DNA of 62,926 nt, counting the filler. It is 7 parts of 7 records of this genome, joined end to end, with 100 filler letters (N's around TTAATTAATTAA, not from the genome) between each part and the next. Parts side by side here need not be neighbours in the genome. Positions count along the whole stretch, not along the records: positions 35,998 to 49,327 come from SRR20825010_2689; 6 more parts are not named here. One strand, given 5' to 3'. Both the position numbers and the translations under genes were made by a program. The notes under the pieces are model-generated. The model made no database searches. It had not been told where the DNA came from and was given only the letters and a program-made list of their open reading frames with translations. Below are positions 1-62,926 of this stretch, in pieces; the stretch's first letter is position 1, and each line of letters opens with the position of its first letter.

Positions 1-1251
1 TTCGTTTTTCTGATAGTCACGGCTGCGAAATAGCTGGCCGAGAACCGGCACATCCTTGGCACCCGGAACACCATCAATATTCTGTTTGGTAGAATCCGAC
101 AGCAAACCGGCCATAACGAGGGAACCACCGCTCGGCATTTCAAGCGTCGTCTCAGCTCGACGTACTTTTAGTGCCGGTATGGTCAAACCGTTCTGAACAA
201 TCTGTCCCTGTGTTGTCAGTTCGCTGACCTCAGTCGAGATTTTCAGGCTGATACGACCTTCGCTTAGAACAACCGGAGTGAAAGCTAATCCCACACCGAA
301 GGGTTTATAAGTAATTGTAATGTTGCCGTCTTGGTCCTTACCGGTCGCAACTGGAAACTCGCCGCCCGCAAGGAACTTAGCGCCCTCACCGGAAATGGCG
401 GTGAGTGTGGGCTCCGCCAGAGTGCGCACCAATCCATCTTCCTCCAGCGCCTTAAGCGAAGAAGAGAGAGACAAGTTGCCTTGAGAAATCGTACCCGCGG
501 CCGACGCCGTCGCACCACCCAATGAGCCCCCCTGAACGGAGAAGGGATTCGTTGTTGCCAGATTGAGAGCCAGATTTCCGATTGCGCCTGCGGCACTTAG
601 GTCCACACCAAGTTGCTTAATCACACTGCGCTGCATTTCTGCGACGGTGACTTTGAGCATGACCTGCTCTTTGCCTTCGATGGCCAGCATATTCAGAACC
701 TGATCGGCAGAACCAACAAACCGGGCGGCCAAATCGCGTGCTTTATCGGCATCGGCTGCGTTTGCTACATTGCCGGAAAGCACAACGTGATCGTTCATGG
801 CCTGAACATCGATGCGAGCATCGGGGAAAAACTGATGCAATGTATCGCGCAACGCAGATAGATCACGTTCGACACGAATTTCGAGATTCACAATCTGCTG
901 CCCGCGTTCGTTGAAGAAAAACGCGTTGGTTTGGCCGACCTTTAGACCAATCAAATAGATGCGCTTAGCAGTCCGCACCACAGCATCAACGATGGCAGGG
1001 TCAGAAACCAGCACATCGCGTGCCGACACAGGAAGCTCAACGACAGCTGCTTTGTTCAGTCCCAGCACAACAGTGCGGGTCGAGGTGCCCGCACCTCCCT
1101 TGTCCACTTTGACGAGTTGCGCATCCCCAACTTTGGCTTGCGCAGGAGCGACAAATGCAACCACCAGCAAAGCGGCAAGTATAACGCGTGTGGCACGGTC
1201 CAATAACGTCAAGGATCCATTCTTCATCATGGGAAATACTTTCAGCTTCAT
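1..1251 (-). CDS. cpaC: Tad/Flp pilus secretin CpaC/RcpA, 3' end truncated at the window edge
   Basis: Manual translation from ATG at 1251 (GAGG upstream): MKLKVFPMMKNG..., then a signal peptide, 'VVLGLNKAAVVELPVSARDVLVSDPAIVDAVVRT' (pilus-formation N domain), and secretin motifs 'EPNLTAISGEGAKFLAGGEFP' and 'IPALKVRRAETTLEMPSGGSLVMAGL'. Directly downstream of cpaB. Absent from the ORF track because it has no stop in the window. Confidence 0.93.
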   Translation of the reverse strand, partial: MKLKVFPMMKNGSLTLLDRATRVILAALLVVAFVAPAQAKVGDAQLVKVDKGGAGTSTRTVVLGLNKAAVVELPVSARDVLVSDPAIVDAVVRTAKRIYLIGLKVGQTNAFFFNERGQQIVNLEIRVERDLSALRDTLHQFFPDARIDVQAMNDHVVLSGNVANAADADKARDLAARFVGSADQVLNMLAIEGKEQVMLKVTVAEMQRSVIKQLGVDLSAAGAIGNLALNLATTNPFSVQGGSLGGATASAAGTISQGNLSLSSSLKALEEDGLVRTLAEPTLTAISGEGAKFLAGGEFPVATGKDQDGNITITYKPFGVGLAFTPVVLSEGRISLKISTEVSELTTQGQIVQNGLTIPALKVRRAETTLEMPSGGSLVMAGLLSDSTKQNIDGVPGAKDVPVLGQLFRSRDYQKNE

Positions 1252-1255
1252 GATG

Positions 1256-2056
1256 CTACCTCACCCGTACGGTTGACTGGGTGCCGTATCGCACCACGCT
1301 CACGCTGGAACTTTCCGGCTCAGGAGCGACCTCCGCATCATCTTGTAGCTCAGCTGCCTCCGATAGGCCGCGCAACGATAATGTCAGCTGACCCTCAGCC
1401 TGGGCGACCGTGACCCGCTCAGCTTGGGCGGCCGTCAGTTCAAGAGTGGCGGTCTTTCCAATGGCAACCTGCTCTCCACTGTCATCTTTGAAGCGCTGGT
1501 CAATTGCAAGAACACGAATATCGCGCAAAAGGATCTCGCCCTGCACAACTTCCTGCAGACCACGCGGTCCCTCCTGCTGCACACGACGCGTATGTATGAT
1601 GTCCACATGGTCATTGGGCAGAATGAAGCCACCCGCTCCGGTTTCCGGAGAGACCGTAACTGCGACTGCTCGTTTGCCAGGCGTAATCAGGGCGGCCATA
1701 AAGCCACCCGTTTTCACATTCACGACTTTGTTTGAAGTAATCGGTTCCCCATTACCCATTGAGATACGAGCAAGGCTGCCTGTCATTTCTGCAAGGGCTT
1801 CAGGGCTTTGTGCACGTGTTATATAGCCTTCAGTCAAAGCCGTATCGGGCCAGCTCTGCCAGCGCATGCTGCTGGAGCTGAGACGGGCACCGCGTTCAAT
1901 GCTGGTCGAAGTTACAAGAACTTCGCTGGTCGGAGCTTCTATGACTTTGGTTTCAACCGGCGCATCGCCTGATGACACAAGTCCACGAGCGAGTAATGCT
2001 GCCAGACCTGCGGCAACAACTGCTAGTACCAAAACTCCCATACGTGCGGCGTTCAC
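1256..2056 (-). CDS. cpaB: Flp pilus assembly protein CpaB/RcpC
   Basis: N-terminal TM helix, SAF-like region, 'PGKRAVAV...GAGGFILPNDHVDI' and 'ILLRDIRVLAIDQ...TATLEL'. GTG start with GAAGGA upstream. Confidence 0.95.
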   Translation of the reverse strand: MNAARMGVLVLAVVAAGLAALLARGLVSSGDAPVETKVIEAPTSEVLVTSTSIERGARLSSSSMRWQSWPDTALTEGYITRAQSPEALAEMTGSLARISMGNGEPITSNKVVNVKTGGFMAALITPGKRAVAVTVSPETGAGGFILPNDHVDIIHTRRVQQEGPRGLQEVVQGEILLRDIRVLAIDQRFKDDSGEQVAIGKTATLELTAAQAERVTVAQAEGQLTLSLRGLSEAAELQDDAEVAPEPESSSVSVVRYGTQSTVRVR

Positions 2057-2080
2057 AATAATATTCCTTCGTCTTCAGCC

Positions 2081-2596
2081 TTAACCGATGGCGACAGTGA
2101 GACGGAAAATGTCCGTATCGGGAAAAATCAACAAAGCAGCGGCTGCTAAAGCCAGCCCATATGGCACACCTTCCGCCCGATCATGCAGACGCGTAGCCCA
2201 CTGCTGCCGCATAACAAATTCAGGAAGTGGCAAATTCCGGTAGCCGAGGATGACGAGTGTCAACCCTCCACCAAATACAGAAGCAACAACGAAATACGGA
2301 AGCGCCTGCGACCACCCCAACCACATGACAACTGCGGCCATCAGCTTGGCATCACCTCCGCCAATCCAACCCTTGGCAAAAAATGCCATACCAACCAACA
2401 GCGTCACGAAGCCAATAGCCGTATGCTGAGCAATCTCAGCCAAAGGCATTGCCACAAAAAAAGCAGCAATGAAGAACGTTAATGTCAAAGCCAATGTCAG
2501 CCAGTTCGGGATTGTCATAGTTGTCAAATCGCGCAATCCCGCAAAGATCATTGCGAGACAAAAAATGGCGATTGGCAAAGTGGTCAACACAGACAT
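2081..2596 (-). CDS. cpaA: Prepilin peptidase CpaA/TadV (A24 family)
   Basis: 'DLTTMTIPN', 'GGGDAKL' and 'GVPYGLALA' motifs; lies between the pilin and cpaB. Confidence 0.95.
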   Translation of the reverse strand: MSVLTTLPIAIFCLAMIFAGLRDLTTMTIPNWLTLALTLTFFIAAFFVAMPLAEIAQHTAIGFVTLLVGMAFFAKGWIGGGDAKLMAAVVMWLGWSQALPYFVVASVFGGGLTLVILGYRNLPLPEFVMRQQWATRLHDRAEGVPYGLALAAAALLIFPDTDIFRLTVAIG

Positions 2597-2723
2597 GCCG
2601 GGCTTTCAAGTGATTTACCGCAGATCGGAATGGTAATAGGTCCAACGTGAAGTGGATTTTGGATGCAAGACCGTAAATTTGGCGTAAACACTGAATTCTG
2701 ATGGTGAACAAGGCCTTTCAAGC

Positions 2724-2760
2724 AAAAAGCCGCCGGGCAACAGGGCCGCGGCGGCTTTTC
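2724..2760. terminator. Intrinsic terminator downstream of the Flp pilin
   Basis: AAAAAGCCGCC...GGCGGCTTTT inverted repeat with A and T tracts on the two sides. Confidence 0.7.
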
Positions 2761-2823
2761 TTTATTTCGGAAGTCCTGTCGCGAACTGGCAACGAGAAGA
2801 TCCCCCGACGTGATGCTCGGGTA

Positions 2824-2991
2824 TTACTTCGTCAACTCTGTGTTCACGGCTGTGAACTTGGCTGTCAGGCTGGTGCCCAACGTGCCAACAATCGCGGAGA
2901 TCGCGACTGCAATACCGGCAGCAATCAGGCCGTATTCAATGGCTGTTGCACCGGATTCATTCTTTGCGAAAACTTTAAGAAACTGGCCCAT
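2824..2991 (-). CDS. pilA: Flp/Fap family major pilin (55-aa prepilin)
   Basis: MGQFLKVFAKNESG|ATAIEYGLIAAGIAVAI carries the Flp G|xxxxEY motif. AAGGAGG precedes the ATG at 2991. Confidence 0.95.
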   Translation of the reverse strand: MGQFLKVFAKNESGATAIEYGLIAAGIAVAISAIVGTLGTSLTAKFTAVNTELTK

Positions 2992-3096
2992 TACAAGCCT
3001 CCTTACATATGTGACTGTCGACAGCAATTCATCTCAACGGAAAGTGACCCGAAGAGATCGTCCGTTTTGGACAGCTCGAAGACTAGCCCGTGATGA

Positions 3097-3270
3097 TTAC
3101 CCGTCATTTAACGACAAGCCTCAATTGGTCCCGAAATGATGCTTAAAATTGGCAATTTGTAGTGATCATCGTTCCCTTACTTGATTCATTAAAGTACTCA
3201 GGACAAATACATGGGAAGCTATACTACAGTCAGCGATGTCATCCGCTGAGCATCGTTACTTAATAGTTAA
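3097..3270. promoter_or_regulatory. Putative CtrA-like boxes upstream of the pilin gene
   Basis: TTAC-N7-TTAAC at 3097-3112 and TTAC-N7-TTAA at 3256-3270, each one mismatch from TTAA-N7-TTAA. CtrA is known to control pilA in Caulobacter. Confidence 0.45.
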
Positions 3271-3307
3271 TCCAGCTATCAACACAAATAGACGATTTGG
3301 AAATTTT

Positions 3308-4051
3308 TCAGATGCCTTTGCAAAGACGCTGCACGGCGCCTTCATCGAGGACCAGAAGGCCGGGATATTCCCGCGTAGCCAAGCCGAGCCGAATAAGTTC
3401 CGCAATTGCGCCTGCCACCACTTCTTCTGTGGTCGAAAGACGGTCTGCAAGCTCACGATGACGCGGCAGTCTGGCAATAAATAGCCCCGGCACGACTCCG
3501 CCAACCGCAGTACGCGGCTCGCCTAGCGCGAGAAGCTCCGCATATACACGTTGAGATCCCGTAGTTCCGGGCAGACTCACTGAAGCCGCCGCCGACACGG
3601 CATCTTGCTGACGCAGCAATGTCGCATATTGGCAAAGCAGACCACGCGAAACAGATTCTTCGCGTCCAAGAAGTTCGACGAAGACTGATTCAGGCATCAC
3701 CGCCAAAGAACAATCCTCGCGTGCGATTGCAGTAAGCTCCGAGTTATCAACTCCGAAAAGTGACATCTCACCAAATTGCCCACCGGATTCAACATCTGCG
3801 TAGGCAACGCGTCCATCTGATCCTGTCGAACGAGCTATACGCACACCGCCCCGCGTTACAAACCAAACTTCATGCGCAATCGGTCCCTGTCCTGCGGAAA
3901 CAATAATGTCACCACGGGCAAACTCCCTCCAATGACATTCCGACGCCAGCAACGCGAGCTCCTTGGGAGCAAGTTCGGAAAAAATCCGAATACTCTTTAA
4001 TCCACCCGTTTTGTCAGCCGCAGGATGATCCTGCCTGTCACTCTTGAACAT
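3308..4051 (-). CDS. Crp/Fnr family regulator (cNMP-binding domain plus HTH), atypical motifs
   Basis: 'IFSELAPKEL...FARGDIIV...VTRGGVRI...GQFGEMSL...TAIAREDC' cNMP domain; C-terminal 'LPRHRELADRLSTTEEVV' HTH. Confidence 0.85.
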   Translation of the reverse strand: MFKSDRQDHPAADKTGGLKSIRIFSELAPKELALLASECHWREFARGDIIVSAGQGPIAHEVWFVTRGGVRIARSTGSDGRVAYADVESGGQFGEMSLFGVDNSELTAIAREDCSLAVMPESVFVELLGREESVSRGLLCQYATLLRQQDAVSAAASVSLPGTTGSQRVYAELLALGEPRTAVGGVVPGLFIARLPRHRELADRLSTTEEVVAGAIAELIRLGLATREYPGLLVLDEGAVQRLCKGI

Positions 4052-4219
4052 GTTGGTCCTTTAGCCCTGCATCCTGCCACTCTATCTAGCGCCACATTAA
4101 GCTCGGGTAAAAGGATGAACTCTTCATACAGTCAACAAATCATTTACTGATTGCCGGTAGTCTCGGGCCAAAGCACTGACTTCATGGTTCCGTGCATATT
4201 TAGACAGATAGGCCTGACA

Positions 4220-4762
4220 ATGATCCTCCGCGCCAAAAAGTCATCTCGCGCCAGCATCACTTCCCGCGCTGCTTTCGCAGCAGTCGCGATCGGCCTTTAC
4301 TCAGCTCAGGCTTCCGCCGCCGGTTTCCAAGTGGAGGTCAACCAATCGCGTGCATTGCACCTCAATGCGCCGGCCGCAGCGGTTATGGTCGGCAACCCTT
4401 CGATAGCCGATGTAACGGTTCTAGGGCCACAGTTGGTCTATGTCCTCGGCCGCGCCTACGGTAAAACCAACTTTGTCGCGCTGGACGCCAAGGGCAAACA
4501 GATCTCCGCCTTTGATGTCGATGTCGTGGCTCCAATGCATTCAACAGTGACCCTCACGCGAGGTGCCGGACAGCTCACGTATAATTGCACACCGCGATGT
4601 GAACGCGTTGTTGCACAGGGCGACGAGAGCGATGCATTCGCACAAGCTGTCCAACAATCAATGGGCGTTGCCTCAATGGCGCGATCTACAGCCAATGACA
4701 GCGGAAGCCAGCAGGGTGGAGGCGCGCCCTCTATTGGGCCGGGAGCCGGACCGCGCGAATAA
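4220..4762 (+). CDS. Secreted protein with pilus-formation N-terminal domain (CpaI-like)
   Basis: Signal peptide, then 'VMVGNPSIADVT...VLGRAYGKTNFVALD', resembling the CpaC N domain; also 'YNCTPRC'. Confidence 0.85.
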   Translation: MILRAKKSSRASITSRAAFAAVAIGLYSAQASAAGFQVEVNQSRALHLNAPAAAVMVGNPSIADVTVLGPQLVYVLGRAYGKTNFVALDAKGKQISAFDVDVVAPMHSTVTLTRGAGQLTYNCTPRCERVVAQGDESDAFAQAVQQSMGVASMARSTANDSGSQQGGGAPSIGPGAGPRE

Positions 4763-4782
4763 CCCAGAACATTGATCGAAAT

Positions 4783-4817
4783 AAAAAAGCGCGCCTTTTA
4801 ACATGGCGCGCTTTTTT
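4783..4817. terminator. Bidirectional intrinsic terminator
   Basis: AAAAAAGCGCGCC-loop-GGCGCGCTTTTTT between convergent genes. Confidence 0.85.
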
Positions 4818-4842
4818 ACTTTTGTGCTGGAGCCGCTTAGAT

Positions 4843-6159
4843 CTATTTGCTGACACGCAAATTAGACAGCGCTTGCGCGATGGACGAAAATACCGTTGTC
4901 AACTGACTTGCGCTCGTCACACTGAAGTACTTTCCTGAATCGGAGGCACAGTTCTTCAGGATCGTTTGATTGCCGTTCATAACACGAATCGTATAGACGA
5001 TAACGCCGCTGGATTTGATTGCTGTGCAGAGTTTCTCTGTACGATCATCGATAGCGCTTTGTGATGTCGAAAAACGGTTCTCGGTATTATCACCATCCGT
5101 CAGAAAGACAATCACCTTGTCGAGGTTAGATGCAGGCGCGGCGGCGGCTGAAAGCGTGGAGCCTTGTGTCACCATTTGCCAACCCCAGACCATTCCGATT
5201 GTCGTATTGGTATTGCCGCTCGCATTGAGTGAGTTGATCTTCGATTTCAGCGCAGACCAATCCGTACTAAGCGGCATCAGGGTTTCTGTATAACAATCAT
5301 CGTTGTCGGCTGGATATTGCGTCGCACTATTTGACGAACTGCCCGCCACATTAGAGATATCATAGTTCTGATCTCTATCAATGACACACCCCAGCCATGA
5401 ATTCTTGCTTATGGAATAAGACCTATCGGTACAAATGTAGTCGTAATAACCACTGTAATAGCCAGTGGAAACCCATTCATAGCGACAGCTTCGACCTTTG
5501 GGTGTCGTCCAATCAAATTTCAACCAGTCCGCATTTTTGTAGGAGGTGCCAACTTTCACATCGACGGTAAATGGAACAATCGAAATTTTCACATCACCTG
5601 GATTCACTGCGGCAGCAGAAACAGTGTCGATGAGATTTTTAGCTGCGGTCTGCATCGTAGATAGTTTGCTACTAGATCCCATCGAACCCGTTGTATCCAG
5701 TACCAGCACAACTTCGAGCTTCTTGCCCATGCGCGTGATCTGGGATGACGTGCCGATTTTAATCGTATTGATACCCACAATTCCCATTAGAGACGTGGGC
5801 ATAGTGGCAGAAACAGATAGAGTTACGACATTGCCATTAGGCGTCACAACCAACGACGCCGGTGTGCCGATTTTTGAAGCAGGATAGTTCGCGTTGAAAT
5901 AATTTTGCGCCATGGTCTGGATTTCGGCCGTGCTCATACCCGTCACGCCACCTACCGCCAACCCCGCTGCATCAAGTGCGCGGGTCAAACGCTGTTTGAC
6001 GATATAGGCTTGTGAGATATCGACCGCAGCACCAATTGCCACAAGAATAGGGACTAGGCTGATCGCAAAGATTACGGCATAGCTGCCGCGATTATCGCGT
6101 GTCATTAGCTTTGTCAAAGCGCCCAATCGCGCAAATCCGGCTTTGATCTTGCGTAGCAT
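4843..6159 (-). CDS. TadG-like pilus protein with a vWA domain (CpaL-like)
   Basis: Pilin-like N-terminus 'RG|SYAVIFAISLVP...GAAVD'; MIDAS-like 'LVLDTTGSM' and 'FLTDGDN'. Confidence 0.9.
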   Translation of the reverse strand: MLRKIKAGFARLGALTKLMTRDNRGSYAVIFAISLVPILVAIGAAVDISQAYIVKQRLTRALDAAGLAVGGVTGMSTAEIQTMAQNYFNANYPASKIGTPASLVVTPNGNVVTLSVSATMPTSLMGIVGINTIKIGTSSQITRMGKKLEVVLVLDTTGSMGSSSKLSTMQTAAKNLIDTVSAAAVNPGDVKISIVPFTVDVKVGTSYKNADWLKFDWTTPKGRSCRYEWVSTGYYSGYYDYICTDRSYSISKNSWLGCVIDRDQNYDISNVAGSSSNSATQYPADNDDCYTETLMPLSTDWSALKSKINSLNASGNTNTTIGMVWGWQMVTQGSTLSAAAAPASNLDKVIVFLTDGDNTENRFSTSQSAIDDRTEKLCTAIKSSGVIVYTIRVMNGNQTILKNCASDSGKYFSVTSASQLTTVFSSIAQALSNLRVSK

Positions 6160-6516
6160 AAAATGCCCTTAAACTTGAACGGTCACCGAGAATCCAAGAG
6201 GTAGACCAAAGGACATTATGCAGCGCAGGCCGTTAACGACTTGCCAAGACACGACAGGTTTTTTGAATGGAAATCGTGTCGAATTGTTACGTTTCTCTGC
6301 TAATTGAGTGCACCCGCAAGATTTTCTTAACCAAAGACTTCACAAGGCAACTCCCTTCCACGAAGGGTCTGAAATTTCACCTGAGAATGGTGGCCTACCA
6401 TTCTAATGCGATTGCCGAAGTTAACGAGGTGTCAATGCAGAAGGTGCAGGATCGAACTCCAGAGGGACACTTTCATCCGCGATGAACTCTCCTCAAGACG
6501 CGTTCGGAATCAGGGC

Positions 6517-7074
6517 ATGACGACACAGAGCACAAATTTGAAGTCCGGCAAATTGTCTCGATGCTTTGCGCAAAACGCGGAAGGCAGCGTCGCTGTGGAA
6601 TTTGCGCTGACCGCTATTCCCTTTTTCGCATTGCTTTTTGCTATTCTCGAAGCGGGTGTCATCTTTTTCGCCAGCGCAACTCTGGACCAATCACTTAATG
6701 ATCAGGCACGCTTGATCCGAACCGGGCAAGCGCAGGCTGCGGGTACGACAGCTGAACAGTTGAAATCAGCGATCTGCGCGAACGCGGTTTTCCTAACCAG
6801 CTGCTCTCAAAACTTGGCACTAGATGTCCGTGTCTATGACAAGTTTGTCAATGTGTCTGACCCCGCTCTCGTGAAGAGCGACGGATCCGTCGATAATTCG
6901 AAACTGAAATTCAACATGGGCAACGCCGGCGATATCGTTATGATCCGTGCACTGTTCAACTGGAGTATTATGAGCCCACTCCCCACCGGGCTTGCCAATA
7001 ACTCTGGCGCTGGCGGTTCGGTTCGGCTTCTGCAATCGACCGCTGTGTTCCGCAATGAACCCTTTGCGTCATGA
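6517..7074 (+). CDS. TadE-like minor pilin
   Basis: 'EG|SVAVEFAL...LLFAILE' and C-terminal 'VFRNEPF'. The start at ATG 6517 is inferred. Confidence 0.9.
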   Translation: MTTQSTNLKSGKLSRCFAQNAEGSVAVEFALTAIPFFALLFAILEAGVIFFASATLDQSLNDQARLIRTGQAQAAGTTAEQLKSAICANAVFLTSCSQNLALDVRVYDKFVNVSDPALVKSDGSVDNSKLKFNMGNAGDIVMIRALFNWSIMSPLPTGLANNSGAGGSVRLLQSTAVFRNEPFAS

Positions 7075-7090
7075 ATTGGGAGATTTGCCA

Positions 7091-7675
7091 ATGACCAGCT
7101 CTGCGAAACAGCCGTTGACGCGCTTTTGTTGTCACCTGGTAAATTTCATGGCACGCGCCTCCCGCAATACTTGCGGTATGGTAGCTGTAGAATTTGCACT
7201 CATTATTCCTGTTATGCTGACGCTCTATTTCGGCACACTGGAGACAACGAATGCAATGACCGCCGCGCGGCGTGTGACCAATGTTGCTCAATCTGCAGCT
7301 GACCTGACTGCTCAGGCCGCAAGCCTTACAAATTCTGACATCAACGATATTTTTGCCGCGAGCAGCGCCATTCTAGCGCCCTTCCCCACGAACGTCGTGA
7401 AAATCACCATTTCCAGCGTGGTGGCCAATGCCAGCAACGCCTCCAACACAAAAGTGTCTTGGAGCAAAGGCTATGGCGGTGCAAGCCCGCGCTCGACCAA
7501 CTCCTCAGTGACTTTGCCGACAGGACTTACAACAGCCGGTTCAAGCGTTGTGATGGTAGAAGTCACCTACACTTACACATCACCGATCGCGTCTTTCATC
7601 ACCGGACCCATCACGATGAGCGAGGTGGCTTATCTCAAGCCCCGCAGGTCGACCGAAGTCGTCCTCGACTCCTGA
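7091..7675 (+). CDS. TadE/TadF-like minor pilin
   Basis: 'G|MVAVEFALIIPVMLTLYFGTLE' and C-terminal 'YLKPR'. Confidence 0.9.
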   Translation: MTSSAKQPLTRFCCHLVNFMARASRNTCGMVAVEFALIIPVMLTLYFGTLETTNAMTAARRVTNVAQSAADLTAQAASLTNSDINDIFAASSAILAPFPTNVVKITISSVVANASNASNTKVSWSKGYGGASPRSTNSSVTLPTGLTTAGSSVVMVEVTYTYTSPIASFITGPITMSEVAYLKPRRSTEVVLDS

Positions 7676-7925
7676 TTTTTTTCATTAGCGGCATATTCAG
7701 AGCACGCCGCCTTGCGTTAACCATGATTCGTACGGGGATGTAGCATTTTTGTCGCAGGCCTTTTTCCAGCAACGTTTTGATAACACCGATGCCGATTTCA
7801 GCATTCTCTAGGCTGTATTGAATCGGCAGGTCTGAATATGGAAAAACACATGCTGGTTTATGAGACCGCGGATTCATACACCGCAGACCAATGCCCATAA
7901 CATATTGAAAAATATGATCTTTAGG

Positions 7926-8015
7926 TGGCGGAGGGAGTGGGATTCGAACCCACGTTACGGTTTCCCGTAAACACGCTTTCCAAGCGTGCGCCTTCAGCCA
8001 CTCGGCCACCCCTCC
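7926..8015 (-). tRNA. tRNA-Ser (anticodon GGA)
   Basis: GGAGGGGTGGCCGAGTGG...CACGC-TTGGAAA-GCGTG, long variable arm, GGTTCGAATCC...CCCTCCGCCA. 90 nt with encoded CCA. Confidence 0.97.
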
Positions 8016-8215
8016 GGAATCATCCGTCTCCAAAGAGCGGCGATTGCGGGCGCACTATACAAGACCGAAAGCCTGAATCAATCGCGCAGAGAGAGACTTT
8101 TAGCCGCTTTTTCAAAAAGGTGACAAATGAGTGTGCTTGTTTGGGACACTTAATGCAGATACCGTTTCCTCCACGTTTTGTTCATTGATCTGCCTTGGGC
8201 TGGGGGGCTCACGCC

Positions 8216-8503
8216 ATGTTCCTGTTTCGACTGCTTGGATTGCTTCTGATCACACTTGCCTTGATGGCGCTTGGTGCAGACGCACTCAAATCACTGGAGG
8301 CCGGTGCTCTGGAAATCCGCTCGCTCGGTGAGATTTGGGCACTTGTCAGCCAATCGAGCTTTGATGGCTTCACCGGCTGGGTTTCAGCCTCTGTACCGGC
8401 CGCTGCTGGTCCAGTGACAACTGTTCTGAGCTATCCGGCTTGGGCCGTGCTTGGCGTTGTCGGCATTGTCATTGCCGGGCTAATCCGTCTCGTTCGACGC
8501 TAA
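8216..8503 (+). CDS. Small membrane protein, hypothetical
   Basis: 95-aa ORF with hydrophobic N- and C-terminal helices, followed by a terminator. Confidence 0.75.
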   Translation: MFLFRLLGLLLITLALMALGADALKSLEAGALEIRSLGEIWALVSQSSFDGFTGWVSASVPAAAGPVTTVLSYPAWAVLGVVGIVIAGLIRLVRR

Positions 8504-8517
8504 CCAACAAATTCCAC

Positions 8518-8554
8518 AAAAAAGGCGCTCCGGTTTCGACCGGGGCGCCTTTTT
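8518..8554. terminator. Bidirectional intrinsic terminator
   Basis: AAAAAAGGCGCTCCGG-loop-CCGGGGCGCCTTTTT between convergent genes. Confidence 0.85.
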
Positions 8555-8578
8555 ATTTCTTCAAACGGGATCGTCCGC

Positions 8579-8666
8579 TCAGTTCTCGTCCATCTTCAAG
8601 GCCGAGATGAAGGCATCTTGCGGAATTTCGACGCGACCGAACTGCCGCATCTTCTTTTTGCCTTCC
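8579..8666 (-). CDS. lepA: Elongation factor 4 (LepA), C-terminal fragment
   Basis: Manual translation EGKKKMRQFGRVEIPQDAFISALKMDEN* matches the conserved LepA C-terminus. Confidence 0.92.
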
Positions 8667-8766
8667 NNNNNNNNNNNNNNNNNNNNNNNNNNNNNNNNNN
8701 NNNNNNNNNNTTAATTAATTAANNNNNNNNNNNNNNNNNNNNNNNNNNNNNNNNNNNNNNNNNNNN
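8667..8766. other. Artificial contig spacer
   Basis: 44 N + TTAATTAATTAA (stops in all frames) + 44 N. Confidence 0.99.
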
Positions 8767-8767
8767 C

Positions 8768-9685
8768 CGCCGTGATGCCCATCCCATGGCCATCATGTGT
8801 GGCATGGTTGGCGCGCTCTCGGCTTTCTACCATGACAGCACGGATATTAACGATCCGCTGCAGCGCATGATCGCCAGCCGTCGCCTGATCGCCAAGATCC
8901 CGACGATTGCGTCAATGGCTTACAAATATTCGGTCGGTCAGCCGGTCGTCTATCCGCGCAATGATCTGGGCTATGCAGAGAATTTCCTCAACATGTGCTT
9001 CTCGGTGCCGGCTGAACCTTACAAGGTGGACCCGATCCTCGCCCGTGCGATGGACCGTATCTTCATCCTGCATGCCGACCACGAGCAGAATGCTTCGACA
9101 TCGACCGTGCGTCTGGCCGGTTCTTCGGGCGCTAATCCGTTTGCCTGCATCGCAGCGGGCATTGCCTGCCTGTGGGGTCCTGCACATGGCGGCGCCAATG
9201 AAGCAGCACTCAACATGCTTGCGGAAATCGGTTCGGTTGACCGCATTCCGGAATATGTTGCGAAAGCCAAAGACAAGAACGATCCGTTCCGTTTGATGGG
9301 CTTCGGGCACCGCGTTTACAAGAACTACGATCCGCGCGCGCGTGTGATGCAGCAGACCTGCCATGAAGTGCTCAAAGTCATGGGTATCAAGGACGATCCG
9401 CTGCTGGACGTTGCCATGGAACTGGAACGCATCGCTCTGTCGGATGATTATTTCATCGAGAAGAAGCTCTATCCCAATATCGACTTCTATTCGGGCATCA
9501 CGCTGAAGGCGATGGGCTTCCCCACGACAATGTTCACAGTGCTCTTCGCGCTGGCCCGTACAGTGGGCTGGGTTGCACAGTGGAACGAAATGATCACTGA
9601 TCCCGATCAGCGTATCGGTCGTCCTCGTCAGCTCTACACAGGCGCACCGCGCCGCGACTATGTGTCGGTCGACAAGCGCAAGTAA
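8768..9685 (+). CDS. gltA: Citrate synthase, 5' truncated
   Basis: RRDAHPMA..., '[14 protein letters not shown]', '[10 protein letters not shown]', 'LMGFGHRVY', 'YPNIDFYSG'. Confidence 0.98.
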
Positions 9686-9707
9686 GCTTTACGCATTGAA
9701 GATACTG

Positions 9708-9737
9708 AAAGAGGCGCTCCATCGGGGCGCCTCTTTT
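9708..9737. terminator. Bidirectional terminator between gltA and lpxB
   Basis: AAAGAGGCGCTCC-ATC-GGGGCGCCTCTTTT. Confidence 0.85.
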
Positions 9738-9758
9738 ATATTCAGCTACGGAATCTGC

Positions 9759-10925
9759 TCAGAGCATTTCCAGAACAGCGCGAGCGGCCAGAAGGCTCGG
9801 GCGCGGGCCACCAACACCCATAATGCGACGCAGATCGTCGAGATCGGCAATAGCGCGAGCGCGGGCCGGTGTGTCAGACAGGAGCGGCAGAAGCGCCTGC
9901 ACAAGATTTGGCGAAGTGGCATCAAGCTGCAGGAACTCACGCACAGATGGCCGGTCGAGTATGAGATTGACCACCACGACGGAGGGTACTTTCAACAAGC
10001 GCGACACTACAAATGCGGCGGGAAGGTCGATCTTGTAGGCAATGACCATAGGCACGCGGGCAAGCCCAAGTTCAAGCGACACTGTGCCCGAAGCGGCAAG
10101 CGCTGCAGTGGCCGCGTCGAAAGCTGCACGTTTATCAGCTTCGCCTTCAACGAGTATGACGGGTACTGACCAAGATTTAACTGCTTCTTCAACAAAGGCC
10201 CGCACATGCGGCACAGTGGGCAGGACAAAGGTCAGACCCGGCATTTCTTTTGCCAATTGGGCGGCTGTCTCGCCAAAAAGCGAGACAAGGCGTTTTACCT
10301 CATTGGTTCGGCTGCCCGGCAGGACCAGCAAGACGGGTGCATCGTCGGCCAGATTGTGAAGGCGCCGAAAACGTGCGCCCTCGCCCTCTGCTGGAATGCG
10401 CTCGATGGCCGGATGACCGACATAGACACAATCGAGATGTGCTTTGGCCTTGAAGAAATCTGGCTCGAAAGGCAGCAGCGCCAGTACACGATCAATATAT
10501 TTCGCCATGGCCTTGGCGCGACCCTGACGCCATGCCCAGACACTGGGCGAGACATAATTTGCGATACGAATATGAGGTGCGCGTTTGCGCACACGCTTGG
10601 CAACCATATGCGTGAAATCAGGGCTATCAATGATAACCATGACGTCCGGATTTTCGCGGATTGCAAAATCGGCCGTCTCACGCATGCGGCGCAGGATGAG
10701 CGGCAAACGCGGTATGACCTCGCGCGGCCCCATGACAGATGTATCTGACATGGGGAAGACGGATGCGAGGCCATGGCCGATCATGTTCGGCCCGCCTGAA
10801 CCGGTGATGCGGACCTTGCCGCCCGTCTCGCTGATAAGGGCTTCCATCAACTCGCCCCCCAACGCGTCTCCCGAAGGCTCTCCCGCAACCAGCATAATGT
10901 GAGGAATGCGTTCGTCCGCGCTCAT
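9759..10925 (-). CDS. lpxB: Lipid-A-disaccharide synthase
   Basis: 'VAGEPSGD', 'IDSPDF', 'YVSPSVWAWR', 'LPGSR', 'ASGTVSLE'. Confidence 0.97.
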   Translation of the reverse strand: MSADERIPHIMLVAGEPSGDALGGELMEALISETGGKVRITGSGGPNMIGHGLASVFPMSDTSVMGPREVIPRLPLILRRMRETADFAIRENPDVMVIIDSPDFTHMVAKRVRKRAPHIRIANYVSPSVWAWRQGRAKAMAKYIDRVLALLPFEPDFFKAKAHLDCVYVGHPAIERIPAEGEGARFRRLHNLADDAPVLLVLPGSRTNEVKRLVSLFGETAAQLAKEMPGLTFVLPTVPHVRAFVEEAVKSWSVPVILVEGEADKRAAFDAATAALAASGTVSLELGLARVPMVIAYKIDLPAAFVVSRLLKVPSVVVVNLILDRPSVREFLQLDATSPNLVQALLPLLSDTPARARAIADLDDLRRIMGVGGPRPSLLAARAVLEML

Positions 10926-11788
10926 GGCAGCACACCTTCCAGACGCGAGGGAGGAAAGCAGAGAACGAACAAGCCGAGCTTGTCTGCCACAGAAGCAATC
11001 TCGTCAGGGTCGGCAATGATAGCGCCCCCTGCTTCAACTGCGATGCCTGCAAGACCTGCTGCGGCGGCGCGCTCCACCGTACGGTTGCCGATGGTCGGCA
11101 GATCGACACGCCGGTCTTGCGCAGGTTTTGGCAGCTTGACCAGTACCCCTGAGCGGCCGGAGTTTGCCTCGGGATGGTCGGCTGCCACACGAAAGAGCAT
11201 GGCGTCTGTACCTTTGACATCTTCCAGCGCGATGATTTGCCCGGCGCGGGCGACAGCGCCCTGCCCTATATCGCGCGCGCCTATATCAAGGGCGGCTCGG
11301 ATGGCCAGATCTATGTCGGCTTGATGGATATCATCGGGGGCTGTTTCAGTGAGCAAGCCTTCTTGTGCCACCAGAGATGTTAGGATGGTTTCGGCTGCGA
11401 CAACCCTAAGCCCGTTGCGCTCCAGAAACTCCACAACACCGCGCAGCAATGCATCGTCGCCCACTTTAAGGCGCTTGATGAAATCGGGAAGGAGTAGAAG
11501 ACCCTGAAAATCTGGAACGATATCACGCAGACGAGGCCTGTTCATCGGACCGATGAACACAATGTCCTCGCACCCGGCCTCCCTGAACAGTCGCGCAAAT
11601 TTGCCCATTGCGCCTACGCGCACCCAACCATGTGGCCATGCCTCGATGGATGGACCAGCGGCCCCTTCAATGCCGACAATGAAAACTTCACGACCTTGCG
11701 CACGTGCAGCTTCCGCCAGACGAAGCGGCAATGGGCCACCACCTGCTGCAATCCCGAGCTTGCTCTTGCGTGTCGCTTGTGCGGTCAT
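10922..11788 (-). CDS. lpxI: UDP-2,3-diacylglucosamine diphosphatase LpxI
   Basis: 'GIAAGGGPLP', 'DIGQGAV', 'EDVKGTDAML', 'KPAQDRRVDLPTIG'; sits between lpxA and lpxB. Confidence 0.95.
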   Translation of the reverse strand: MTAQATRKSKLGIAAGGGPLPLRLAEAARAQGREVFIVGIEGAAGPSIEAWPHGWVRVGAMGKFARLFREAGCEDIVFIGPMNRPRLRDIVPDFQGLLLLPDFIKRLKVGDDALLRGVVEFLERNGLRVVAAETILTSLVAQEGLLTETAPDDIHQADIDLAIRAALDIGARDIGQGAVARAGQIIALEDVKGTDAMLFRVAADHPEANSGRSGVLVKLPKPAQDRRVDLPTIGNRTVERAAAAGLAGIAVEAGGAIIADPDEIASVADKLGLFVLCFPPSRLEGVLP

Positions 11789-11827
11789 CGGCCTATCGGG
11801 ATCATGAGTATGGCTGGACGCTACTGA

Positions 11828-12616
11828 TCAGCGCGACGGCATACAGAGAGGACGTTCACTGCCGGACTGAATGAAATTCACAATCTCCATCGCATCGGCA
11901 TTGGACGCATGTTTGACAGACGCCGCCGCCACACGTTCGCGCAGGTTGCCCTCACCGTTGAATATGTCTGCATAGGCCGCGCGCAGCCCGCTGATGCGTT
12001 CGCGCGAAAACTGATGACGCTTCAAGCCAACGAGATTAAGGCCAAGCAGGCTGGCGCGGTTGCCGACAACCAGACCGAAGGGAATGATGTCACCTTCCAC
12101 CGCGCTGGCGCCGCCGATAAATGCATTGCGTCCCACGCGGGCAAACTGATGAATGGCCGCACCGCCACCGAAAATGACGTGATCGCCGATCTGGCAATGG
12201 CCAGCCAGCAATGTGGCGCTGGAGATGATAACGCCATCGCCCAGAATGCAGTCATGGCCGATATGGACACTGGAGAGCGCCACGCATTTGTCACCGACCT
12301 TGGTGAGATGACCGCCGCCTTCCGTGCCCGTGTTCATGGTCACATATTCGCGGATCATGGCATCGGCACCAATTTCCAAACGGCTATCCTCGCCGTGGAA
12401 TTTCAGGTCCTGCGGCTGTTGGCCCAACGAAGCGAAGGGAAAAATCTTTGCGCGGGGGCCAATGGTCGTGTGGCCTTCGATGACCACGTGGCTCAGCAAT
12501 TCGCAATCGTCGCCCAGTGTAACATCGGGGCCGATAATGCTGTAGGGACCGACCTTGACGTTTGCCCCGAGCTGAGCTTTCGGATCGACGATCGCGCTGG
12601 GGTGTATTTGTGTCAT
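11828..12616 (-). CDS. lpxA: UDP-N-acetylglucosamine acyltransferase
   Basis: 'IHPSAIV', hexapeptide repeats, 'PQDLKF', 'HIGHDC'. Confidence 0.97.
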   Translation of the reverse strand: MTQIHPSAIVDPKAQLGANVKVGPYSIIGPDVTLGDDCELLSHVVIEGHTTIGPRAKIFPFASLGQQPQDLKFHGEDSRLEIGADAMIREYVTMNTGTEGGGHLTKVGDKCVALSSVHIGHDCILGDGVIISSATLLAGHCQIGDHVIFGGGAAIHQFARVGRNAFIGGASAVEGDIIPFGLVVGNRASLLGLNLVGLKRHQFSRERISGLRAAYADIFNGEGNLRERVAAASVKHASNADAMEIVNFIQSGSERPLCMPSR

Positions 12617-13095
12617 TAAGCTTTGGCCTGATCGATAATCATTGCAGCAAAATCGGCTTCGGCGACTACGGCACCGTCAACCTTGGCTTCGCCTGAGAAT
12701 TTCCAGACAGGGCCGCGGTTCTGCAGCTTGTTGACATGCACATGCATGACATCGCCCGGCACAACCGGTTTGCGGAACTTGGCTTTGTCGATCGACATAA
12801 AATAGACGATCTTGTTTTCGGCACCCTGCCCCAAACCGTTCAGCACAAGCGCGCCTGCGGTCTGCGCCATAGCCTCGACGATCAACACGCCGGGCATGAC
12901 AGGCATGCCGGGGAAGTGACCCTGAAAATGTGGTTCGTTGAACGTCACGTTCTTAATGCCGATCGCACTTTCAGTGCCACGCATTTCCTTGATCCCGTCG
13001 ATCATCAACAGGGGATAGCGATGGGGCAAAAGTTCCATCACGCGTTTGATATCAGCTTCGTCGAGCTTTTCTGAGGACGTATCCGTCTCGCTCAT
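12616..13095 (-). CDS. fabZ: 3-hydroxyacyl-ACP dehydratase
   Basis: 'LPHRYP', 'FQGHFP...[12 protein letters not shown]'. Confidence 0.98.
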
Positions 13096-13147
13096 GCTCT
13101 TGTCCTCGTTCGTAAGGTTATCAAATCAAAAAACAGAAAATCCGGAA

Positions 13148-14203
13148 TTAGTCTTTTGTATCGCTTATCCGCCGTCGCCCCAAATTGCGAATAGCGGCCA
13201 GCTCACGTGCCCATTCTTTTACAGGTCGCGCAGGTGCACCGCCATAGCGTTGACCTGCGGGTACATCATGGGTGACGCCGCTGCGTGCGGCAAGCTGTGC
13301 ACCCGAATTGATTGTAAGATGGCCCGCAACACCTGCCTGAGCGGCCAGCACAACGAAATCGCCCAAATGCGCGCTGCCAGCAATGCCCGCCTGCGAAACA
13401 ATGATGCAATGACGCCCGATCTGCACATTGTGCCCGATCTGAACAAGATTATCGATCTTGGTGCCTTCGCCCACCACAGTGTCGGGCCCTGCGCCGCGAT
13501 CAATGGTGGTGTTGGAGCCTATCTCGACGTGATCCTGAATAATGACCCGGCCCAGCTGCGGCACTTTTTCATGATGCGGCAGGCCCATGGCAAAACCGAA
13601 ACCATCCTGCCCGATGCAGACGCCGGGATGCAGGATGACATGATCACCAATATGGGCATGGCTGATGGCCACATTGGGACCGATGAAACAGTTGCGACCG
13701 ATCGTGCAACCACGGGCAACTGAAACATTGCTGCCGATGACAGTACCGTCACCGATTTCAGTGTTGTCGCCGATTACCGCACCGGCTTCGATGGTGACAT
13801 TCTGACCGATCTTGGCACCAGCGTGGACTGTCGCTCGCTCATGGATGCCACCGGCAGTATCAAATGTCGGCGCGCCGGTTGCCTCCTCGGGATAGAACAT
13901 CTGACTGGCAAGCGCGTAGGCCCGATAGGGATCTTTGGCGACAAGCAATGCCATACCCTTGGGCGCACGATCTGCGTTGCGAGCATGCGTGAGGCAAGCG
14001 CCTGCCGACGAGGCTTCAAAGGCAGTAATGTATTTTGGATTATCGAGAAAACTCAGATCATCCGCACCCGCACTATCAAGCGGGGCAATGTCATGGACAA
14101 GAAAAGCGGCATCTGCTCCCTCACCCAATTCGGCACCCACGCGCTGGGCAATTTCGCCCAGCGCGAAGGGACCTTTATTCGAGAAAAAACGAGGATCAGC
14201 CAT
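13148..14203 (-). CDS. lpxD: UDP-3-O-(3-hydroxyacyl)glucosamine N-acyltransferase
   Basis: 'MADPRFF', 'GQDGFGF', 'TTIDRG', '[12 protein letters not shown]'. Confidence 0.97.
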
Positions 14204-14252
14204 TGCTGTTATTGCGCAGCAGGCCAGCTAAACCTGTCCGCTCTTCCTTTTG

Positions 14253-14939
14253 TTATTTCGGAGCTGCGGGCGCCACGGGCTTCACTTCGACCGTTGTCAA
14301 TTTGGCGTCGAGTTCCTTCACGATTTCGGCGGTCACATCCAGGTCCACCCCACCGGCTACAACATAGGACTGCTCCAGCATGATGTTGGCACCATGGGCT
14401 TCCATGACCTTTGTGAAGATCGGACGCACAGCGGCCTCTACTTTGGCCCGGGCAATGTTAGTACCGTTCTGAAGTGCCATGCCCTTCTGCTGGAAATTAC
14501 GCTGAAGGTCCTGTTCCTTTTTCTGGAAGGCCAAGCCTTTGGCTTCATAGGCCTTGCGGGTGTCGGCTTCCTTCTTCTGGAAGGCCTGAACCTTTTTGGC
14601 AAAATCTTCTTCTTTCAGAAGACCCCGCTGTTCGCCAAGCTTCTTGGCCTCTGCCTGAAGATCGCGTTCCAGCTTGTCGCCTTCGGCGCGGAGCTTTTTG
14701 GCTTCCGATTCCAGACCCGCCTGAGCTTTGTCTCCATCTTCACGCAGCTTTTTTGTGAGCTCCTGAACCTGCGAACGCATGCTCTGGCCCACTTTGGACT
14801 GAGCGAACATCTGTTCGGAATTCACGATAACGATGGTCGCCGGCGTGCCTGCCGAGGCAGCCGAAACGGCAGCAACCGACATATATGATGCGACTGCTGC
14901 TCCGGCCAACACGCGCACAACGAGACGATGCAACTTCAT
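14253..14939 (-). CDS. skp: OmpH/Skp periplasmic chaperone with lengthened coiled-coil arms
   Basis: Lies between bamA and lpxD; signal peptide, 'IVIVN...SKVG', long helical region, C-terminal 'DVTAEIVKELD'. The start at ATG 14939 is inferred. Confidence 0.9.
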   Translation of the reverse strand: MKLHRLVVRVLAGAAVASYMSVAAVSAASAGTPATIVIVNSEQMFAQSKVGQSMRSQVQELTKKLREDGDKAQAGLESEAKKLRAEGDKLERDLQAEAKKLGEQRGLLKEEDFAKKVQAFQKKEADTRKAYEAKGLAFQKKEQDLQRNFQQKGMALQNGTNIARAKVEAAVRPIFTKVMEAHGANIMLEQSYVVAGGVDLDVTAEIVKELDAKLTTVEVKPVAPAAPK

Positions 14940-14995
14940 GGTAGTGGTATCCCCTTTTACTCTCTGAACAGGCGGTCTCTTTTGAGCCGTCAATA

Positions 14996-17332
14996 TTAGA
15001 AGGTTGTACCCGCGCTGAAACGGAAGGCTTCTTTCTGGTCGTAATCTTCTTCAACCAGGACTTTCGAGAAGTCGAGGCGGACAGGACCGAAAGGCGATTT
15101 CCAGTTCACACTGATGCCCGTTGAGACACGCGGCGCAAGGTCATCCTTGATGGTCGTGACACCGGCTTTGTCCGATACTTTACCAACAAGGCCGTAGTCG
15201 AGGAAGAAACTGGTCGAAATGCCCAAAGCTTCAGGAATGCCATTGGGGAAAGACATCTCGGATGTACCGAAAATATAGGTTTCGGCACCCACGGCGTCAT
15301 CCGTCTGAATATCGCGCGGACCGATACCGCCCGACTTGAAGCCACGGAAATCCGAACCGCCCTTGAAGAAACGGTCATTCAGGCGGACATCTTCACCGAT
15401 GCCTTTAATCGTGCCCATGTCGAGGCGCTGGGTGAAGACAAAGTCTTCGGCCACTTCGTAATAGCCATGCATGAGCAATTCGGTGGAGAGGTATTTCACA
15501 GTGCCACCGAGACCGGCAAAGTCCTGACTAAACAGAATGTCGAAGCCGCCTGTGGGATTAACCGGATCGTTTCTGCGGTCGAGGTAATAATCGTAACCGA
15601 CGATCGAACGCGTTTCCTGGCCTTCGGCGGCACGAACGGCAGCGGAGGCTGTCGTGGCGACGTTGAGAATTTCCTCACGGCGCAACTGGTAACGACCGAG
15701 GAAGCGGGCGTCTTCGGAAAGCGGGAAGCCGAAGCGCAGACCAAAACCTGTGGTTCGCGCATCGAACTGGGCCTGATCCTGATAGTCGGTCTCGGTGCCG
15801 AAAATATCGATACCGCCGACGAGATCACGATCAAGGAAATAAGGATCGGTATAGGAGAACTGGATGAGCTGCTGACGCTTGGACAGCGACACGCTGGCAC
15901 CCACCTGCAAACCACGTCCGAGGAAGTTGCGCTCGTTCAGCGACACACCAAGAATGGCACTGTCGACAGACGAAAAGCCGAAGCTGAGAGAGAGCGAACC
16001 TGTGGACTGCTCCTGCACCGCCACATTGATGACTGTCAGGTCGTCACGGCTGCCCGGATCCTGCGAGACGTCGACCTTGCTGAAATATTGCAGGCCACGA
16101 ATGTTTTTCTCGGACTTGTCTAGCAACACCTTGTTGAAAGCGTCACCTTCGACAAGCTGCATCTTGCGACGGATCACGCGATCAAGTGTACGCGAGTTAC
16201 CCGTGATATTGATGCGTTCGACATAAACACGCGGGCCTTCGGTGATGACATAGTTCATGTCGATCACATGCTTCTCGCGGTCACGCGATGCACGCGGACG
16301 AACTTGCGCAAAAGCATAACCTTCGGAACCGGCGGCATAAGTGAGCGAGTCCGTGCTCTTGTCGATCAGAGAGGCGTTATATCGATCTCCCTCAACCGTC
16401 GCGACCAGCTCCTTCAATGCTTCGGGATCGAGCTTATCGAGATTGGTCTTCACCGCGATTTTGCCGAATGTGTAGACCTCACCTTCTTCCACGGTAAAGG
16501 TGATGTTGAAGGCGCTGTTGTCACGTGTGAGATCAGCCACAGCGGAGACGACACGGAAGTCGGCATAGCCACGCGAGAGATAGAAGCGACGCAGCAATTC
16601 GCGGTCATATGTGAGGCGGTCGGGATCGTAGCTGTCGGAAGAGGACAGGAACTTCCACCATGCACTTTCACCGGTCGAAATGGTTTCGCGCAGCTTACTG
16701 TCACTGAAAGCATTATTGCCGAGGAAGCTGATCGAATTGATCTTGGTCTTCTCGCCTTCATTGATTTCGAACACAAGGTCGACACGGTTCTGGGGAAGAC
16801 GAATGACTTTAGGTTCGACTGTCGCCGAGAAGCGACCACCGCGACGGTAAAGCTCGATCACGCGCGTCACGTCTGCCTGCACCTTGGCGCGGGTATAGAT
16901 GGTGCGCGGCTTCAACTGCACTTCGTTATTGAGGTCTTCTTCCTTGATCGCACTGTTGCCTTCATAGGCCACGCGATTGATGATTGGATTTTCAACCACG
17001 GAGACAACCAGCGTGCCCGCATCGTAGCGCATGTTGATGTCGGCAAAGAGACCTGTGCCGAACAAACGCTTGAGGCTTTCGTCGACCTTTACGCCGTCAT
17101 AGGCATCGCCTTCGCGGATGGTCATGTAGGTGAGGACGGTATCACGCTCGATGCGCTGATTGCCTTCGACCTGAATGCGGTTGACCATGAGATCGGCAGC
17201 GTGCGCTTGCGACACGAATGTCGGCACATTGCCCCCTGCGACCTGTCCAAGAAGAAGCATTCCCAAGACAAAGAACGCGGCCTTTCCGCCAAGCGTTGTC
17301 GCCCGCATCACGTACCCACCCAGTCGCATCAT
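14996..17332 (-). CDS. bamA: Outer membrane protein assembly factor BamA
   Basis: POTRA repeats ('IQVEGNQRIE', 'VERINITGNSRT'), 'FRGF' barrel motif, 'WKSPFGP', C-terminal F. The start is uncertain; the ORF extends to 17395. Confidence 0.97.
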   Translation of the reverse strand: MMRLGGYVMRATTLGGKAAFFVLGMLLLGQVAGGNVPTFVSQAHAADLMVNRIQVEGNQRIERDTVLTYMTIREGDAYDGVKVDESLKRLFGTGLFADINMRYDAGTLVVSVVENPIINRVAYEGNSAIKEEDLNNEVQLKPRTIYTRAKVQADVTRVIELYRRGGRFSATVEPKVIRLPQNRVDLVFEINEGEKTKINSISFLGNNAFSDSKLRETISTGESAWWKFLSSSDSYDPDRLTYDRELLRRFYLSRGYADFRVVSAVADLTRDNSAFNITFTVEEGEVYTFGKIAVKTNLDKLDPEALKELVATVEGDRYNASLIDKSTDSLTYAAGSEGYAFAQVRPRASRDREKHVIDMNYVITEGPRVYVERINITGNSRTLDRVIRRKMQLVEGDAFNKVLLDKSEKNIRGLQYFSKVDVSQDPGSRDDLTVINVAVQEQSTGSLSLSFGFSSVDSAILGVSLNERNFLGRGLQVGASVSLSKRQQLIQFSYTDPYFLDRDLVGGIDIFGTETDYQDQAQFDARTTGFGLRFGFPLSEDARFLGRYQLRREEILNVATTASAAVRAAEGQETRSIVGYDYYLDRRNDPVNPTGGFDILFSQDFAGLGGTVKYLSTELLMHGYYEVAEDFVFTQRLDMGTIKGIGEDVRLNDRFFKGGSDFRGFKSGGIGPRDIQTDDAVGAETYIFGTSEMSFPNGIPEALGISTSFFLDYGLVGKVSDKAGVTTIKDDLAPRVSTGISVNWKSPFGPVRLDFSKVLVEEDYDQKEAFRFSAGTTF

Positions 17333-17427
17333 CCCCACACCATCCTCAAGCGCGCCGCACCATGTCGGCGCTGCATTGTTTAGACATATCCCCAAAGGGG
17401 ATTATTCGATATCCGACCTGCACACGA

Positions 17428-18570
17428 TCAGGTGAACAGACGGACCAAATCATTCCAGGTCGCAAAGACCATCAACATCATGACCAGCGCAAGTCCTATG
17501 CGAAAGCCATATTCCTGCATTTTTTGGTCCATGGGACGGCCCCGCACCGCCTCAACCGCATAATACAGAAGGTGCCCACCATCAAGCATGGGCACCGGAA
17601 ACAGATTGAGCAAACCAATGCTCACAGACAAAACAGCTGTCAGGTTCAGCAATGCGACAAAACCAAGTGTGGCGACCTGACCTGACACTTCAGCAATGCG
17701 CAAGGGTCCGCCAAGTTGGCTTGAGTCTTCACGGCCTGCAAGCATCCCGCCGAGATATCCCATAGTACGCGAAATGATGAACCAGGTTTCTTTGGTTCCC
17801 TGCCACACGCCTTCGACAGGATTGGTGCGCACGACGCGGTAGCTGCCCTCGCCCGATTTGCGCTCAAGCCCCAGAAGACCGATGCGCTGCACATTTCCAA
17901 AACCGTCTGTGATTTCTTTCAAACGAGGTGTGGCAGTGAGCGTGATTTCTTTGCCATCGCGCTCCACACCGAAGGACATCTGGACGCCTGCGCTGAAGGA
18001 GACTTCGCGCTGCATATCCTCGAAACCACCAATGGGCGAACCGTTGATCGAGACGACCCGATCTTCCGGCATGAAGCCTGCTTCCTCGGCGGCACTGCCG
18101 GGTTGCACACGCTCGATGACGGCCAGCGCTGTACCCTGCCCGACCACTGAAAAGATGCCGGCGAAAATCACAACAGCGAGAATGAAGTTAGCAATAGGAC
18201 CGGCAGCCACAACGGCGGCGCGCTGGTGCAGCGGCTTGAAGAAAAACAGTCCCTTGCGCTCGCTTTCGGGCACTTTGGCCAGCATATCGGAATCCGGCAC
18301 ACTGGCGGCGTTGTCGTCACCAGCAAATTTCACGTAGCCGCCCAGCGGGATCCAGCTCAGCTTCCAGCGTGTACCGTGCTTGTCATACCGACCGAAGATT
18401 TCGCGGCCAAATCCGATGGAGAATGTATCGACCTTCACACCGCACCAGCGGGCAACCATAAAATGCCCAAGCTCGTGGAAGAAGACGACGACCGTCAGAA
18501 CAAACAGAAAGGGAATGATATAGCCCCCAAGGTTCGCCCCAAAGCCACCGATACTCGAAAGCACGTCCAT
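17428..18570 (-). CDS. rseP: RIP metalloprotease RseP
   Basis: 'HELGH', a PDZ domain, 'NLFPVPMLDGG'. Confidence 0.97.
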   Translation of the reverse strand: MDVLSSIGGFGANLGGYIIPFLFVLTVVVFFHELGHFMVARWCGVKVDTFSIGFGREIFGRYDKHGTRWKLSWIPLGGYVKFAGDDNAASVPDSDMLAKVPESERKGLFFFKPLHQRAAVVAAGPIANFILAVVIFAGIFSVVGQGTALAVIERVQPGSAAEEAGFMPEDRVVSINGSPIGGFEDMQREVSFSAGVQMSFGVERDGKEITLTATPRLKEITDGFGNVQRIGLLGLERKSGEGSYRVVRTNPVEGVWQGTKETWFIISRTMGYLGGMLAGREDSSQLGGPLRIAEVSGQVATLGFVALLNLTAVLSVSIGLLNLFPVPMLDGGHLLYYAVEAVRGRPMDQKMQEYGFRIGLALVMMLMVFATWNDLVRLFT

Positions 18571-18704
18571 ACGACTTAAATTCCCATCTCGCGTCGCGCG
18601 GTGCGACCTGCATAAAGCATCAAAAAATGCCCATCAGGAGGCTTAACCGCGCAATCTCCCTTGCGCCCTTCGGAAAAGGGCGATCATCCAGCCGGAAGAC
18701 TACG

Positions 18705-19928
18705 TCAGCGGCCAGCGAATTGCACCAATTCCTCAGCGCTTAGCCGCGCAATTCGGTCGATTTCGTAAATTTCATCAAGGTCGGAGGGCTCAGTATTGTC
18801 TGCCAGCCCCTGTTCCAGCACTTTTTCGACCGTTTTTGCAATATCGAGGAAGCCGATATGCCCGCCAAGGAAGGCCGCAACGGCGATTTCATTGGCTGCA
18901 TTCAGGATGGTGGGCATCATGCCGCCTGCCTTCAGCGCCTCGCGCGCCAGACGAAGGGCGGGAAAACGCACGGGATCCGGCTCAGCAAAGGTCAAAGCGC
19001 CGATTTCGGCCAGATTGAGCCTCGCACAGGGGGTCGCCATGCGTTCGGGCCAGGCCAGCGCATAGGAAATGGGGGTGCGCATGTCCGGCGCGCCGAGCTG
19101 GGCCAGCACGGAGCCGTCCATATAGGCAACCATGGAATGGATGATGGATTCGGGATGGATGACGATATCCAGCCGCTCCTCACCCACAGGAAAGAGATAA
19201 TGGGCTTCGATCAGCTCAAGTCCCTTGTTCATCAGGGTGGCGCTATCGACCGAGATCTTGGCACCCATGTCCCATTGAGGGTGCGCCACCGCCTGAGCAG
19301 GCGTGGCGCGCGCCATCTCGTCCAAGGTGGCCGTGCGGAACGGGCCGCCCGAGGCTGTGAGGATGATTTTGTCCACGGCATGGAGGCGTTCGGTTTCGAG
19401 CACCTGAAAAATTGCGTTGTGTTCGCTGTCCACCGGCAAAAGAGTGGCACCGGATTTGGCGACCTCGGCCAGAAAGAGCGGGCCGGCCGAGACGAGACAT
19501 TCTTTGTTAGCCAGCGCGACCGAGGCCCCGCGACGCACCGCGGCCAGTGTGGGCGCAAGACCGGCTGTGCCCACTATGCCGGCCATGACCCAATCGGCGG
19601 GCCGAAGCGCGGCCTCGATGACGGCATTGCGACCGGCAGCAACTTCGATGCCCGTGCCTTCCAGTCCGGCTTTCAGATCATCATAAAGCAGCATGTCGCC
19701 GATCACGGCGAATTGGGGCCGCAAGGCGCGGGCCTGCTCGATCAGACGAGCCACATTCTTATGCGCGGTGATGGCAACAAGATCGAAGCGTTCCGGCTCG
19801 CGCGCAATCAGATCAAGGGTGGAAACGCCAATGGAGCCGGTGGAACCGAGAACGGAGACAGTGCGCCGTGCCTGCGCGGCGCGCGGTACAGAAGTGGCTG
19901 CCTCTGAGATATTTGCAGTTACGGCCAA
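18705..19928 (-). CDS. dxr: 1-deoxy-D-xylulose-5-phosphate reductoisomerase
   Basis: 'LGSTGSIG', 'LANKE', '[11 protein letters not shown]', '[11 protein letters not shown]'. The TTG start overlaps the cdsA stop. Confidence 0.98.
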
Positions 19929-20767
19929 ATCAGCACTCCTGCGGCAGGGCTGCTGCTCAGATGGAGGATTGCGATGACACCGGCTGCAATAGCCGCCGTG
20001 ACCAGTCCATCCACACGATCCAGAATACCACCGTGACCGGGAATGAGCTTGCCGGAATCCTTCACTCCTGCCCGACGCTTCAATGCGCTTTCCAGAATGT
20101 CACCGCCCTGCGCGACCACAGCCAGCAAGGCGCTGACCAGACCGAGCAGAACTGGCGAACCTAGATCGAACCAGATGGCTGTGACCACACCGACAATAGC
20201 TGCACCAACCATGCCGCCGATAAGCCCGGCCCATGTCTTGTTGGGCGACAGGCTGGGAGCAAGCTTTGGCCCGCCAAATCCGCGCCCTGCAAAATAGGCG
20301 AATGTGTCGGTGGCCCAGACGGTGAAGAGAAGCCAGAAGATGACCAGACGGCCGAGTTCCGGGTCCATACGCAGCCAGACAAGCGAAACCGCTGGCAGGA
20401 CAATATAAGGATAGGCAAAGGCGAGAGACGGGATAATAGCGCTGCTTCCGGTGAAACCCGCGATCATCATGCCGAAGGTCAGGCAGACCAGCGCGATGAT
20501 GAGCGCCACGAATGGTCCGCCCAATGCCGAGAAAGCCACAACACCAAAGGCCGTGCTGGCCAAAAGCATGCGCTGGGTCGGTGATAAGCCCGGTATGAGG
20601 TTGGTCAGCTCGAACGACATTGCGATGGATGCCAGCGCAATCAGAATTGCGAATGGCCAGCTACCAAACCAGACAACACCCAGCACGACCGGAGCCAGAA
20701 CAAGGGCCGAAAGGACGCGGGTGCGAAGTTCGGCGGATTTTCCGGCAGAGGTCGGGGTGTTAGTCAT
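19919..20767 (-). CDS. cdsA: Phosphatidate cytidylyltransferase
   Basis: '[11 protein letters not shown]', 'SPNKTWAG', '[19 protein letters not shown]'. Confidence 0.97.
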
Positions 20768-20795
20768 ATTTGATGCTGCTTTTTGTCTTTTATAA

Positions 20796-21557
20796 TCAGG
20801 GCTTGGCAGGCGCGGCTGCCACGGCGCCGAAGCGGCGGTCACGGCGATTGAACTCTAAAATGGCGTCTTTCAAACATTCGGGAGAAAAGTCCGGCCAATA
20901 GACGTCACTGAAGACCAGCTCAGCATAGGCACTCTGCCAAAGCAGGAAATTCGACAGGCGCTTTTCGCCGCTGGTGCGGATGATCAGATCGGGATCGGGA
21001 ATTCCGGCTGTATCCAGATGGTCTGCGACCGTTATTTGAGAGATATCTTCAGGATCGAGAAGGCCCTCTTTCACTTCACGCGCAATGCGGCGCACAGCAG
21101 ATGTGATCTCGTTTTGCCCGCCATAGTTAAAGGCGATAATGAGCTTCAGCTTGTCATTGGTGCGGGTGAGCGCTTCGGCCTCTTCAATGAGAGCTACGAT
21201 ATCGGCATCCAGATGCTCACGATCGCCGATGATGCGCACCTGAACACCGTTCTGATGAAGCTCTGCCAAGTCCTTACGGATAAACAGCTTTAAGAGCCCC
21301 ATGAGATCGCTGACCTCGTCTGCCGGACGGTTCCAGTTTTCCGAACTGAAGCCGTAAAGCGTGAGATAGCGGATGCCCATTTCGCCTGCGGCACGGGTGA
21401 TGACGCGCACAGCCTCGACGCCCTGACGATGGCCAAGCTGACGCGGCAGATGCCGACGCGCGGCCCAGCGACGGTTGCCATCCATAATGATGGCAACATG
21501 GCGCGGAACGCCTGCCGCATCCGTCTCGCTTACCGAGGGGTCGGGCCTCCCCATCAT
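20796..21557 (-). CDS. uppS: Undecaprenyl diphosphate synthase
   Basis: '[13 protein letters not shown]', 'FSSENW', '[15 protein letters not shown]'. Confidence 0.97.
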
Positions 21558-21624
21558 TTTTAGGCTTTCTCTATTCAAAACAAACGCTTAATCGAAACAG
21601 CTTACCTTCAGTTCCAACAGGAAC

Positions 21625-22191
21625 TCAAACCTGCATGATTTCCGCTTCTTTTGTCGATAGCGCAGAGTCGATCTCACCGATCATCCGGTCTGTGAGCTTC
21701 TGAACCTTATCCGCCCAGACCTTCTGATCGTCCTGGCTCATATGGCCGTCTTTTTCGAGGCCTTTGAGCTCATCCATCGCGTCGCGGCGTACGTTGCGCA
21801 CAGCGATACGGGCATGCTCGGTATATTTGGCGGCGATCTTGCTCAGCTCCTTACGGCGCTCCTCATTCAACTCGGGAATGGGCAGGCGCAGCATGGTGCC
21901 GTCGATATTGGGATTGAGTCCGAGGCCGGAGGTACGGATCGCCTTTTCAACGGCGCTTACCATGCCCTTATCCCAAACCTGCACCGTGATGAGGCGGGAT
22001 TCCGGCGCATTGACGGAGGCGACCTGATTGATCGGCATGAGCTGGCCATAGGCATCAACCATGATCGGGTCGAGCAAAGTGGCCGATGCGCGACCTGTGC
22101 GCAGGCCACCAAATTCGTGCTTCAGGGCAGCCAGTGCGCCTTGCATGCGCCGTTCGACGTCGTCGATGTCGATTGTGCGGGGTTCAGCCAT
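21625..22191 (-). CDS. frr: Ribosome recycling factor
   Basis: 'LRTGRA', 'ERRKEL', 'RNVRRD'. Confidence 0.98.
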
Positions 22192-22234
22192 AGTTTCTAT
22201 CCTTCAGATTAGCTCGGCGAGGTTTTAGCGCAGG

Positions 22235-22963
22235 TCAGTCGGCAGCGGAACCGATGATAGTGCAGCGCCCTTCGCCTGTCAGAACATTGACGAAACCACC
22301 GTCCTCATGGATTGAGAAGACGATGATCGGAATATTGTTTTCGCGCGCCAGCGCGATGGCGGACGTATCCATAACCGCCAGATCGCGGGTCAGTACGTCC
22401 ATATAGGTCAGCCGGTCATAACGGGTCGCATCCTTGACCTTTTTGGGGTCGGCGGAATAGACGCCATCAACCTGCGTACCCTTCAACAGCGCGTCGCAGC
22501 CCATTTCCGTGGCGCGTAATGCCGCTGCCGTGTCCGTGGTGAAGAACGGGTTGCCAGTGCCTGCCGCAAATATGACCACCCGTCCCTTTTCCATGTGTCG
22601 CACGGCTCTGCGGCGAATATATGGCTCTGCGATGGTGGTCATGGGAATGGCGGACAAAACGCGGGTCTGGACGCCCATGCGTTCCAGCGAATTCTGCATG
22701 GCGAGCGCATTCATGACAGTAGCCAGCATCCCCATATAGTCGGCGCTGGCGCGCTCCATGCCCGAGGCCGCGCCTGACAGGCCGCGAAATATATTGCCGC
22801 CGCCGATCACCAGACAGATCTCGCAACCGATGTCAGTTGCCTGCTTGATCTCCGAAGCGATGCGATCGACCGTCTTGACGTCGATACCATATTGCTGGTC
22901 GCCCATCAGGGCTTCGCCAGAAACTTTGAGGAGCGCGCGCTTGTAGAGAGGTTTTCGGGACAT
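22235..22963 (-). CDS. pyrH: UMP kinase
   Basis: 'LLKVSGEAL', 'GGGNIFRG', 'GNPFFTTD'. Confidence 0.98.
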
Positions 22964-23112
22964 GCGTGATGCTCTCCGGTGGACAAATAGAAAACTCGGG
23001 ATCGGCCCGAATCCCCCCGGACCTGCAAGACAATAACGCCCCCGGCGCTGAGATGCGACGGGGGCGCTTTTATTCTTTGTGGAAATGACCCATTTTTCGG
23101 GCCATTCCGGCC

Positions 23113-24039
23113 TTAACCGCGGGCTGTGGCTGCCACTTCGGCGGCGAAGTCCGATTCTTCCTTCTCGATGCCGTCACCGAGCAGGAAGCGAACGAAGCCG
23201 ACAACCGTGATCGGAGCGCCAACAGCGCCTTCGGCTTCCTTGACTGCCTTTTCGACTGTCAGGTCGGGGTTGATCACGAAAGCTTGCGAAAGAAGAACAA
23301 CCTCTTCGTAGAACTTGCGGATACGGCCTTCGACCATCTTCTCAATGATATTGTCGGGACGACCGGATTCCTTGGCTTCGGCGATCAGAACATTGCGCTC
23401 ACGCTCGACCAGCTCGGCATCCACGTCTTCACGGCGAGTGGCAACGGGGCTTGTGGCGGCAATGTGCATGGCGATCTGCTTGCCCAGTTCGGCGAGCTTG
23501 GCCTTGTCGCCTGTCGATTCAAGACCGACAAGCACACCGATCTTGCCGAGGTTCGGCGCAACCTGATTATGCGTATAGGCGGCAACGACACCATCTGTGA
23601 CGCTGATCATGCCGGCGCGACGCACAGTCATGTTTTCACCGATTGTACCGACCTGCTCGGTCACATATTCCTGGACCGTCTTGGACGAACCGGGGAAACC
23701 GGCTGCAAGCAGCTTTTCGATGTCGCCATCGACGGCCAGAGCCGTTGTGGTGATCGAATTGACCATTGTCTGGAAGGCTTCGTTACGGGCCACGAAGTCG
23801 GTTTCGGAGTTCACTTCGACCACGGCGCCACGTGTGCCATCGGCGACGACACCAACGAGACCTTCAGCGGCCACACGGCCGGACTTCTTGGCGGCCTTAG
23901 CAAGACCCTTTGTGCGCAGCCAGTCGATGGCAGCTTCCATGTCGCCACCTGTCTCGGTCAGCGCGGCCTTGCAATCCATCATGCCCACGCCAGTCGTTTC
24001 GCGGAGTTCTTTCACCATGCCGGCGGTGATGTCAGCCAT
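23113..24039 (-). CDS. tsf: Elongation factor Ts
   Basis: '[16 protein letters not shown]', 'EVNSETDFV'. ATG at 24039 with GAGGA upstream. Confidence 0.98.
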
Positions 24040-24197
24040 TGGAATATCCTCTAATTCAGAATTTCGCGGGTCAGGTCCGCGCGATGATTTCAACAAATGC
24101 GGATGAAACCCGCATGAATGCCAGTAAGCGAGCGGCCCGATGCGCTTTTGACGGTGCATCGGGCCTATTCGTCTAGCGAAGTCGGTTCGCTGAAGGC

Positions 24198-24902
24198 TTA
24201 GGCCTCGGCAGGAATCTCAACTTCAGGCTCGGCTTCGGCACCGACGTCCACACCGGACGCAATGTGGCTCTGCGAGATGCCGTCGATGACAGCGCGCGAG
24301 ACCAGATCGCAATACATGGTGATGGCGCGGGCCGCGTCGTCATTGCCCGGAACCGGATAGGCAATGCCATCCGGATTCGAGTTGCTGTCGAGAATAGCGA
24401 CAACCGGAATACCCAGCTTGCGCGCTTCTTCGATGGCGATGGTTTCTTTGTTCGTGTCGATCACGAACATGATGTCGGGAATACCGCCCATGTCCTTGAT
24501 ACCGCCGATGGCGCGTTCAAGCTTGTCGCGCTCACGGGTCAGGTTCAGGATTTCTTTTTTCGTCAGGCCGCGGGCTTCACCGGCGAGCATTTCGTCGAGC
24601 GTGCGCAGGCGACGGATCGAGTTCGAAATGGTCTTCCAGTTGGTCAGCGTGCCGCCGAGCCAACGATGGTTGATGTAGTACTGGGCGCACTGGCGGGCAG
24701 CCGCGGCTACAGGCTCGGAAGCCTGACGCTTGGTGCCGACGAAGAGCACACGACCGCCACCGGCAACCGCATCGCGCACAGCAAGGAGTGCCTGGTGCAG
24801 AAGCGGGACCGTCTGGGCGAGGTCGATGATATGGATGTTGTTACGGTCGCCAAAGAGGAAGGGGGCCATCTTCGGGTTCCAGCGGTGAGTCTGGTGACCA
24901 AA
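24198..24902 (-). CDS. rpsB: 30S ribosomal protein S2, 5' truncated
   Basis: '[11 protein letters not shown]', 'LFVGTKRQA', 'RWLGGTLTN', 'PGNDDA'. Confidence 0.98.
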
Positions 24903-25002
24903 NNNNNNNNNNNNNNNNNNNNNNNNNNNNNNNNNNNNNNNNNNNNTTAATTAATTAANNNNNNNNNNNNNNNNNNNNNNNNNNNNNNNNNNNNNNNNNN
25001 NN
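24903..25002. other. Artificial contig spacer
   Basis: 44 N + TTAATTAATTAA + 44 N. Confidence 0.99.
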
Positions 25003-25390
25003 TGTCCCAGTTCCCGGCGCGCAGGTCGTTGAACTGGTCGGGCAGACGGCGGTCGCAACAGAGCAACAGCCCCATCGCCAACTCCGCCACAGCCACCGCG
25101 TTCATCCCCGGACAGTTGCAAACCGCAACCCCCTTGGCCGACGCGGCCTCGCAGTCGATGTTGTCGTATCCAGAGCCAGCCCGGATGATCAACCGCAGCG
25201 AATCGCCCGCATCGATCGCCGGCTTGTTGAACTTTGTCGATCTGACAATCACCACGCCCGGGTCGTGCGAGGCCACCGCCCCGGCCAGATCTTCAGCGCG
25301 CAGGCCGGGCTCAGAGACCACCTCGCATCCGAGAGCCGTCAGCGCGTCGATGCCCTCCCGCTCAAACGCATCAGCGATAAGTACCTTCAC
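25003..25390 (-). CDS. D-isomer 2-hydroxyacid dehydrogenase (SerA-like), 3' truncated
   Basis: 'KVLIAD', 'IVRST', 'RAGSGYDNID', 'NCPGMNAVAVAEL'. Confidence 0.88.
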
Positions 25391-25567
25391 GTGCGGCCCC
25401 TTCGTTCAAGCCCCGGAGACGACTGCCCGACGGAGAGCCGGCTCCCGAGTCCCGCAAAACGATAGGGTCGGTGCCGGAGGCCCCGCAAGCCGACCGCTTC
25501 GTCCATTTCGCCTGCCGGACGCCGCCCAGAGCACCGGGAGAAGCCCCTCAGGACCGAACCGACCCGA

Positions 25568-26632
25568 TCAGGGCTGGCCGGTGTTGATCGGCTCGCCGCC
25601 AAAGTCGATGCCCTGGAGCCCGCCGCGGGTGAAGTTGTACCGGGCCGCGAGCGCGTCTCCGCCCGGGTCACGCGGCGGCACATACCACGCGTCGTTCGGA
25701 TTGGGGTCGTAGTCGATGAGGTAGTCGGCCTTGCTCGGATTCCTGGGCGTCCAGCCGAGGTTCGCATCGATCGTACGGGACACGTTGCCCGAGCCGTCGA
25801 ACATCAGCAGGGGCTCGCGGGCCTCCGGATCGAGGAAGTAGTACTGACTGCGTCCGTAGTGGCGGGCGAACTCGTCGTACATGTGCACCTTGCCCGAGGG
25901 GAACTGCACATCACCGATTTTGAGGTTGCCCAGATCGGCATTGCCGGGGATCGAGTAGCTGTTGAACCGGCGGTTGAAGTGCTGGATCCGCCTCGCGGCG
26001 TTCCCGCCACCGAGGAGCTTGATCGAACTGCTCTGGTACCGGTCGTACGAGGCGACGACCGGACGGTACGACGAGCTGTACGGCCAGCGCTTGTTGGTCG
26101 AGGTCGGGTCCGGCTGGAACGGCTCCCACACGCCGTTGTCGAAGTTGTTCCTCGGGTCGTCCTGCCAGTTCAGCCGCGGCTTGTCTTCCGGGCAGGCGAC
26201 CATCTTCTCCGGCACCCGCTGAGCCAGGTAGTCGTTGACGACCAGGTGCGTGTAGTACACGTGCGGGATCCACGAGTTGATCTTGGGGATGTCCTCGCGG
26301 CTGCCGCGCCGACGGAGGATATCGACAGCCTGCGCTGCGGCGGCTTCTGTCGCGTTGCCGTACGGCCCGTCGAGATCGTCGTAGTCGGTCTGCCCCACGG
26401 TGCTGACCGACCACGTGAACGCGAAAATGCGGTCCTCGAAGTGGGCTGAGTACGTGCCGGCCGCGGTACCGAACTGGCGGATGTTGGATTGGCACACCGT
26501 GAGCTTGCCCGACCGTCGGGCCTCGCCCAACGCCGGCAGCAGGATGCCGATCAGGAGTGCGATGATCGCGATGACCACCAACAACTCAATCAATGTGAAT
26601 GCGCCGACCCGACGGGTTGATGTGTGCAGCAT
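25568..26632 (-). CDS. Planctomycete-type prepilin N-terminal cleavage/methylation protein (DUF1559-like)
   Basis: 'A|FTLIELLVVIAIIALLIGILLPAL...AR...CQSNIRQ', 'CPED', C-terminal 'RH...FDGS'. AGGAG precedes ATG 26632. Confidence 0.88.
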   Translation of the reverse strand: MLHTSTRRVGAFTLIELLVVIAIIALLIGILLPALGEARRSGKLTVCQSNIRQFGTAAGTYSAHFEDRIFAFTWSVSTVGQTDYDDLDGPYGNATEAAAAQAVDILRRRGSREDIPKINSWIPHVYYTHLVVNDYLAQRVPEKMVACPEDKPRLNWQDDPRNNFDNGVWEPFQPDPTSTNKRWPYSSSYRPVVASYDRYQSSSIKLLGGGNAARRIQHFNRRFNSYSIPGNADLGNLKIGDVQFPSGKVHMYDEFARHYGRSQYYFLDPEAREPLLMFDGSGNVSRTIDANLGWTPRNPSKADYLIDYDPNPNDAWYVPPRDPGGDALAARYNFTRGGLQGIDFGGEPINTGQP

Positions 26633-26728
26633 GTCGATGATCTCCTGATGCCCGCAGCAGAACGCCGCCAGCAAGCTCTGGAACCTGACATCGGCAGAAT
26701 ACCACAATTCACGCGAACCGCCAAGCGG

Positions 26729-27772
26729 TCAGCGGAGACCCCGCAAACGCGACAGCGTCCGGATCCGGGCTCCGGCCACCCCGTCCTCCCCCGGCTCTTC
26801 CCCAGTCCCGGGCTCGACCGCCGGACCTCCGGCCTCCCCCTCATCCGTCGATGCAAGCCCGGGCGGCGCGGCATCGTCGTCCGGGCCGGGCGGCAACAGG
26901 TCCGCTTCACCGACCGCCGCCTGAGGCCTGTTCACTTCGTCGCTCAGACCCGGGGCGACATCCGCCCGGTCGGAATCGGTTGATGCCTGGCGTGCGGAGA
27001 GCCACTGTCCCACCGGCCCCGATCCCAGATCGAGTTGCAGGAAGACCGCGTAGCCGCCGAGCCCCGCCAGCGTGATCAACGCCAACGCGGACCAGACCGC
27101 CGTCCACCGCTTCGATCGACGCAGGTCCCGGCGAAGCCGGAGCTCACGCAGCCCCTCGTCTCCGAGATCGTCCGCCGCCGCTTCCTGCGTTGGCGACGAC
27201 ACTCGGCCGGTCGCATCGGTATCGGAGGGTGATCCGGCATCCGGTGCGAGCGCCGCCGCTGGCGCGGCCGCCACACCCGCCCGCCTCACCTCCGAGGGCA
27301 CCGACCGTCCGGGAAGCGGCCGCACGTCACCGAGCCCCAGGGCCTGACGGTCTTCCAATCGCTCGAACGCTGCGCCGCAGGAGGAGCATTCCGTGCTCTC
27401 CGGATCGACCTTTGCCTGGCAACTGTGGCAGAGCCCCAGCCGGTGCGCCACTCCCGGGCACCACCGCGCCAGCATCCAGAACTGTCTGGTGGTCGGCCCG
27501 CGCACGGCCGTGTCGGCCCGAACCGTTCCCCGGTCGATCAGATGCAGCAGCGTGGCGTAGTTGCAGCCGGGCCGGAACGGCTGCGACTCGATCCGCACAA
27601 ACCACGGCCCCATCGCGTTCTGAGTGGCCTGCCGCGACAACGGATCAAACCGCCCGCCGCAACTCTCACACGCCGCGAGACTCCGGCTCCGCGCACCGCA
27701 ATAGGGACAGATCGTTAGCCTCGGCTGAGGCGTGGGCGGGACCGGAGATGACGGAGATGGCGTCGTGTTCAT
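26729..27772 (-). CDS. Hypothetical membrane protein with two zinc-ribbon pairs
   Basis: CPYC-x9-CESC and CHSC-x10-CSSC, one TM helix, acidic low-complexity tail. Confidence 0.7.
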   Translation of the reverse strand: MNTTPSPSSPVPPTPQPRLTICPYCGARSRSLAACESCGGRFDPLSRQATQNAMGPWFVRIESQPFRPGCNYATLLHLIDRGTVRADTAVRGPTTRQFWMLARWCPGVAHRLGLCHSCQAKVDPESTECSSCGAAFERLEDRQALGLGDVRPLPGRSVPSEVRRAGVAAAPAAALAPDAGSPSDTDATGRVSSPTQEAAADDLGDEGLRELRLRRDLRRSKRWTAVWSALALITLAGLGGYAVFLQLDLGSGPVGQWLSARQASTDSDRADVAPGLSDEVNRPQAAVGEADLLPPGPDDDAAPPGLASTDEGEAGGPAVEPGTGEEPGEDGVAGARIRTLSRLRGLR

Positions 27773-27855
27773 GGCTGCCTGGAGGCTTGGGTACACCATA
27801 CCAGCCCGTGGCGGCGGCGGTTGACCGGCTCGGCCTCATCGGCTTGGATGCTGGT

Positions 27856-28863
27856 ATGAATCCCCACACCACCGCCGGCGGCCGCAGCCTCCTCATCGGT
27901 CTTTTACTCGTTACGGGTTGCAGCAACGGCGGTTCCACCTCGACAAACGCCTTCGATGGGCTCGACCGGGCAGACCGCTACGCGTCGGATGGCGGCCGGG
28001 TGATCCCCAAGGCCGGTGCCCCGCTCTCGATCGACGGCCAGGCGGTGGAGTGGTCGACCGTGAGCGACCGGCTCGCCGAGGCCGCCGGCGCCGTGGTCGT
28101 TGAGGAGGTCGCGCTCGATCGCGTCATCGAACGCGAGGCCGCTGCCCGCGGCATCCAGATCACACAGGCCGACCTCGACCGCGAACGCCGGTGGGTCGCG
28201 CGCGCAGTCGACCAAGGGGCCCGCAGTTCGGGGACCGATCCCGCGGTCCTCGTCAGGGAGATCCGGCAACGCCGCGGCCTCGGCCCGGAGCGCTTCGCCG
28301 CACTCCTCCGCCGCAACGCCGCGCTCCGCGCCATGGTCCGGGGCACCGTCGAGGTCAGCGCCGAGCAGGTCGAGCGCGCATGGCGCACCCAGCACGGCGA
28401 GCGGGTCCGGATCCGCATCATCCTCACGCCCTCGATGACCGATGCGCAGAATCTGCGTTCGCAAGCTCTCGCCGCCGGAAGCGACGAGTACACCTTCGCC
28501 AAACTCGCCGAAACCAACTCCACAGACAACTCCGCCCCGCTCGGCGGGCTCATCGAGCCCTTCAGCACCGAAGACCCCGCCTACGAAGAGACCGTCCGTC
28601 GCGTCGCGGCCGGCCTGCAGCCCGGACAGATCGGCCCCGTCGTCGCGACCCGTAACGGGCACGCCGTGATTCTCCTGACCGACCGCATCCCGCCCGACGG
28701 CGTCACGCTCGAAGAGTCTCGGGAGCGACTGCGTGAACAGATCACGCTCCGCCAGGAACGGATCAGCATGGACCAACTGGCCAACCAACTGCTCAGGTCC
28801 GCCCACGTCAGGGTGTTCGACCCCGCGCTGTCCTGGTCGGTCGAGGCGGGCCGTGGAGACTGA
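27856..28863 (+). CDS. PpiC/parvulin-type peptidyl-prolyl isomerase lipoprotein (PrsA-like)
   Basis: Lipobox 'LVTG|C', 'FAKLAETNSTD.SAPLGG', 'LQPGQIGPVVATRNGHAVI'. Confidence 0.82.
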   Translation: MNPHTTAGGRSLLIGLLLVTGCSNGGSTSTNAFDGLDRADRYASDGGRVIPKAGAPLSIDGQAVEWSTVSDRLAEAAGAVVVEEVALDRVIEREAAARGIQITQADLDRERRWVARAVDQGARSSGTDPAVLVREIRQRRGLGPERFAALLRRNAALRAMVRGTVEVSAEQVERAWRTQHGERVRIRIILTPSMTDAQNLRSQALAAGSDEYTFAKLAETNSTDNSAPLGGLIEPFSTEDPAYEETVRRVAAGLQPGQIGPVVATRNGHAVILLTDRIPPDGVTLEESRERLREQITLRQERISMDQLANQLLRSAHVRVFDPALSWSVEAGRGD

Positions 28864-29761
28864 ACCCCGCCAACACCATGGCCCTGTCACCCGCGTGCTG
28901 GCGACCGCGGGCCACCTGGCGATCTGGGTCGGCCTCTATTTCGCCGCGGCGTACGCCAGCGCGGCGATTCTCCTGGGCCGCGCCGTCCAACTCGACCCGC
29001 TCGGCGCGGCGTTCTGTGCGGGCGTCGGGCTCTATCTGCTCGACCGTCTGAAACTCCGCGACGACCTGCTCGATCCCGCCGACCTCGCGGCAGACGAGCG
29101 GCGGCACAGGTTCCTGCGCGCGCGCCGCCGCTTCCTCCGCACGCTCGCCTGGGTCATGCTCGGCATCGGGACCATCCTCGTTGTCGCGATCCACCCGGCC
29201 AACGCATTGCTGCCGCCGATCGGCGTGCTCGGCGTGCTGGCCTACAGCCGCCCCCGAAAGTCCCGCCGCCGGCCCAAGGACCTGCTCGTCCTGAAGAACC
29301 TCATGCCGGGGTGCGCGATCGCGGGGCTGGGCGTGATTCTCGCGGTGCAATCTCCCGTGCACGCATCCCGCCTCTTCGGCACCCCTGTGGGAGCCGAGGC
29401 GTTCACGTTCGCCCTCGCGGTGTGCGTGGCACTGGCGCTGCTGGTGGCCGCCGACGCCATGCTTTGCGACCTCGACGATGTCCCGACAGACCGGCACGCG
29501 AAGACATCGACGCTCCCGGTGTGGCGTGGTGCAACGGCGACGTGGCGGATCGCGCTGCTGGCCCACGCGCTCGCGGGCCTTCTCGCAATCGGGGTGGGCT
29601 GGAGGCACGGTCTTGTGCTGGGCACGACCGTCTGGGCTCTGGCCAACCTCGGCCTGACCACGCTCCTGCGCCTGGCGCGGCCGGGGCAGGTGCGCGACCT
29701 GATCGACCTGCGGCTTCCCGCAGCGACGCTGCTGGTGTATCTCCTTGAGCACCTTGCCTAA
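28853..29761 (+). CDS. UbiA prenyltransferase-like membrane protein
   Basis: Multiple TM helices with Asp-rich motifs 'YLLDRLK..D..D' and 'DAMLCDLDDVPTD...TLP'. The GTG start overlapping the upstream gene is inferred. Confidence 0.7.
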   Translation: METEPRQHHGPVTRVLATAGHLAIWVGLYFAAAYASAAILLGRAVQLDPLGAAFCAGVGLYLLDRLKLRDDLLDPADLAADERRHRFLRARRRFLRTLAWVMLGIGTILVVAIHPANALLPPIGVLGVLAYSRPRKSRRRPKDLLVLKNLMPGCAIAGLGVILAVQSPVHASRLFGTPVGAEAFTFALAVCVALALLVAADAMLCDLDDVPTDRHAKTSTLPVWRGATATWRIALLAHALAGLLAIGVGWRHGLVLGTTVWALANLGLTTLLRLARPGQVRDLIDLRLPAATLLVYLLEHLA

Positions 29762-29780
29762 GCGGCCGCGGCTGAGCCGG

Positions 29781-29828
29781 CTTGCCTGACCTGCCCAGCC
29801 TGCCCAGCCTGCCCGGCCTGCCCGGCCT
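29781..29828. repeat. 9-bp tandem repeat (CCTGCCC[A/G]G), about 5 copies
   Basis: cttgcctga cctgcccag cctgcccag cctgcccgg cctgcccgg cct, between convergent genes. Confidence 0.85.
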
Positions 29829-29960
29829 TACCGCGCGTACTCGATCGCTCGGGTCTCGCGGAGCACGGTGACCTTGATCTCTCCCGGGAACGTCATCTCG
29901 TCGGCCACCCGCTTGGCGATGTCGTGGGCGATCAGGAAGGCCTCGTCGTCGCTCAGCCGG
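29828..29960 (-). CDS. rny: Ribonuclease Y, C-terminal fragment
   Basis: Manual translation RLSDDEAFLIAHDIAKRVADEMTFPGEIKVTVLRETRAIEYAR* matches the conserved RNase Y C-terminus. Confidence 0.92.
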
Positions 29961-30060
29961 NNNNNNNNNNNNNNNNNNNNNNNNNNNNNNNNNNNNNNNN
30001 NNNNTTAATTAATTAANNNNNNNNNNNNNNNNNNNNNNNNNNNNNNNNNNNNNNNNNNNN
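29961..30060. other. Artificial contig spacer
   Basis: 44 N + TTAATTAATTAA + 44 N. Confidence 0.99.
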
Positions 30061-30087
30061 GTTGCCTGTCTCGGGATTGTTTTGGTC

Positions 30088-30339
30088 TCAAGTCTCGTCG
30101 AGCGGCTCGCTGCCGACGGCTTGTCCCTCACGTGACAGGCGGATCTTTTCCACCTTGTCTTCTGCGGCCTTCAGGAGCTGGTCACAGTGCTTTTTCAGCG
30201 CCTCGCCCCGCTCGTAGATTTTGATCGACTGATCGAGGGGCACATCGCCGCGCTCGAGATCCTCAACGATCTTCTCCAGCGCCTCAAGTGCCTGCTCGAA
30301 GCTCATGCTCTTGATGTCGTTGTTGGCTTCTTCGGCCAT
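30088..30339 (-). CDS. xseB: Exodeoxyribonuclease VII small subunit
   Basis: '[33 protein letters not shown]'. Confidence 0.96.
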
Positions 30340-30342
30340 CTC

Positions 30343-31269
30343 TCACCCCTTCAACAAACGGCCGACATGCGCAGCGACCGACACGGAAAGTCCCTGCAGG
30401 TCGTACCCACCTTCAAGCAGGCTGACAAGGCGCCCCTGTGACAAACGGTCGGCCCGTTCCATCAGCATGCCGGTCGCCCAGTCAAAATCCCCGGCTTCCA
30501 GATTCAGTTCCGCCAACGGATCGCGCCGGTGTGCGTCGAAACCGGCAGAAATGATGATCAGGTCCGGCGAAAACCGGTCGATCGCAGGTAATACCTTTTT
30601 GTCGAACGCCTCGCGAAACGCCGCAGAACCCGATCCGGCAGGCAGGGGCGCGTTGACGATGTTGCCGGCACCCGTCTCATGGGCTGCGCCCGTGCCCGGA
30701 TAAAGCGGCATCTGATGCGTGGAGCAATAGAGTACGCTCGGATCATCCCAGAAAATGTCCTGCGTGCCATTGCCGTGATGCACGTCCCAGTCAACGATGG
30801 CGACGCGTTCTGCACCGTGTTTCTTCTGCGCGTGGCGAGCCGCGATGGCGGCATTGTTGAATAGACAAAACCCCATGGCACGGTTTTTCTCGGCATGATG
30901 TCCAGGCGGACGCCCCGCCACAAAGACATTGCCGGCCTCACCGGAAAACACATCATTCACACCGGCCAGAGCGCCGCCAATGGCCGTCAGGGCGGCCTCA
31001 AGGCTCTTCGGGCTCACGGTCGTGTCATCGTCAATCACGGCCAGGCCCTCTTCCGGAATGCTGGCTTTTACCCTTTCGAGATGCTCGGCCGGATGTGCCT
31101 GCAACACCGTCTCCTCATCGGCCAGCGGCGCTTCCAGCCGCTCGAGATAGGCGAATGGCTCGTCGTCCAGCCGGTCGACAATCGCCCGCAGGCGATCCGG
31201 CCGCTCGGGATGGCCGGGCGGCGTGAGGTGCTCACGACAGATCGGGTGTGTGTAAAAGCGGGTTTTCAT
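30343..31269 (-). CDS. Histone deacetylase family protein
   Basis: 'HPERPDRL', 'RPPGHHA', 'GFCLFNN', 'DWDVHHGNGTQ', 'SAGFDAH', 'LEGGY'. Confidence 0.96.
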   Translation of the reverse strand: MKTRFYTHPICREHLTPPGHPERPDRLRAIVDRLDDEPFAYLERLEAPLADEETVLQAHPAEHLERVKASIPEEGLAVIDDDTTVSPKSLEAALTAIGGALAGVNDVFSGEAGNVFVAGRPPGHHAEKNRAMGFCLFNNAAIAARHAQKKHGAERVAIVDWDVHHGNGTQDIFWDDPSVLYCSTHQMPLYPGTGAAHETGAGNIVNAPLPAGSGSAAFREAFDKKVLPAIDRFSPDLIIISAGFDAHRRDPLAELNLEAGDFDWATGMLMERADRLSQGRLVSLLEGGYDLQGLSVSVAAHVGRLLKG

Positions 31270-31343
31270 CCGGCAAGTGTAGTGGCCAAACCATGGCTTG
31301 GCCATGACGGGTTTCCGGGCTTTGCCCGCATGTCAACAGGCTT

Positions 31344-32330
31344 TCACCCGCCGGGTTTTGCAGGGGCTGCACCGGAGCGAACACCCACCGTCTCCAATGC
31401 CCGTTCCTTCAGTTCGCGGAACTGCCTGGATGCGCTGCTCAACCGCTCGTCCCATTCGCGGTTGGGGGTCTGTCCTTCGATGGCCCTGAAATAGACCGAC
31501 ATGAGCGCGGCAATGGCAAAAGGTTCGATGAGCGCAGCTTTCACGGCCCAGGCAAACACTATGGCCAGCACAAAGGCCCAGCCCGCCAGTTGCCCCGGCA
31601 TGGCATAGAGGATCGCCCCGGCCGGGGCCAGCATGACAAGGAACACGGCAAAGGTCAGAAGCCACATAAAGAGCGCCAGCCAGATGGCATTCTTGAGCAT
31701 GGTCTTGCCATTCTGGGCATAGAGCACCACGCCCTGCCGAGCAGTCTCGAACGGCGTGCTTGAACCGATGCGGATGTTATAGCCGAGAATGATCTCGTCC
31801 ACATAAGTAAGCGCAATGCGGATCACCGTGTTGACGAAACGCACCAGCGTATCGAGGCCCGGAATAGGAAGAAAGCCGGCTATGCCGCCCAGAAGTCCGG
31901 TCAGAACGCGAATCACGCCTTTTACGAGCTGGTCGAGAACGAAAAGAACGTTCGCCTCGGCAAAACGTGCCGTCACTTCCTGCCGTGCATAGGCGATCTG
32001 GTTTTTGCCGTCAGGCACATCGCGCCCGTCGATCAGATGCACCATCACCGCGATGTGGCCCGCCTTGACGATGTAGAGGATGTACTCGCGAATCCAGTAG
32101 ACGATTGCGGAAACCAGTCCGAAACCGACAATTCCGCCCCAAAGCGCAAATGTGCCGGGGCCACCGGGGTCGGTGGAAACATGGCCTACACCATAACCCA
32201 CGCCCGCCCCTGTTCCGGTGGCAAAGATATAGGCGACGGTAATTCCGAAATAGACCAGCATGCGCAGTACGATGAAGGGCCATGTCCGGCCCATGATCGC
32301 CAACGTCCTGCCAATATCGAAATCCCACAT
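31344..32330 (-). CDS. Polytopic membrane protein of unknown function
   Basis: About 328-aa ORF with several hydrophobic helices; no motif recognised. Confidence 0.8.
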   Translation of the reverse strand: MWDFDIGRTLAIMGRTWPFIVLRMLVYFGITVAYIFATGTGAGVGYGVGHVSTDPGGPGTFALWGGIVGFGLVSAIVYWIREYILYIVKAGHIAVMVHLIDGRDVPDGKNQIAYARQEVTARFAEANVLFVLDQLVKGVIRVLTGLLGGIAGFLPIPGLDTLVRFVNTVIRIALTYVDEIILGYNIRIGSSTPFETARQGVVLYAQNGKTMLKNAIWLALFMWLLTFAVFLVMLAPAGAILYAMPGQLAGWAFVLAIVFAWAVKAALIEPFAIAALMSVYFRAIEGQTPNREWDERLSSASRQFRELKERALETVGVRSGAAPAKPGG

Positions 32331-32389
32331 GAAACAGCCCCAAACCGCCCCCGCCAATTGGCGAAATCATGACCGATGACGCCGGATTG

Positions 32390-32995
32390 TCAACCTGGAG
32401 TAGGCGCCGCGTTGCGAAGGCCATCAAGCAGCCGCTTGAATGCAGATACAGCTCGTTTCGACGTCTCCTCGGGGTCATCCGAATTGGCAATCCATAACGA
32501 GGCGTGCAGACTGGCCCCGCTTACAAGACGAGCCATCGCTTCGGGGTCGGCGACATCCGCACGCCCTTCCGCCACCAGTCTTTGAAGGCTGGCCGTCAGT
32601 GAGCGTATACAGGATGGCTGATTGGGCCAGTTGAACGGATCGCCAAGGACCGAGGGGCCGTCGAGCAGCATGATGCGCTGGATCTCCGGCTCGAGAGCCA
32701 TCTCGATGTAAGCAACGCATTCGTTCACGAAGCCCTGCCAGGGATCGCTGGCGCTCCGTGAAACGCCTTTGAGCCTTTCGGTCATCTCCCCGTCGATCTG
32801 CATGATGACCGCTTCGAACAGTCCCTCCTTGCCGCCGAAATGGTGATAGAGCGCGCCGCGCGTCAGGCCTGCGCCTGCGGTAAAGTCATCCATCGAAGCA
32901 TTCGCATAGCCAACCCTGCCGAAGGCATCCCGCGCTGCGGCCACCAGTTTTGCTCTGGTTTCGGCAATCATTTCACTGCGCGGCTTATGCACCAT
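32390..32995 (-). CDS. TetR/AcrR family transcriptional regulator
   Basis: 'TRAKLVAAARDAF...GY...AGLTRGALYHHFGGKEGLF' HTH. Confidence 0.95.
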   Translation of the reverse strand: MVHKPRSEMIAETRAKLVAAARDAFGRVGYANASMDDFTAGAGLTRGALYHHFGGKEGLFEAVIMQIDGEMTERLKGVSRSASDPWQGFVNECVAYIEMALEPEIQRIMLLDGPSVLGDPFNWPNQPSCIRSLTASLQRLVAEGRADVADPEAMARLVSGASLHASLWIANSDDPEETSKRAVSAFKRLLDGLRNAAPTPG

Positions 32996-33009
32996 TCAAC
33001 TCTCCATTC

Positions 33010-33079
33010 ACATACGCGACGTATATCAATTGACATACGAGACGTATGTCATTATCTGATCCACATACGCTGCGTATGT
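33010..33079. promoter_or_regulatory. Three palindromic TetR-type operators ACATACG-N3-CGTATGT overlapping a TTGACA -35 box
   Basis: 33010-33026 ACATACGcgaCGTATAT; 33031-33051 TGACATACGagaCGTATGTCA; 33063-33079 ACATACGctgCGTATGT; TTGACA at 33030-33035. Confidence 0.88.
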
Positions 33080-33114
33080 AAAACACCCCTGCTTCTGCAT
33101 CAAGGATCATTCCA

Positions 33115-34332
33115 ATGGCCAACCCCTATCGCCAGATTTTCAAGGCACCGGGCTCCAAAGGCTTCGCCGCAGCCGGTTTCTTCGCCCGATTGCCTATTGC
33201 CATGGCCCCCATCGGCATTGTCGCCATGCTATCACAGACCCACGGTGAGTATTGGCTCGCCGGCGCTGTCTCGGCCACTTTTGCCCTAACCAACGCCTTC
33301 GTTGCCCCGCAAATTTCGCGGCTCGTGGACCGGCGTGGCCAAAGTGCCATACTGACGCCTTTCACTGCCATCTCCGTGATCGCTTTTTTCCTGCTCATTA
33401 CGGCAGCAAACCGTGACTGGCCGTTGTGGACACTGTTTGTTGCCGCCCTCGCCGCAGCCACCATGCCCAGCATCCCGGCAATGGTGCGGTCGAGATGGAC
33501 CGAGATCTTTCACGACAGGCCCGAACTCAACACGGCCTTCGCTTTCGAATCTGTCGCCGACGAGCTGGTCTATATCGCCGGCGCTTCGCTTTCGGTGGGA
33601 TTGAGCGTCTCGCTCTTTCCGGAGGCCGGCATGTTGGCCAGTACGCTCTTTCTGGCTTTCGGAACTGCGGCTTTCGTGTTGCAGCGCTCGACCGAGCCCG
33701 GCATACGTCCTGCCGAAGATGGGCCGTCGCACTCCGCGATCCGCCTGCGTTCGGTGCAGATCGTCACACTTGCCCTGATCTTCGTCGGTGCCATCTTCGC
33801 CACCGCCGAAGTCAGTTCCGTGGCCATCACCAAGGCTCTCGGCCAGCCGGGTGCCGCCAGTCTTGTCATCGGTGTCTACGCCGTGGGCTCATTCCTGATT
33901 GGTATCGTCATCGGCGCACTCAACCTCAAAATGCCTCTGCAACGTCAGCTCGCCATCGCAGTGGCCGTGATCGCGTTCACCACGGTTCCGCTTCTCTTCG
34001 CCAACACCGTTGCCTTGCTCGCGCTGGCCGTCTTTGTCAGCGGCCTTGCCGTCTCGCCAACATTCATCACCGCATTCGGCGTGATCGAGCGCCGTGTGTC
34101 CCCGGCCATGCTGACAGAGGGTATCACCTGGGTTATGACCGGCATCGGGATCGGCATGGCGCTGGGTTCGTTCGTCGCCGGCTGGGTGATCGATGCATTC
34201 GGGCCGCAGAACGGTTTCTGGGTTTCGGTCGCAGCGGGCTTTTCCGCCCTGTTGACGGTGCTGGTCGGTCAAAAAAGCCTTGCGGGCGAACGCCGCGCGG
34301 CAGCCGGTGCGACATTCCAGCCGGCGGAATAG
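33115..34332 (+). CDS. MFS transporter
   Basis: About 12 TM helices, 'SRLVDRRGQ' motif-A-like segment; divergent from the TetR gene. Confidence 0.93.
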   Translation: MANPYRQIFKAPGSKGFAAAGFFARLPIAMAPIGIVAMLSQTHGEYWLAGAVSATFALTNAFVAPQISRLVDRRGQSAILTPFTAISVIAFFLLITAANRDWPLWTLFVAALAAATMPSIPAMVRSRWTEIFHDRPELNTAFAFESVADELVYIAGASLSVGLSVSLFPEAGMLASTLFLAFGTAAFVLQRSTEPGIRPAEDGPSHSAIRLRSVQIVTLALIFVGAIFATAEVSSVAITKALGQPGAASLVIGVYAVGSFLIGIVIGALNLKMPLQRQLAIAVAVIAFTTVPLLFANTVALLALAVFVSGLAVSPTFITAFGVIERRVSPAMLTEGITWVMTGIGIGMALGSFVAGWVIDAFGPQNGFWVSVAAGFSALLTVLVGQKSLAGERRAAAGATFQPAE

Positions 34333-34337
34333 TGCCG

Positions 34338-34370
34338 CCAGACTTTATCCAGACTTTACCCTGACTTTAT
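34338..34370. repeat. 11-bp tandem repeat, 3 copies (CC[A/T]GACTTTA[T/C])
   Basis: ccagactttat ccagactttac cctgactttat. Confidence 0.8.
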
Positions 34371-34372
34371 AC

Positions 34373-34405
34373 TGAGACAGGCCCGGACAAGTCGGGCCTG
34401 TCTCA
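34373..34405. terminator. Strong hairpin between the convergent MFS and ribB genes
   Basis: TGAGACAGGCCCG-7 nt loop-CGGGCCTGTCTCA, a perfect 13-bp stem with no U-tract. Confidence 0.65.
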
Positions 34406-34411
34406 CAGGGT

Positions 34412-35512
34412 TCAAACGATATCGGTCGAGGCGATTTCGATGCCGAAGCCCTCAAGCCCCACATAGTGACGCTCACGCGAGGCCATCAGTTTGATGGAAG
34501 AGATGCCGAGATCCCTGAGAATTTGTGCGCCAAGACCGATTTCGCGCCATTCACTCTCACGCCGCAACGCTTCGTCATGGTCCTCACGGTCGCTTCCCGC
34601 TGGACGGCGACGGTTTTCATGGGCGACACCCACCGAGCCCTCACGCAGATAGACCAGAACGCCGCGGCCGAGCCGCGCCATGCGTTCCATGGCTTCGTGC
34701 AGCCGCTCTTCCCTGCCAAAAACATCCGTCACCACATCCTCGGTGTGGAGCCTGACGGGAATATCCACCCCGTCCCGGATGTCGCCAAAAACAATTGCGA
34801 CGTGCTGCATCGCTTCCCAGGGAAGCGTGTAGGCATGCGCCTTTGCCGGGCCGCTCGGTGTGTCGATGTCGAAGCTCGCCACGCGCTCCACCAGCGTTTC
34901 CTGTCGCTGGCGATAGGCGATGAGATCCGCAACCGAAACCTGCAGGAGCCCGTGCTGCTCGGCAAATGCCGAAACCTGCGGTCCGCGCATCACCGTGCCG
35001 TCATCATTCACCAGCTCGCAGATGACCCCGATGGGCGGCAGTCCGGCGAGCTTGCACAGATCGACAGCAGCCTCCGTATGGCCCGAGCGCATCAACACGC
35101 CGCCTTCGCGGGCTACCAGCGGGAAGATGTGTCCGGGGCGCACGAAATCGGCAGGGCCCACATTGGGGTTCGCCAGATTGCGGACGGTCAGCGTTCGATC
35201 TTCAGCAGAAATCCCCGTCGTGGTGCCATGCTTGAAATCGACACTCACCGTGAAAGCGGTTGAATGCGGGGCGTCATTCTCGGCAACCATCGGTGCAAGG
35301 TTCAGCCGCTTTGCTTCGCCGTGGGGCATCGGCGCGCAGACAATGCCGGATGTATGGCGCACGATGAAGGCCATCTTCTCGGGTGTGCAATGCACTGCCG
35401 CAACGATGATGTCGCCCTCGTTCTCACGACCATCGTCGTCCATGACGACAACCATCTCGCCCTTTTCAAAGGCACGAAGGGCTTCGACGACCTTCTTCTG
35501 ATCATAGGGCAT
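34412..35512 (-). CDS. ribB: 3,4-dihydroxy-2-butanone-4-phosphate synthase fused to a degenerate GTP cyclohydrolase II-like domain (RibBX type)
   Basis: 'DDDGRENEGD', 'TAFTVSVD', 'RPGHIFPL', 'GHTEAAVDL'. The C-domain 'VRLHTEDVVTDVFG' lacks the Zn-binding cysteines. Confidence 0.93.
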   Translation of the reverse strand: MPYDQKKVVEALRAFEKGEMVVVMDDDGRENEGDIIVAAVHCTPEKMAFIVRHTSGIVCAPMPHGEAKRLNLAPMVAENDAPHSTAFTVSVDFKHGTTTGISAEDRTLTVRNLANPNVGPADFVRPGHIFPLVAREGGVLMRSGHTEAAVDLCKLAGLPPIGVICELVNDDGTVMRGPQVSAFAEQHGLLQVSVADLIAYRQRQETLVERVASFDIDTPSGPAKAHAYTLPWEAMQHVAIVFGDIRDGVDIPVRLHTEDVVTDVFGREERLHEAMERMARLGRGVLVYLREGSVGVAHENRRRPAGSDREDHDEALRRESEWREIGLGAQILRDLGISSIKLMASRERHYVGLEGFGIEIASTDIV

Positions 35513-35524
35513 CAGCAAACTCCG

Positions 35525-35897
35525 TCAGATGCGGCCGGTCTGGCCACGATGGCGCAGATAATGATCGGCAATGGCGCAGGCAACCATCGCTTCGGCAATA
35601 GGCACGGCGCGAATGCCCACACACGGGTCATGCCTGCCCTTGGTCAGGACGTCGACCTCATTGCCATCCCTGTCGATGCTCTGGCGCGGGGTCAGGATCG
35701 ACGAGGTAGGCTTGACGGCAAAGCGCGCCACGATGGGCTCACCGGTGGAGATGCCCCCCAGGATGCCGCCTGCATTGTTGCTCAGGAAACGCGGCGTGCC
35801 GTCATTTCCCATGCGCATCTCGTCAGCGTTTTCCTCGCCCGTAATACGTGCCGCCTCGAACCCATTGCCGATCTCCACGCCCTTCACGGCGTTGATC
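35525..35897 (-). CDS. aroC: Chorismate synthase, 5' truncated
   Basis: '[10 protein letters not shown]', '[14 protein letters not shown]', 'KPTSSI', 'GRHDPCV'. Confidence 0.97.
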
Positions 35898-35997
35898 NNN
35901 NNNNNNNNNNNNNNNNNNNNNNNNNNNNNNNNNNNNNNNNNTTAATTAATTAANNNNNNNNNNNNNNNNNNNNNNNNNNNNNNNNNNNNNNNNNNNN
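35898..35997. other. Artificial contig spacer
   Basis: 44 N + TTAATTAATTAA + 44 N. Confidence 0.99.
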
Positions 35998-35998
35998 C

Positions 35999-36763
35999 TT
36001 CACCTATGACGAGGAAGTCGGCTGCCTCGGCGCACGAGCACTGGTGAATGATCTCGCCGCCCTGCCCTACAAGCCCGCTGTCTGCATTATCGGCGAGCCG
36101 ACGGAAATGCGGATCATCGAGGGGCACAAGGGTTGTTGCGAATATACCGTGACCTTCAGTGGTCTCGAAGGACACGGCTCTCAGCCGGATCTCGGCGTCA
36201 ACGCCGTTGAATACGCCGTGCGCTATGTCACACGACTGATGGAGCTGCGCGAGACCCTGAAGGGCCGGGCACCCGAAAGCTCCCGTTTCGATCCGCCCTG
36301 GACAACGGTTCAGATCGGACGGCTCTCCGGCGGCGTTGCCCATAACGTCATTCCGGGCCTGGCCCAGCTGGACTGGGAAATGCGACCAGTGCAGAACGGG
36401 GACGCGGATTTCGTGAAGCGTGAAATCGCCGCCTATGTGAATGACGACTTGCTGCCCGCCATGCGGGCTGTCTCGAAAGACGCGGATATCAGCACCGAAA
36501 TCATCGGCGAGGTCGACGGGCTGGAGCCTGTTCCGGAAAGCGAGGCGCTGAGGATCGTGGCTGAGCTGACCGGCGCGAACGGCGCCGACCTGGTCGCTTT
36601 CGGCACCGAGGCAGGCCTGTTCCAGAAACTCGGCATCTCCACCGTGGTCTGCGGCCCCGGCTCGATCGAGCAGGCCCACAAGCCGGACGAATTCATCGCC
36701 CTCGACCAGATCGACCAGTGCCTTGTCATGCTGGACAAGCTGACGGGCAAACTGACCGGTTAG
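35999..36763 (+). CDS. argE: Acetylornithine deacetylase (M20 family), 5' truncated
   Basis: 'FTYDEEVGCLG', 'IIGEPT', 'GHKG', 'FGTEAGLFQ', 'GPGSIEQAHKPDEF'. Confidence 0.93.
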   Translation, partial: FTYDEEVGCLGARALVNDLAALPYKPAVCIIGEPTEMRIIEGHKGCCEYTVTFSGLEGHGSQPDLGVNAVEYAVRYVTRLMELRETLKGRAPESSRFDPPWTTVQIGRLSGGVAHNVIPGLAQLDWEMRPVQNGDADFVKREIAAYVNDDLLPAMRAVSKDADISTEIIGEVDGLEPVPESEALRIVAELTGANGADLVAFGTEAGLFQKLGISTVVCGPGSIEQAHKPDEFIALDQIDQCLVMLDKLTGKLTG

Positions 36764-36773
36764 GCAGCGCGGT

Positions 36774-37493
36774 CTAGTCCAGCAGCACCAGCGTCCTGAT
36801 CAGAAGATCGCCAGAGAGAGCATAGACACCGGTAAGCTCAAGGCCTTGAGGCAGGGCCGGGCCAAGAGTGCGGCGCAAACGCAAGCCTGCACCGCCATCT
36901 TCCGCCCGGATGAGCTCCGCGTCTTCAAAACCCGTATCCACCTCCAGAAACGGGCAAATCGCCTTATACAGGCTCTCCTTTAACGAGAAGACGAGGATTG
37001 TCGCGGTGGCCATATCGCATGCCGGGATGTTTGCGATTGTCCGGCGATCCCGATCCGTCAGGACCAGCTCCGCGATCTCGCTTGCTGCATCCGGATTACC
37101 GGCGTCCTCGAAGTCGAGCCCAACCCCGCGACAGCTCTTCCCGGAAGCGACAACGGCACCCGCCAGCGTCCCTGTATGTGTGATTGAGCCATGATATCCA
37201 GCCGGCCAGACCGGTATGCCTGTACGATCTCGGGCAACGCCTCGCTCTACAGATCCGGCATGCCCCAGAGCATCAGCCGCACACAACCGCCCGGCCAAAA
37301 ACGCCGCCTGCCGGGACGGGACAGCCGCCGACAGATCCTCCGGCACGGCGATACCGGAAGCGGCAGATGCGCTTTCGAAACCAGCCGCCGGATCGAACGG
37401 CCGCTCGACCAGGGAAAGCGGAATATTCAGTACGGGAAACGGCCAGACCGGCGTAACGGAACGCTCCAAACTCATATTCGCTGCCTCAAACAA
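36774..37493 (-). CDS. 4'-phosphopantetheinyl transferase (EntD/Sfp type)
   Basis: 'RQAAFLAGRLCA', 'PVWP..GSITHT', 'GVGLDFE', 'FSLKESLYKA'. Start is either TTG 37493 or ATG 37475. Confidence 0.93.
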   Translation of the reverse strand: MFEAANMSLERSVTPVWPFPVLNIPLSLVERPFDPAAGFESASAASGIAVPEDLSAAVPSRQAAFLAGRLCAADALGHAGSVERGVARDRTGIPVWPAGYHGSITHTGTLAGAVVASGKSCRGVGLDFEDAGNPDAASEIAELVLTDRDRRTIANIPACDMATATILVFSLKESLYKAICPFLEVDTGFEDAELIRAEDGGAGLRLRRTLGPALPQGLELTGVYALSGDLLIRTLVLLD

Positions 37494-37619
37494 ACGTCCC
37501 CTGCAAACACGTCATAAAAATTAGCTTCGCAAGCCATCATTTTGCCTGTTAAACTTTTGCAATTCTTATGTTTTGAGTCAAAATCTCCAGGGAAAACACT
37601 CAGTCCCGAAGGAGGCGGC

Positions 37620-38288
37620 GTGTCAGCAAAAATCATCTCGTTCGTCACCATGAAGGGCGGCAGCGGGAAAAGCACGTCCGCGATGTGCCTTGGCGCATAT
37701 TGGCAGAAATCCGGCATGAAGGTCGGGCTGATCGATGCCGATCCCGCAGGCACGCTGGTGCGTTGGATCGCCGCCGGCACCGACCTTGCGGAAATGCCCG
37801 CCGTCACCGCAGGCCCCGACAGCGTGGATACAGGGATCGACGATTTTCTGGGGCGCGGCCTTGACCGTATCATCATCGACACGCCGGGCTTTCAATCCGA
37901 GGCGACAGATGCCGCTATCCGCCGGGCCGATCTCCTGATCATTCCGATGCGCCCGTCACCGATCGATTATCAGGTTGCCGTGGATAGTGCTGAACATATC
38001 GCGCGCCTCACGGCGGCACCTGTCCGCTTCCTGCTGAGCCAGACGACAAAGGGCAGCGTCATCGCACGGCACATGCGGGCTCAGATGGAAGCTGCAAATG
38101 CACACCCAATGGCAGTAGAGATGAGCGCCAGAGTCGCTTATGGTGAAGCTGCGTTGGCTGGAACGACTCCGAGTTACTATCAACCGCGCGGCGCGGCTGC
38201 CCGGGAGATCGCGGATTTCGCATCCGAAACCGGCACTCTGCTGGGGATGCGACGCAAAAAGGCAAGAAAGGCGAGCGAGCCGGTATGA
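37620..38288 (+). CDS. Orphan ParA/MinD-family ATPase (short, no N-terminal HTH)
   Basis: Deviant Walker A 'KGGSGKST', 'IDADP', 'IIDTPG', 'RVAYGEA'. GTG start after GAAGGAGG. Confidence 0.92.
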   Translation: MSAKIISFVTMKGGSGKSTSAMCLGAYWQKSGMKVGLIDADPAGTLVRWIAAGTDLAEMPAVTAGPDSVDTGIDDFLGRGLDRIIIDTPGFQSEATDAAIRRADLLIIPMRPSPIDYQVAVDSAEHIARLTAAPVRFLLSQTTKGSVIARHMRAQMEAANAHPMAVEMSARVAYGEAALAGTTPSYYQPRGAAAREIADFASETGTLLGMRRKKARKASEPV

Positions 38289-39064
38289 GCAAGAAACTCC
38301 CTGAATTGCAACGCACGGAACGCCCCGGAACGGCGACCGATGCGGCCAGCACCAAACCAGCCGCAACACCGGCGGCCAAACCCACCGCAAAGAAACCCGC
38401 TGCGAGAAAAACCACCCCTGCGTCCAGCGCCAAGCCGGCCGCGCGCAGCACGGCAGCCAAACGTTCGGCGGCCCCGAAACGGGCAGCCTCGGCAACGGCC
38501 GCAAAACCCGAAGCCAGCACCAAGCAGCCTGCCAAGGCCGCTTCATCTTCGTCTTCCGCAACAAAAAAAGCAGGTGAAGTTATGACCACAGAGACAGAAA
38601 CCGCCAAGACAGACACAGTCGTGGCCGATGCCGCCGTCCTTCGCCAAGGGGCCAAAGCCATCGTTTCGAAATATGCCGCATGGTCCACCGCCTTTGGCGT
38701 TCTGCCGGTACCGATCGCTGATACCGTGGGCATCACCGGGACGCAGGTCTCGATGATCGCGGCCCTCTCGAAGCATTATGGCGTGCCGTTCTCCAAGACC
38801 TGGATCCGGACCATCCTGAGCTCCATTCTCGGTGGCGTTGCACCGGGTGCCCTGACAGCCGGTCTCGTCAGCACGGTCTTCAAATCCATGCCGGGCATTG
38901 GCATCGGCGTCGGTTTTGCCGGCATGGCCGCGCTCTCGAACCTTGCGACGCGCACTATCGGCAATCTCTTCATCGACCATTTCGAAGCCGGAGGCGATCT
39001 CTCCGATATCGATACCGATGAGATGAAGGCGTCGCTCTCAGAAGAAATGAAAAAGAAGAAGTAA
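38285..39064 (+). CDS. Protein with an Ala/Lys/Pro/Thr-rich histone-like N-terminal tail and a DUF697/YcjF-like domain
   Basis: ATGA overlap with parA; about 95-aa AKP-rich region; then 'IVSKYAAWS..GVLPVPIAD...Q..MI..LS.HYGVPFS...KSMPGIG...T..IG.LFI.HFE.GG'. Confidence 0.8.
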   Translation: MSKKLPELQRTERPGTATDAASTKPAATPAAKPTAKKPAARKTTPASSAKPAARSTAAKRSAAPKRAASATAAKPEASTKQPAKAASSSSSATKKAGEVMTTETETAKTDTVVADAAVLRQGAKAIVSKYAAWSTAFGVLPVPIADTVGITGTQVSMIAALSKHYGVPFSKTWIRTILSSILGGVAPGALTAGLVSTVFKSMPGIGIGVGFAGMAALSNLATRTIGNLFIDHFEAGGDLSDIDTDEMKASLSEEMKKKK

Positions 39065-39089
39065 CGCCACGCGTCACTTCTCCGAAAAC

Positions 39090-39124
39090 AAAAGGGCCGC
39101 TACGTCATCGCAGCGGCCCTTTTT
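39090..39124. terminator. Bidirectional intrinsic terminator
   Basis: AAAAGGGCCGCT...AGCGGCCCTTTTT. Confidence 0.85.
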
Positions 39125-39141
39125 CTGTGCTTTTGGTCGCT

Positions 39142-41109
39142 CTAGAACGTCAGGCCAAGCGCCGCATTCTCCGCCCGCCCCTTGGAGCCGGCGAAGCTGT
39201 GCAACCCGGCATCGAGATCGTGCCGCGTGCCTTCCATGACCAGTGACATGATGCGGCCGCGCTCCTCGAACAGCAGTCCGAGTTCCTGCAGATAGGCGAG
39301 GCTGTCCGCATTGCTCTCCCGGATTTTGCCGATGGCCTGTGGTGTTTCCAGCGCACGCAACAGCGCGACATCCGGCTCGTCCAGCTCATGCTCAACCTTG
39401 TGCCCTGTCCGCTGATCCTCGACCAACCAGCCGTAATCGTCCTGAACCAGCCGGAGACGCGGCGCACCGGCGGCAGATTCCCAGCGGGTACGCCAGCGCG
39501 CCACACCCTCGCGCAGATGCGCCAGATGTTCCGCGAGGTCGACCTGATAGGGCGCGTCGATATTCCGGTCTCGGAAATAGTAGGCCATGTTCCAGACCAC
39601 ATCCTCTTCGAACGGATAGTTCAGCTCGTGATAGTCCAGCGGCTCCAGATCCAGCGCGAAGCTGTCTGCCTGGGTGAAATACGGGCTGAACCGGTCAAAC
39701 CGGACCGGAAAGACGCCGGAAGGCGGCGGCAAATGGGTCAGCCGCGGCAAGTTCTCCCGATACATCTCGAAGGTCTCGGCAGACTCCCCAGGAAAGCCGA
39801 CCAGAAGATTCCAGACCGGCTTCACCCCGGCAGCCGCACAATCCGACAGGAAGCGGATATTGTTGAAGGCCGTCGTGCCCTTGCGCATCAGCTTCAGAGT
39901 CTCGGTCGCGATGGATTCCACCCCCGGCTGCACCTCGACCACCCGCGCTTTGGCCAGCGTGTCGAGCTGCTCGCGGGAAAGGTCCGCCTTCACCTCGTAG
40001 AACAGGGTGACATGGTCCGGCACCTTCAGGTCCGGCAACAGCTGCTCGGTGTAGGATTTCGGGATGATGTTATCGACGCTGGCGAACCGGGTAACACGGT
40101 CCGAATATTTATCGACCATTTCCTGAATGGTCTTGCGGGCCAGCTCGACCCCCATCTCGCGGAATTTCATCGTCGCACCGTTGAGGCCGCAGAAGGTGCA
40201 GTGTGCCTTCTCCCCCCACCAGCAGCCGCGCGATGTCTCGAACAGAAGCTCCACCTCGTCCTTGCGGTGATCGCCGAAATGACGCTCGTAGGACTCCAGA
40301 TAGACCTCGTAATCCAGCGGCACGTCGCTGTTGAGCGAACGCTCCGGGCCGTTGACGGCAACCCCGTCGAGTTGATCCTCCGCCCGTGCATCGCTTGGCC
40401 GCTTCGGCCTCACCGCCGGGTCCATCGCCGTAATCGACCGGCTGTTCGATTTGCTGAAAATACCGTCCAGCTTCGACATGGAGGCCGTATCGCCATCCTC
40501 CGCCGCCTTCAGGAACTTCGGGAAATTGACCAGCGCATGCCCCGAAAACACGTAATCGATCCAGGGCACGTTATTCACGATCTCGATACCCATGGTGCCT
40601 TCGCAATTCGCGCCGCCCATGATCACGATCGCCTTTGAGCCGATCTCCTTCAGGCGGCGCGCCAGTGCGAAACTCGGCATGTTCTGGAAGAACATCGAGG
40701 TCACGCCGACAATATCCGCGTCCGCCAGCCCGTGCTGCTCGATCATCCGGTCGATGATGCCTGGCAGATCCGCCCGGACCGGGGCAAGTTCCCGGTGATA
40801 GCGCTCAACCTGCGCTTCGCCGAAATGGTGCAGATAGCGGGCGAAATAGGCTTCGGTATTGTCGCCATGCTCCGGAAAAGCGGCATGGCGGAACAGCCAT
40901 TCGCCAAATCCGCAGGTGTGCCCGGCGAGGCTTTCCGAGATCCATGCATAAAGATCCGGGCCGACCAGCCCGCCGAAATCATGGTTCAGATAGTGAATGC
41001 TGGTTTCCGCCCCGGCGCATTTTTCCGCGATGATGGTTTCCAGCTGATGCAGAGCGATCGACGGGATCTGCAGCGACGAAAAAGGCATGTTCACGAGCGC
41101 GATACGCAT
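39142..41109 (-). CDS. Cobalamin-dependent (class B) radical SAM C-methyltransferase of the RiPP-maturation (PoyB/PoyC-like) type
   Basis: 'MRIALVNMPF...PSIAL', B12-binding-like region 'IVGVTSMFFQN...MGGANC', Cx7Cx2C motif 'SRGCWWGEKAHCTFCGLNG', 'VQPGVES', 'RFDRFSPYF'. Confidence 0.88.
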   Translation of the reverse strand: MRIALVNMPFSSLQIPSIALHQLETIIAEKCAGAETSIHYLNHDFGGLVGPDLYAWISESLAGHTCGFGEWLFRHAAFPEHGDNTEAYFARYLHHFGEAQVERYHRELAPVRADLPGIIDRMIEQHGLADADIVGVTSMFFQNMPSFALARRLKEIGSKAIVIMGGANCEGTMGIEIVNNVPWIDYVFSGHALVNFPKFLKAAEDGDTASMSKLDGIFSKSNSRSITAMDPAVRPKRPSDARAEDQLDGVAVNGPERSLNSDVPLDYEVYLESYERHFGDHRKDEVELLFETSRGCWWGEKAHCTFCGLNGATMKFREMGVELARKTIQEMVDKYSDRVTRFASVDNIIPKSYTEQLLPDLKVPDHVTLFYEVKADLSREQLDTLAKARVVEVQPGVESIATETLKLMRKGTTAFNNIRFLSDCAAAGVKPVWNLLVGFPGESAETFEMYRENLPRLTHLPPPSGVFPVRFDRFSPYFTQADSFALDLEPLDYHELNYPFEEDVVWNMAYYFRDRNIDAPYQVDLAEHLAHLREGVARWRTRWESAAGAPRLRLVQDDYGWLVEDQRTGHKVEHELDEPDVALLRALETPQAIGKIRESNADSLAYLQELGLLFEERGRIMSLVMEGTRHDLDAGLHSFAGSKGRAENAALGLTF

Positions 41110-41130
41110 GAAGCGATCTCCTCTGCGCGG

Positions 41131-42126
41131 CTATTCTGCCGCTCCGGCAATGTCAGTCAGTTCCGAGTTCATCCGCCCCATACTGACGAGAACCCGGCGC
41201 GAACCGGTGAAGGGGCGCCTCGCATGCGAGGCCAGCATGTTATCGACGATCATCACGTCGCCCGCCTGCCAGTCAAACTGGCGGGCCTCCGCCTGGAACG
41301 CATCGCGCACCCGGCTGAGAATTTCCAGCTCAATCGGCGCGCCGTCTCCGTAACGCGCGTCGCGCGGCAGGCTGTCCTCGCCGAAAATATCGATCAGGTC
41401 TTCCAGAACATCTTCACCGAGAGCCGACGGGTGAAAGAGCTGCGCCTGGTTGAACCAGAGCCGCTCCCCCGTAACCGGATGACGCGCCGTTCCCTGACAG
41501 GTCTGCGCGGTACGGAGATGCCCCTCCGGCGTCCATTCGAAGTCGATATCGTTGGCCCGGCAAAATGCCTCGACCTCGCCCCGGTCTTCTGTCTGGAACA
41601 CCGTTTTCCAGTCGAGGTCGAAGCCTTCGTGATAATTCCGGACATAGCGCACGCCGCGGCGCTCGACCTCGTCCAGAACCTCGTCACCGAGGGCACGGGT
41701 CACCGCACGAACGTCCGCGACCGGGGTCTGCCCGCCAGTCTCCGAGGGTTTGATACAGCAGAATACCAGCCGCAGCGGCCAGTCCCGCTGATAGGCATTC
41801 TCGCAATGCATCAGGATCTCTTCCGTCGCCGGATATTCGGTCGCCGTCATGATGCCTTCGAGCACTTCGGTGCGCGGGGTCGAGCGATAGACATAATGCG
41901 CCGGCCGCCCCACCAGCAGATCCCGGACAGCGGGGAAATCCGCTTCCGCCGAAATGCCAATACCGCGCAAGACGACAACGGGGTGTTCCCGCGCCAGCGT
42001 CTCGATCGCGGGCAGGTTATCGGACACCCATGCTGGCGCGTTGCCGCTCTCGCCGTTCGGCTCCACGATGACAGCGAAATCCTCGCCGTCAAACAGCCGC
42101 CGGACGGATCCTTCGATCTCAGCCAT
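41131..42126 (-). CDS. TauD/TfdA family Fe(II)/2-oxoglutarate dioxygenase (SyrP-like)
   Basis: 'YVYRSTPRT', 'TEYP', HxE motif 'HCENAY', 'GGQTP', 'WFNQAQLFH', '[12 protein letters not shown]'. Confidence 0.92.
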
Positions 42127-45100
42127 GCCCCTTGCTCCCCTGTTCGTGCCAAAGTCGTTCTATCAGTTGTGCCAATGCCGCGAGATTGCCTTCCCGCAAC
42201 ACAGTCTGATGCGTCCCCGCGACCGTTTCGACGGCCACCTGGTTAAATATTGACGACCAGCCCAGCGCATCATCCATCGTGCCCCGTTCGGTGTCCGCAG
42301 CCCGGATCAGGGCCGCCGTACCGGCGGTGGATGCAAAGCGATGCGCCCCGGCGATGCGAACATTCTCGCGCGCCCGGGTGACAGTTGCCTCATCCGCACC
42401 AGCTTCGGCGGCGGCAGCGGCTATATCAGCCGCGTCGATCTCCGCCCGGTCGGCCTCATGCCCCGGTGCGGCGGCATCGATCAGCACCAGCCTCACATCC
42501 CGGCCTCTCTCACGCAACCTTTCCGCAATAGCCGCCGCAAGCACGGCGCCGAGCGACCAGCCCGCCAGGTAAACAGGCTCCGTGCTGCCGGCCGCTCCGG
42601 CGAGAGCCGTCACATAGGCATCCGCCTGCTCCGCCAAGGTATCGAACCCGCCCCCCTGTTCAACCGCGACAAGGCGGCGGTCCTGTTGCCATTCACCGGC
42701 AATCCGGCTGTAGACCTGGCCCGAGCCATCGACCGGGTGGATCAGAAATCCAGCCGGTTTCGCCCCTTCGCGGAGTGCCCGGAGCATGCATTTCTCGCCC
42801 GGCCCCGTCCCGGCTTCGACAAGGCGGGCCAGTCCCGCCGCCGTCGGGTTTGCGAAGACCTGCGGCAAAGGCAGACGGCGGCCAAGCTGCTCCCCCAGCC
42901 GGGCTGCCAGGCGCACCGCGAGAAGCGAATGACCGCCGAGGGTGAAGAAATTCTGCTCCCGTCCGGGGCGGGCAGGCAGCGAAAGAACATCGCGGAAAAT
43001 ATCGAGGATCCGTGCTTCCAATTCCGTCCGGGGCGCGCTTCCGGTCTCACCGATCCCGGCCTTCGGCAAGCTCAACCTGTTTCTGTCGATCTTGCCGGTC
43101 GCCGTCATCGGCATGGTATCGAGCACGGTGAGGTAAGCGGGCAGCATTGTTTCTGGCAATCGCCGGGTCAAAACCTCCCGCACCGATCCCGCCTGATTAG
43201 TGGCCGGACCGGTGATCCAGGCAGCCAGCGCCGGGCGGCCATCCGCGTCGGGCGCCGTGATCACGGCCGCCTGCTCCACCCCCGGCACAGCGCGCAGCGC
43301 ATGCTCGACCTCATCAAGCTCGATACGTACGCCCCGGACTTTCACCTGCCGGTCATCCCGGCCGACAAACTGGATACGGCCATCGCTTTTGACCCGGCCG
43401 AAATCTCCGGTGCGGTAGCGGCGTCCGTTAGTCAGGTCCGTGACAAAGTGCTCGGCAGATTGTTCGGGGTTCCCGATGTAACCAAGCCCGACGCCAAGAC
43501 CGCCGATCAGGATTTCACCGACCGCACCCGGTATTGCAGGCTGGCCGTATTTGTCCGCAATCGTTACCGAAAGACCGGCAATCGGCGTGCCGATATCAGG
43601 CGTGCGGCCCGCTTCACAGAGGCCATGCGTGGCGCAGATTGTCGTCTCGCAGGGACCATAGGCATTGAACAGGCGGCGCCCAGGTGCCCAGAGATTGGCA
43701 AGCGACGCGGGCAAAGGCTCACCCGCCGCGACCACCGTCTTCAGGCTCGGGAAGCCTGCGGAGCCAAGTGCCGACAGTGCCGACGGTGTGATGGTCGCAT
43801 GGCTGATACGGCGGTCGCGCAGGGTTGCCTCAAGGGGCGGTCCCGCTTGCAGATCCTCCCGGTCCGCGAGCACGAGCGTGCCGCCGGAGCCCAGCGTCGT
43901 GAACACTTCCCAGACCCAGGCATCGAATGCCGGTGCCGCCAGTTGCAGCACCCGGCTGCCCGGTTGAATGGAAAGATCCCGGCCAATGGTCCGGGTCAAA
44001 CTGGCAAGCCCTTCCCGGCCAAGCAGCGCCGCTTTTGGCCTGCCCGTGGAGCCGCTGGTGAACTGGACATAGGCGCCGTCACTTCCCTCCGGCACCGTTC
44101 CCAGAATATCCCGCATACGGGCCTGCCGTGCTTCCGGCAGAGCTGGATCGATCAGGGCCAGAATGCGCCCCGTGCGCAGTGCCGCCAGAGCGTCAATTAC
44201 CCGGCGCACCGGATCATCCGTCGCAATGATCGCCACCGGACCGCCTTCATCGCAGCGCGCCTGCTCCGCCAGCGCGCCGTAGGTGATTACGTCACCGCCG
44301 TACTCGAGTGCGGGCAAGGCTGCATGTTTCGCTAACGCGTCTTCAAGCAATACCGCCAGATCCGGAAGCGGCTCCGGTGCCGGGCCTTCCAGAATGGAGC
44401 GATGACGGTCCTCTGTCGCCACCGCCGCAAGGGCGCCGACCGGCTGCTCCAGTCCCTCGACCAACCCTTCGAACAACAGAACGAAAGAACGGCTCCACGC
44501 GGCCACCGTCTCTTCATCCAGCAGCGTGCTGTCATAAATGAAGCCGCCGACGATAGCACCACCGGCCTCTTTCGAGAGGCTGGCCGCAATGTCGAACGGC
44601 GCCGTTGCCACTGGCAGCGGGAAAAGCTCCACCGGCAGACCGTCGCCGGTCGCCGCCTCGCGCCAGTCCAGCACACTGTGTAGCAGCGGTGTCCGCCCCT
44701 GATGACGCTCCGGTTTCACCGCTTCGACAATATGGGAGAGCGGCAGGCCCCCATGGCTCAGAAGCTCAGCCATGCCCTCCCGCACCTGACCCAGCAGGCG
44801 TGTACCCGTTTCCCTTCCGTCAAAGCCAAGCCGCAGGGGAAGTGTGTTCAGGAACAATCCCGCCACCTGCTCGAACCCCTCGGGCCGGTCACTGACAGGG
44901 ATGCCGAGCACAAGATCGTCGCCCCCCGTCAGCCGGTGCAGGAAAAGCGCATAGGCCGCGACAAGCATGCCCTGCAACGTCCCGCCTTCGGACCGGGCGA
45001 TCTTTTCCGCCCGCGCAGTCAGCTCCTTGCCGATCCGCAATGTCACCGAGGCGCCGTCCGGCTGATGATCAAGCCGTCGCGGCCGGTCCGACGGCAGGTC

Positions 45101-48100
45101 GAGCGGTCCAGGCGCCGCGGCGAGTTTCCGGACCCAGAATGCCGTTTCGGCCTGTCCGGTCTCGGCAACCCGCTCATGGCGCCATTTCGCGTAGGCGCGA
45201 TAGTCCGCCTTCGACTCCGACCCTGGTGCGTTGCCGGTCAGAAACGCCAGCAGGTCGCCCAGCAGCATACCTAACGTGGTTCCATCGGAGACGATGTGAT
45301 GCAGCGACAGGGCCAGCACACCGGCACCTGATGCACCGGAAACATATGTCAGACGCGCGATCTCGCCGGCCTCGATATCGAAAATCCGTTCCGCATCCGC
45401 CCGTGCGGCACTCCGAACGGCGGCATCGAAATCGCTCCCCCCGTCCACAGTCCGGATCGTCGGCCGCGCTGTGGTTTCAACACGCAGCTCCGGCCCCGCT
45501 CCCCTGTCCGGATAGGCTGAGCGCAGCACCGGATGCCGTTCAGCAAGTCGGGCGAAGGCAGCGGCAAGAGCCGCTTTCGGTTCGTCCAGGGAAAGCCGGA
45601 TGGCGGCCTGCATGACATAGGCGCTCGCCTCGCCACCAAGCTGATGGTCGAGCCAGAGCTGGGCCTCACCGGGCGACACCACCGGCGCCTCACCCTCCGG
45701 CAAGCGGAGAGGCGGGCCACTGTCTTCAGTACATGCGCCCGTTCCGGAAAGCAAATCCGCCATGCCTCGGGCAGTGCGTCCGCGATGCACGATATCGTTC
45801 GGAACGTCGATCCCGAGGGACCTTTTCAGCCGGGCAACGATCCTGATCGCCGCAAGCGACGTGCCCCCCGCCGTGAAGAAATCCATCCCGGTATCGAGTT
45901 CCGGCTGTTTCAGCACGGTGCGCAAAACCTCAAGCACATCCTGCAAGTGCGCGGGCGCGGCCTCAGAGCCGTCAGCCGCATCGCCGAACAGTTTGAGTGC
46001 CAATGCCGAGGGCGTCGGTGCAGCTGCCAGATCCGCGAAGGCAAGCCCGACACCGAATGCCCGCTTCAGCCTGGCGATAAGCCGGATCGCGGCAAGCGAG
46101 GTTCCGCCAGCGGCGAAAAAGTCCGTCTCCGCATCCGCGCTTTCGGATTTCAGGACCGTGCGCCAGATATCCAGCAGAGCGTCCAGTTTTTCCGGATCCA
46201 CCTGCCCGTACGCGACCTGGTGCTGTGATTTTTCGGCAGGTGTTTCCACCTCCATCAAGGCAAGCGCGCGGCGGTCGATCTTGCCGCTCCGGGTCAGCGG
46301 CAGGCTGTCCAGCCTATGGAGCTGGTCCGGCACCATGTGGCCCGGCAGCAATCCGGCAACAGCCTTTTTGCAAACAGCGCCGTCTGTCGTTCCCGTGATA
46401 AAACCGATCAGCCGCTTGTCGCTTCCGTCCCCTACCGCGACCACGGCAGCACCCTGCACGCCGTCAACGGAACGCAATGCGGCTTCCGCCTCACCCGGCT
46501 CGATACGGAAGCCCCGCACTTTCACCTGATCGTCGGAGCGGCCGAGATATTCGAGCGTCCCATCCTCGCGCCAGCGGACAAGGTCTCCGGTCCGGTACAT
46601 CCGCGCGCCGGGCGCGGCCGCATAAGGATCCGCAAGGAAACGCTCCGCTGTCAGTCCCGGGCGCCGCCAATACCCCCAGCTTACCCCGGTACCGCCGATA
46701 TAAAGCTCCCCTGACATGCCTTCGGGCACCGGATTGAGCGCGCGGTCCAGCACATAGGTTCGGGTGTTCCAGATCGCCTTGCCGATCGGCTCCGCCGTCC
46801 CCGGCCGGCCATCCGCCTCATGGAAAGTACAGCCGACGACCGTTTCGGTCGGACCATACTCATTGATCAGGCGCAGCTTCGGCGCATGCTCCCGCCAGAC
46901 CGCCGTCGAGGCCGTCGACAGCGCCTCCCCACCGATCACGAACATGCGGGCGCCGGAGGCCTGCGCCGCCACCGGTTTCAGGTCCGCCAGCAGATCAAGA
47001 TGGGCCGGGGTCATTTTCACGAAACCAAAATCGGCCCCCGCCGCCAGCTTTTCGGCAAGAGCCTCGACCGCACCTTCTTCCGGCATCAGATGGACCGGCT
47101 TTCCGGCGAAAAGCGGCAACCAGAAAGACAGCACCGTCGCATCGAAGGCCGTTGCGGTAACCACAGCCGTGCCGTTGCCATCTACGATCTCAAACGCATC
47201 GCGGGCCCAGGAGAGATAATTCATGACGCCACGATGGGGCACCATGACGCCCTTCGGCCGCCCGGTGGAGCCCGAGGTGTAGATCATGTAGGCAAGATCG
47301 TCTGGCCGTGACGCATACTCTGCCCTGGCGTTGCCGCCGCCACTGATTTTGCTGCACGCGGCGCCGCGTGCTTCGAACAATGCGATGTCTGGCTGTGCGA
47401 CCGCCTCGGCGAGCTGCCGGGAGGCCGGCGCAAAGAGTATCGCCGAGGGTGCCGCATCCTCGACAATCTCCCGCAGCCGCCGTTCAGGCAAGCCGGTCTC
47501 GACCGGCACATAGGCCGCCGCGGCCCGCAGACTGCCGAGCATCGCCACCGGCAATCCGATTGAGCGCGGCAGCAGGATCAACACCCGGTCACCGCGCCCG
47601 ATCCCGGCAGCGGCAAGCTGCCCGGCCAGTGCCGAGGCAGCGCTGGTGAGCTCGGAGAATGTAAGGCTGCCATCGGATGCACTGACCGCCAGCGCGTCCG
47701 GAGCTTTGGCCGTTGCCGCAAAGACCGCCGCGTCAACCGTTTCCTCCGGGACCGGCACGACCGGTCCGGTGCCGAGAAGGTTCAGCGCCTCTGTCTCGCC
47801 CCCCTTAAGCAAGGCAAAGTCAGACAGCGCCTGGTCATTCCCGGTGCACAACCACTCCAGCGCCCGGCGGAATCGGTCCGGCATGGCGCGGGCAACCGCA
47901 TCCGGCAAGACGCCGATTGCATAATCGAACCCGGCACGGATGCCGTCCCCGTCCCGCACCATGGACATCATCAGGTCGAACTTGGCCGTGCCCCTGTCGC
48001 ACTCGAGAATGTCGAGTGTCAGTCCGGGCAGGTCAGGCGGGGCAATCCCCGCATCGTCGAAATTGAAGAAACAGCGCACCGCCGGAAGCTCTTCGCTCCG

Positions 48101-49150
48101 ACTCTCGGCGAGGCCGCGCATGATCTGCTCGAACGGAATATCCCGGGCATCCAGCGCGTCCATCACCGCATGCCTGAGCGCGCCGAGATAGTCCGCGCGG
48201 CTATTGGCCGGAGAAAGGTCAGCCAGAACCGTCACCGTATTCACGAAACAACCGGCCGTGCCGTGCAGCTCGCTCCGGTCCCGAAGCGCGACGGGGGTGC
48301 CAAGGGCAAGACGGTCACGATCCGCCAGACGGCCGATCACGAGAGCATAAGCCCCCGCCAGCAGGGCATAGAGACTGACCCCGGCCACCCGCGCCGCCTC
48401 TTCCGCCCGGGCCACCGTCGGGCCATCGAGCATGAAGGGCACCATCTCGGCACCGTTATCGCCCTCCCCCTCAGGCTGCAGTCCCGGGCGGGACGGCAGA
48501 CCAAGGCCATCCCCGACAGCCGCCAGCCGTCCGATGGCGGCATTTCGCAGAGCTTCCGCCTCCGGCTTTTCAAGCTGCTCCTGCTGCCAGGCGCCCCAGT
48601 CCGCGTATTGCAGATCCGGTTCCGGCAAGTCCGGAGCACGGCTGGCGCTGTAGGCCGCGTAGGCTTCGGCCAACTCGTCCAGCAGCAATCGGATAGTCCA
48701 GCCATCGACCGCAATATGATGGAACACCAGCACCAGCGCCCCCGCATCCTGCCCGGCGGAGATCAGGACGGGATACAGCGGCAAATCGGTTTTCAGATTG
48801 AAGATATGTCCGGAAACAGCACGCGCGGCCTCCTCCAACCCGGACGCATCCGTAACAGAAGAAAGCGTCAGCAGGTCCGGCGCCGTCTCGGTAATCGCCT
48901 GCACCGGTCCGTCTGGCTCATCGCGATAAACCGTGCGCAGCACTTCATGCCGGTCGACCAGCCAGCGCAAGGCCGCGCGCAAGGCGCCGACATCCACCCG
49001 GCCCGTAAAGCGGAATGCCACAGGGACATTGTACCGGGTGCTCTCCGGCGCCATCCATTGCTCGGCCAGAATGCCCAGCTGCATGGTCGAAAGCGGCAGA
49101 TCCGGTTCAAGAACGAAATCCAGCCTGTCTCCTAGGCCGTCCGGGCTCAT
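42119..49150 (-). CDS. Terminal non-ribosomal peptide synthetase, C-A-T-T-C-A-T-TE
   Basis: HHIAVDG and HHIVSDG (C domains); two TSGSTGRPK and YGP[T/C]E (A domains); GGTSL twice and GGHSL (carriers); GWSLG (TE). Confidence 0.96.
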
Positions 49151-49326
49151 GTCAGCTCCAAACCTCTTTTACCGGAGCGTCTGGCCCGGCGGGTAATTGG
49201 CCCGTCGGACGCCGCCCCGTGGCTGTCCCCCGTCTCCGGGCGTAATGCATCCACGGCACGTGCCATGGCTGCCAGATTGGCCTGCTCAAACACGGCTCTG
49301 AGCGGCAGCGTGACACCGAAGCGCTG
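49147..49326 (-). CDS. Upstream NRPS/PKS gene, C-terminal carrier-protein fragment
   Basis: Manual translation [29 protein letters not shown]...GLELT*. ATGA overlap with the NRPS start. Confidence 0.85.
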
Positions 49327-49327
49327 C

Positions 49328-49427
49328 NNNNNNNNNNNNNNNNNNNNNNNNNNNNNNNNNNNNNNNNNNNNTTAATTAATTAANNNNNNNNNNNNNNNNN
49401 NNNNNNNNNNNNNNNNNNNNNNNNNNN
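49328..49427. other. Artificial contig spacer
   Basis: 44 N + TTAATTAATTAA + 44 N. Confidence 0.99.
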
Positions 49428-49428
49428 C

Positions 49429-50022
49429 CTGCGCGAGGTCGCCAATCCGTCCGAGCTTTTCCTCGGCGAACGCAACGCCAAGGCCCCGGGTGCTGCGGTG
49501 TTTGCCGGCATCGAGGGCACCAGGCCGGTGCTGGTCGAGGTCCAGGCGCTGGTTGCCCCCTCGAGCCTCGGCACGCCGCGCCGTGCGGTGATCGGCTGGG
49601 ACTCGTCCCGGCTGGCGATGATTCTTGCGGTGCTCGAGGCCCATTGCGGAGTGCGGCTCGGCAGCCATGATGTCTACCTCAACATCGCCGGCGGCTATCG
49701 CATCGCCGAACCCGCGGCCGACCTGGCCGTGGCCGCGGCACTGGTTTCCTCTCTCGCCGGGCTTGCCCTTCCCGCCGATTGCGTCTATTTCGGCGAAGTC
49801 AGCCTGTCGGGGGCCATCCGGCCGGTGGCGCAAACGGCTTTGAGGCTGAAGGAAGCCGAGAAACTGGGCTTCGCCAACGCGGTATTGCCATCAGGATCCG
49901 CCGACCTGCCATCCCGGTCGGGCGCGGGCCTGGCGCAGATGGAAGCACTGGCGGACCTGGTCGCGCGCATTGCCGGGTCCAAGGGTGCGGCTCTGACCGG
50001 AAGTGACGAGGACGAAAACTGA
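49429..50022 (+). CDS. radA: DNA repair protein RadA, 5' truncated
   Basis: 'EVANPSELFL', 'EGTRPVLVEVQAL', 'DVYLNIAGG', 'EPAADLAVA', 'GEVSLSG'. Confidence 0.96.
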   Translation: MREVANPSELFLGERNAKAPGAAVFAGIEGTRPVLVEVQALVAPSSLGTPRRAVIGWDSSRLAMILAVLEAHCGVRLGSHDVYLNIAGGYRIAEPAADLAVAAALVSSLAGLALPADCVYFGEVSLSGAIRPVAQTALRLKEAEKLGFANAVLPSGSADLPSRSGAGLAQMEALADLVARIAGSKGAALTGSDEDEN

Positions 50023-50084
50023 ATTCAGCCTATCGGGCGCCGCGGGCGGCACAGGTAGGCAGAGCCTGAACGGAACGCGATTTC

Positions 50085-50645
50085 ATGCCTATTACCCTTC
50101 TTGACGGCATCCTGCTTGGCATCACGCTGTTTTCCGCGGTGCTTGCCATGGTTCGCGGATTTTCGCGCGAGGTTCTGGCCGTCGCCTCATGGATCGCGGC
50201 CGCGGCCGCTGCCTATTTCCTCTATCCGCTGCTCACGCCGCTGGCGCTGAAATACACCTCGTCGGACAAGATCGCCATGATCGGCTCCGCCGCGGTGGTT
50301 TTCCTGATCGCGCTGATCCTGGTCTCCTACATCACCATGCGGATTGCCGATTTCATCATCGACAGCCGCATCGGCGCGCTCGACCGCACGCTCGGCTTCG
50401 TCTTTGGCGCAGCCCGCGGCGTGCTGCTGGTCGTCGTCGCCATGCTGTTCTTCAACTGGCTGGTGGCCACGCCGAAGCAGCCGGAATGGGTGGTGACGGC
50501 GAAATCCAAGCCGATGCTCGATTCGCTGGGCGCCAAACTGGTCAACATGCTTCCCGATGATGCCGATGCAACGATCCTCGAGCGCCTGCGCGGCGGCGGT
50601 TCGGAAGAACCGGGATCCGATGCGGCGCCCGCCACCAGCGGATGA
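50085..50645 (+). CDS. cvpA: Colicin V production protein CvpA
   Basis: 'RGFSREVL', 'DRTLGFVFGAARG'; radA-cvpA-purF order. Confidence 0.95.
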   Translation: MPITLLDGILLGITLFSAVLAMVRGFSREVLAVASWIAAAAAAYFLYPLLTPLALKYTSSDKIAMIGSAAVVFLIALILVSYITMRIADFIIDSRIGALDRTLGFVFGAARGVLLVVVAMLFFNWLVATPKQPEWVVTAKSKPMLDSLGAKLVNMLPDDADATILERLRGGGSEEPGSDAAPATSG

Positions 50646-50697
50646 TGATTTCCAGCCGGGATCAATCCGGCAGGTCTATATAAAGGGTTCGACGCCG

Positions 50698-52164
50698 ATG
50701 ACAGACAGTGGCTTGAAACCAATCGACAACGAAGCCGATGACTTCCATGACGAATGCGGTGTGTTTGGCATCTTCGGCAAATCCGATGCGGCCGCCGTCG
50801 TAACCCTGGGCCTGCACGCGCTTCAGCACCGCGGCCAGGAAGCCGCCGGCATCGTTGCCTTCGACGGCCAGCAGTTTTCCGTCGAGCGCCATGTCGGGCT
50901 GATCGGCGACACCTTCACCAAGCGCTCGGTCATGGACCGGCTGCCCGGCGACCGCGCCATTGGCCACACCCGCTATTCCACCACCGGCGGCGAGGGCCTG
51001 CGCAACGTCCAGCCGTTCTTTGCCGAATTCGCCGGCGGCGGCTTTGCCATCGCTCACAATGGCAACATCACCAATGCGCTCACCGTGCAGCGCGAGTTGC
51101 AGAACCGCGGCTCGATCTTCTCGTCCACCTCAGACACCGAAACCATCCTGCACCTGATCGCCGTCAGCGAGAAGACCCGGATCGTGCCGAAATTCATCGA
51201 CGCGCTGTCCCGGCTCGAAGGCGCCTATTCGCTTGTCGGGCTGTCTGAAAAGAAGATGATCGGCGCCCGCGATCCGCTCGGTATCCGGCCGCTGTGCATC
51301 GGCGATCTCGATGGCGCCTATGTGCTGGCCTCGGAAACCTGCGCACTCGACATCATTGGCGCCCGCTTCGTCCGCGATGTCCAGCCCGGCGAAGTCGTGG
51401 TGATCACCGACAAGGGCATCGAGAGCCATTTCCCCTTCGAGAAGCAGTCGCCGCGCCTGTGCATCTTCGAGTATGTCTACTTCGCCCGTCCGGACTCGAC
51501 CATTGCCGACCGCAACGTCTACGAGGCGCGCAAGAAGATCGGCGAGGAACTGGCCAAGGAATGCCCGGTCGATGCCGACGTCATCATCCCGGTTCCCGAT
51601 TCGGGCACGCCGGCGGCCATCGGCTTTGCCCAGCAGGCAGGCTTGCCGTTCGAACTCGGCATCATCCGCAATCACTATGTCGGACGGACCTTCATCCAGC
51701 CGACCTCGGCCATTCGCCACATGGGCGTCAAGCTCAAGCTCAATCCCAACAAGAACATGATCGAGGGCAAGCGCGTGGTGCTGGTCGATGATTCCATCGT
51801 TCGTGGCACCACCAGCCAGAAGATCGTCAAGCTGGTGCGCGAAGCCGGCGCACGCGAAGTGCATATGCGCATCGCCTCGCCGCCGACCATGTCGTCGTGC
51901 TTCTACGGTGTCGACACCCCCGAGAAGTCCAAGCTCCTGGCCTCGCGCATGTCTGTGAGCGCCATGGCCGACTTCATCCGGGTCGACAGCCTCGGTTTCG
52001 TCTCCATCGACGGCCTCTACCGCGCCGTGCGCGAGCCGGGCCGCAATGCCGAATGCCCGCAGTTCTGCGATGCCTGCTTTACCGGCGAGTACCCGACGAC
52101 GCTCACCGACCAGGGCGATCAGGGCAATGTCCGCAGCCTGTCGCTGCTGGCCAACAACGGATAA
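50698..52164 (+). CDS. purF: Amidophosphoribosyltransferase
   Basis: 'ECGVFG', 'LQHRGQE', 'GHTRYST', 'VDDSIVRGTT'. Confidence 0.98.
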   Translation: MTDSGLKPIDNEADDFHDECGVFGIFGKSDAAAVVTLGLHALQHRGQEAAGIVAFDGQQFSVERHVGLIGDTFTKRSVMDRLPGDRAIGHTRYSTTGGEGLRNVQPFFAEFAGGGFAIAHNGNITNALTVQRELQNRGSIFSSTSDTETILHLIAVSEKTRIVPKFIDALSRLEGAYSLVGLSEKKMIGARDPLGIRPLCIGDLDGAYVLASETCALDIIGARFVRDVQPGEVVVITDKGIESHFPFEKQSPRLCIFEYVYFARPDSTIADRNVYEARKKIGEELAKECPVDADVIIPVPDSGTPAAIGFAQQAGLPFELGIIRNHYVGRTFIQPTSAIRHMGVKLKLNPNKNMIEGKRVVLVDDSIVRGTTSQKIVKLVREAGAREVHMRIASPPTMSSCFYGVDTPEKSKLLASRMSVSAMADFIRVDSLGFVSIDGLYRAVREPGRNAECPQFCDACFTGEYPTTLTDQGDQGNVRSLSLLANNG

Positions 52165-52172
52165 TTATCTGC

Positions 52173-52910
52173 ATGACTTCTCTTCAAGGACGCATCGCGC
52201 TCGTCACCGGCGCTTCCCGGGGCATTGGCTATTTCACCGCGCTGGCGCTGGCCAGGCAGGGCGCGCACGTGATCGCCGTGGCCCGCACCACCGGCGGCCT
52301 TGAGGAACTCGATGACACCATCCAGGCAGAGGGCGGCAGCGCCACGCTGGTTCCCATGGACCTGACCGACATGCCGGCCATCGACCGGCTCGGCGGCGCC
52401 ATCAACGACCGCTGGGGCAAGCTCGACATCCTCGTCGCCAATGCCGGCGTGCTCGGCACCATTTCCCCCGTCGCCCATGTCGAGGCCAAGGTGTTCGACA
52501 AGGTCATGGCGGTCAACGTCACCGCCACCTGGCGGGTGATCCGCTCGGTCGAGCCGCTGCTGATCAAGTCCGACGCCGGCCGCGCGCTGATCCTGTCGTC
52601 CGGCGTCGCCCACTCCGCGCGCGCCTTCTGGGGCCCTTACGCGGCCTCCAAGGCCGCCGTCGAGACCCTGGCCCGGGTCTGGGCCGCGGAAATGGAAAAG
52701 ACCGCGCTCAAGGTCAATTCCATCGATCCGGGCGCCACCCGAACGGCGATGCGGGCGCAGGCCATGCCGGGCGAAAACCCCGACACCCTGCCCCACCCGT
52801 CCGAAGTTGCAGTGAAGCTGGTGCCGCTGTGCGGCCCGGATTGCAGCGAGACCGGCAAGCTGTTCCGGGTCACCGAGAACCGCTTCTTCGATTACCGCCT
52901 GCCTGAATAA
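52173..52910 (+). CDS. SDR family oxidoreductase (YciK-like)
   Basis: 'TGASRGIG', 'NAG', 'YAASK'. Confidence 0.93.
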   Translation: MTSLQGRIALVTGASRGIGYFTALALARQGAHVIAVARTTGGLEELDDTIQAEGGSATLVPMDLTDMPAIDRLGGAINDRWGKLDILVANAGVLGTISPVAHVEAKVFDKVMAVNVTATWRVIRSVEPLLIKSDAGRALILSSGVAHSARAFWGPYAASKAAVETLARVWAAEMEKTALKVNSIDPGATRTAMRAQAMPGENPDTLPHPSEVAVKLVPLCGPDCSETGKLFRVTENRFFDYRLPE

Positions 52911-53046
52911 CGGCAGCGTTCCCTCCACCGAACCATCAAATCTGTTTCATTCGCGCAAGATCGGTTCTAGGCTTGCGGGCGGGAGCTTTCGCCCGGTTAT
53001 GGAGTGAACCACCTTCATGGACCGGCGGGCATGGAGGAGGTTGTTC

Positions 53047-54656
53047 ATGGCGGGCTTTGCGGTAACGCTGGTCATCATAGTGCTGGGAGCCGGCTTGCTG
53101 GCAGCTCTCAAGGTAGCGCGTCAACGCCATTCCGGGCTGGCGCAGGCCATCGCCCTGGTCAAGCTCCGGACACTCTTCCGGCTTCGCCTTCCGGATCAGC
53201 AAACGGGCTCCACCCCGCACGGTCCCGTTGTCCACGTCTACCCGCGCCAGTCTGGCCTTGACGCCGCCGTTCTCTGGGCGGTTCTCGACCGGAACTGCCT
53301 GCATGTGCTGCACCCGGACGACCAGCGCTCGCTGATCCTGTTCGGCATGCGCCTGTTCGCCCGCACCGCGCATGAAGGAGACACGGCCGCGATCGAAGCC
53401 GCTCTGGCCGACGGCCAGCCGGTCTGCGTGCCCTGCCCCGCCGATGCCGAGCCCGCCCCCGAGGCACTGGCGGCCTACAGGGCCCTGTCGGCGCTCGCGC
53501 GCAAGCACGGTGCTGTGATGCGCGCCATGCATGTTCGCGGCTCGCGGTTTTCCCTATGGTCGGCCTATCCGCGATCCGAGGCGCCGCGGCATCTGTTGCC
53601 GCAGCTGAAACTGGCGCAATCGGGCCTGCTCGATTTCGACGACATCAGCCCGGCCAGCAATGGTGCGACCGCGCCGCGCGACGAGGACCGGGTGCACGAC
53701 CTGCTGGCCGAGGCGCGTCTTGCCAGCAACGATCTCGAGCGCGGCCTGTTCCTGGCGTTTCGCGACGCCGCCGACCGCTATGGCAAGGCGGGCGCCGTGC
53801 TCGAGGACGCGCTCGGCGGCAAGCTGACCTACAAGCAGATGCTGATCGGCGCCCGGGTGCTGGGCGCGAGGTTCGCCGCACTCAGCCAGCCCGGCGAGGC
53901 GCTGGGCGTCATGCTGCCCAACGCCAATGCGGCAATCGTCACCTTCCTGGCGCTGCAATCCGCCGGGCGGGTCGCGGCCATGCTCAATTACACCGCCGGC
54001 CCCGCAGCCCTGGTCTCGGCCCTGTCGACGGCGAAGATCCGCACCGTGCTCGCCAGCCGCGCCTTTGTCGAAAAGGCTGGCCTCGAGGCACAGGTTGCCG
54101 CCATCGAGAAGGCCGGCGTCACCATCATCTGGCTCGAGGAGCTGCGCGAAAGCGTCTCCCGGAAGGAAAAGGCAGGCGCTTTCCTCAACTGGCGCAGGCC
54201 GCTGCGGCCGGTTGAAGCCGGCGATCCCGCCGTGATCCTGTTCACCTCCGGCTCCGAGGGCACGCCCAAGGGCGTCGTGCTGTCCCATCGCAACATCCAC
54301 GCCAATGCGGCGCAGGCCGAGGCCCGCATCGACATCTCGGTCAGGGACAAGCTGTTCAACGTGCTGCCGGTGTTCCATTGCTTCGGCCTGACCGGCGGCG
54401 CCATCCTGCCGCTGCTTTACGGCGTCCGGCTCTTCCTCTACCCCTCGCCGCTGCACTACCGGATCATCCCGGCGGTGGCGCGCGAGGTCAAACCCTCGAT
54501 CATGTTCGGCACCGACACGTTCCTCGCCGGCTATGCCCGCACCGCCAAGGACACGGATTTTTCAAGCCTGAGGCTGATCGTGGCGGGCGCGGAAGCGGTC
54601 CGCGCCGAGACAAGGCGGATCTACCGGGAGCGGTTCGGCGCCACCATCATAGAGGG
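53047..54656 (+). CDS. Aas-like acyl-ACP synthetase/AMP-binding protein with a degenerate acyltransferase domain, 3' truncated
   Basis: 'AMLNYTAG', 'ILFTSGSEGTPKGVVLSHRN', 'LPVFHCFGL', 'YPSPLHY', 'GTDTFL'. GGAGGAGG precedes ATG 53047. Confidence 0.88.
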
Positions 54657-54756
54657 NNNNNNNNNNNNNNNNNNNNNNNNNNNNNNNNNNNNNNNNNNNN
54701 TTAATTAATTAANNNNNNNNNNNNNNNNNNNNNNNNNNNNNNNNNNNNNNNNNNNN
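54657..54756. other. Artificial contig spacer
   Basis: 44 N + TTAATTAATTAA + 44 N. Confidence 0.99.
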
Positions 54757-54758
54757 TG

Positions 54759-55784
54759 GGCGCCGGTGCGCGCTGGAGTGAGGTTGCGGCAAAGCTCGGC
54801 GAGCATGGGCTGGCAATGAGTTCGGGCGATTATGGCGGCGTCGGGGTTGGCGGGCTCGCAACGGCGGGCGGGCTGGGTTATCTGGCGCGCAAGTTCGGGC
54901 TGACCATCGATCATGTGGTGGCCGCGGAGATTGTTTTGGCCGATGGGCGGATCGTGCGGGCGGACAAGGACAATGAGCCCGATTTGCTGTGGGCCATTCG
55001 CGGCGCTGGCGGCAATTTCGGCGTCGTTACGTCATTCGAGCTTGAAGCCTATCCCCTGGGCAATGTGATCCAGGCCGTTCAGGTGTTCGATGGCAGCGAT
55101 ATGGCGGGCGTTCTCGAGCGCTGGGGCGCGCTGGCCGAGGCATCGCCGCGCGAGTTGACCAGCTTTCTCATGGCGGTGCCCGGACGGGCCGACCAGGGGC
55201 CGCTGGCCCAGGCGATCAGCGTTTATGCAGGCGAGGATGCCGATGCGGCGGCCGAGGCGATCAATGCTTTGGGCGAAGCCGGGCCGATTCTCGATCAGCG
55301 GGCATATCTCACGCCCTATGCCGGCGTTGTGGCCCATCCGGGCGGTGAGCATCGCGGGGGGAGCGCTGTGATCCGGTCGGGGCTGGTTGACCACATCACG
55401 CCCGAAGTCGCGGCGCGGGCGAACGGGCTGCTGGCCTCGGGGGCGGCCAATCTGTTGCAGATCAGATCGGTGGGCGGAGCCGTCAACGATGTTGCGGCTG
55501 ACGCCATGGCCTATCCGCACCGGACGCAGAATTTTTCGCTGACTGCTGCCAGCAGTCGCGGGCGGGCGGAACTGCTCGATGGGCAATGGGGCGACCTTCG
55601 GCCACTGCTCAAGGGCATGTATCTCAATTTCGAGACCGACACACATCCAGACAGGCTGGTCGAGGCGTTTCCCGAGCCCACATTGTCACGATTGCGGGCG
55701 CTGAAACGGCGCTATGACCCTGACAATGTGTTCAATCTGAACTTTGCAATTGAACCCCAGGAGAGCATTCGCGCCGCCTCATGA
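54759..55784 (+). CDS. FAD-binding oxidoreductase (berberine-bridge-like), 5' truncated
   Basis: 'VGVGGLATAGGLG', 'GLTID', 'DLLWAIRGAGGNFGVVT', 'YLNF', 'LKRRYDPDNVF'. Confidence 0.92.
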   Translation, partial: GAGARWSEVAAKLGEHGLAMSSGDYGGVGVGGLATAGGLGYLARKFGLTIDHVVAAEIVLADGRIVRADKDNEPDLLWAIRGAGGNFGVVTSFELEAYPLGNVIQAVQVFDGSDMAGVLERWGALAEASPRELTSFLMAVPGRADQGPLAQAISVYAGEDADAAAEAINALGEAGPILDQRAYLTPYAGVVAHPGGEHRGGSAVIRSGLVDHITPEVAARANGLLASGAANLLQIRSVGGAVNDVAADAMAYPHRTQNFSLTAASSRGRAELLDGQWGDLRPLLKGMYLNFETDTHPDRLVEAFPEPTLSRLRALKRRYDPDNVFNLNFAIEPQESIRAAS

Positions 55785-55787
55785 GGG

Positions 55788-57119
55788 TCAGGCGACGCGC
55801 GAGCGATTGGCTCCCGTGAGAAGAGACTGGAAGGCACGGTAGGACGATTTGGGCGTGCGTTTCTGGGTCTTGTAGTCGACGTGAACCAGCCCGAAGCGCT
55901 TGTCATAACCTTCGGCCCATTCGTAATTGTCGAGCAGGGACCAGCCGAAATAGCCCCGCACGTCAGCGCCGCGTCTTTGCGCGGCGAGGACGGCGCCCAG
56001 ATGGCCGTCGTAATAAGCGATGCGACGCGGATCGTCGGTGCCCTCGATCTCGGCCATGCCGTTTTCAGTCACATAAAGCGGGATGTCGGTATAATCGGCG
56101 GCGATGCGGGTGAGGATTTCCTCTAGACCTTCGGGGAAGATTTCCCAGCCGATGGCCGTCTTTTCGAGGGGGCCATCAACCTTGCGCAGCGGGAAGGCGC
56201 CGCGTTCGGGAGCGTGCTCGTAAAGGCCGCGGGTGTAGTAATTGACGCCGAACCAATCGAGAGGCGTTGAAACCACCGCCATATCGTCGGCGAAATCATC
56301 GGGCATGTGGGGCGCGAAATGAGCGAGGACGTCGGCAGGGTATTTGCCCTTGAACAATCCGTCGAGATACCAGCGGTTGAAGATACCGTCCCAAAGGCGC
56401 GCGGCGCCCATATCCTCGGGCTTGCCGGTGGCGCCCTGGGCGACTTCGAAATTGCAAACGATACCGAGGTTCTTGCCGCCTTCGGCGCGCATGGCGTTGA
56501 TAGCCGTGCCGTGGGCCAGGAGCACATGATGAGAGGCACGGGCCGCGGCGCGGATGTCGCGATAGCCCGGCGCGTGGGCGCCGAGCATGTGGGACAGGAA
56601 GGCGACGCACCATGGCTCGTTAATGGTGGCCGTTGTTTCGAGCCGGTCGCCGAAATTTTTCTGGATCAACACGGCGTAGTCGGCGAACCAGTTGGCGATA
56701 TCGCGATTGAGCCAACCGCCCCTGTCCTGCAGCGCACTGGGCAGATCCCAATGGTAGAGCGTTGCGAAGGGTTTAAGGCCCCGCTCGAGCATGCCGTCAA
56801 TGAGCCGGTCGTAAAAATCGATACCCTTTTGATTGACCGCGCCTATGCCCTCGGGGATCAGGCGGGGCCAGGCGAAGGAAAAGCGATAAGCGTCGAACCC
56901 GCCATTGGCCAGCAGGTCTAGGTCTTCGGGCCAGCGATTGTAATGATCGCAGGCGATCTTGCCGGTTTCGCTGTTGTGAACATTGCCGGGCGTGGCCGAA
57001 AACGTATCCCAGATGGCAGACCCGCGGCCATCAGTCTGGCCGCCCTCGATCTGATAGGCGGCCGTGGCCGCGCCAAACAGGAAATTCTCGCCGAAATCGG
57101 CGCGTTTATGGCTGAACAT
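55788..57119 (-). CDS. Beta-glucosidase, glycoside hydrolase family 1
   Basis: 'FGAATAAYQIEG', 'TLYHWDLP', 'TINEP', 'VTENG', 'WSLLDNYEWAEGY'. Confidence 0.96.
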   Translation of the reverse strand: MFSHKRADFGENFLFGAATAAYQIEGGQTDGRGSAIWDTFSATPGNVHNSETGKIACDHYNRWPEDLDLLANGGFDAYRFSFAWPRLIPEGIGAVNQKGIDFYDRLIDGMLERGLKPFATLYHWDLPSALQDRGGWLNRDIANWFADYAVLIQKNFGDRLETTATINEPWCVAFLSHMLGAHAPGYRDIRAAARASHHVLLAHGTAINAMRAEGGKNLGIVCNFEVAQGATGKPEDMGAARLWDGIFNRWYLDGLFKGKYPADVLAHFAPHMPDDFADDMAVVSTPLDWFGVNYYTRGLYEHAPERGAFPLRKVDGPLEKTAIGWEIFPEGLEEILTRIAADYTDIPLYVTENGMAEIEGTDDPRRIAYYDGHLGAVLAAQRRGADVRGYFGWSLLDNYEWAEGYDKRFGLVHVDYKTQKRTPKSSYRAFQSLLTGANRSRVA

Positions 57120-57148
57120 TGTCGGCTCTCCGCCCAGAGTGCGATTTT

Positions 57149-57162
57149 TGTAATCGGTTACA
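57149..57162. promoter_or_regulatory. LacI-family-like operator upstream of the beta-glucosidase
   Basis: TGTAATCGGTTACA, a 12/14 palindrome with a central CG, 30 bp before the ATG. Confidence 0.65.
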
Positions 57163-57218
57163 TTATGGTTATCAGCGTTTTTCGCCCTTGTCATCATCGA
57201 GAACCGAGACAATCGATG

Positions 57219-58298
57219 TCAGCCTATTTTTGCTCTCGATAAAGTCGCGGCAAGCCGCTCGGCAATGGCGAGGAACGCCTGCGCGTCGGGACCGTCTCCA
57301 GAGGACACGGCGGGTTTTCCGGCATCGGCGCCCTCGCGGATCGACATGACCAGGGGGATTTCACCGAGGAACGGGATGCCCATGTCCCCTGCTGCGGCTT
57401 TTGCACCGCCATGGCCGAAAATGTCGTAGCGGTTGCCGGTATCGGGCGCGATGAAATAGCTCATGTTTTCGACAATGCCGAGCACGGGGACGTTTGTCCT
57501 GGCGAGCATGTCGATGGCCTTTTTCGCATCGATCAGCGCCAGATCCTGTGGCGTTGAAATGATCACCGCGCCGGCCAGTTCGACCTGTTGAACGAGTGAA
57601 ATCTGGATGTCGCCGGTTCCGGGAGGCAGATCGACGACGAGAACGTCGAGCTGGCCCCAATCGGTCTCACGCAGCAATTGGCGGAGCGCCGACGTTGCCA
57701 TGGGACCGCGCCAGACTACCGCTTGCGTACCGGTGAGCATGGGACCGATGGACATGGCTTTGAGGCCATAAACTTCAAACGGCTTGAAAATGCCGTCGTC
57801 GCGGACAGCGGGCTTGCCTTCGATACCGAGCAATTTTGGCAGGGACGGACCGTAAAGATCGGCGTCGAGAATACCCACCTTGAGGCCCTGCCGGACAAGG
57901 CCCAGAGCGATATTGACCGCACATGTGGACTTACCGACACCGCCCTTGCCCGAGCCAACGGCAACGATGTGTTTGATGCCGGGAACGGCGGATTTGGGGG
58001 GCGGGCCGGGGCGCGGTGCAGCGCCTTTTGGCGCGGCCTGGGCCGGAGCCTTGTCGCCGGTTAGCGAGACCATGACCTTGCGGCCCTCGGCAGCCTGGTG
58101 GGCGGCCTGTTCGGCTGCCGTGCGAGCCGGGGCAAAGGCCGTTTCCATGCCCGGCGACACGGAGATGGCAAACGCCACTGCGCCCTTGGTAACGATGATG
58201 TCGGACAGACCGGGGAATTCGGCAAGCGAAGACCCGCCGGGCACTTCTATGGTGCCCAGCGCGTCCTGGATTTTCTTGCGGACATCATCCTCGGTCAA
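57219..58298 (-). CDS. Mrp/ApbC (NBP35 family) Fe-S cluster carrier ATPase
   Basis: 'GSGKGGVGKST', 'DADLYGPS', 'WRGPM', 'DLPPGTGD', 'ENMSYF'. Confidence 0.95.
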   Translation of the reverse strand: MTEDDVRKKIQDALGTIEVPGGSSLAEFPGLSDIIVTKGAVAFAISVSPGMETAFAPARTAAEQAAHQAAEGRKVMVSLTGDKAPAQAAPKGAAPRPGPPPKSAVPGIKHIVAVGSGKGGVGKSTCAVNIALGLVRQGLKVGILDADLYGPSLPKLLGIEGKPAVRDDGIFKPFEVYGLKAMSIGPMLTGTQAVVWRGPMATSALRQLLRETDWGQLDVLVVDLPPGTGDIQISLVQQVELAGAVIISTPQDLALIDAKKAIDMLARTNVPVLGIVENMSYFIAPDTGNRYDIFGHGGAKAAAGDMGIPFLGEIPLVMSIREGADAGKPAVSSGDGPDAQAFLAIAERLAATLSRAKIG

Positions 58299-58305
58299 GT
58301 CGGGC

Positions 58306-58962
58306 TCAAATGATCGACTGGCCCGTGGACTTCCAATCCTTGACGAAAGCGTCGAGGCCCTTGTCGGTCAAGGGATGATCGGCAAGCTTTTTGAGCACGC
58401 CCGGCGGAATGGTCGCCACATCGGAACCGGCCAGAGCGGCGTCGGAAACGTGGTTGGGCGAGCGGATCGAGGCGGCCAGGATCTGGGTGTCGAAACCGTA
58501 ATTGTCGTAGATCACCCGGATATCGGCGATGAGCTGCATGCCATCGAGATTGATGTCATCGAGACGGCCCAGGAACGGCGAGATGTAGGTGGCGCCGACC
58601 TTGGCGGCCAGCAGGGCCTGATTGGCCGAAAAGCACAGCGTGACGTTGGTCTTGATGCCGCGGTCGGACAGAGTCTTGCAGGCCTTCAGTCCGGCCAGAG
58701 TGAGCGGAACCTTGATGACGACGTTGTCGGCGATCTTGCTCAGCACATCGGCCTCGGCCATCATGCCGTCATAGTCCGTGGCGGCAACTTCTGCGGAAAC
58801 CGGCAGGCCCGGCAACAGATCGCAGATTTCCTTGACCACTTCCTTGAAATCGCGGCCCGACTTGGCCACCAGCGACGGGTTGGTGGTGACGCCGTCGAGC
58901 AGGCCTGCATCATGCAGTTCCCGGATTTCGCTTATGTCGGCGGTGTCGACGAAAAACTTCAT
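58306..58962 (-). CDS. tal: Transaldolase / fructose-6-phosphate aldolase (small Tal family)
   Basis: 'MKFFVDTA', 'GVTTNPSL', 'VIKVP', 'TNVTLCFS', '[10 protein letters not shown]', 'AASIR'. Confidence 0.93.
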
Positions 58963-59044
58963 TTTCTCCCCCTTGGGATAATACTTTGGTCTAATGACCA
59001 AGGTGTAGCATGGAATGGCTGTGCCGCAATAATGGCGTCAGGTT

Positions 59045-60229
59045 TTATCGGGTTGCGCCAACGATGGCATCGGCCAGGCGCTGGATGCGTTCGTCAGCCA
59101 GGCCGGCGATGTTTATGCGGCTGTCATCCAACATATAGACAGCATTTTCGGCTTTTAAATGGTCGACGGTCTCAACTTTGAGTCCCAAAAGCGAAAACAT
59201 GCCACGATGCTCGGCAACGAAATCGAAGTCCGAGCTGTTGGAGCGCGACCGGATCGCATCGGCCAGGGCCTGGCGGTTGGCGATCATGCGGTTGCGCATG
59301 GCCTCAAGCTCGGCCTTCCACTCGGCCCGCAATTCCGCATCGTCGAGAATGATACGCACGATCTCCGCGCCGTGATCGGGCGGCTGGGAATAGGCGCCGC
59401 GAATGACGTTGAGCATCTGTGAATTGGCAATGTCGGCCTGAGCCGCGTCCTTGCCCACTACGATGGCGCAGCCGACACGCTCGCGATAGATGCCGAAATT
59501 TTTCGAGCAGCTCGTCGCGCAGACAAATTCGTCGATTTCAGCCGCCAACGCGCGCAGACCGTACGCGTCTTCGTCCAATCCGTCGCCGAACCCCTGATAG
59601 GCCATGTCGACGAGCGGGAAGGCTCCGGTACGCTTGAGAGATGCAATGACCTTGTGCCACTGGTCGTGGTCGAGATTGGCGCCCGTGGGATTGTGGCAGC
59701 AGCCATGGAGCAGGACGATATCGTTCTTGCCCAGGCTATCGAGTTTGGAGAGCATATCGGCGAACCGGACCTTGCCGGTTTCCGGGTCGAAATAGGGGTA
59801 GGCCTCGACCTTAAAGCCAGCCTGTTCGGCCATGGGCTTGTGGTTGGGCCATGAGGGATCGGAAATCCAAACGGTCGCGCCGGGGTTGGCGCGCTTCAAA
59901 AGCGTCAGCAGCACCCAAAGGGCACCGGTGCCGCCCGGTGCCTGTGCGGCGCGAACAAGGTCGTCGGGTACCGCGCCATCGAGCGCGAGATTGACCATGG
60001 CCCTGGCAAACCCCTTGTTGCCGGCCACCCCGATATAGGACTTGGTTTTCGAGGTGGAAACGATCCGCTCCTCGGCTTTTCTGACGGCGCTCATGATGGG
60101 GGTATTGCCCTCGTCGTCCTTATAGACGCCGATGCCGAGGTCGATCTTGCCGGGCCGGTCGTCGGCGGCAATTTCGGCCATCAGTGCAAAAATCTTGTCC
60201 TGGGGTGCCTTGGAAAGGGTCTCGAACAT
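59045..60229 (-). CDS. Aspartate/aromatic amino acid aminotransferase (AspC/TyrB)
   Basis: 'DLGIGVYKD', 'PGGTGAL', 'HGCCHNPTG', 'DMAYQGFG', 'SCSKNFGIYRERVG'. Confidence 0.95.
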   Translation of the reverse strand: MFETLSKAPQDKIFALMAEIAADDRPGKIDLGIGVYKDDEGNTPIMSAVRKAEERIVSTSKTKSYIGVAGNKGFARAMVNLALDGAVPDDLVRAAQAPGGTGALWVLLTLLKRANPGATVWISDPSWPNHKPMAEQAGFKVEAYPYFDPETGKVRFADMLSKLDSLGKNDIVLLHGCCHNPTGANLDHDQWHKVIASLKRTGAFPLVDMAYQGFGDGLDEDAYGLRALAAEIDEFVCATSCSKNFGIYRERVGCAIVVGKDAAQADIANSQMLNVIRGAYSQPPDHGAEIVRIILDDAELRAEWKAELEAMRNRMIANRQALADAIRSRSNSSDFDFVAEHRGMFSLLGLKVETVDHLKAENAVYMLDDSRINIAGLADERIQRLADAIVGATR

Positions 60230-60363
60230 TCTCGCTCTCGAGCTTGGATAGGGAAACGGCGCGCGGCCTTTATAGTTTCCCCCGGCGCTAATGCAATGGC
60301 CGGGGGTAACCAAGTGGGGGAATGGTTTTGCGAAATATGACCAGGGCCGGGATTGGCATTCGG

Positions 60364-61005
60364 TCAGAGCGGGGGAGAGGACGGAACCGTTACAAAGACA
60401 TCGTAACGCGTGGTCTTGCCCGCTATCTGATGGCTGGGCTTGCGCAGACCCTCTATCGATGCGGCGCGTTGGGGCCATTTGAGGACGACGCGATGTGTTG
60501 CGGCAGCAAGCGCTGCTTCCATAAGTTCGCGCGCATCGGGATCGGCGCCGACAACATCGCGAAGATCGCGCATCTGCTTTTTGACCAGCGCTGATTTGGT
60601 ACGCTCGGGGTGCATGGGATCGACCAACACAACTTCGGGCGCAAGCGTTTGCAGAAGGTCGCGGGAATCGCCGCGGAGCAGCGTCATGCGCGCAATGATG
60701 GCGGCGAGGTCTTCGCTGTGGTCGCAGGCGGCGTTCATGGCGCGATCGAGGGCGGCGTGGACCTGGGGGTTGCGCTCAATGAGGGTGACCTGGGCACCAA
60801 GCGAGGCGAGGAAAAACGCGTCGCGCCCCATGCCGGCGGTCGCGTCCACGATGGTTGGCAGCGCCCCTTTTGCCATGCCGCAGGCCCGCGGCAGGGGTTG
60901 CCCCCTGCCCTCGCCACTGCGCAGACGGAAACCGACGGCGCCGCCGACAAAGTCGATCACTATTGGCGATGAGGCAGGATCAACGTCTGGCATCTCGAGG
61001 TCCAA
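60364..61005 (-). CDS. rsmJ: 16S rRNA m2G1516 methyltransferase, RsmJ-like
   Basis: 'VDATAGMGRDAF', 'IERNP', 'DPMHP', 'KSALVKK', 'RVVLK', 'TRYDVF'. The start is uncertain. Confidence 0.88.
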   Translation of the reverse strand: MDLEMPDVDPASSPIVIDFVGGAVGFRLRSGEGRGQPLPRACGMAKGALPTIVDATAGMGRDAFFLASLGAQVTLIERNPQVHAALDRAMNAACDHSEDLAAIIARMTLLRGDSRDLLQTLAPEVVLVDPMHPERTKSALVKKQMRDLRDVVGADPDARELMEAALAAATHRVVLKWPQRAASIEGLRKPSHQIAGKTTRYDVFVTVPSSPPL

Positions 61006-61112
61006 TTCTGTAAAGGGGGATAGCCTCCTGCCCCGCCAGAGACAAGAGACGTTGACGCCGCGTGCCGCGACGCAGACAGTAGACGCTTCACATATCGCCT
61101 CCAGGTTTTCCC

Positions 61113-62282
61113 ATGCCCATCATCAATCGTGTTGCCGAGTTCCACGCCGATATTGCCGCGTGGCGCCAGCACATCCATGCCAATCCCGAGCTTCTCTACG
61201 ATGTCCATGAGACGGCCGCTTTCGTGGTCGAGCAACTCAAGAGCTTCGGCGTGGATGAGGTGGTGACGGGAATCGGGCGGACCGGGGTGGTCGGCGTTAT
61301 TCGCGGCAAGGGCGATTCGGATCGCGTCGTGGGGTTGCGGGCCGATATGGACGCCCTGCCGATCACCGAGCGGACCGGCAAGCCCTATGCCTCGGGTAAC
61401 AGCGGCAAAATGCATGCCTGCGGCCATGACGGGCACACGGCCATGTTGCTGGGCGCGGCGCGGTATCTTGCCGAAACGCGCAATTTCGATGGCACCGTCA
61501 TCGTCATCTTCCAGCCGGCCGAAGAAGGCGGCGGCGGCGGGCGCGTCATGGTGGAAGACGGGCTAATGGAGCGTTTCGGCATTTCCCAGGTCTTCGGCAT
61601 GCACAATATGCCGGGCATTCCGCTGGGCGAATTTGCCATACGGACCGGCGGGATCATGGCTGGAACCGACCAGTTCGCGATCGATGTCGAAGGCCATGGC
61701 GGGCACGCGGCCATGCCGCACCTGGCCGTCGATCCGGTGATCGTTTCCGCTCACATCATTTCGGGACTGCAGACGCTGGTGTCACGCTCGATCGATCCGA
61801 TCCGCTCAGCGGTTCTTTCGGTGACGACCGTCAACGCGGGCACGGCCTACAACGTCATTCCGCGCACCGCGCGGCTGACCGGCACCGTCCGGACGCTGGA
61901 CGAGGATGTGCGCACGCAGATGGAAGAAGGCATCAAACGGCTGGCGCCCCAGCTTGCGCAGGCGTTCGGCGCGAACGCAACGGTGACCTGGATGCAGGGG
62001 TATCCGGTTACGGTCAATGCGCCCGAGCAGACAGATTTCGCCGCCGAAGTGGCACGGGAAATCGTCGGGGAAGATCGGGTGAACGATGCCGTCGATCCGA
62101 CCATGGGGGGCGAGGATTTCGCTTATATGCTCAATGCGCGGCCGGGGTCTTATATCTTTCTCGGCAATGGCGACAGCGCGGATTTGCACACCGACACCTA
62201 TGATTTCAACGATGAAGCCATTGATCTGGGCGTGAGCTATTGGGTGCGGCTGGCGGAGAGGGCGCTGGCGACGCGGCAGTAG
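61113..62282 (+). CDS. M20 aminoacylase/hippurate hydrolase family amidohydrolase
   Basis: 'HANPEL', 'LRADMDALP', 'MHACGHDGH', 'FQPAEEG', 'GGEDF'. Confidence 0.95.
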   Translation: MPIINRVAEFHADIAAWRQHIHANPELLYDVHETAAFVVEQLKSFGVDEVVTGIGRTGVVGVIRGKGDSDRVVGLRADMDALPITERTGKPYASGNSGKMHACGHDGHTAMLLGAARYLAETRNFDGTVIVIFQPAEEGGGGGRVMVEDGLMERFGISQVFGMHNMPGIPLGEFAIRTGGIMAGTDQFAIDVEGHGGHAAMPHLAVDPVIVSAHIISGLQTLVSRSIDPIRSAVLSVTTVNAGTAYNVIPRTARLTGTVRTLDEDVRTQMEEGIKRLAPQLAQAFGANATVTWMQGYPVTVNAPEQTDFAAEVAREIVGEDRVNDAVDPTMGGEDFAYMLNARPGSYIFLGNGDSADLHTDTYDFNDEAIDLGVSYWVRLAERALATRQ

Positions 62283-62292
62283 GGGCGCGCCG

Positions 62293-62926
62293 ATGCACTG
62301 GGCGCTGCGAACCGGTCTTACCCTCATCATAGCCGCCATCGGCTCTTTTGCGATCAGTACGCTGGGAATTCCGGGCGGAATGCTGATGGGCGGGGCGCTG
62401 ACGGTTTCCGTTGCCGCCCTGTCGGGCTTTCCGGCAACCATGCCCAACGGCCTGCGCAATGTGCTTTTCGTATGCGTCGGGCTGTCGATGGGGGCCAATG
62501 TGGCGCCCGACACGCTGCAACTGATCGGCCAATGGCCGATAACGCTCGGGGCGCTGGCGCTCGAACTGGTGGTTATCGTTCTGGTGTGCGGAATCGTATT
62601 GCGCAGGCTGTTCAAGTTCGACACGGGAACTGCCTATCTTTCCTCGTTTCCCGGCCATCTGTCTTTCATCATGGCGCTGGCTTCGACGGGTGTCGGCAAC
62701 CCAAGGCAGATCGTTATCATCCAGGTGCAAAGGGTGATGTTCTTGACCCTTTTCGCGCCGATCGGAGCGCTGTTCCTGCCGGTTGGCCACTACTCGGGCG
62801 CGAGCACCGAGCTGATCGACATGACGACGCTGGCCATGGTTGCAGCGGGGTGCGCGTTCGTGGGCTGGGTGTTCACGCGCCTCAAGATGCCTGCGGGCTA
62901 TGTGCTGGGGTCGATGGCCTGTGCGA
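62293..62926 (+). CDS. AbrB family membrane protein, 3' truncated at the window edge
   Basis: Manual translation MHWALRTGLTLIIAAIGSFAISTLGIPGGMLMGG...GLSMG...TAYLSSFPG...IIQVQRV...KMPAGYVLGSM, with the repeated 'P.G..LG' motif. Confidence 0.82.
   Translation, partial: MHWALRTGLTLIIAAIGSFAISTLGIPGGMLMGGALTVSVAALSGFPATMPNGLRNVLFVCVGLSMGANVAPDTLQLIGQWPITLGALALELVVIVLVCGIVLRRLFKFDTGTAYLSSFPGHLSFIMALASTGVGNPRQIVIIQVQRVMFLTLFAPIGALFLPVGHYSGASTELIDMTTLAMVAAGCAFVGWVFTRLKMPAGYVLGSMACA

Follow-up and report, generated by a model that had tools for sequence, protein, structure and literature searches.

A ParF-like ATPase coupled to a tagged DUF697 protein beside nonribosomal peptide synthetase genes: a candidate cargo-organising module

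Results

A two-gene module beside NRPS genes

A short basic tag at the N-terminus of DUF697 proteins strictly co-occurs with a small ParA ATPase encoded by the gene immediately upstream, and the ParAs concerned are akin to those of plasmids. The pair described here belongs to a nonribosomal peptide synthetase (NRPS) cluster in a Nisaea-like organism, where it has the PPTase gene on one side and the radical-SAM gene on the other. We give about an even chance to the reading that a plasmid-type ParA has been re-used in these bacteria to organise a membrane export complex that contains DUF697 proteins.

The window analysed is a stretch of 62,926 nucleotides made of seven contigs joined via N spacers, and the pair lies on the contig at 35998-49327 (13.3 kb); genome-wide statements below are taken from the genomes of relatives. 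The features are listed in Table 1. The gene coordinates and three-part anatomy proposed in the first-pass annotation hold, and Pfam HMM searches confirmed the domains. The PPTase forms the left edge of a conserved block that is syntenic in five loci (L001-L005). The spacer between the PPTase and ParA genes has 43.7% GC, compared with 63.5% for the whole contig, and no repeat arrays or repeat family were found within it. A sigma-70 consensus scan gave no promoter site upstream of ParA, although the same scan also missed the hairpin at 39090-39123, owing to its loop rule. This hairpin has 15-nt arms that are 93% complementary (-23.4 kcal/mol, z -3.3), and is likely to be a bidirectional terminator closing the two-gene operon.

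Table 1. Features of the ParA/DUF697 locus (positions are those of the whole window).
Feature	Position	Strand	Remarks
Sfp/EntD-type 4'-phosphopantetheinyl transferase (PPTase)	36774-37493	-	Pfam 4PPT_N, ACPS; divergent from ParA
PPTase/ParA divergent intergenic region	37494-37619	none	126 nt; AGGAGG before ParA start
Small ParA/MinD-family ATPase, ParF-like, 222 aa	37620-38288	+	ATPase motifs all intact
Three-part DUF697 partner, 259 aa	38285-39064	+	ATGA overlap with ParA stop
Partner N-terminal tag, residues 1-14, MSKKLPELQRTERP	38285-38326	+	Invariant in 7/7 close relatives
Disordered Ala/Lys/Thr/Ser/Pro linker, residues 15-105	38327-38599	+	Length and sequence variable
All-helical DUF697 domain, residues 106-259	38600-39064	+	Moderately hydrophobic Gly-rich core
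GC-rich hairpin, A and T runs on flanks	39090-39123	none	Between partner and radical-SAM genes
B12 radical-SAM C-methyltransferase	39142-41109	-	Convergent with partner gene
TauD-type dioxygenase	41131-42126	-	Biosynthetic core
Two-module NRPS with TE	42119-49150	-	Biosynthetic core (whole core 39142-49150)

The ATPase belongs with ParF-type plasmid ParAs

The ParA gene starts with GTG, 6-7 nt downstream of the AGGAGG. Its deviant Walker A motif is MKGGSGKST, in which K12, G13, G14, S15, G16, K17 and T19 are invariant among 22 sequences; down to 39% identity this set retains K12, GGSGK(S/T), the Walker A'/switch aspartates of D39-A40-D41-P42, the Walker B residues I86-D87 and PSP-D. Pfam models matched above their cut-offs are AAA_31, VirC1 (44.6 bits), MipZ and CbiA, while the scores against the VirC1 equivalog (46.9, cut-off 313) and the BcsQ equivalog (48, cut-off 157.85) fall far below what those assignments need. 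The protein has a basic C-terminus (RRKKARKASEPV) and lacks an HTH at its N-terminus. Across the family the C-termini end in short, poorly conserved stretches that mix hydrophobic and basic residues (GILGIKRAA; TLLGMRRKKARKA), and these could be amphipathic.

Among solved structures, ParF (4dzz) and ParA (5u1g) come closest, at E 6.5e-18. The protein aligns with all 203 positions of the plasmid model NF041546, at 137.6 bits and so short of the cut-off of 180, and is 31-36% identical to the best plasmid ParAs. In a quick tree, 80 DUF697-linked ParAs and two plasmid ParAs group together with 98% SH-aLRT. The tree is lopsided, with 72 of the 80 in one clade, mostly Xanthobacteraceae/Nitrobacteraceae and unclassified alphaproteobacterial bins, and the counts are therefore counts of species, not of independent events. 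The small partners of the two co-grouping plasmid ParAs begin MSKQLESIMKRMP and MNSKKLDSILKNIP.

Anatomy of the DUF697 partner

The partner matches PF05128 (DUF697) over residues 118-257 (E 2.4e-10, 40.8 bits against a cut-off of 27.7), and no ribbon-helix-helix or HTH was found among its Pfam matches. An AlphaFold2 model shows residues 1-105 as disordered, followed by the helical domain. Foldseek of this model against the PDB returned no match at E <= 0.001, and the best hit of a wide VIA-align search, a 64-residue helical hairpin with Z 8.0, lies within the background for helical models. The domain had been described as hydrophobic; the DUF697 assignment stands, but hydropathy is only moderate, with a maximum 19-residue Kyte-Doolittle mean of 1.71. 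The partner is probably a membrane protein, although this hydropathy maximum and a pLDDT below 50 at residues 185-199 count against insertion.

Public annotations call only a 160-aa partner, starting at the internal Met100 (38582), and the tag is therefore hidden in them. Pairwise comparison of the tag codons gives 162 synonymous and 45 nonsynonymous differences, and each of Leu5, Leu8 and Arg13 is encoded by 4-5 codons, which indicates that the tag is under selection at the protein level. In the linker the GC3 is 0.60 in the coding frame and 0.74 in another, a comparison that is uninformative for a stretch so rich in Ala, Lys and Pro, so that the case for coding is instead based on the codons of the tag and on indels that keep the frame, such as the 12-nt insertion in the linker of a relative, present in RNA-library contigs. 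Contigs of this kind, from two studies, span the ParA/partner junction and the linker, although they may contain DNA and prove neither transcript nor translation; equally, the ParA stretch 37888-38131 that they leave uncovered is no evidence of absence.

The stretch from residue 15 to about residue 116 (102 residues) is 31% Ala, 14% Lys, 17% Thr, 12% Ser and 9% Pro, with a net charge of +11. The idea of a histone-like Ala/Lys/Pro tail serving as a conserved nucleoid tether did not survive comparison: linker charge is +9 to +15 in five Nisaea-clade sequences but +1 to -16, neutral to acidic, in the other 28 partners measured.

The tag follows ParA

The comparison set comprised 88 unique ParA/DUF697 pairs from public genomes, and across these 88 genomes the pair is retained with intact motifs; all ParA-linked DUF697 genes of this set start with the basic tag defined below. 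ParA and partner genes overlap by 4 nt in 26 of 33 pairs and are separated by a 2-5 nt spacer in a further six, bearing out the description of the pair as translationally coupled and showing that this module is conserved. We defined the tag as a basic N-terminus with the pattern [KR][KR]x[LF]P (MSKKLPEL.., KKxLPK). It is present in all 36 DUF697 genes that lie directly downstream of ParA and in none of the 31 uncut genes without ParA, counted over 68 DUF697 places in 52 loci (one further place is cut by a contig end). A sample collected from ParA gave the same picture: all 60 loci at >=37% identity have a DUF697 gene downstream, and all 60 pairs (51 plus the remaining nine) carry the tag. The N-terminal peptide thus behaves as a tag specific to ParA, and may be a ParA-docking peptide.

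All four genomes examined for the tag (4/4) contain it exactly once. A close a-type DUF697 protein without ParA (L013, 62% identity) has neither tag nor linker. In a FastTree of the DUF697 domains the ParA-linked and exporter-adjacent copies are not cleanly separated: of the 84 ParA-linked ones, 19 fall inside the exporter-type clade. An apparent 412-aa ParA-DUF697 fusion (L038), from a metagenome bin, is explained by a single additional base some 55 nt upstream of the ParA stop and is no Rosetta-stone fusion.

Genomic context of the pairs

Context was scored from markers within 10 kb of the 48 unique pairs that have 8 kb or more of sequence on either side. NRPS C/A domains were found near 17, KS domains near two and an ABC exporter or SPFH gene near 28, so that 39 of the 48 have at least one marker; around control ParA relatives without DUF697, markers were found at 0 of 20 loci, 13 of which have full flanks. 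Most pairs thus lie near megasynthase or exporter genes, but the proposed co-occurrence with NRPS/PKS clusters is incomplete. Nine of the 48 have no megasynthase or exporter marker within 10 kb, one such stand-alone pair having unrelated housekeeping-type genes as neighbours, and five genomes with stand-alone pairs contain no condensation domain above the cut-off. A cassette of DUF697, ABC exporter and SPFH genes is nevertheless found elsewhere in all four of the stand-alone genomes checked. Since an NRPS is not a constant companion and this cassette is present in 4/4 of these genomes, a membrane or export complex containing DUF697 is more likely to be the cargo than the synthetase proposed at first. 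No second DUF697 gene was found in two metagenome bins that have the pair (G006 and G009), and these bins may be incomplete.

On a complete Nisaea chromosome, the pair and the cassette (DUF697b-ABC-SPFH) flank the same NRPS genes. The locus is carried by the cultivable non-pathogen Nisaea denitrificans DSM 18348. The absence of ParB and Rep from the contig had been noted in the first pass; this is weak because the contig is only 13.3 kb, but it was confirmed on a relative's complete chromosome. Homologous pairs are chromosomal, near NRPS/PKS and exporter genes and not replication genes: in relatives the locus is part of a complete chromosome of 4.58 Mb and of a scaffold of 2.0 Mb, with ParB_N genes more than 680 kb distant or on other contigs. 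Neither a ParB gene nor centromere repeats were found near the pairs.

Discussion

Comparison with known systems

The ParF-ParG type Ib partition system of TP228, and small ParA/ribbon-helix-helix pairs of alphaproteobacterial plasmids, likewise have a small ParA without an N-terminal HTH. In the ParF-ParG type the two genes also form a tightly coupled operon, and the partner starts with a short basic tag. The resemblance extends to sequence in two of four plasmid partners examined (Mesorhizobium, Rickettsia), which resemble MSKKLPELQR and whose ParAs group with the DUF697-linked ones. Unlike in ParF-ParG, the body of the partner here is DUF697 with no DNA-binding fold, centromere repeats are absent, and the genes are chromosomal and set amid biosynthetic and export genes.

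The layout of an orphan ParA gene adjoining that of an adaptor is shared with McdA-McdB of carboxysomes and with ParC-ParP and PpfA-TlpT of chemoreceptor arrays. Passages of one article describe partners of ParA/MinD ATPases as touching their ATPase through a positively charged, disordered N-terminus, the remainder of McdA-McdB-type adaptors binding the cargo (PMC10241942). The pair studied here has just such an adjacent protein, with a charged N-terminus specific to its ATPase (36/36 against 0/31) within a disordered region (residues 1-105). The DUF697 partner has no sequence relationship to McdB, ParP or TlpT, however, and its cargo is presumed to be a membrane complex for export or biosynthesis, a kind that the article does not list. 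In the sections of the same article that we drew on, the cargoes named are DNA, the divisome, microcompartments, flagella, chemoreceptor arrays and conjugation machinery, and the word 'nonribosomal' does not occur (PMC10241942).

YcjX-YcjF of E. coli offers another case of a DUF697 gene adjoining, and conserved with, a P-loop NTPase gene, and ycjXF adjoins psp genes in many species, according to the portion of the source used here (PMC3041696). YcjX is not a ParA/MinD ATPase, though; the gene upstream of the DUF697 partner is a ParA and not a YcjX-type NTPase, the YcjF-type proteins in this comparison lack the tag, and their context is stress and psp, not secondary metabolism.

Nearer to hand is the cassette of DUF697b, a small protein, a SyrD/PvdE-type ABC exporter and SPFH (Tistrella pTM3, Skermanella pSM-2), whose DUF697 is of the same family at 35-50% identity. 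It shares NRPS/PKS clusters with the pair, that of Nisaea included, but its DUF697b copy is without tag, long linker or ParA. To our knowledge this cassette is undescribed in print. BcsQ is a ParA/MinD ATPase that places a synthase complex. VirC1, another, places a secretion substrate, as stated in part of PMC10241942; both are precedents for such proteins acting on envelope machines, with partners that differ from the DUF697 protein.

A model and its alternatives

We suggest that the two genes may work together as a module that organises cargo in the manner of ParA/MinD systems and that was re-used from plasmid partition. In this model a small ParA of the ParF-like type Ib works with a partner that is no DNA-binding centromere protein but a 14-residue basic tag joined by a disordered spacer of about 40-110 residues to a helical, moderately hydrophobic DUF697 domain, and this domain would lie in or on a membrane complex. 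The complex might comprise a second, untagged DUF697 paralogue, a peptide ABC exporter of the SyrD/PvdE type and an SPFH/prohibitin scaffold, companions of NRPS/PKS clusters. The tag would contact ATP-bound ParA dimers and stimulate the ATPase, and the putative cargo could thus be spaced, placed or inherited along the cell. The matrix used by ParA would be the nucleoid or the membrane. A fuller version, possible but doubtful, has a nucleoid- or membrane-based ParA ratchet spacing and handing down platforms for natural-product export and assembly (DUF697 proteins, peptide ABC exporter, SPFH microdomain scaffold and docked megasynthases) through a plasmid-adaptor docking tag grafted onto a membrane protein.

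The same comparative evidence (39/48 contexts; tag 36/36 against 0/31) would also fit a switch like MinD, BcsQ or FlhG, unlikely in our view, in which ATP-bound ParA on the membrane or the complex gates exporter assembly, polar placement or activity without any nucleoid ratchet, the tagged DUF697 protein being receptor and activator in one. The weak match to BcsQ models points that way, as do ParA C-termini that could be amphipathic (GILGIKRAA, TLLGMRRKKARKA) and the acidity, in most lineages, of the linker meant to reach the nucleoid. Yet this C-terminal stretch, short and little conserved, is a candidate membrane-targeting helix at best, and the nearest relatives of this ParA are the ParF-type ParAs of plasmid partition, which work on DNA-bound matrices or polymers.

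A general membrane-homeostasis or stress module like YcjX and YcjF, linked to clusters only loosely because clusters load the membrane, would fit two observations: pairs stand alone in genomes without NRPS, and in enterobacterial ycjXF a different P-loop NTPase accompanies DUF697 (PMC3041696, in part). We find this quite improbable, given a ParA unrelated to YcjX, a tag resembling those of partition adaptors, and megasynthase or exporter genes near 39 of 48 pairs against 0 of 13 controls. It is barely credible that the pair partitions DNA, or once did so, for a mobile element or genomic island bearing the cluster. The full-length alignment to NF041546 (137.6 bits), the 31-36% identity to the best plasmid ParAs and the basic Nisaea linker agree with it, but the NF041546 score is under the cut-off of 180, the partner matches DUF697 only, with no ribbon-helix-helix or HTH, and repeat arrays are absent upstream. 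The chromosomal settings, the remote ParB_N genes and the retention of the pair with intact motifs in 88 genomes likewise oppose it. Re-use of a plasmid-type ParA for a DUF697-containing export complex thus remains the reading that we favour.

Significance

Literature searches (DUF697, ParA with nonribosomal peptide, YcjF, ParA/MinD cargo) did not find the module, in keeping with the first-pass statement that no system of this kind is known for an NRPS, although the supplementary neighbourhood tables of PMC10241942 could hold such pairs. If the favoured explanation is true, secondary-metabolite export or assembly complexes with a ParA system of their own would be a new class of ParA cargo, and such a system would give a genetic handle on an old question, the cellular organisation of megasynthases and exporters. 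It would also supply the first functional context for DUF697 and for the exporter-SPFH cassette, and would mean that moving a short tag is enough to re-target an ATPase of plasmid partition. The pair itself could serve as a marker for cluster-mining tools.

Organisation of the locus

The pair formed by ParA, a small positioning-type ATPase, and its partner, a DUF697 protein with a basic N-terminal tag, sits on a 13.3-kb contig (35998-49327). Six N spacers divide the window into seven unrelated contigs, so gene order across the spacers is meaningless. ParA is separated from the PPTase gene by 126 nt of 43.7% GC. Full-length relatives of the partner were found in Nisaea denitrificans (72% identity), in three bins of Nisaea (including a complete 4.58-Mb chromosome), in a Rhodospirillaceae bin and in a bin labelled Phycisphaerales; synteny of the block PPTase, ParA-partner, radical SAM-TauD-NRPS holds in these loci to the contig ends, and in locus L014 too.

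Features of the ParA-partner contig and positions of the spacers
Feature	Position	Strand	Remarks
Six spacers	8667-8766, 24903-25002, 29961-30060, 35898-35997, 49328-49427, 54657-54756		N44-TTAATTAATTAA-N44
M20 peptidase gene	on contig 35998-49327		truncated
Sfp/EntD-type PPTase	36774-37493	-	
ParA	37620-38288	+	GTG start behind AGGAGG
Partner (DUF697)	38285-39064	+	ATG overlaps TGA stop of ParA
Hairpin	39090-39123		closes the ParA-partner two-gene unit
B12 radical-SAM enzyme	39142-41109	-	TIGR03975, 492.6 bits (cut-off 281.85)
TauD-type dioxygenase	41131-42126	-	
NRPS, 2343 aa	42119-49150	-	two condensation, two adenylation and three carrier domains, thioesterase

The three carrier-protein domains of this two-module NRPS include a T-T tandem behind module one. 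The TIGR03975 model is named 'RiPP maturation C-methyltransferase'; the radical-SAM gene matching it belongs to an NRPS operon and is 74-98% conserved in all relatives. It adjoins the gene of the TauD-type dioxygenase (39142-42126, minus strand), and for a nonribosomal peptide such a tailoring pair is unusual.

The tag accompanies ParA

A search with an alignment of partners yielded 52 loci with 68 DUF697 places (the DUF697-first sample). A basic start of the form [KR][KR]x[LF]P, as in MSKKLPEL.., MNKKKLPKAI.. and VSKKTLPKAI.., was present in every one of the 36 places directly preceded by a ParA gene and in none of the 31 without ParA; one more place was cut by a contig end. A close a-type DUF697 of Thiodiazotropha without ParA (62% identity in the domain) has neither tag nor linker, the disordered stretch between tag and domain. 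The reciprocal sample comprised the best 80 of at least 542 confirmed candidate ParA stretches. Among these 80, a DUF697 gene lay downstream in all 60 loci with ParA at 37% identity or more, the tag being found by script in 51 and by inspection in the remaining nine, and in none of the 20 weaker or partial matches. The genes overlap by 4 nt in 26 of 33 pairs and are spaced by 2-5 nt in six and by 54 nt in one. The tag pattern is single-copy in each of four genomes, and the ParA ATPase motifs are invariant down to 39% identity.

In locus L038 (9158-10396) ParA and the tagged DUF697 form one 412-aa frame. Reading this as a fusion was rejected; the frame is due to a single additional base approximately 55 nt upstream of where ParA normally stops, and the metagenome bin is probably misassembled there. 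In the Bacteroidota loci L016, L021 and L032 (Balneolales, Chitinophagales) the DUF697 genes that neighbour NRPS/ABC/SPFH genes share a conserved basic N-terminus of another kind (..KKKRSRLYQS..). Since no ParA was detected in their flanks, it may serve as the tag for some other partner.

Conserved and variable parts of the partner

The first-pass annotation described a three-part partner, and this holds: an AlphaFold2 model (22-row alignment, mean pLDDT 61.9) shows disorder over residues 1-105 and six helices over 106-258. Among seven close sequences, residues 1-14 differ at positions 9 and 12 only, whereas the linker varies in sequence and, through in-frame indels, in length. Codons 1-14 show 162 synonymous versus 45 nonsynonymous pairwise differences, with four or five different codons used at each of Leu5, Leu8 and Arg13; the tag is under protein-level constraint. 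Gene callers place the partner start at Met100, and databases hold 160-aa forms, one identical to that of the window. RNA-library contigs from two studies span the ParA/partner junction (38204-38515, no mismatch) and the linker, which fits a long, co-transcribed form of the partner without being proof of a transcript. Those from runs X14 and X17 carry a 12-nt in-frame linker insertion at window position 38367, from a related strain.

A basic linker (+9 to +15, pI 10.4-11.2) occurs only in the window and in four Nisaea loci. The remaining 28 partners for which charge was computed have linkers of net +1 to -16, 27 of them at 0 or below (one row was dropped because the domain-boundary rule failed). 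This excludes a histone-like nucleoid tether, as initially proposed, as the function that is conserved; conservation covers the tag, a spacer and the DUF697 domain. Partner homologue P0008 (source name Endothiovibrio diazotrophicus), a gammaproteobacterial full-length form of 52% identity, keeps the tag (MSKRLPKLRRTHRP) and has a Pro/Thr/Glu-rich linker that is not basic.

Genomic companions of the pair

After duplicate removal 88 unique pairs remained, 48 of them with at least 8 kb on both sides (the ParA-first part coming from the best 80 of at least 542). Within approximately 10 kb, NRPS condensation or adenylation domains were present near 17 of the 48, a ketosynthase near two, and a SyrD/PvdE-type ABC exporter or SPFH protein near 28; 39 had at least one of these markers and nine had none. 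In a control set of 20 ParA relatives lacking DUF697, 13 of them with full flanks, none had any of these markers nearby (again among the best 80 of at least 542).

The exporter cassette was first met in Tistrella pTM3 and Skermanella pSM-2, where an untagged DUF697 gene accompanies genes for a peptide ABC exporter, an SPFH protein, a type II thioesterase and NRPSs. On the complete Nisaea chromosome the order is PPTase; ParA and the tagged DUF697a; radical SAM, TauD, NRPS (2343 aa) and NRPS (4239 aa); then thioesterase, porin and autotransporter lipase; and finally the untagged paralogue DUF697b, ABC exporter and SPFH. The pair and the cassette lie on either side of the NRPS genes there, so that 10-kb flanks undercount the link.

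The proposed association with NRPS/PKS clusters stands in part, in that markers lie near 39 of the 48 pairs (NRPS domains near 17), but stand-alone pairs also occur. Pairs of one ParA subgroup, with partners beginning MTRKPLPKAI, are often on their own; the neighbours of one such pair (L070) are a P-type ATPase, a UvrD helicase, a cyclase and similar genes. No condensation domain scored above the Pfam cut-off in any of five genomes with stand-alone pairs. One of these (L072) has a 2549-aa type I PKS (12208-19857, minus strand) 1 kb from the pair, together with a methyltransferase; the PKS reads KS-AT-DH-ER-KR-ACP and has a weak condensation-like stretch at its C-terminus. A DUF697b-ABC-SPFH cassette was present elsewhere in all four stand-alone-pair genomes checked (L143-L146, in G003, G007, G005 and G004, where no condensation domain scored above the cut-off), with no NRPS/PKS match within 20 kb, so the cassette is not restricted to megasynthase clusters. 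Two genomes with the pair, both bins, show no second DUF697 gene. The steadiest companion of the pair is thus the DUF697/exporter/SPFH set, not the synthetase.

Origin of ParA and of the tag

The nearest solved structures to ParA are ParF (4dzz) and a 214-aa ParA (5u1g), both with E 6.5e-18. Plasmid model NF041546 aligns end to end with a score below cut-off, and the best plasmid ParAs are 31-36% identical to that of the window. A quick maximum-likelihood tree (96 rows) unites the 80 DUF697-linked ParAs with two plasmid ParAs, from Mesorhizobium and Rickettsia, at 98% SH-aLRT; it does not resolve the three-way split within this group. The small proteins following these two plasmid ParAs start MSKQLESIMKRMP and MNSKKLDSILKNIP, and Xanthomonas ParG starts MSKKIQIGGKP. 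These N-termini and the ParA grouping make it look as if the tag came down from partition adaptors; with four plasmid partners compared, this is a lead and not a count.

In a FastTree of DUF697 domains, 65 of 84 ParA-linked copies fall in one half, and the other 19 lie within the exporter-type clade. The tag is thus not tied to a single DUF697 lineage. In a Pseudolabrys-type subgroup (L079, L081-L083, L085, L087, L088, L091, L106, L108, L109, L111-L114, L117, L120 and others) the tagged, ParA-linked domain is nearer the exporter-adjacent paralogue (bit scores approximately 140-150 versus approximately 90), which suggests that the tag occurs on two DUF697 lineages.

Proposed function

The reading that we consider best, and to which we give an even chance, is that a partition-type ParA has been re-used outside DNA partition, with the tagged DUF697 adaptor as its link to an export complex in the membrane that belongs to natural-product clusters. 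It follows a rule for ParA/MinD partners given in PMC10241942, by which a charged, disordered N-terminus engages the ATPase and the remaining protein the cargo; here the charged N-terminus of the adaptor would contact ParA and the remainder the cargo. The matrix for ParA could be the nucleoid or the membrane.

A variant in which ParA acts as a MinD/BcsQ-like switch is conceivable, though we doubt it. A general membrane-stress role like that of YcjX-YcjF (PMC3041696) seems improbable. Kinship with plasmid ParAs notwithstanding, a role in DNA partition is very improbable; in the relatives' genomes ParB_N genes lie more than 680 kb from the pair or on other contigs, and in the window no repeat arrays were found upstream of ParA.

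A literature search at the level of the articles themselves found no paper connecting a ParA with DUF697 or with these clusters. A ParA with a tagged adaptor is a kind of system already known; the novelty lies in the family from which the adaptor comes, in the cargo that it is presumed to have and in the evolutionary route.
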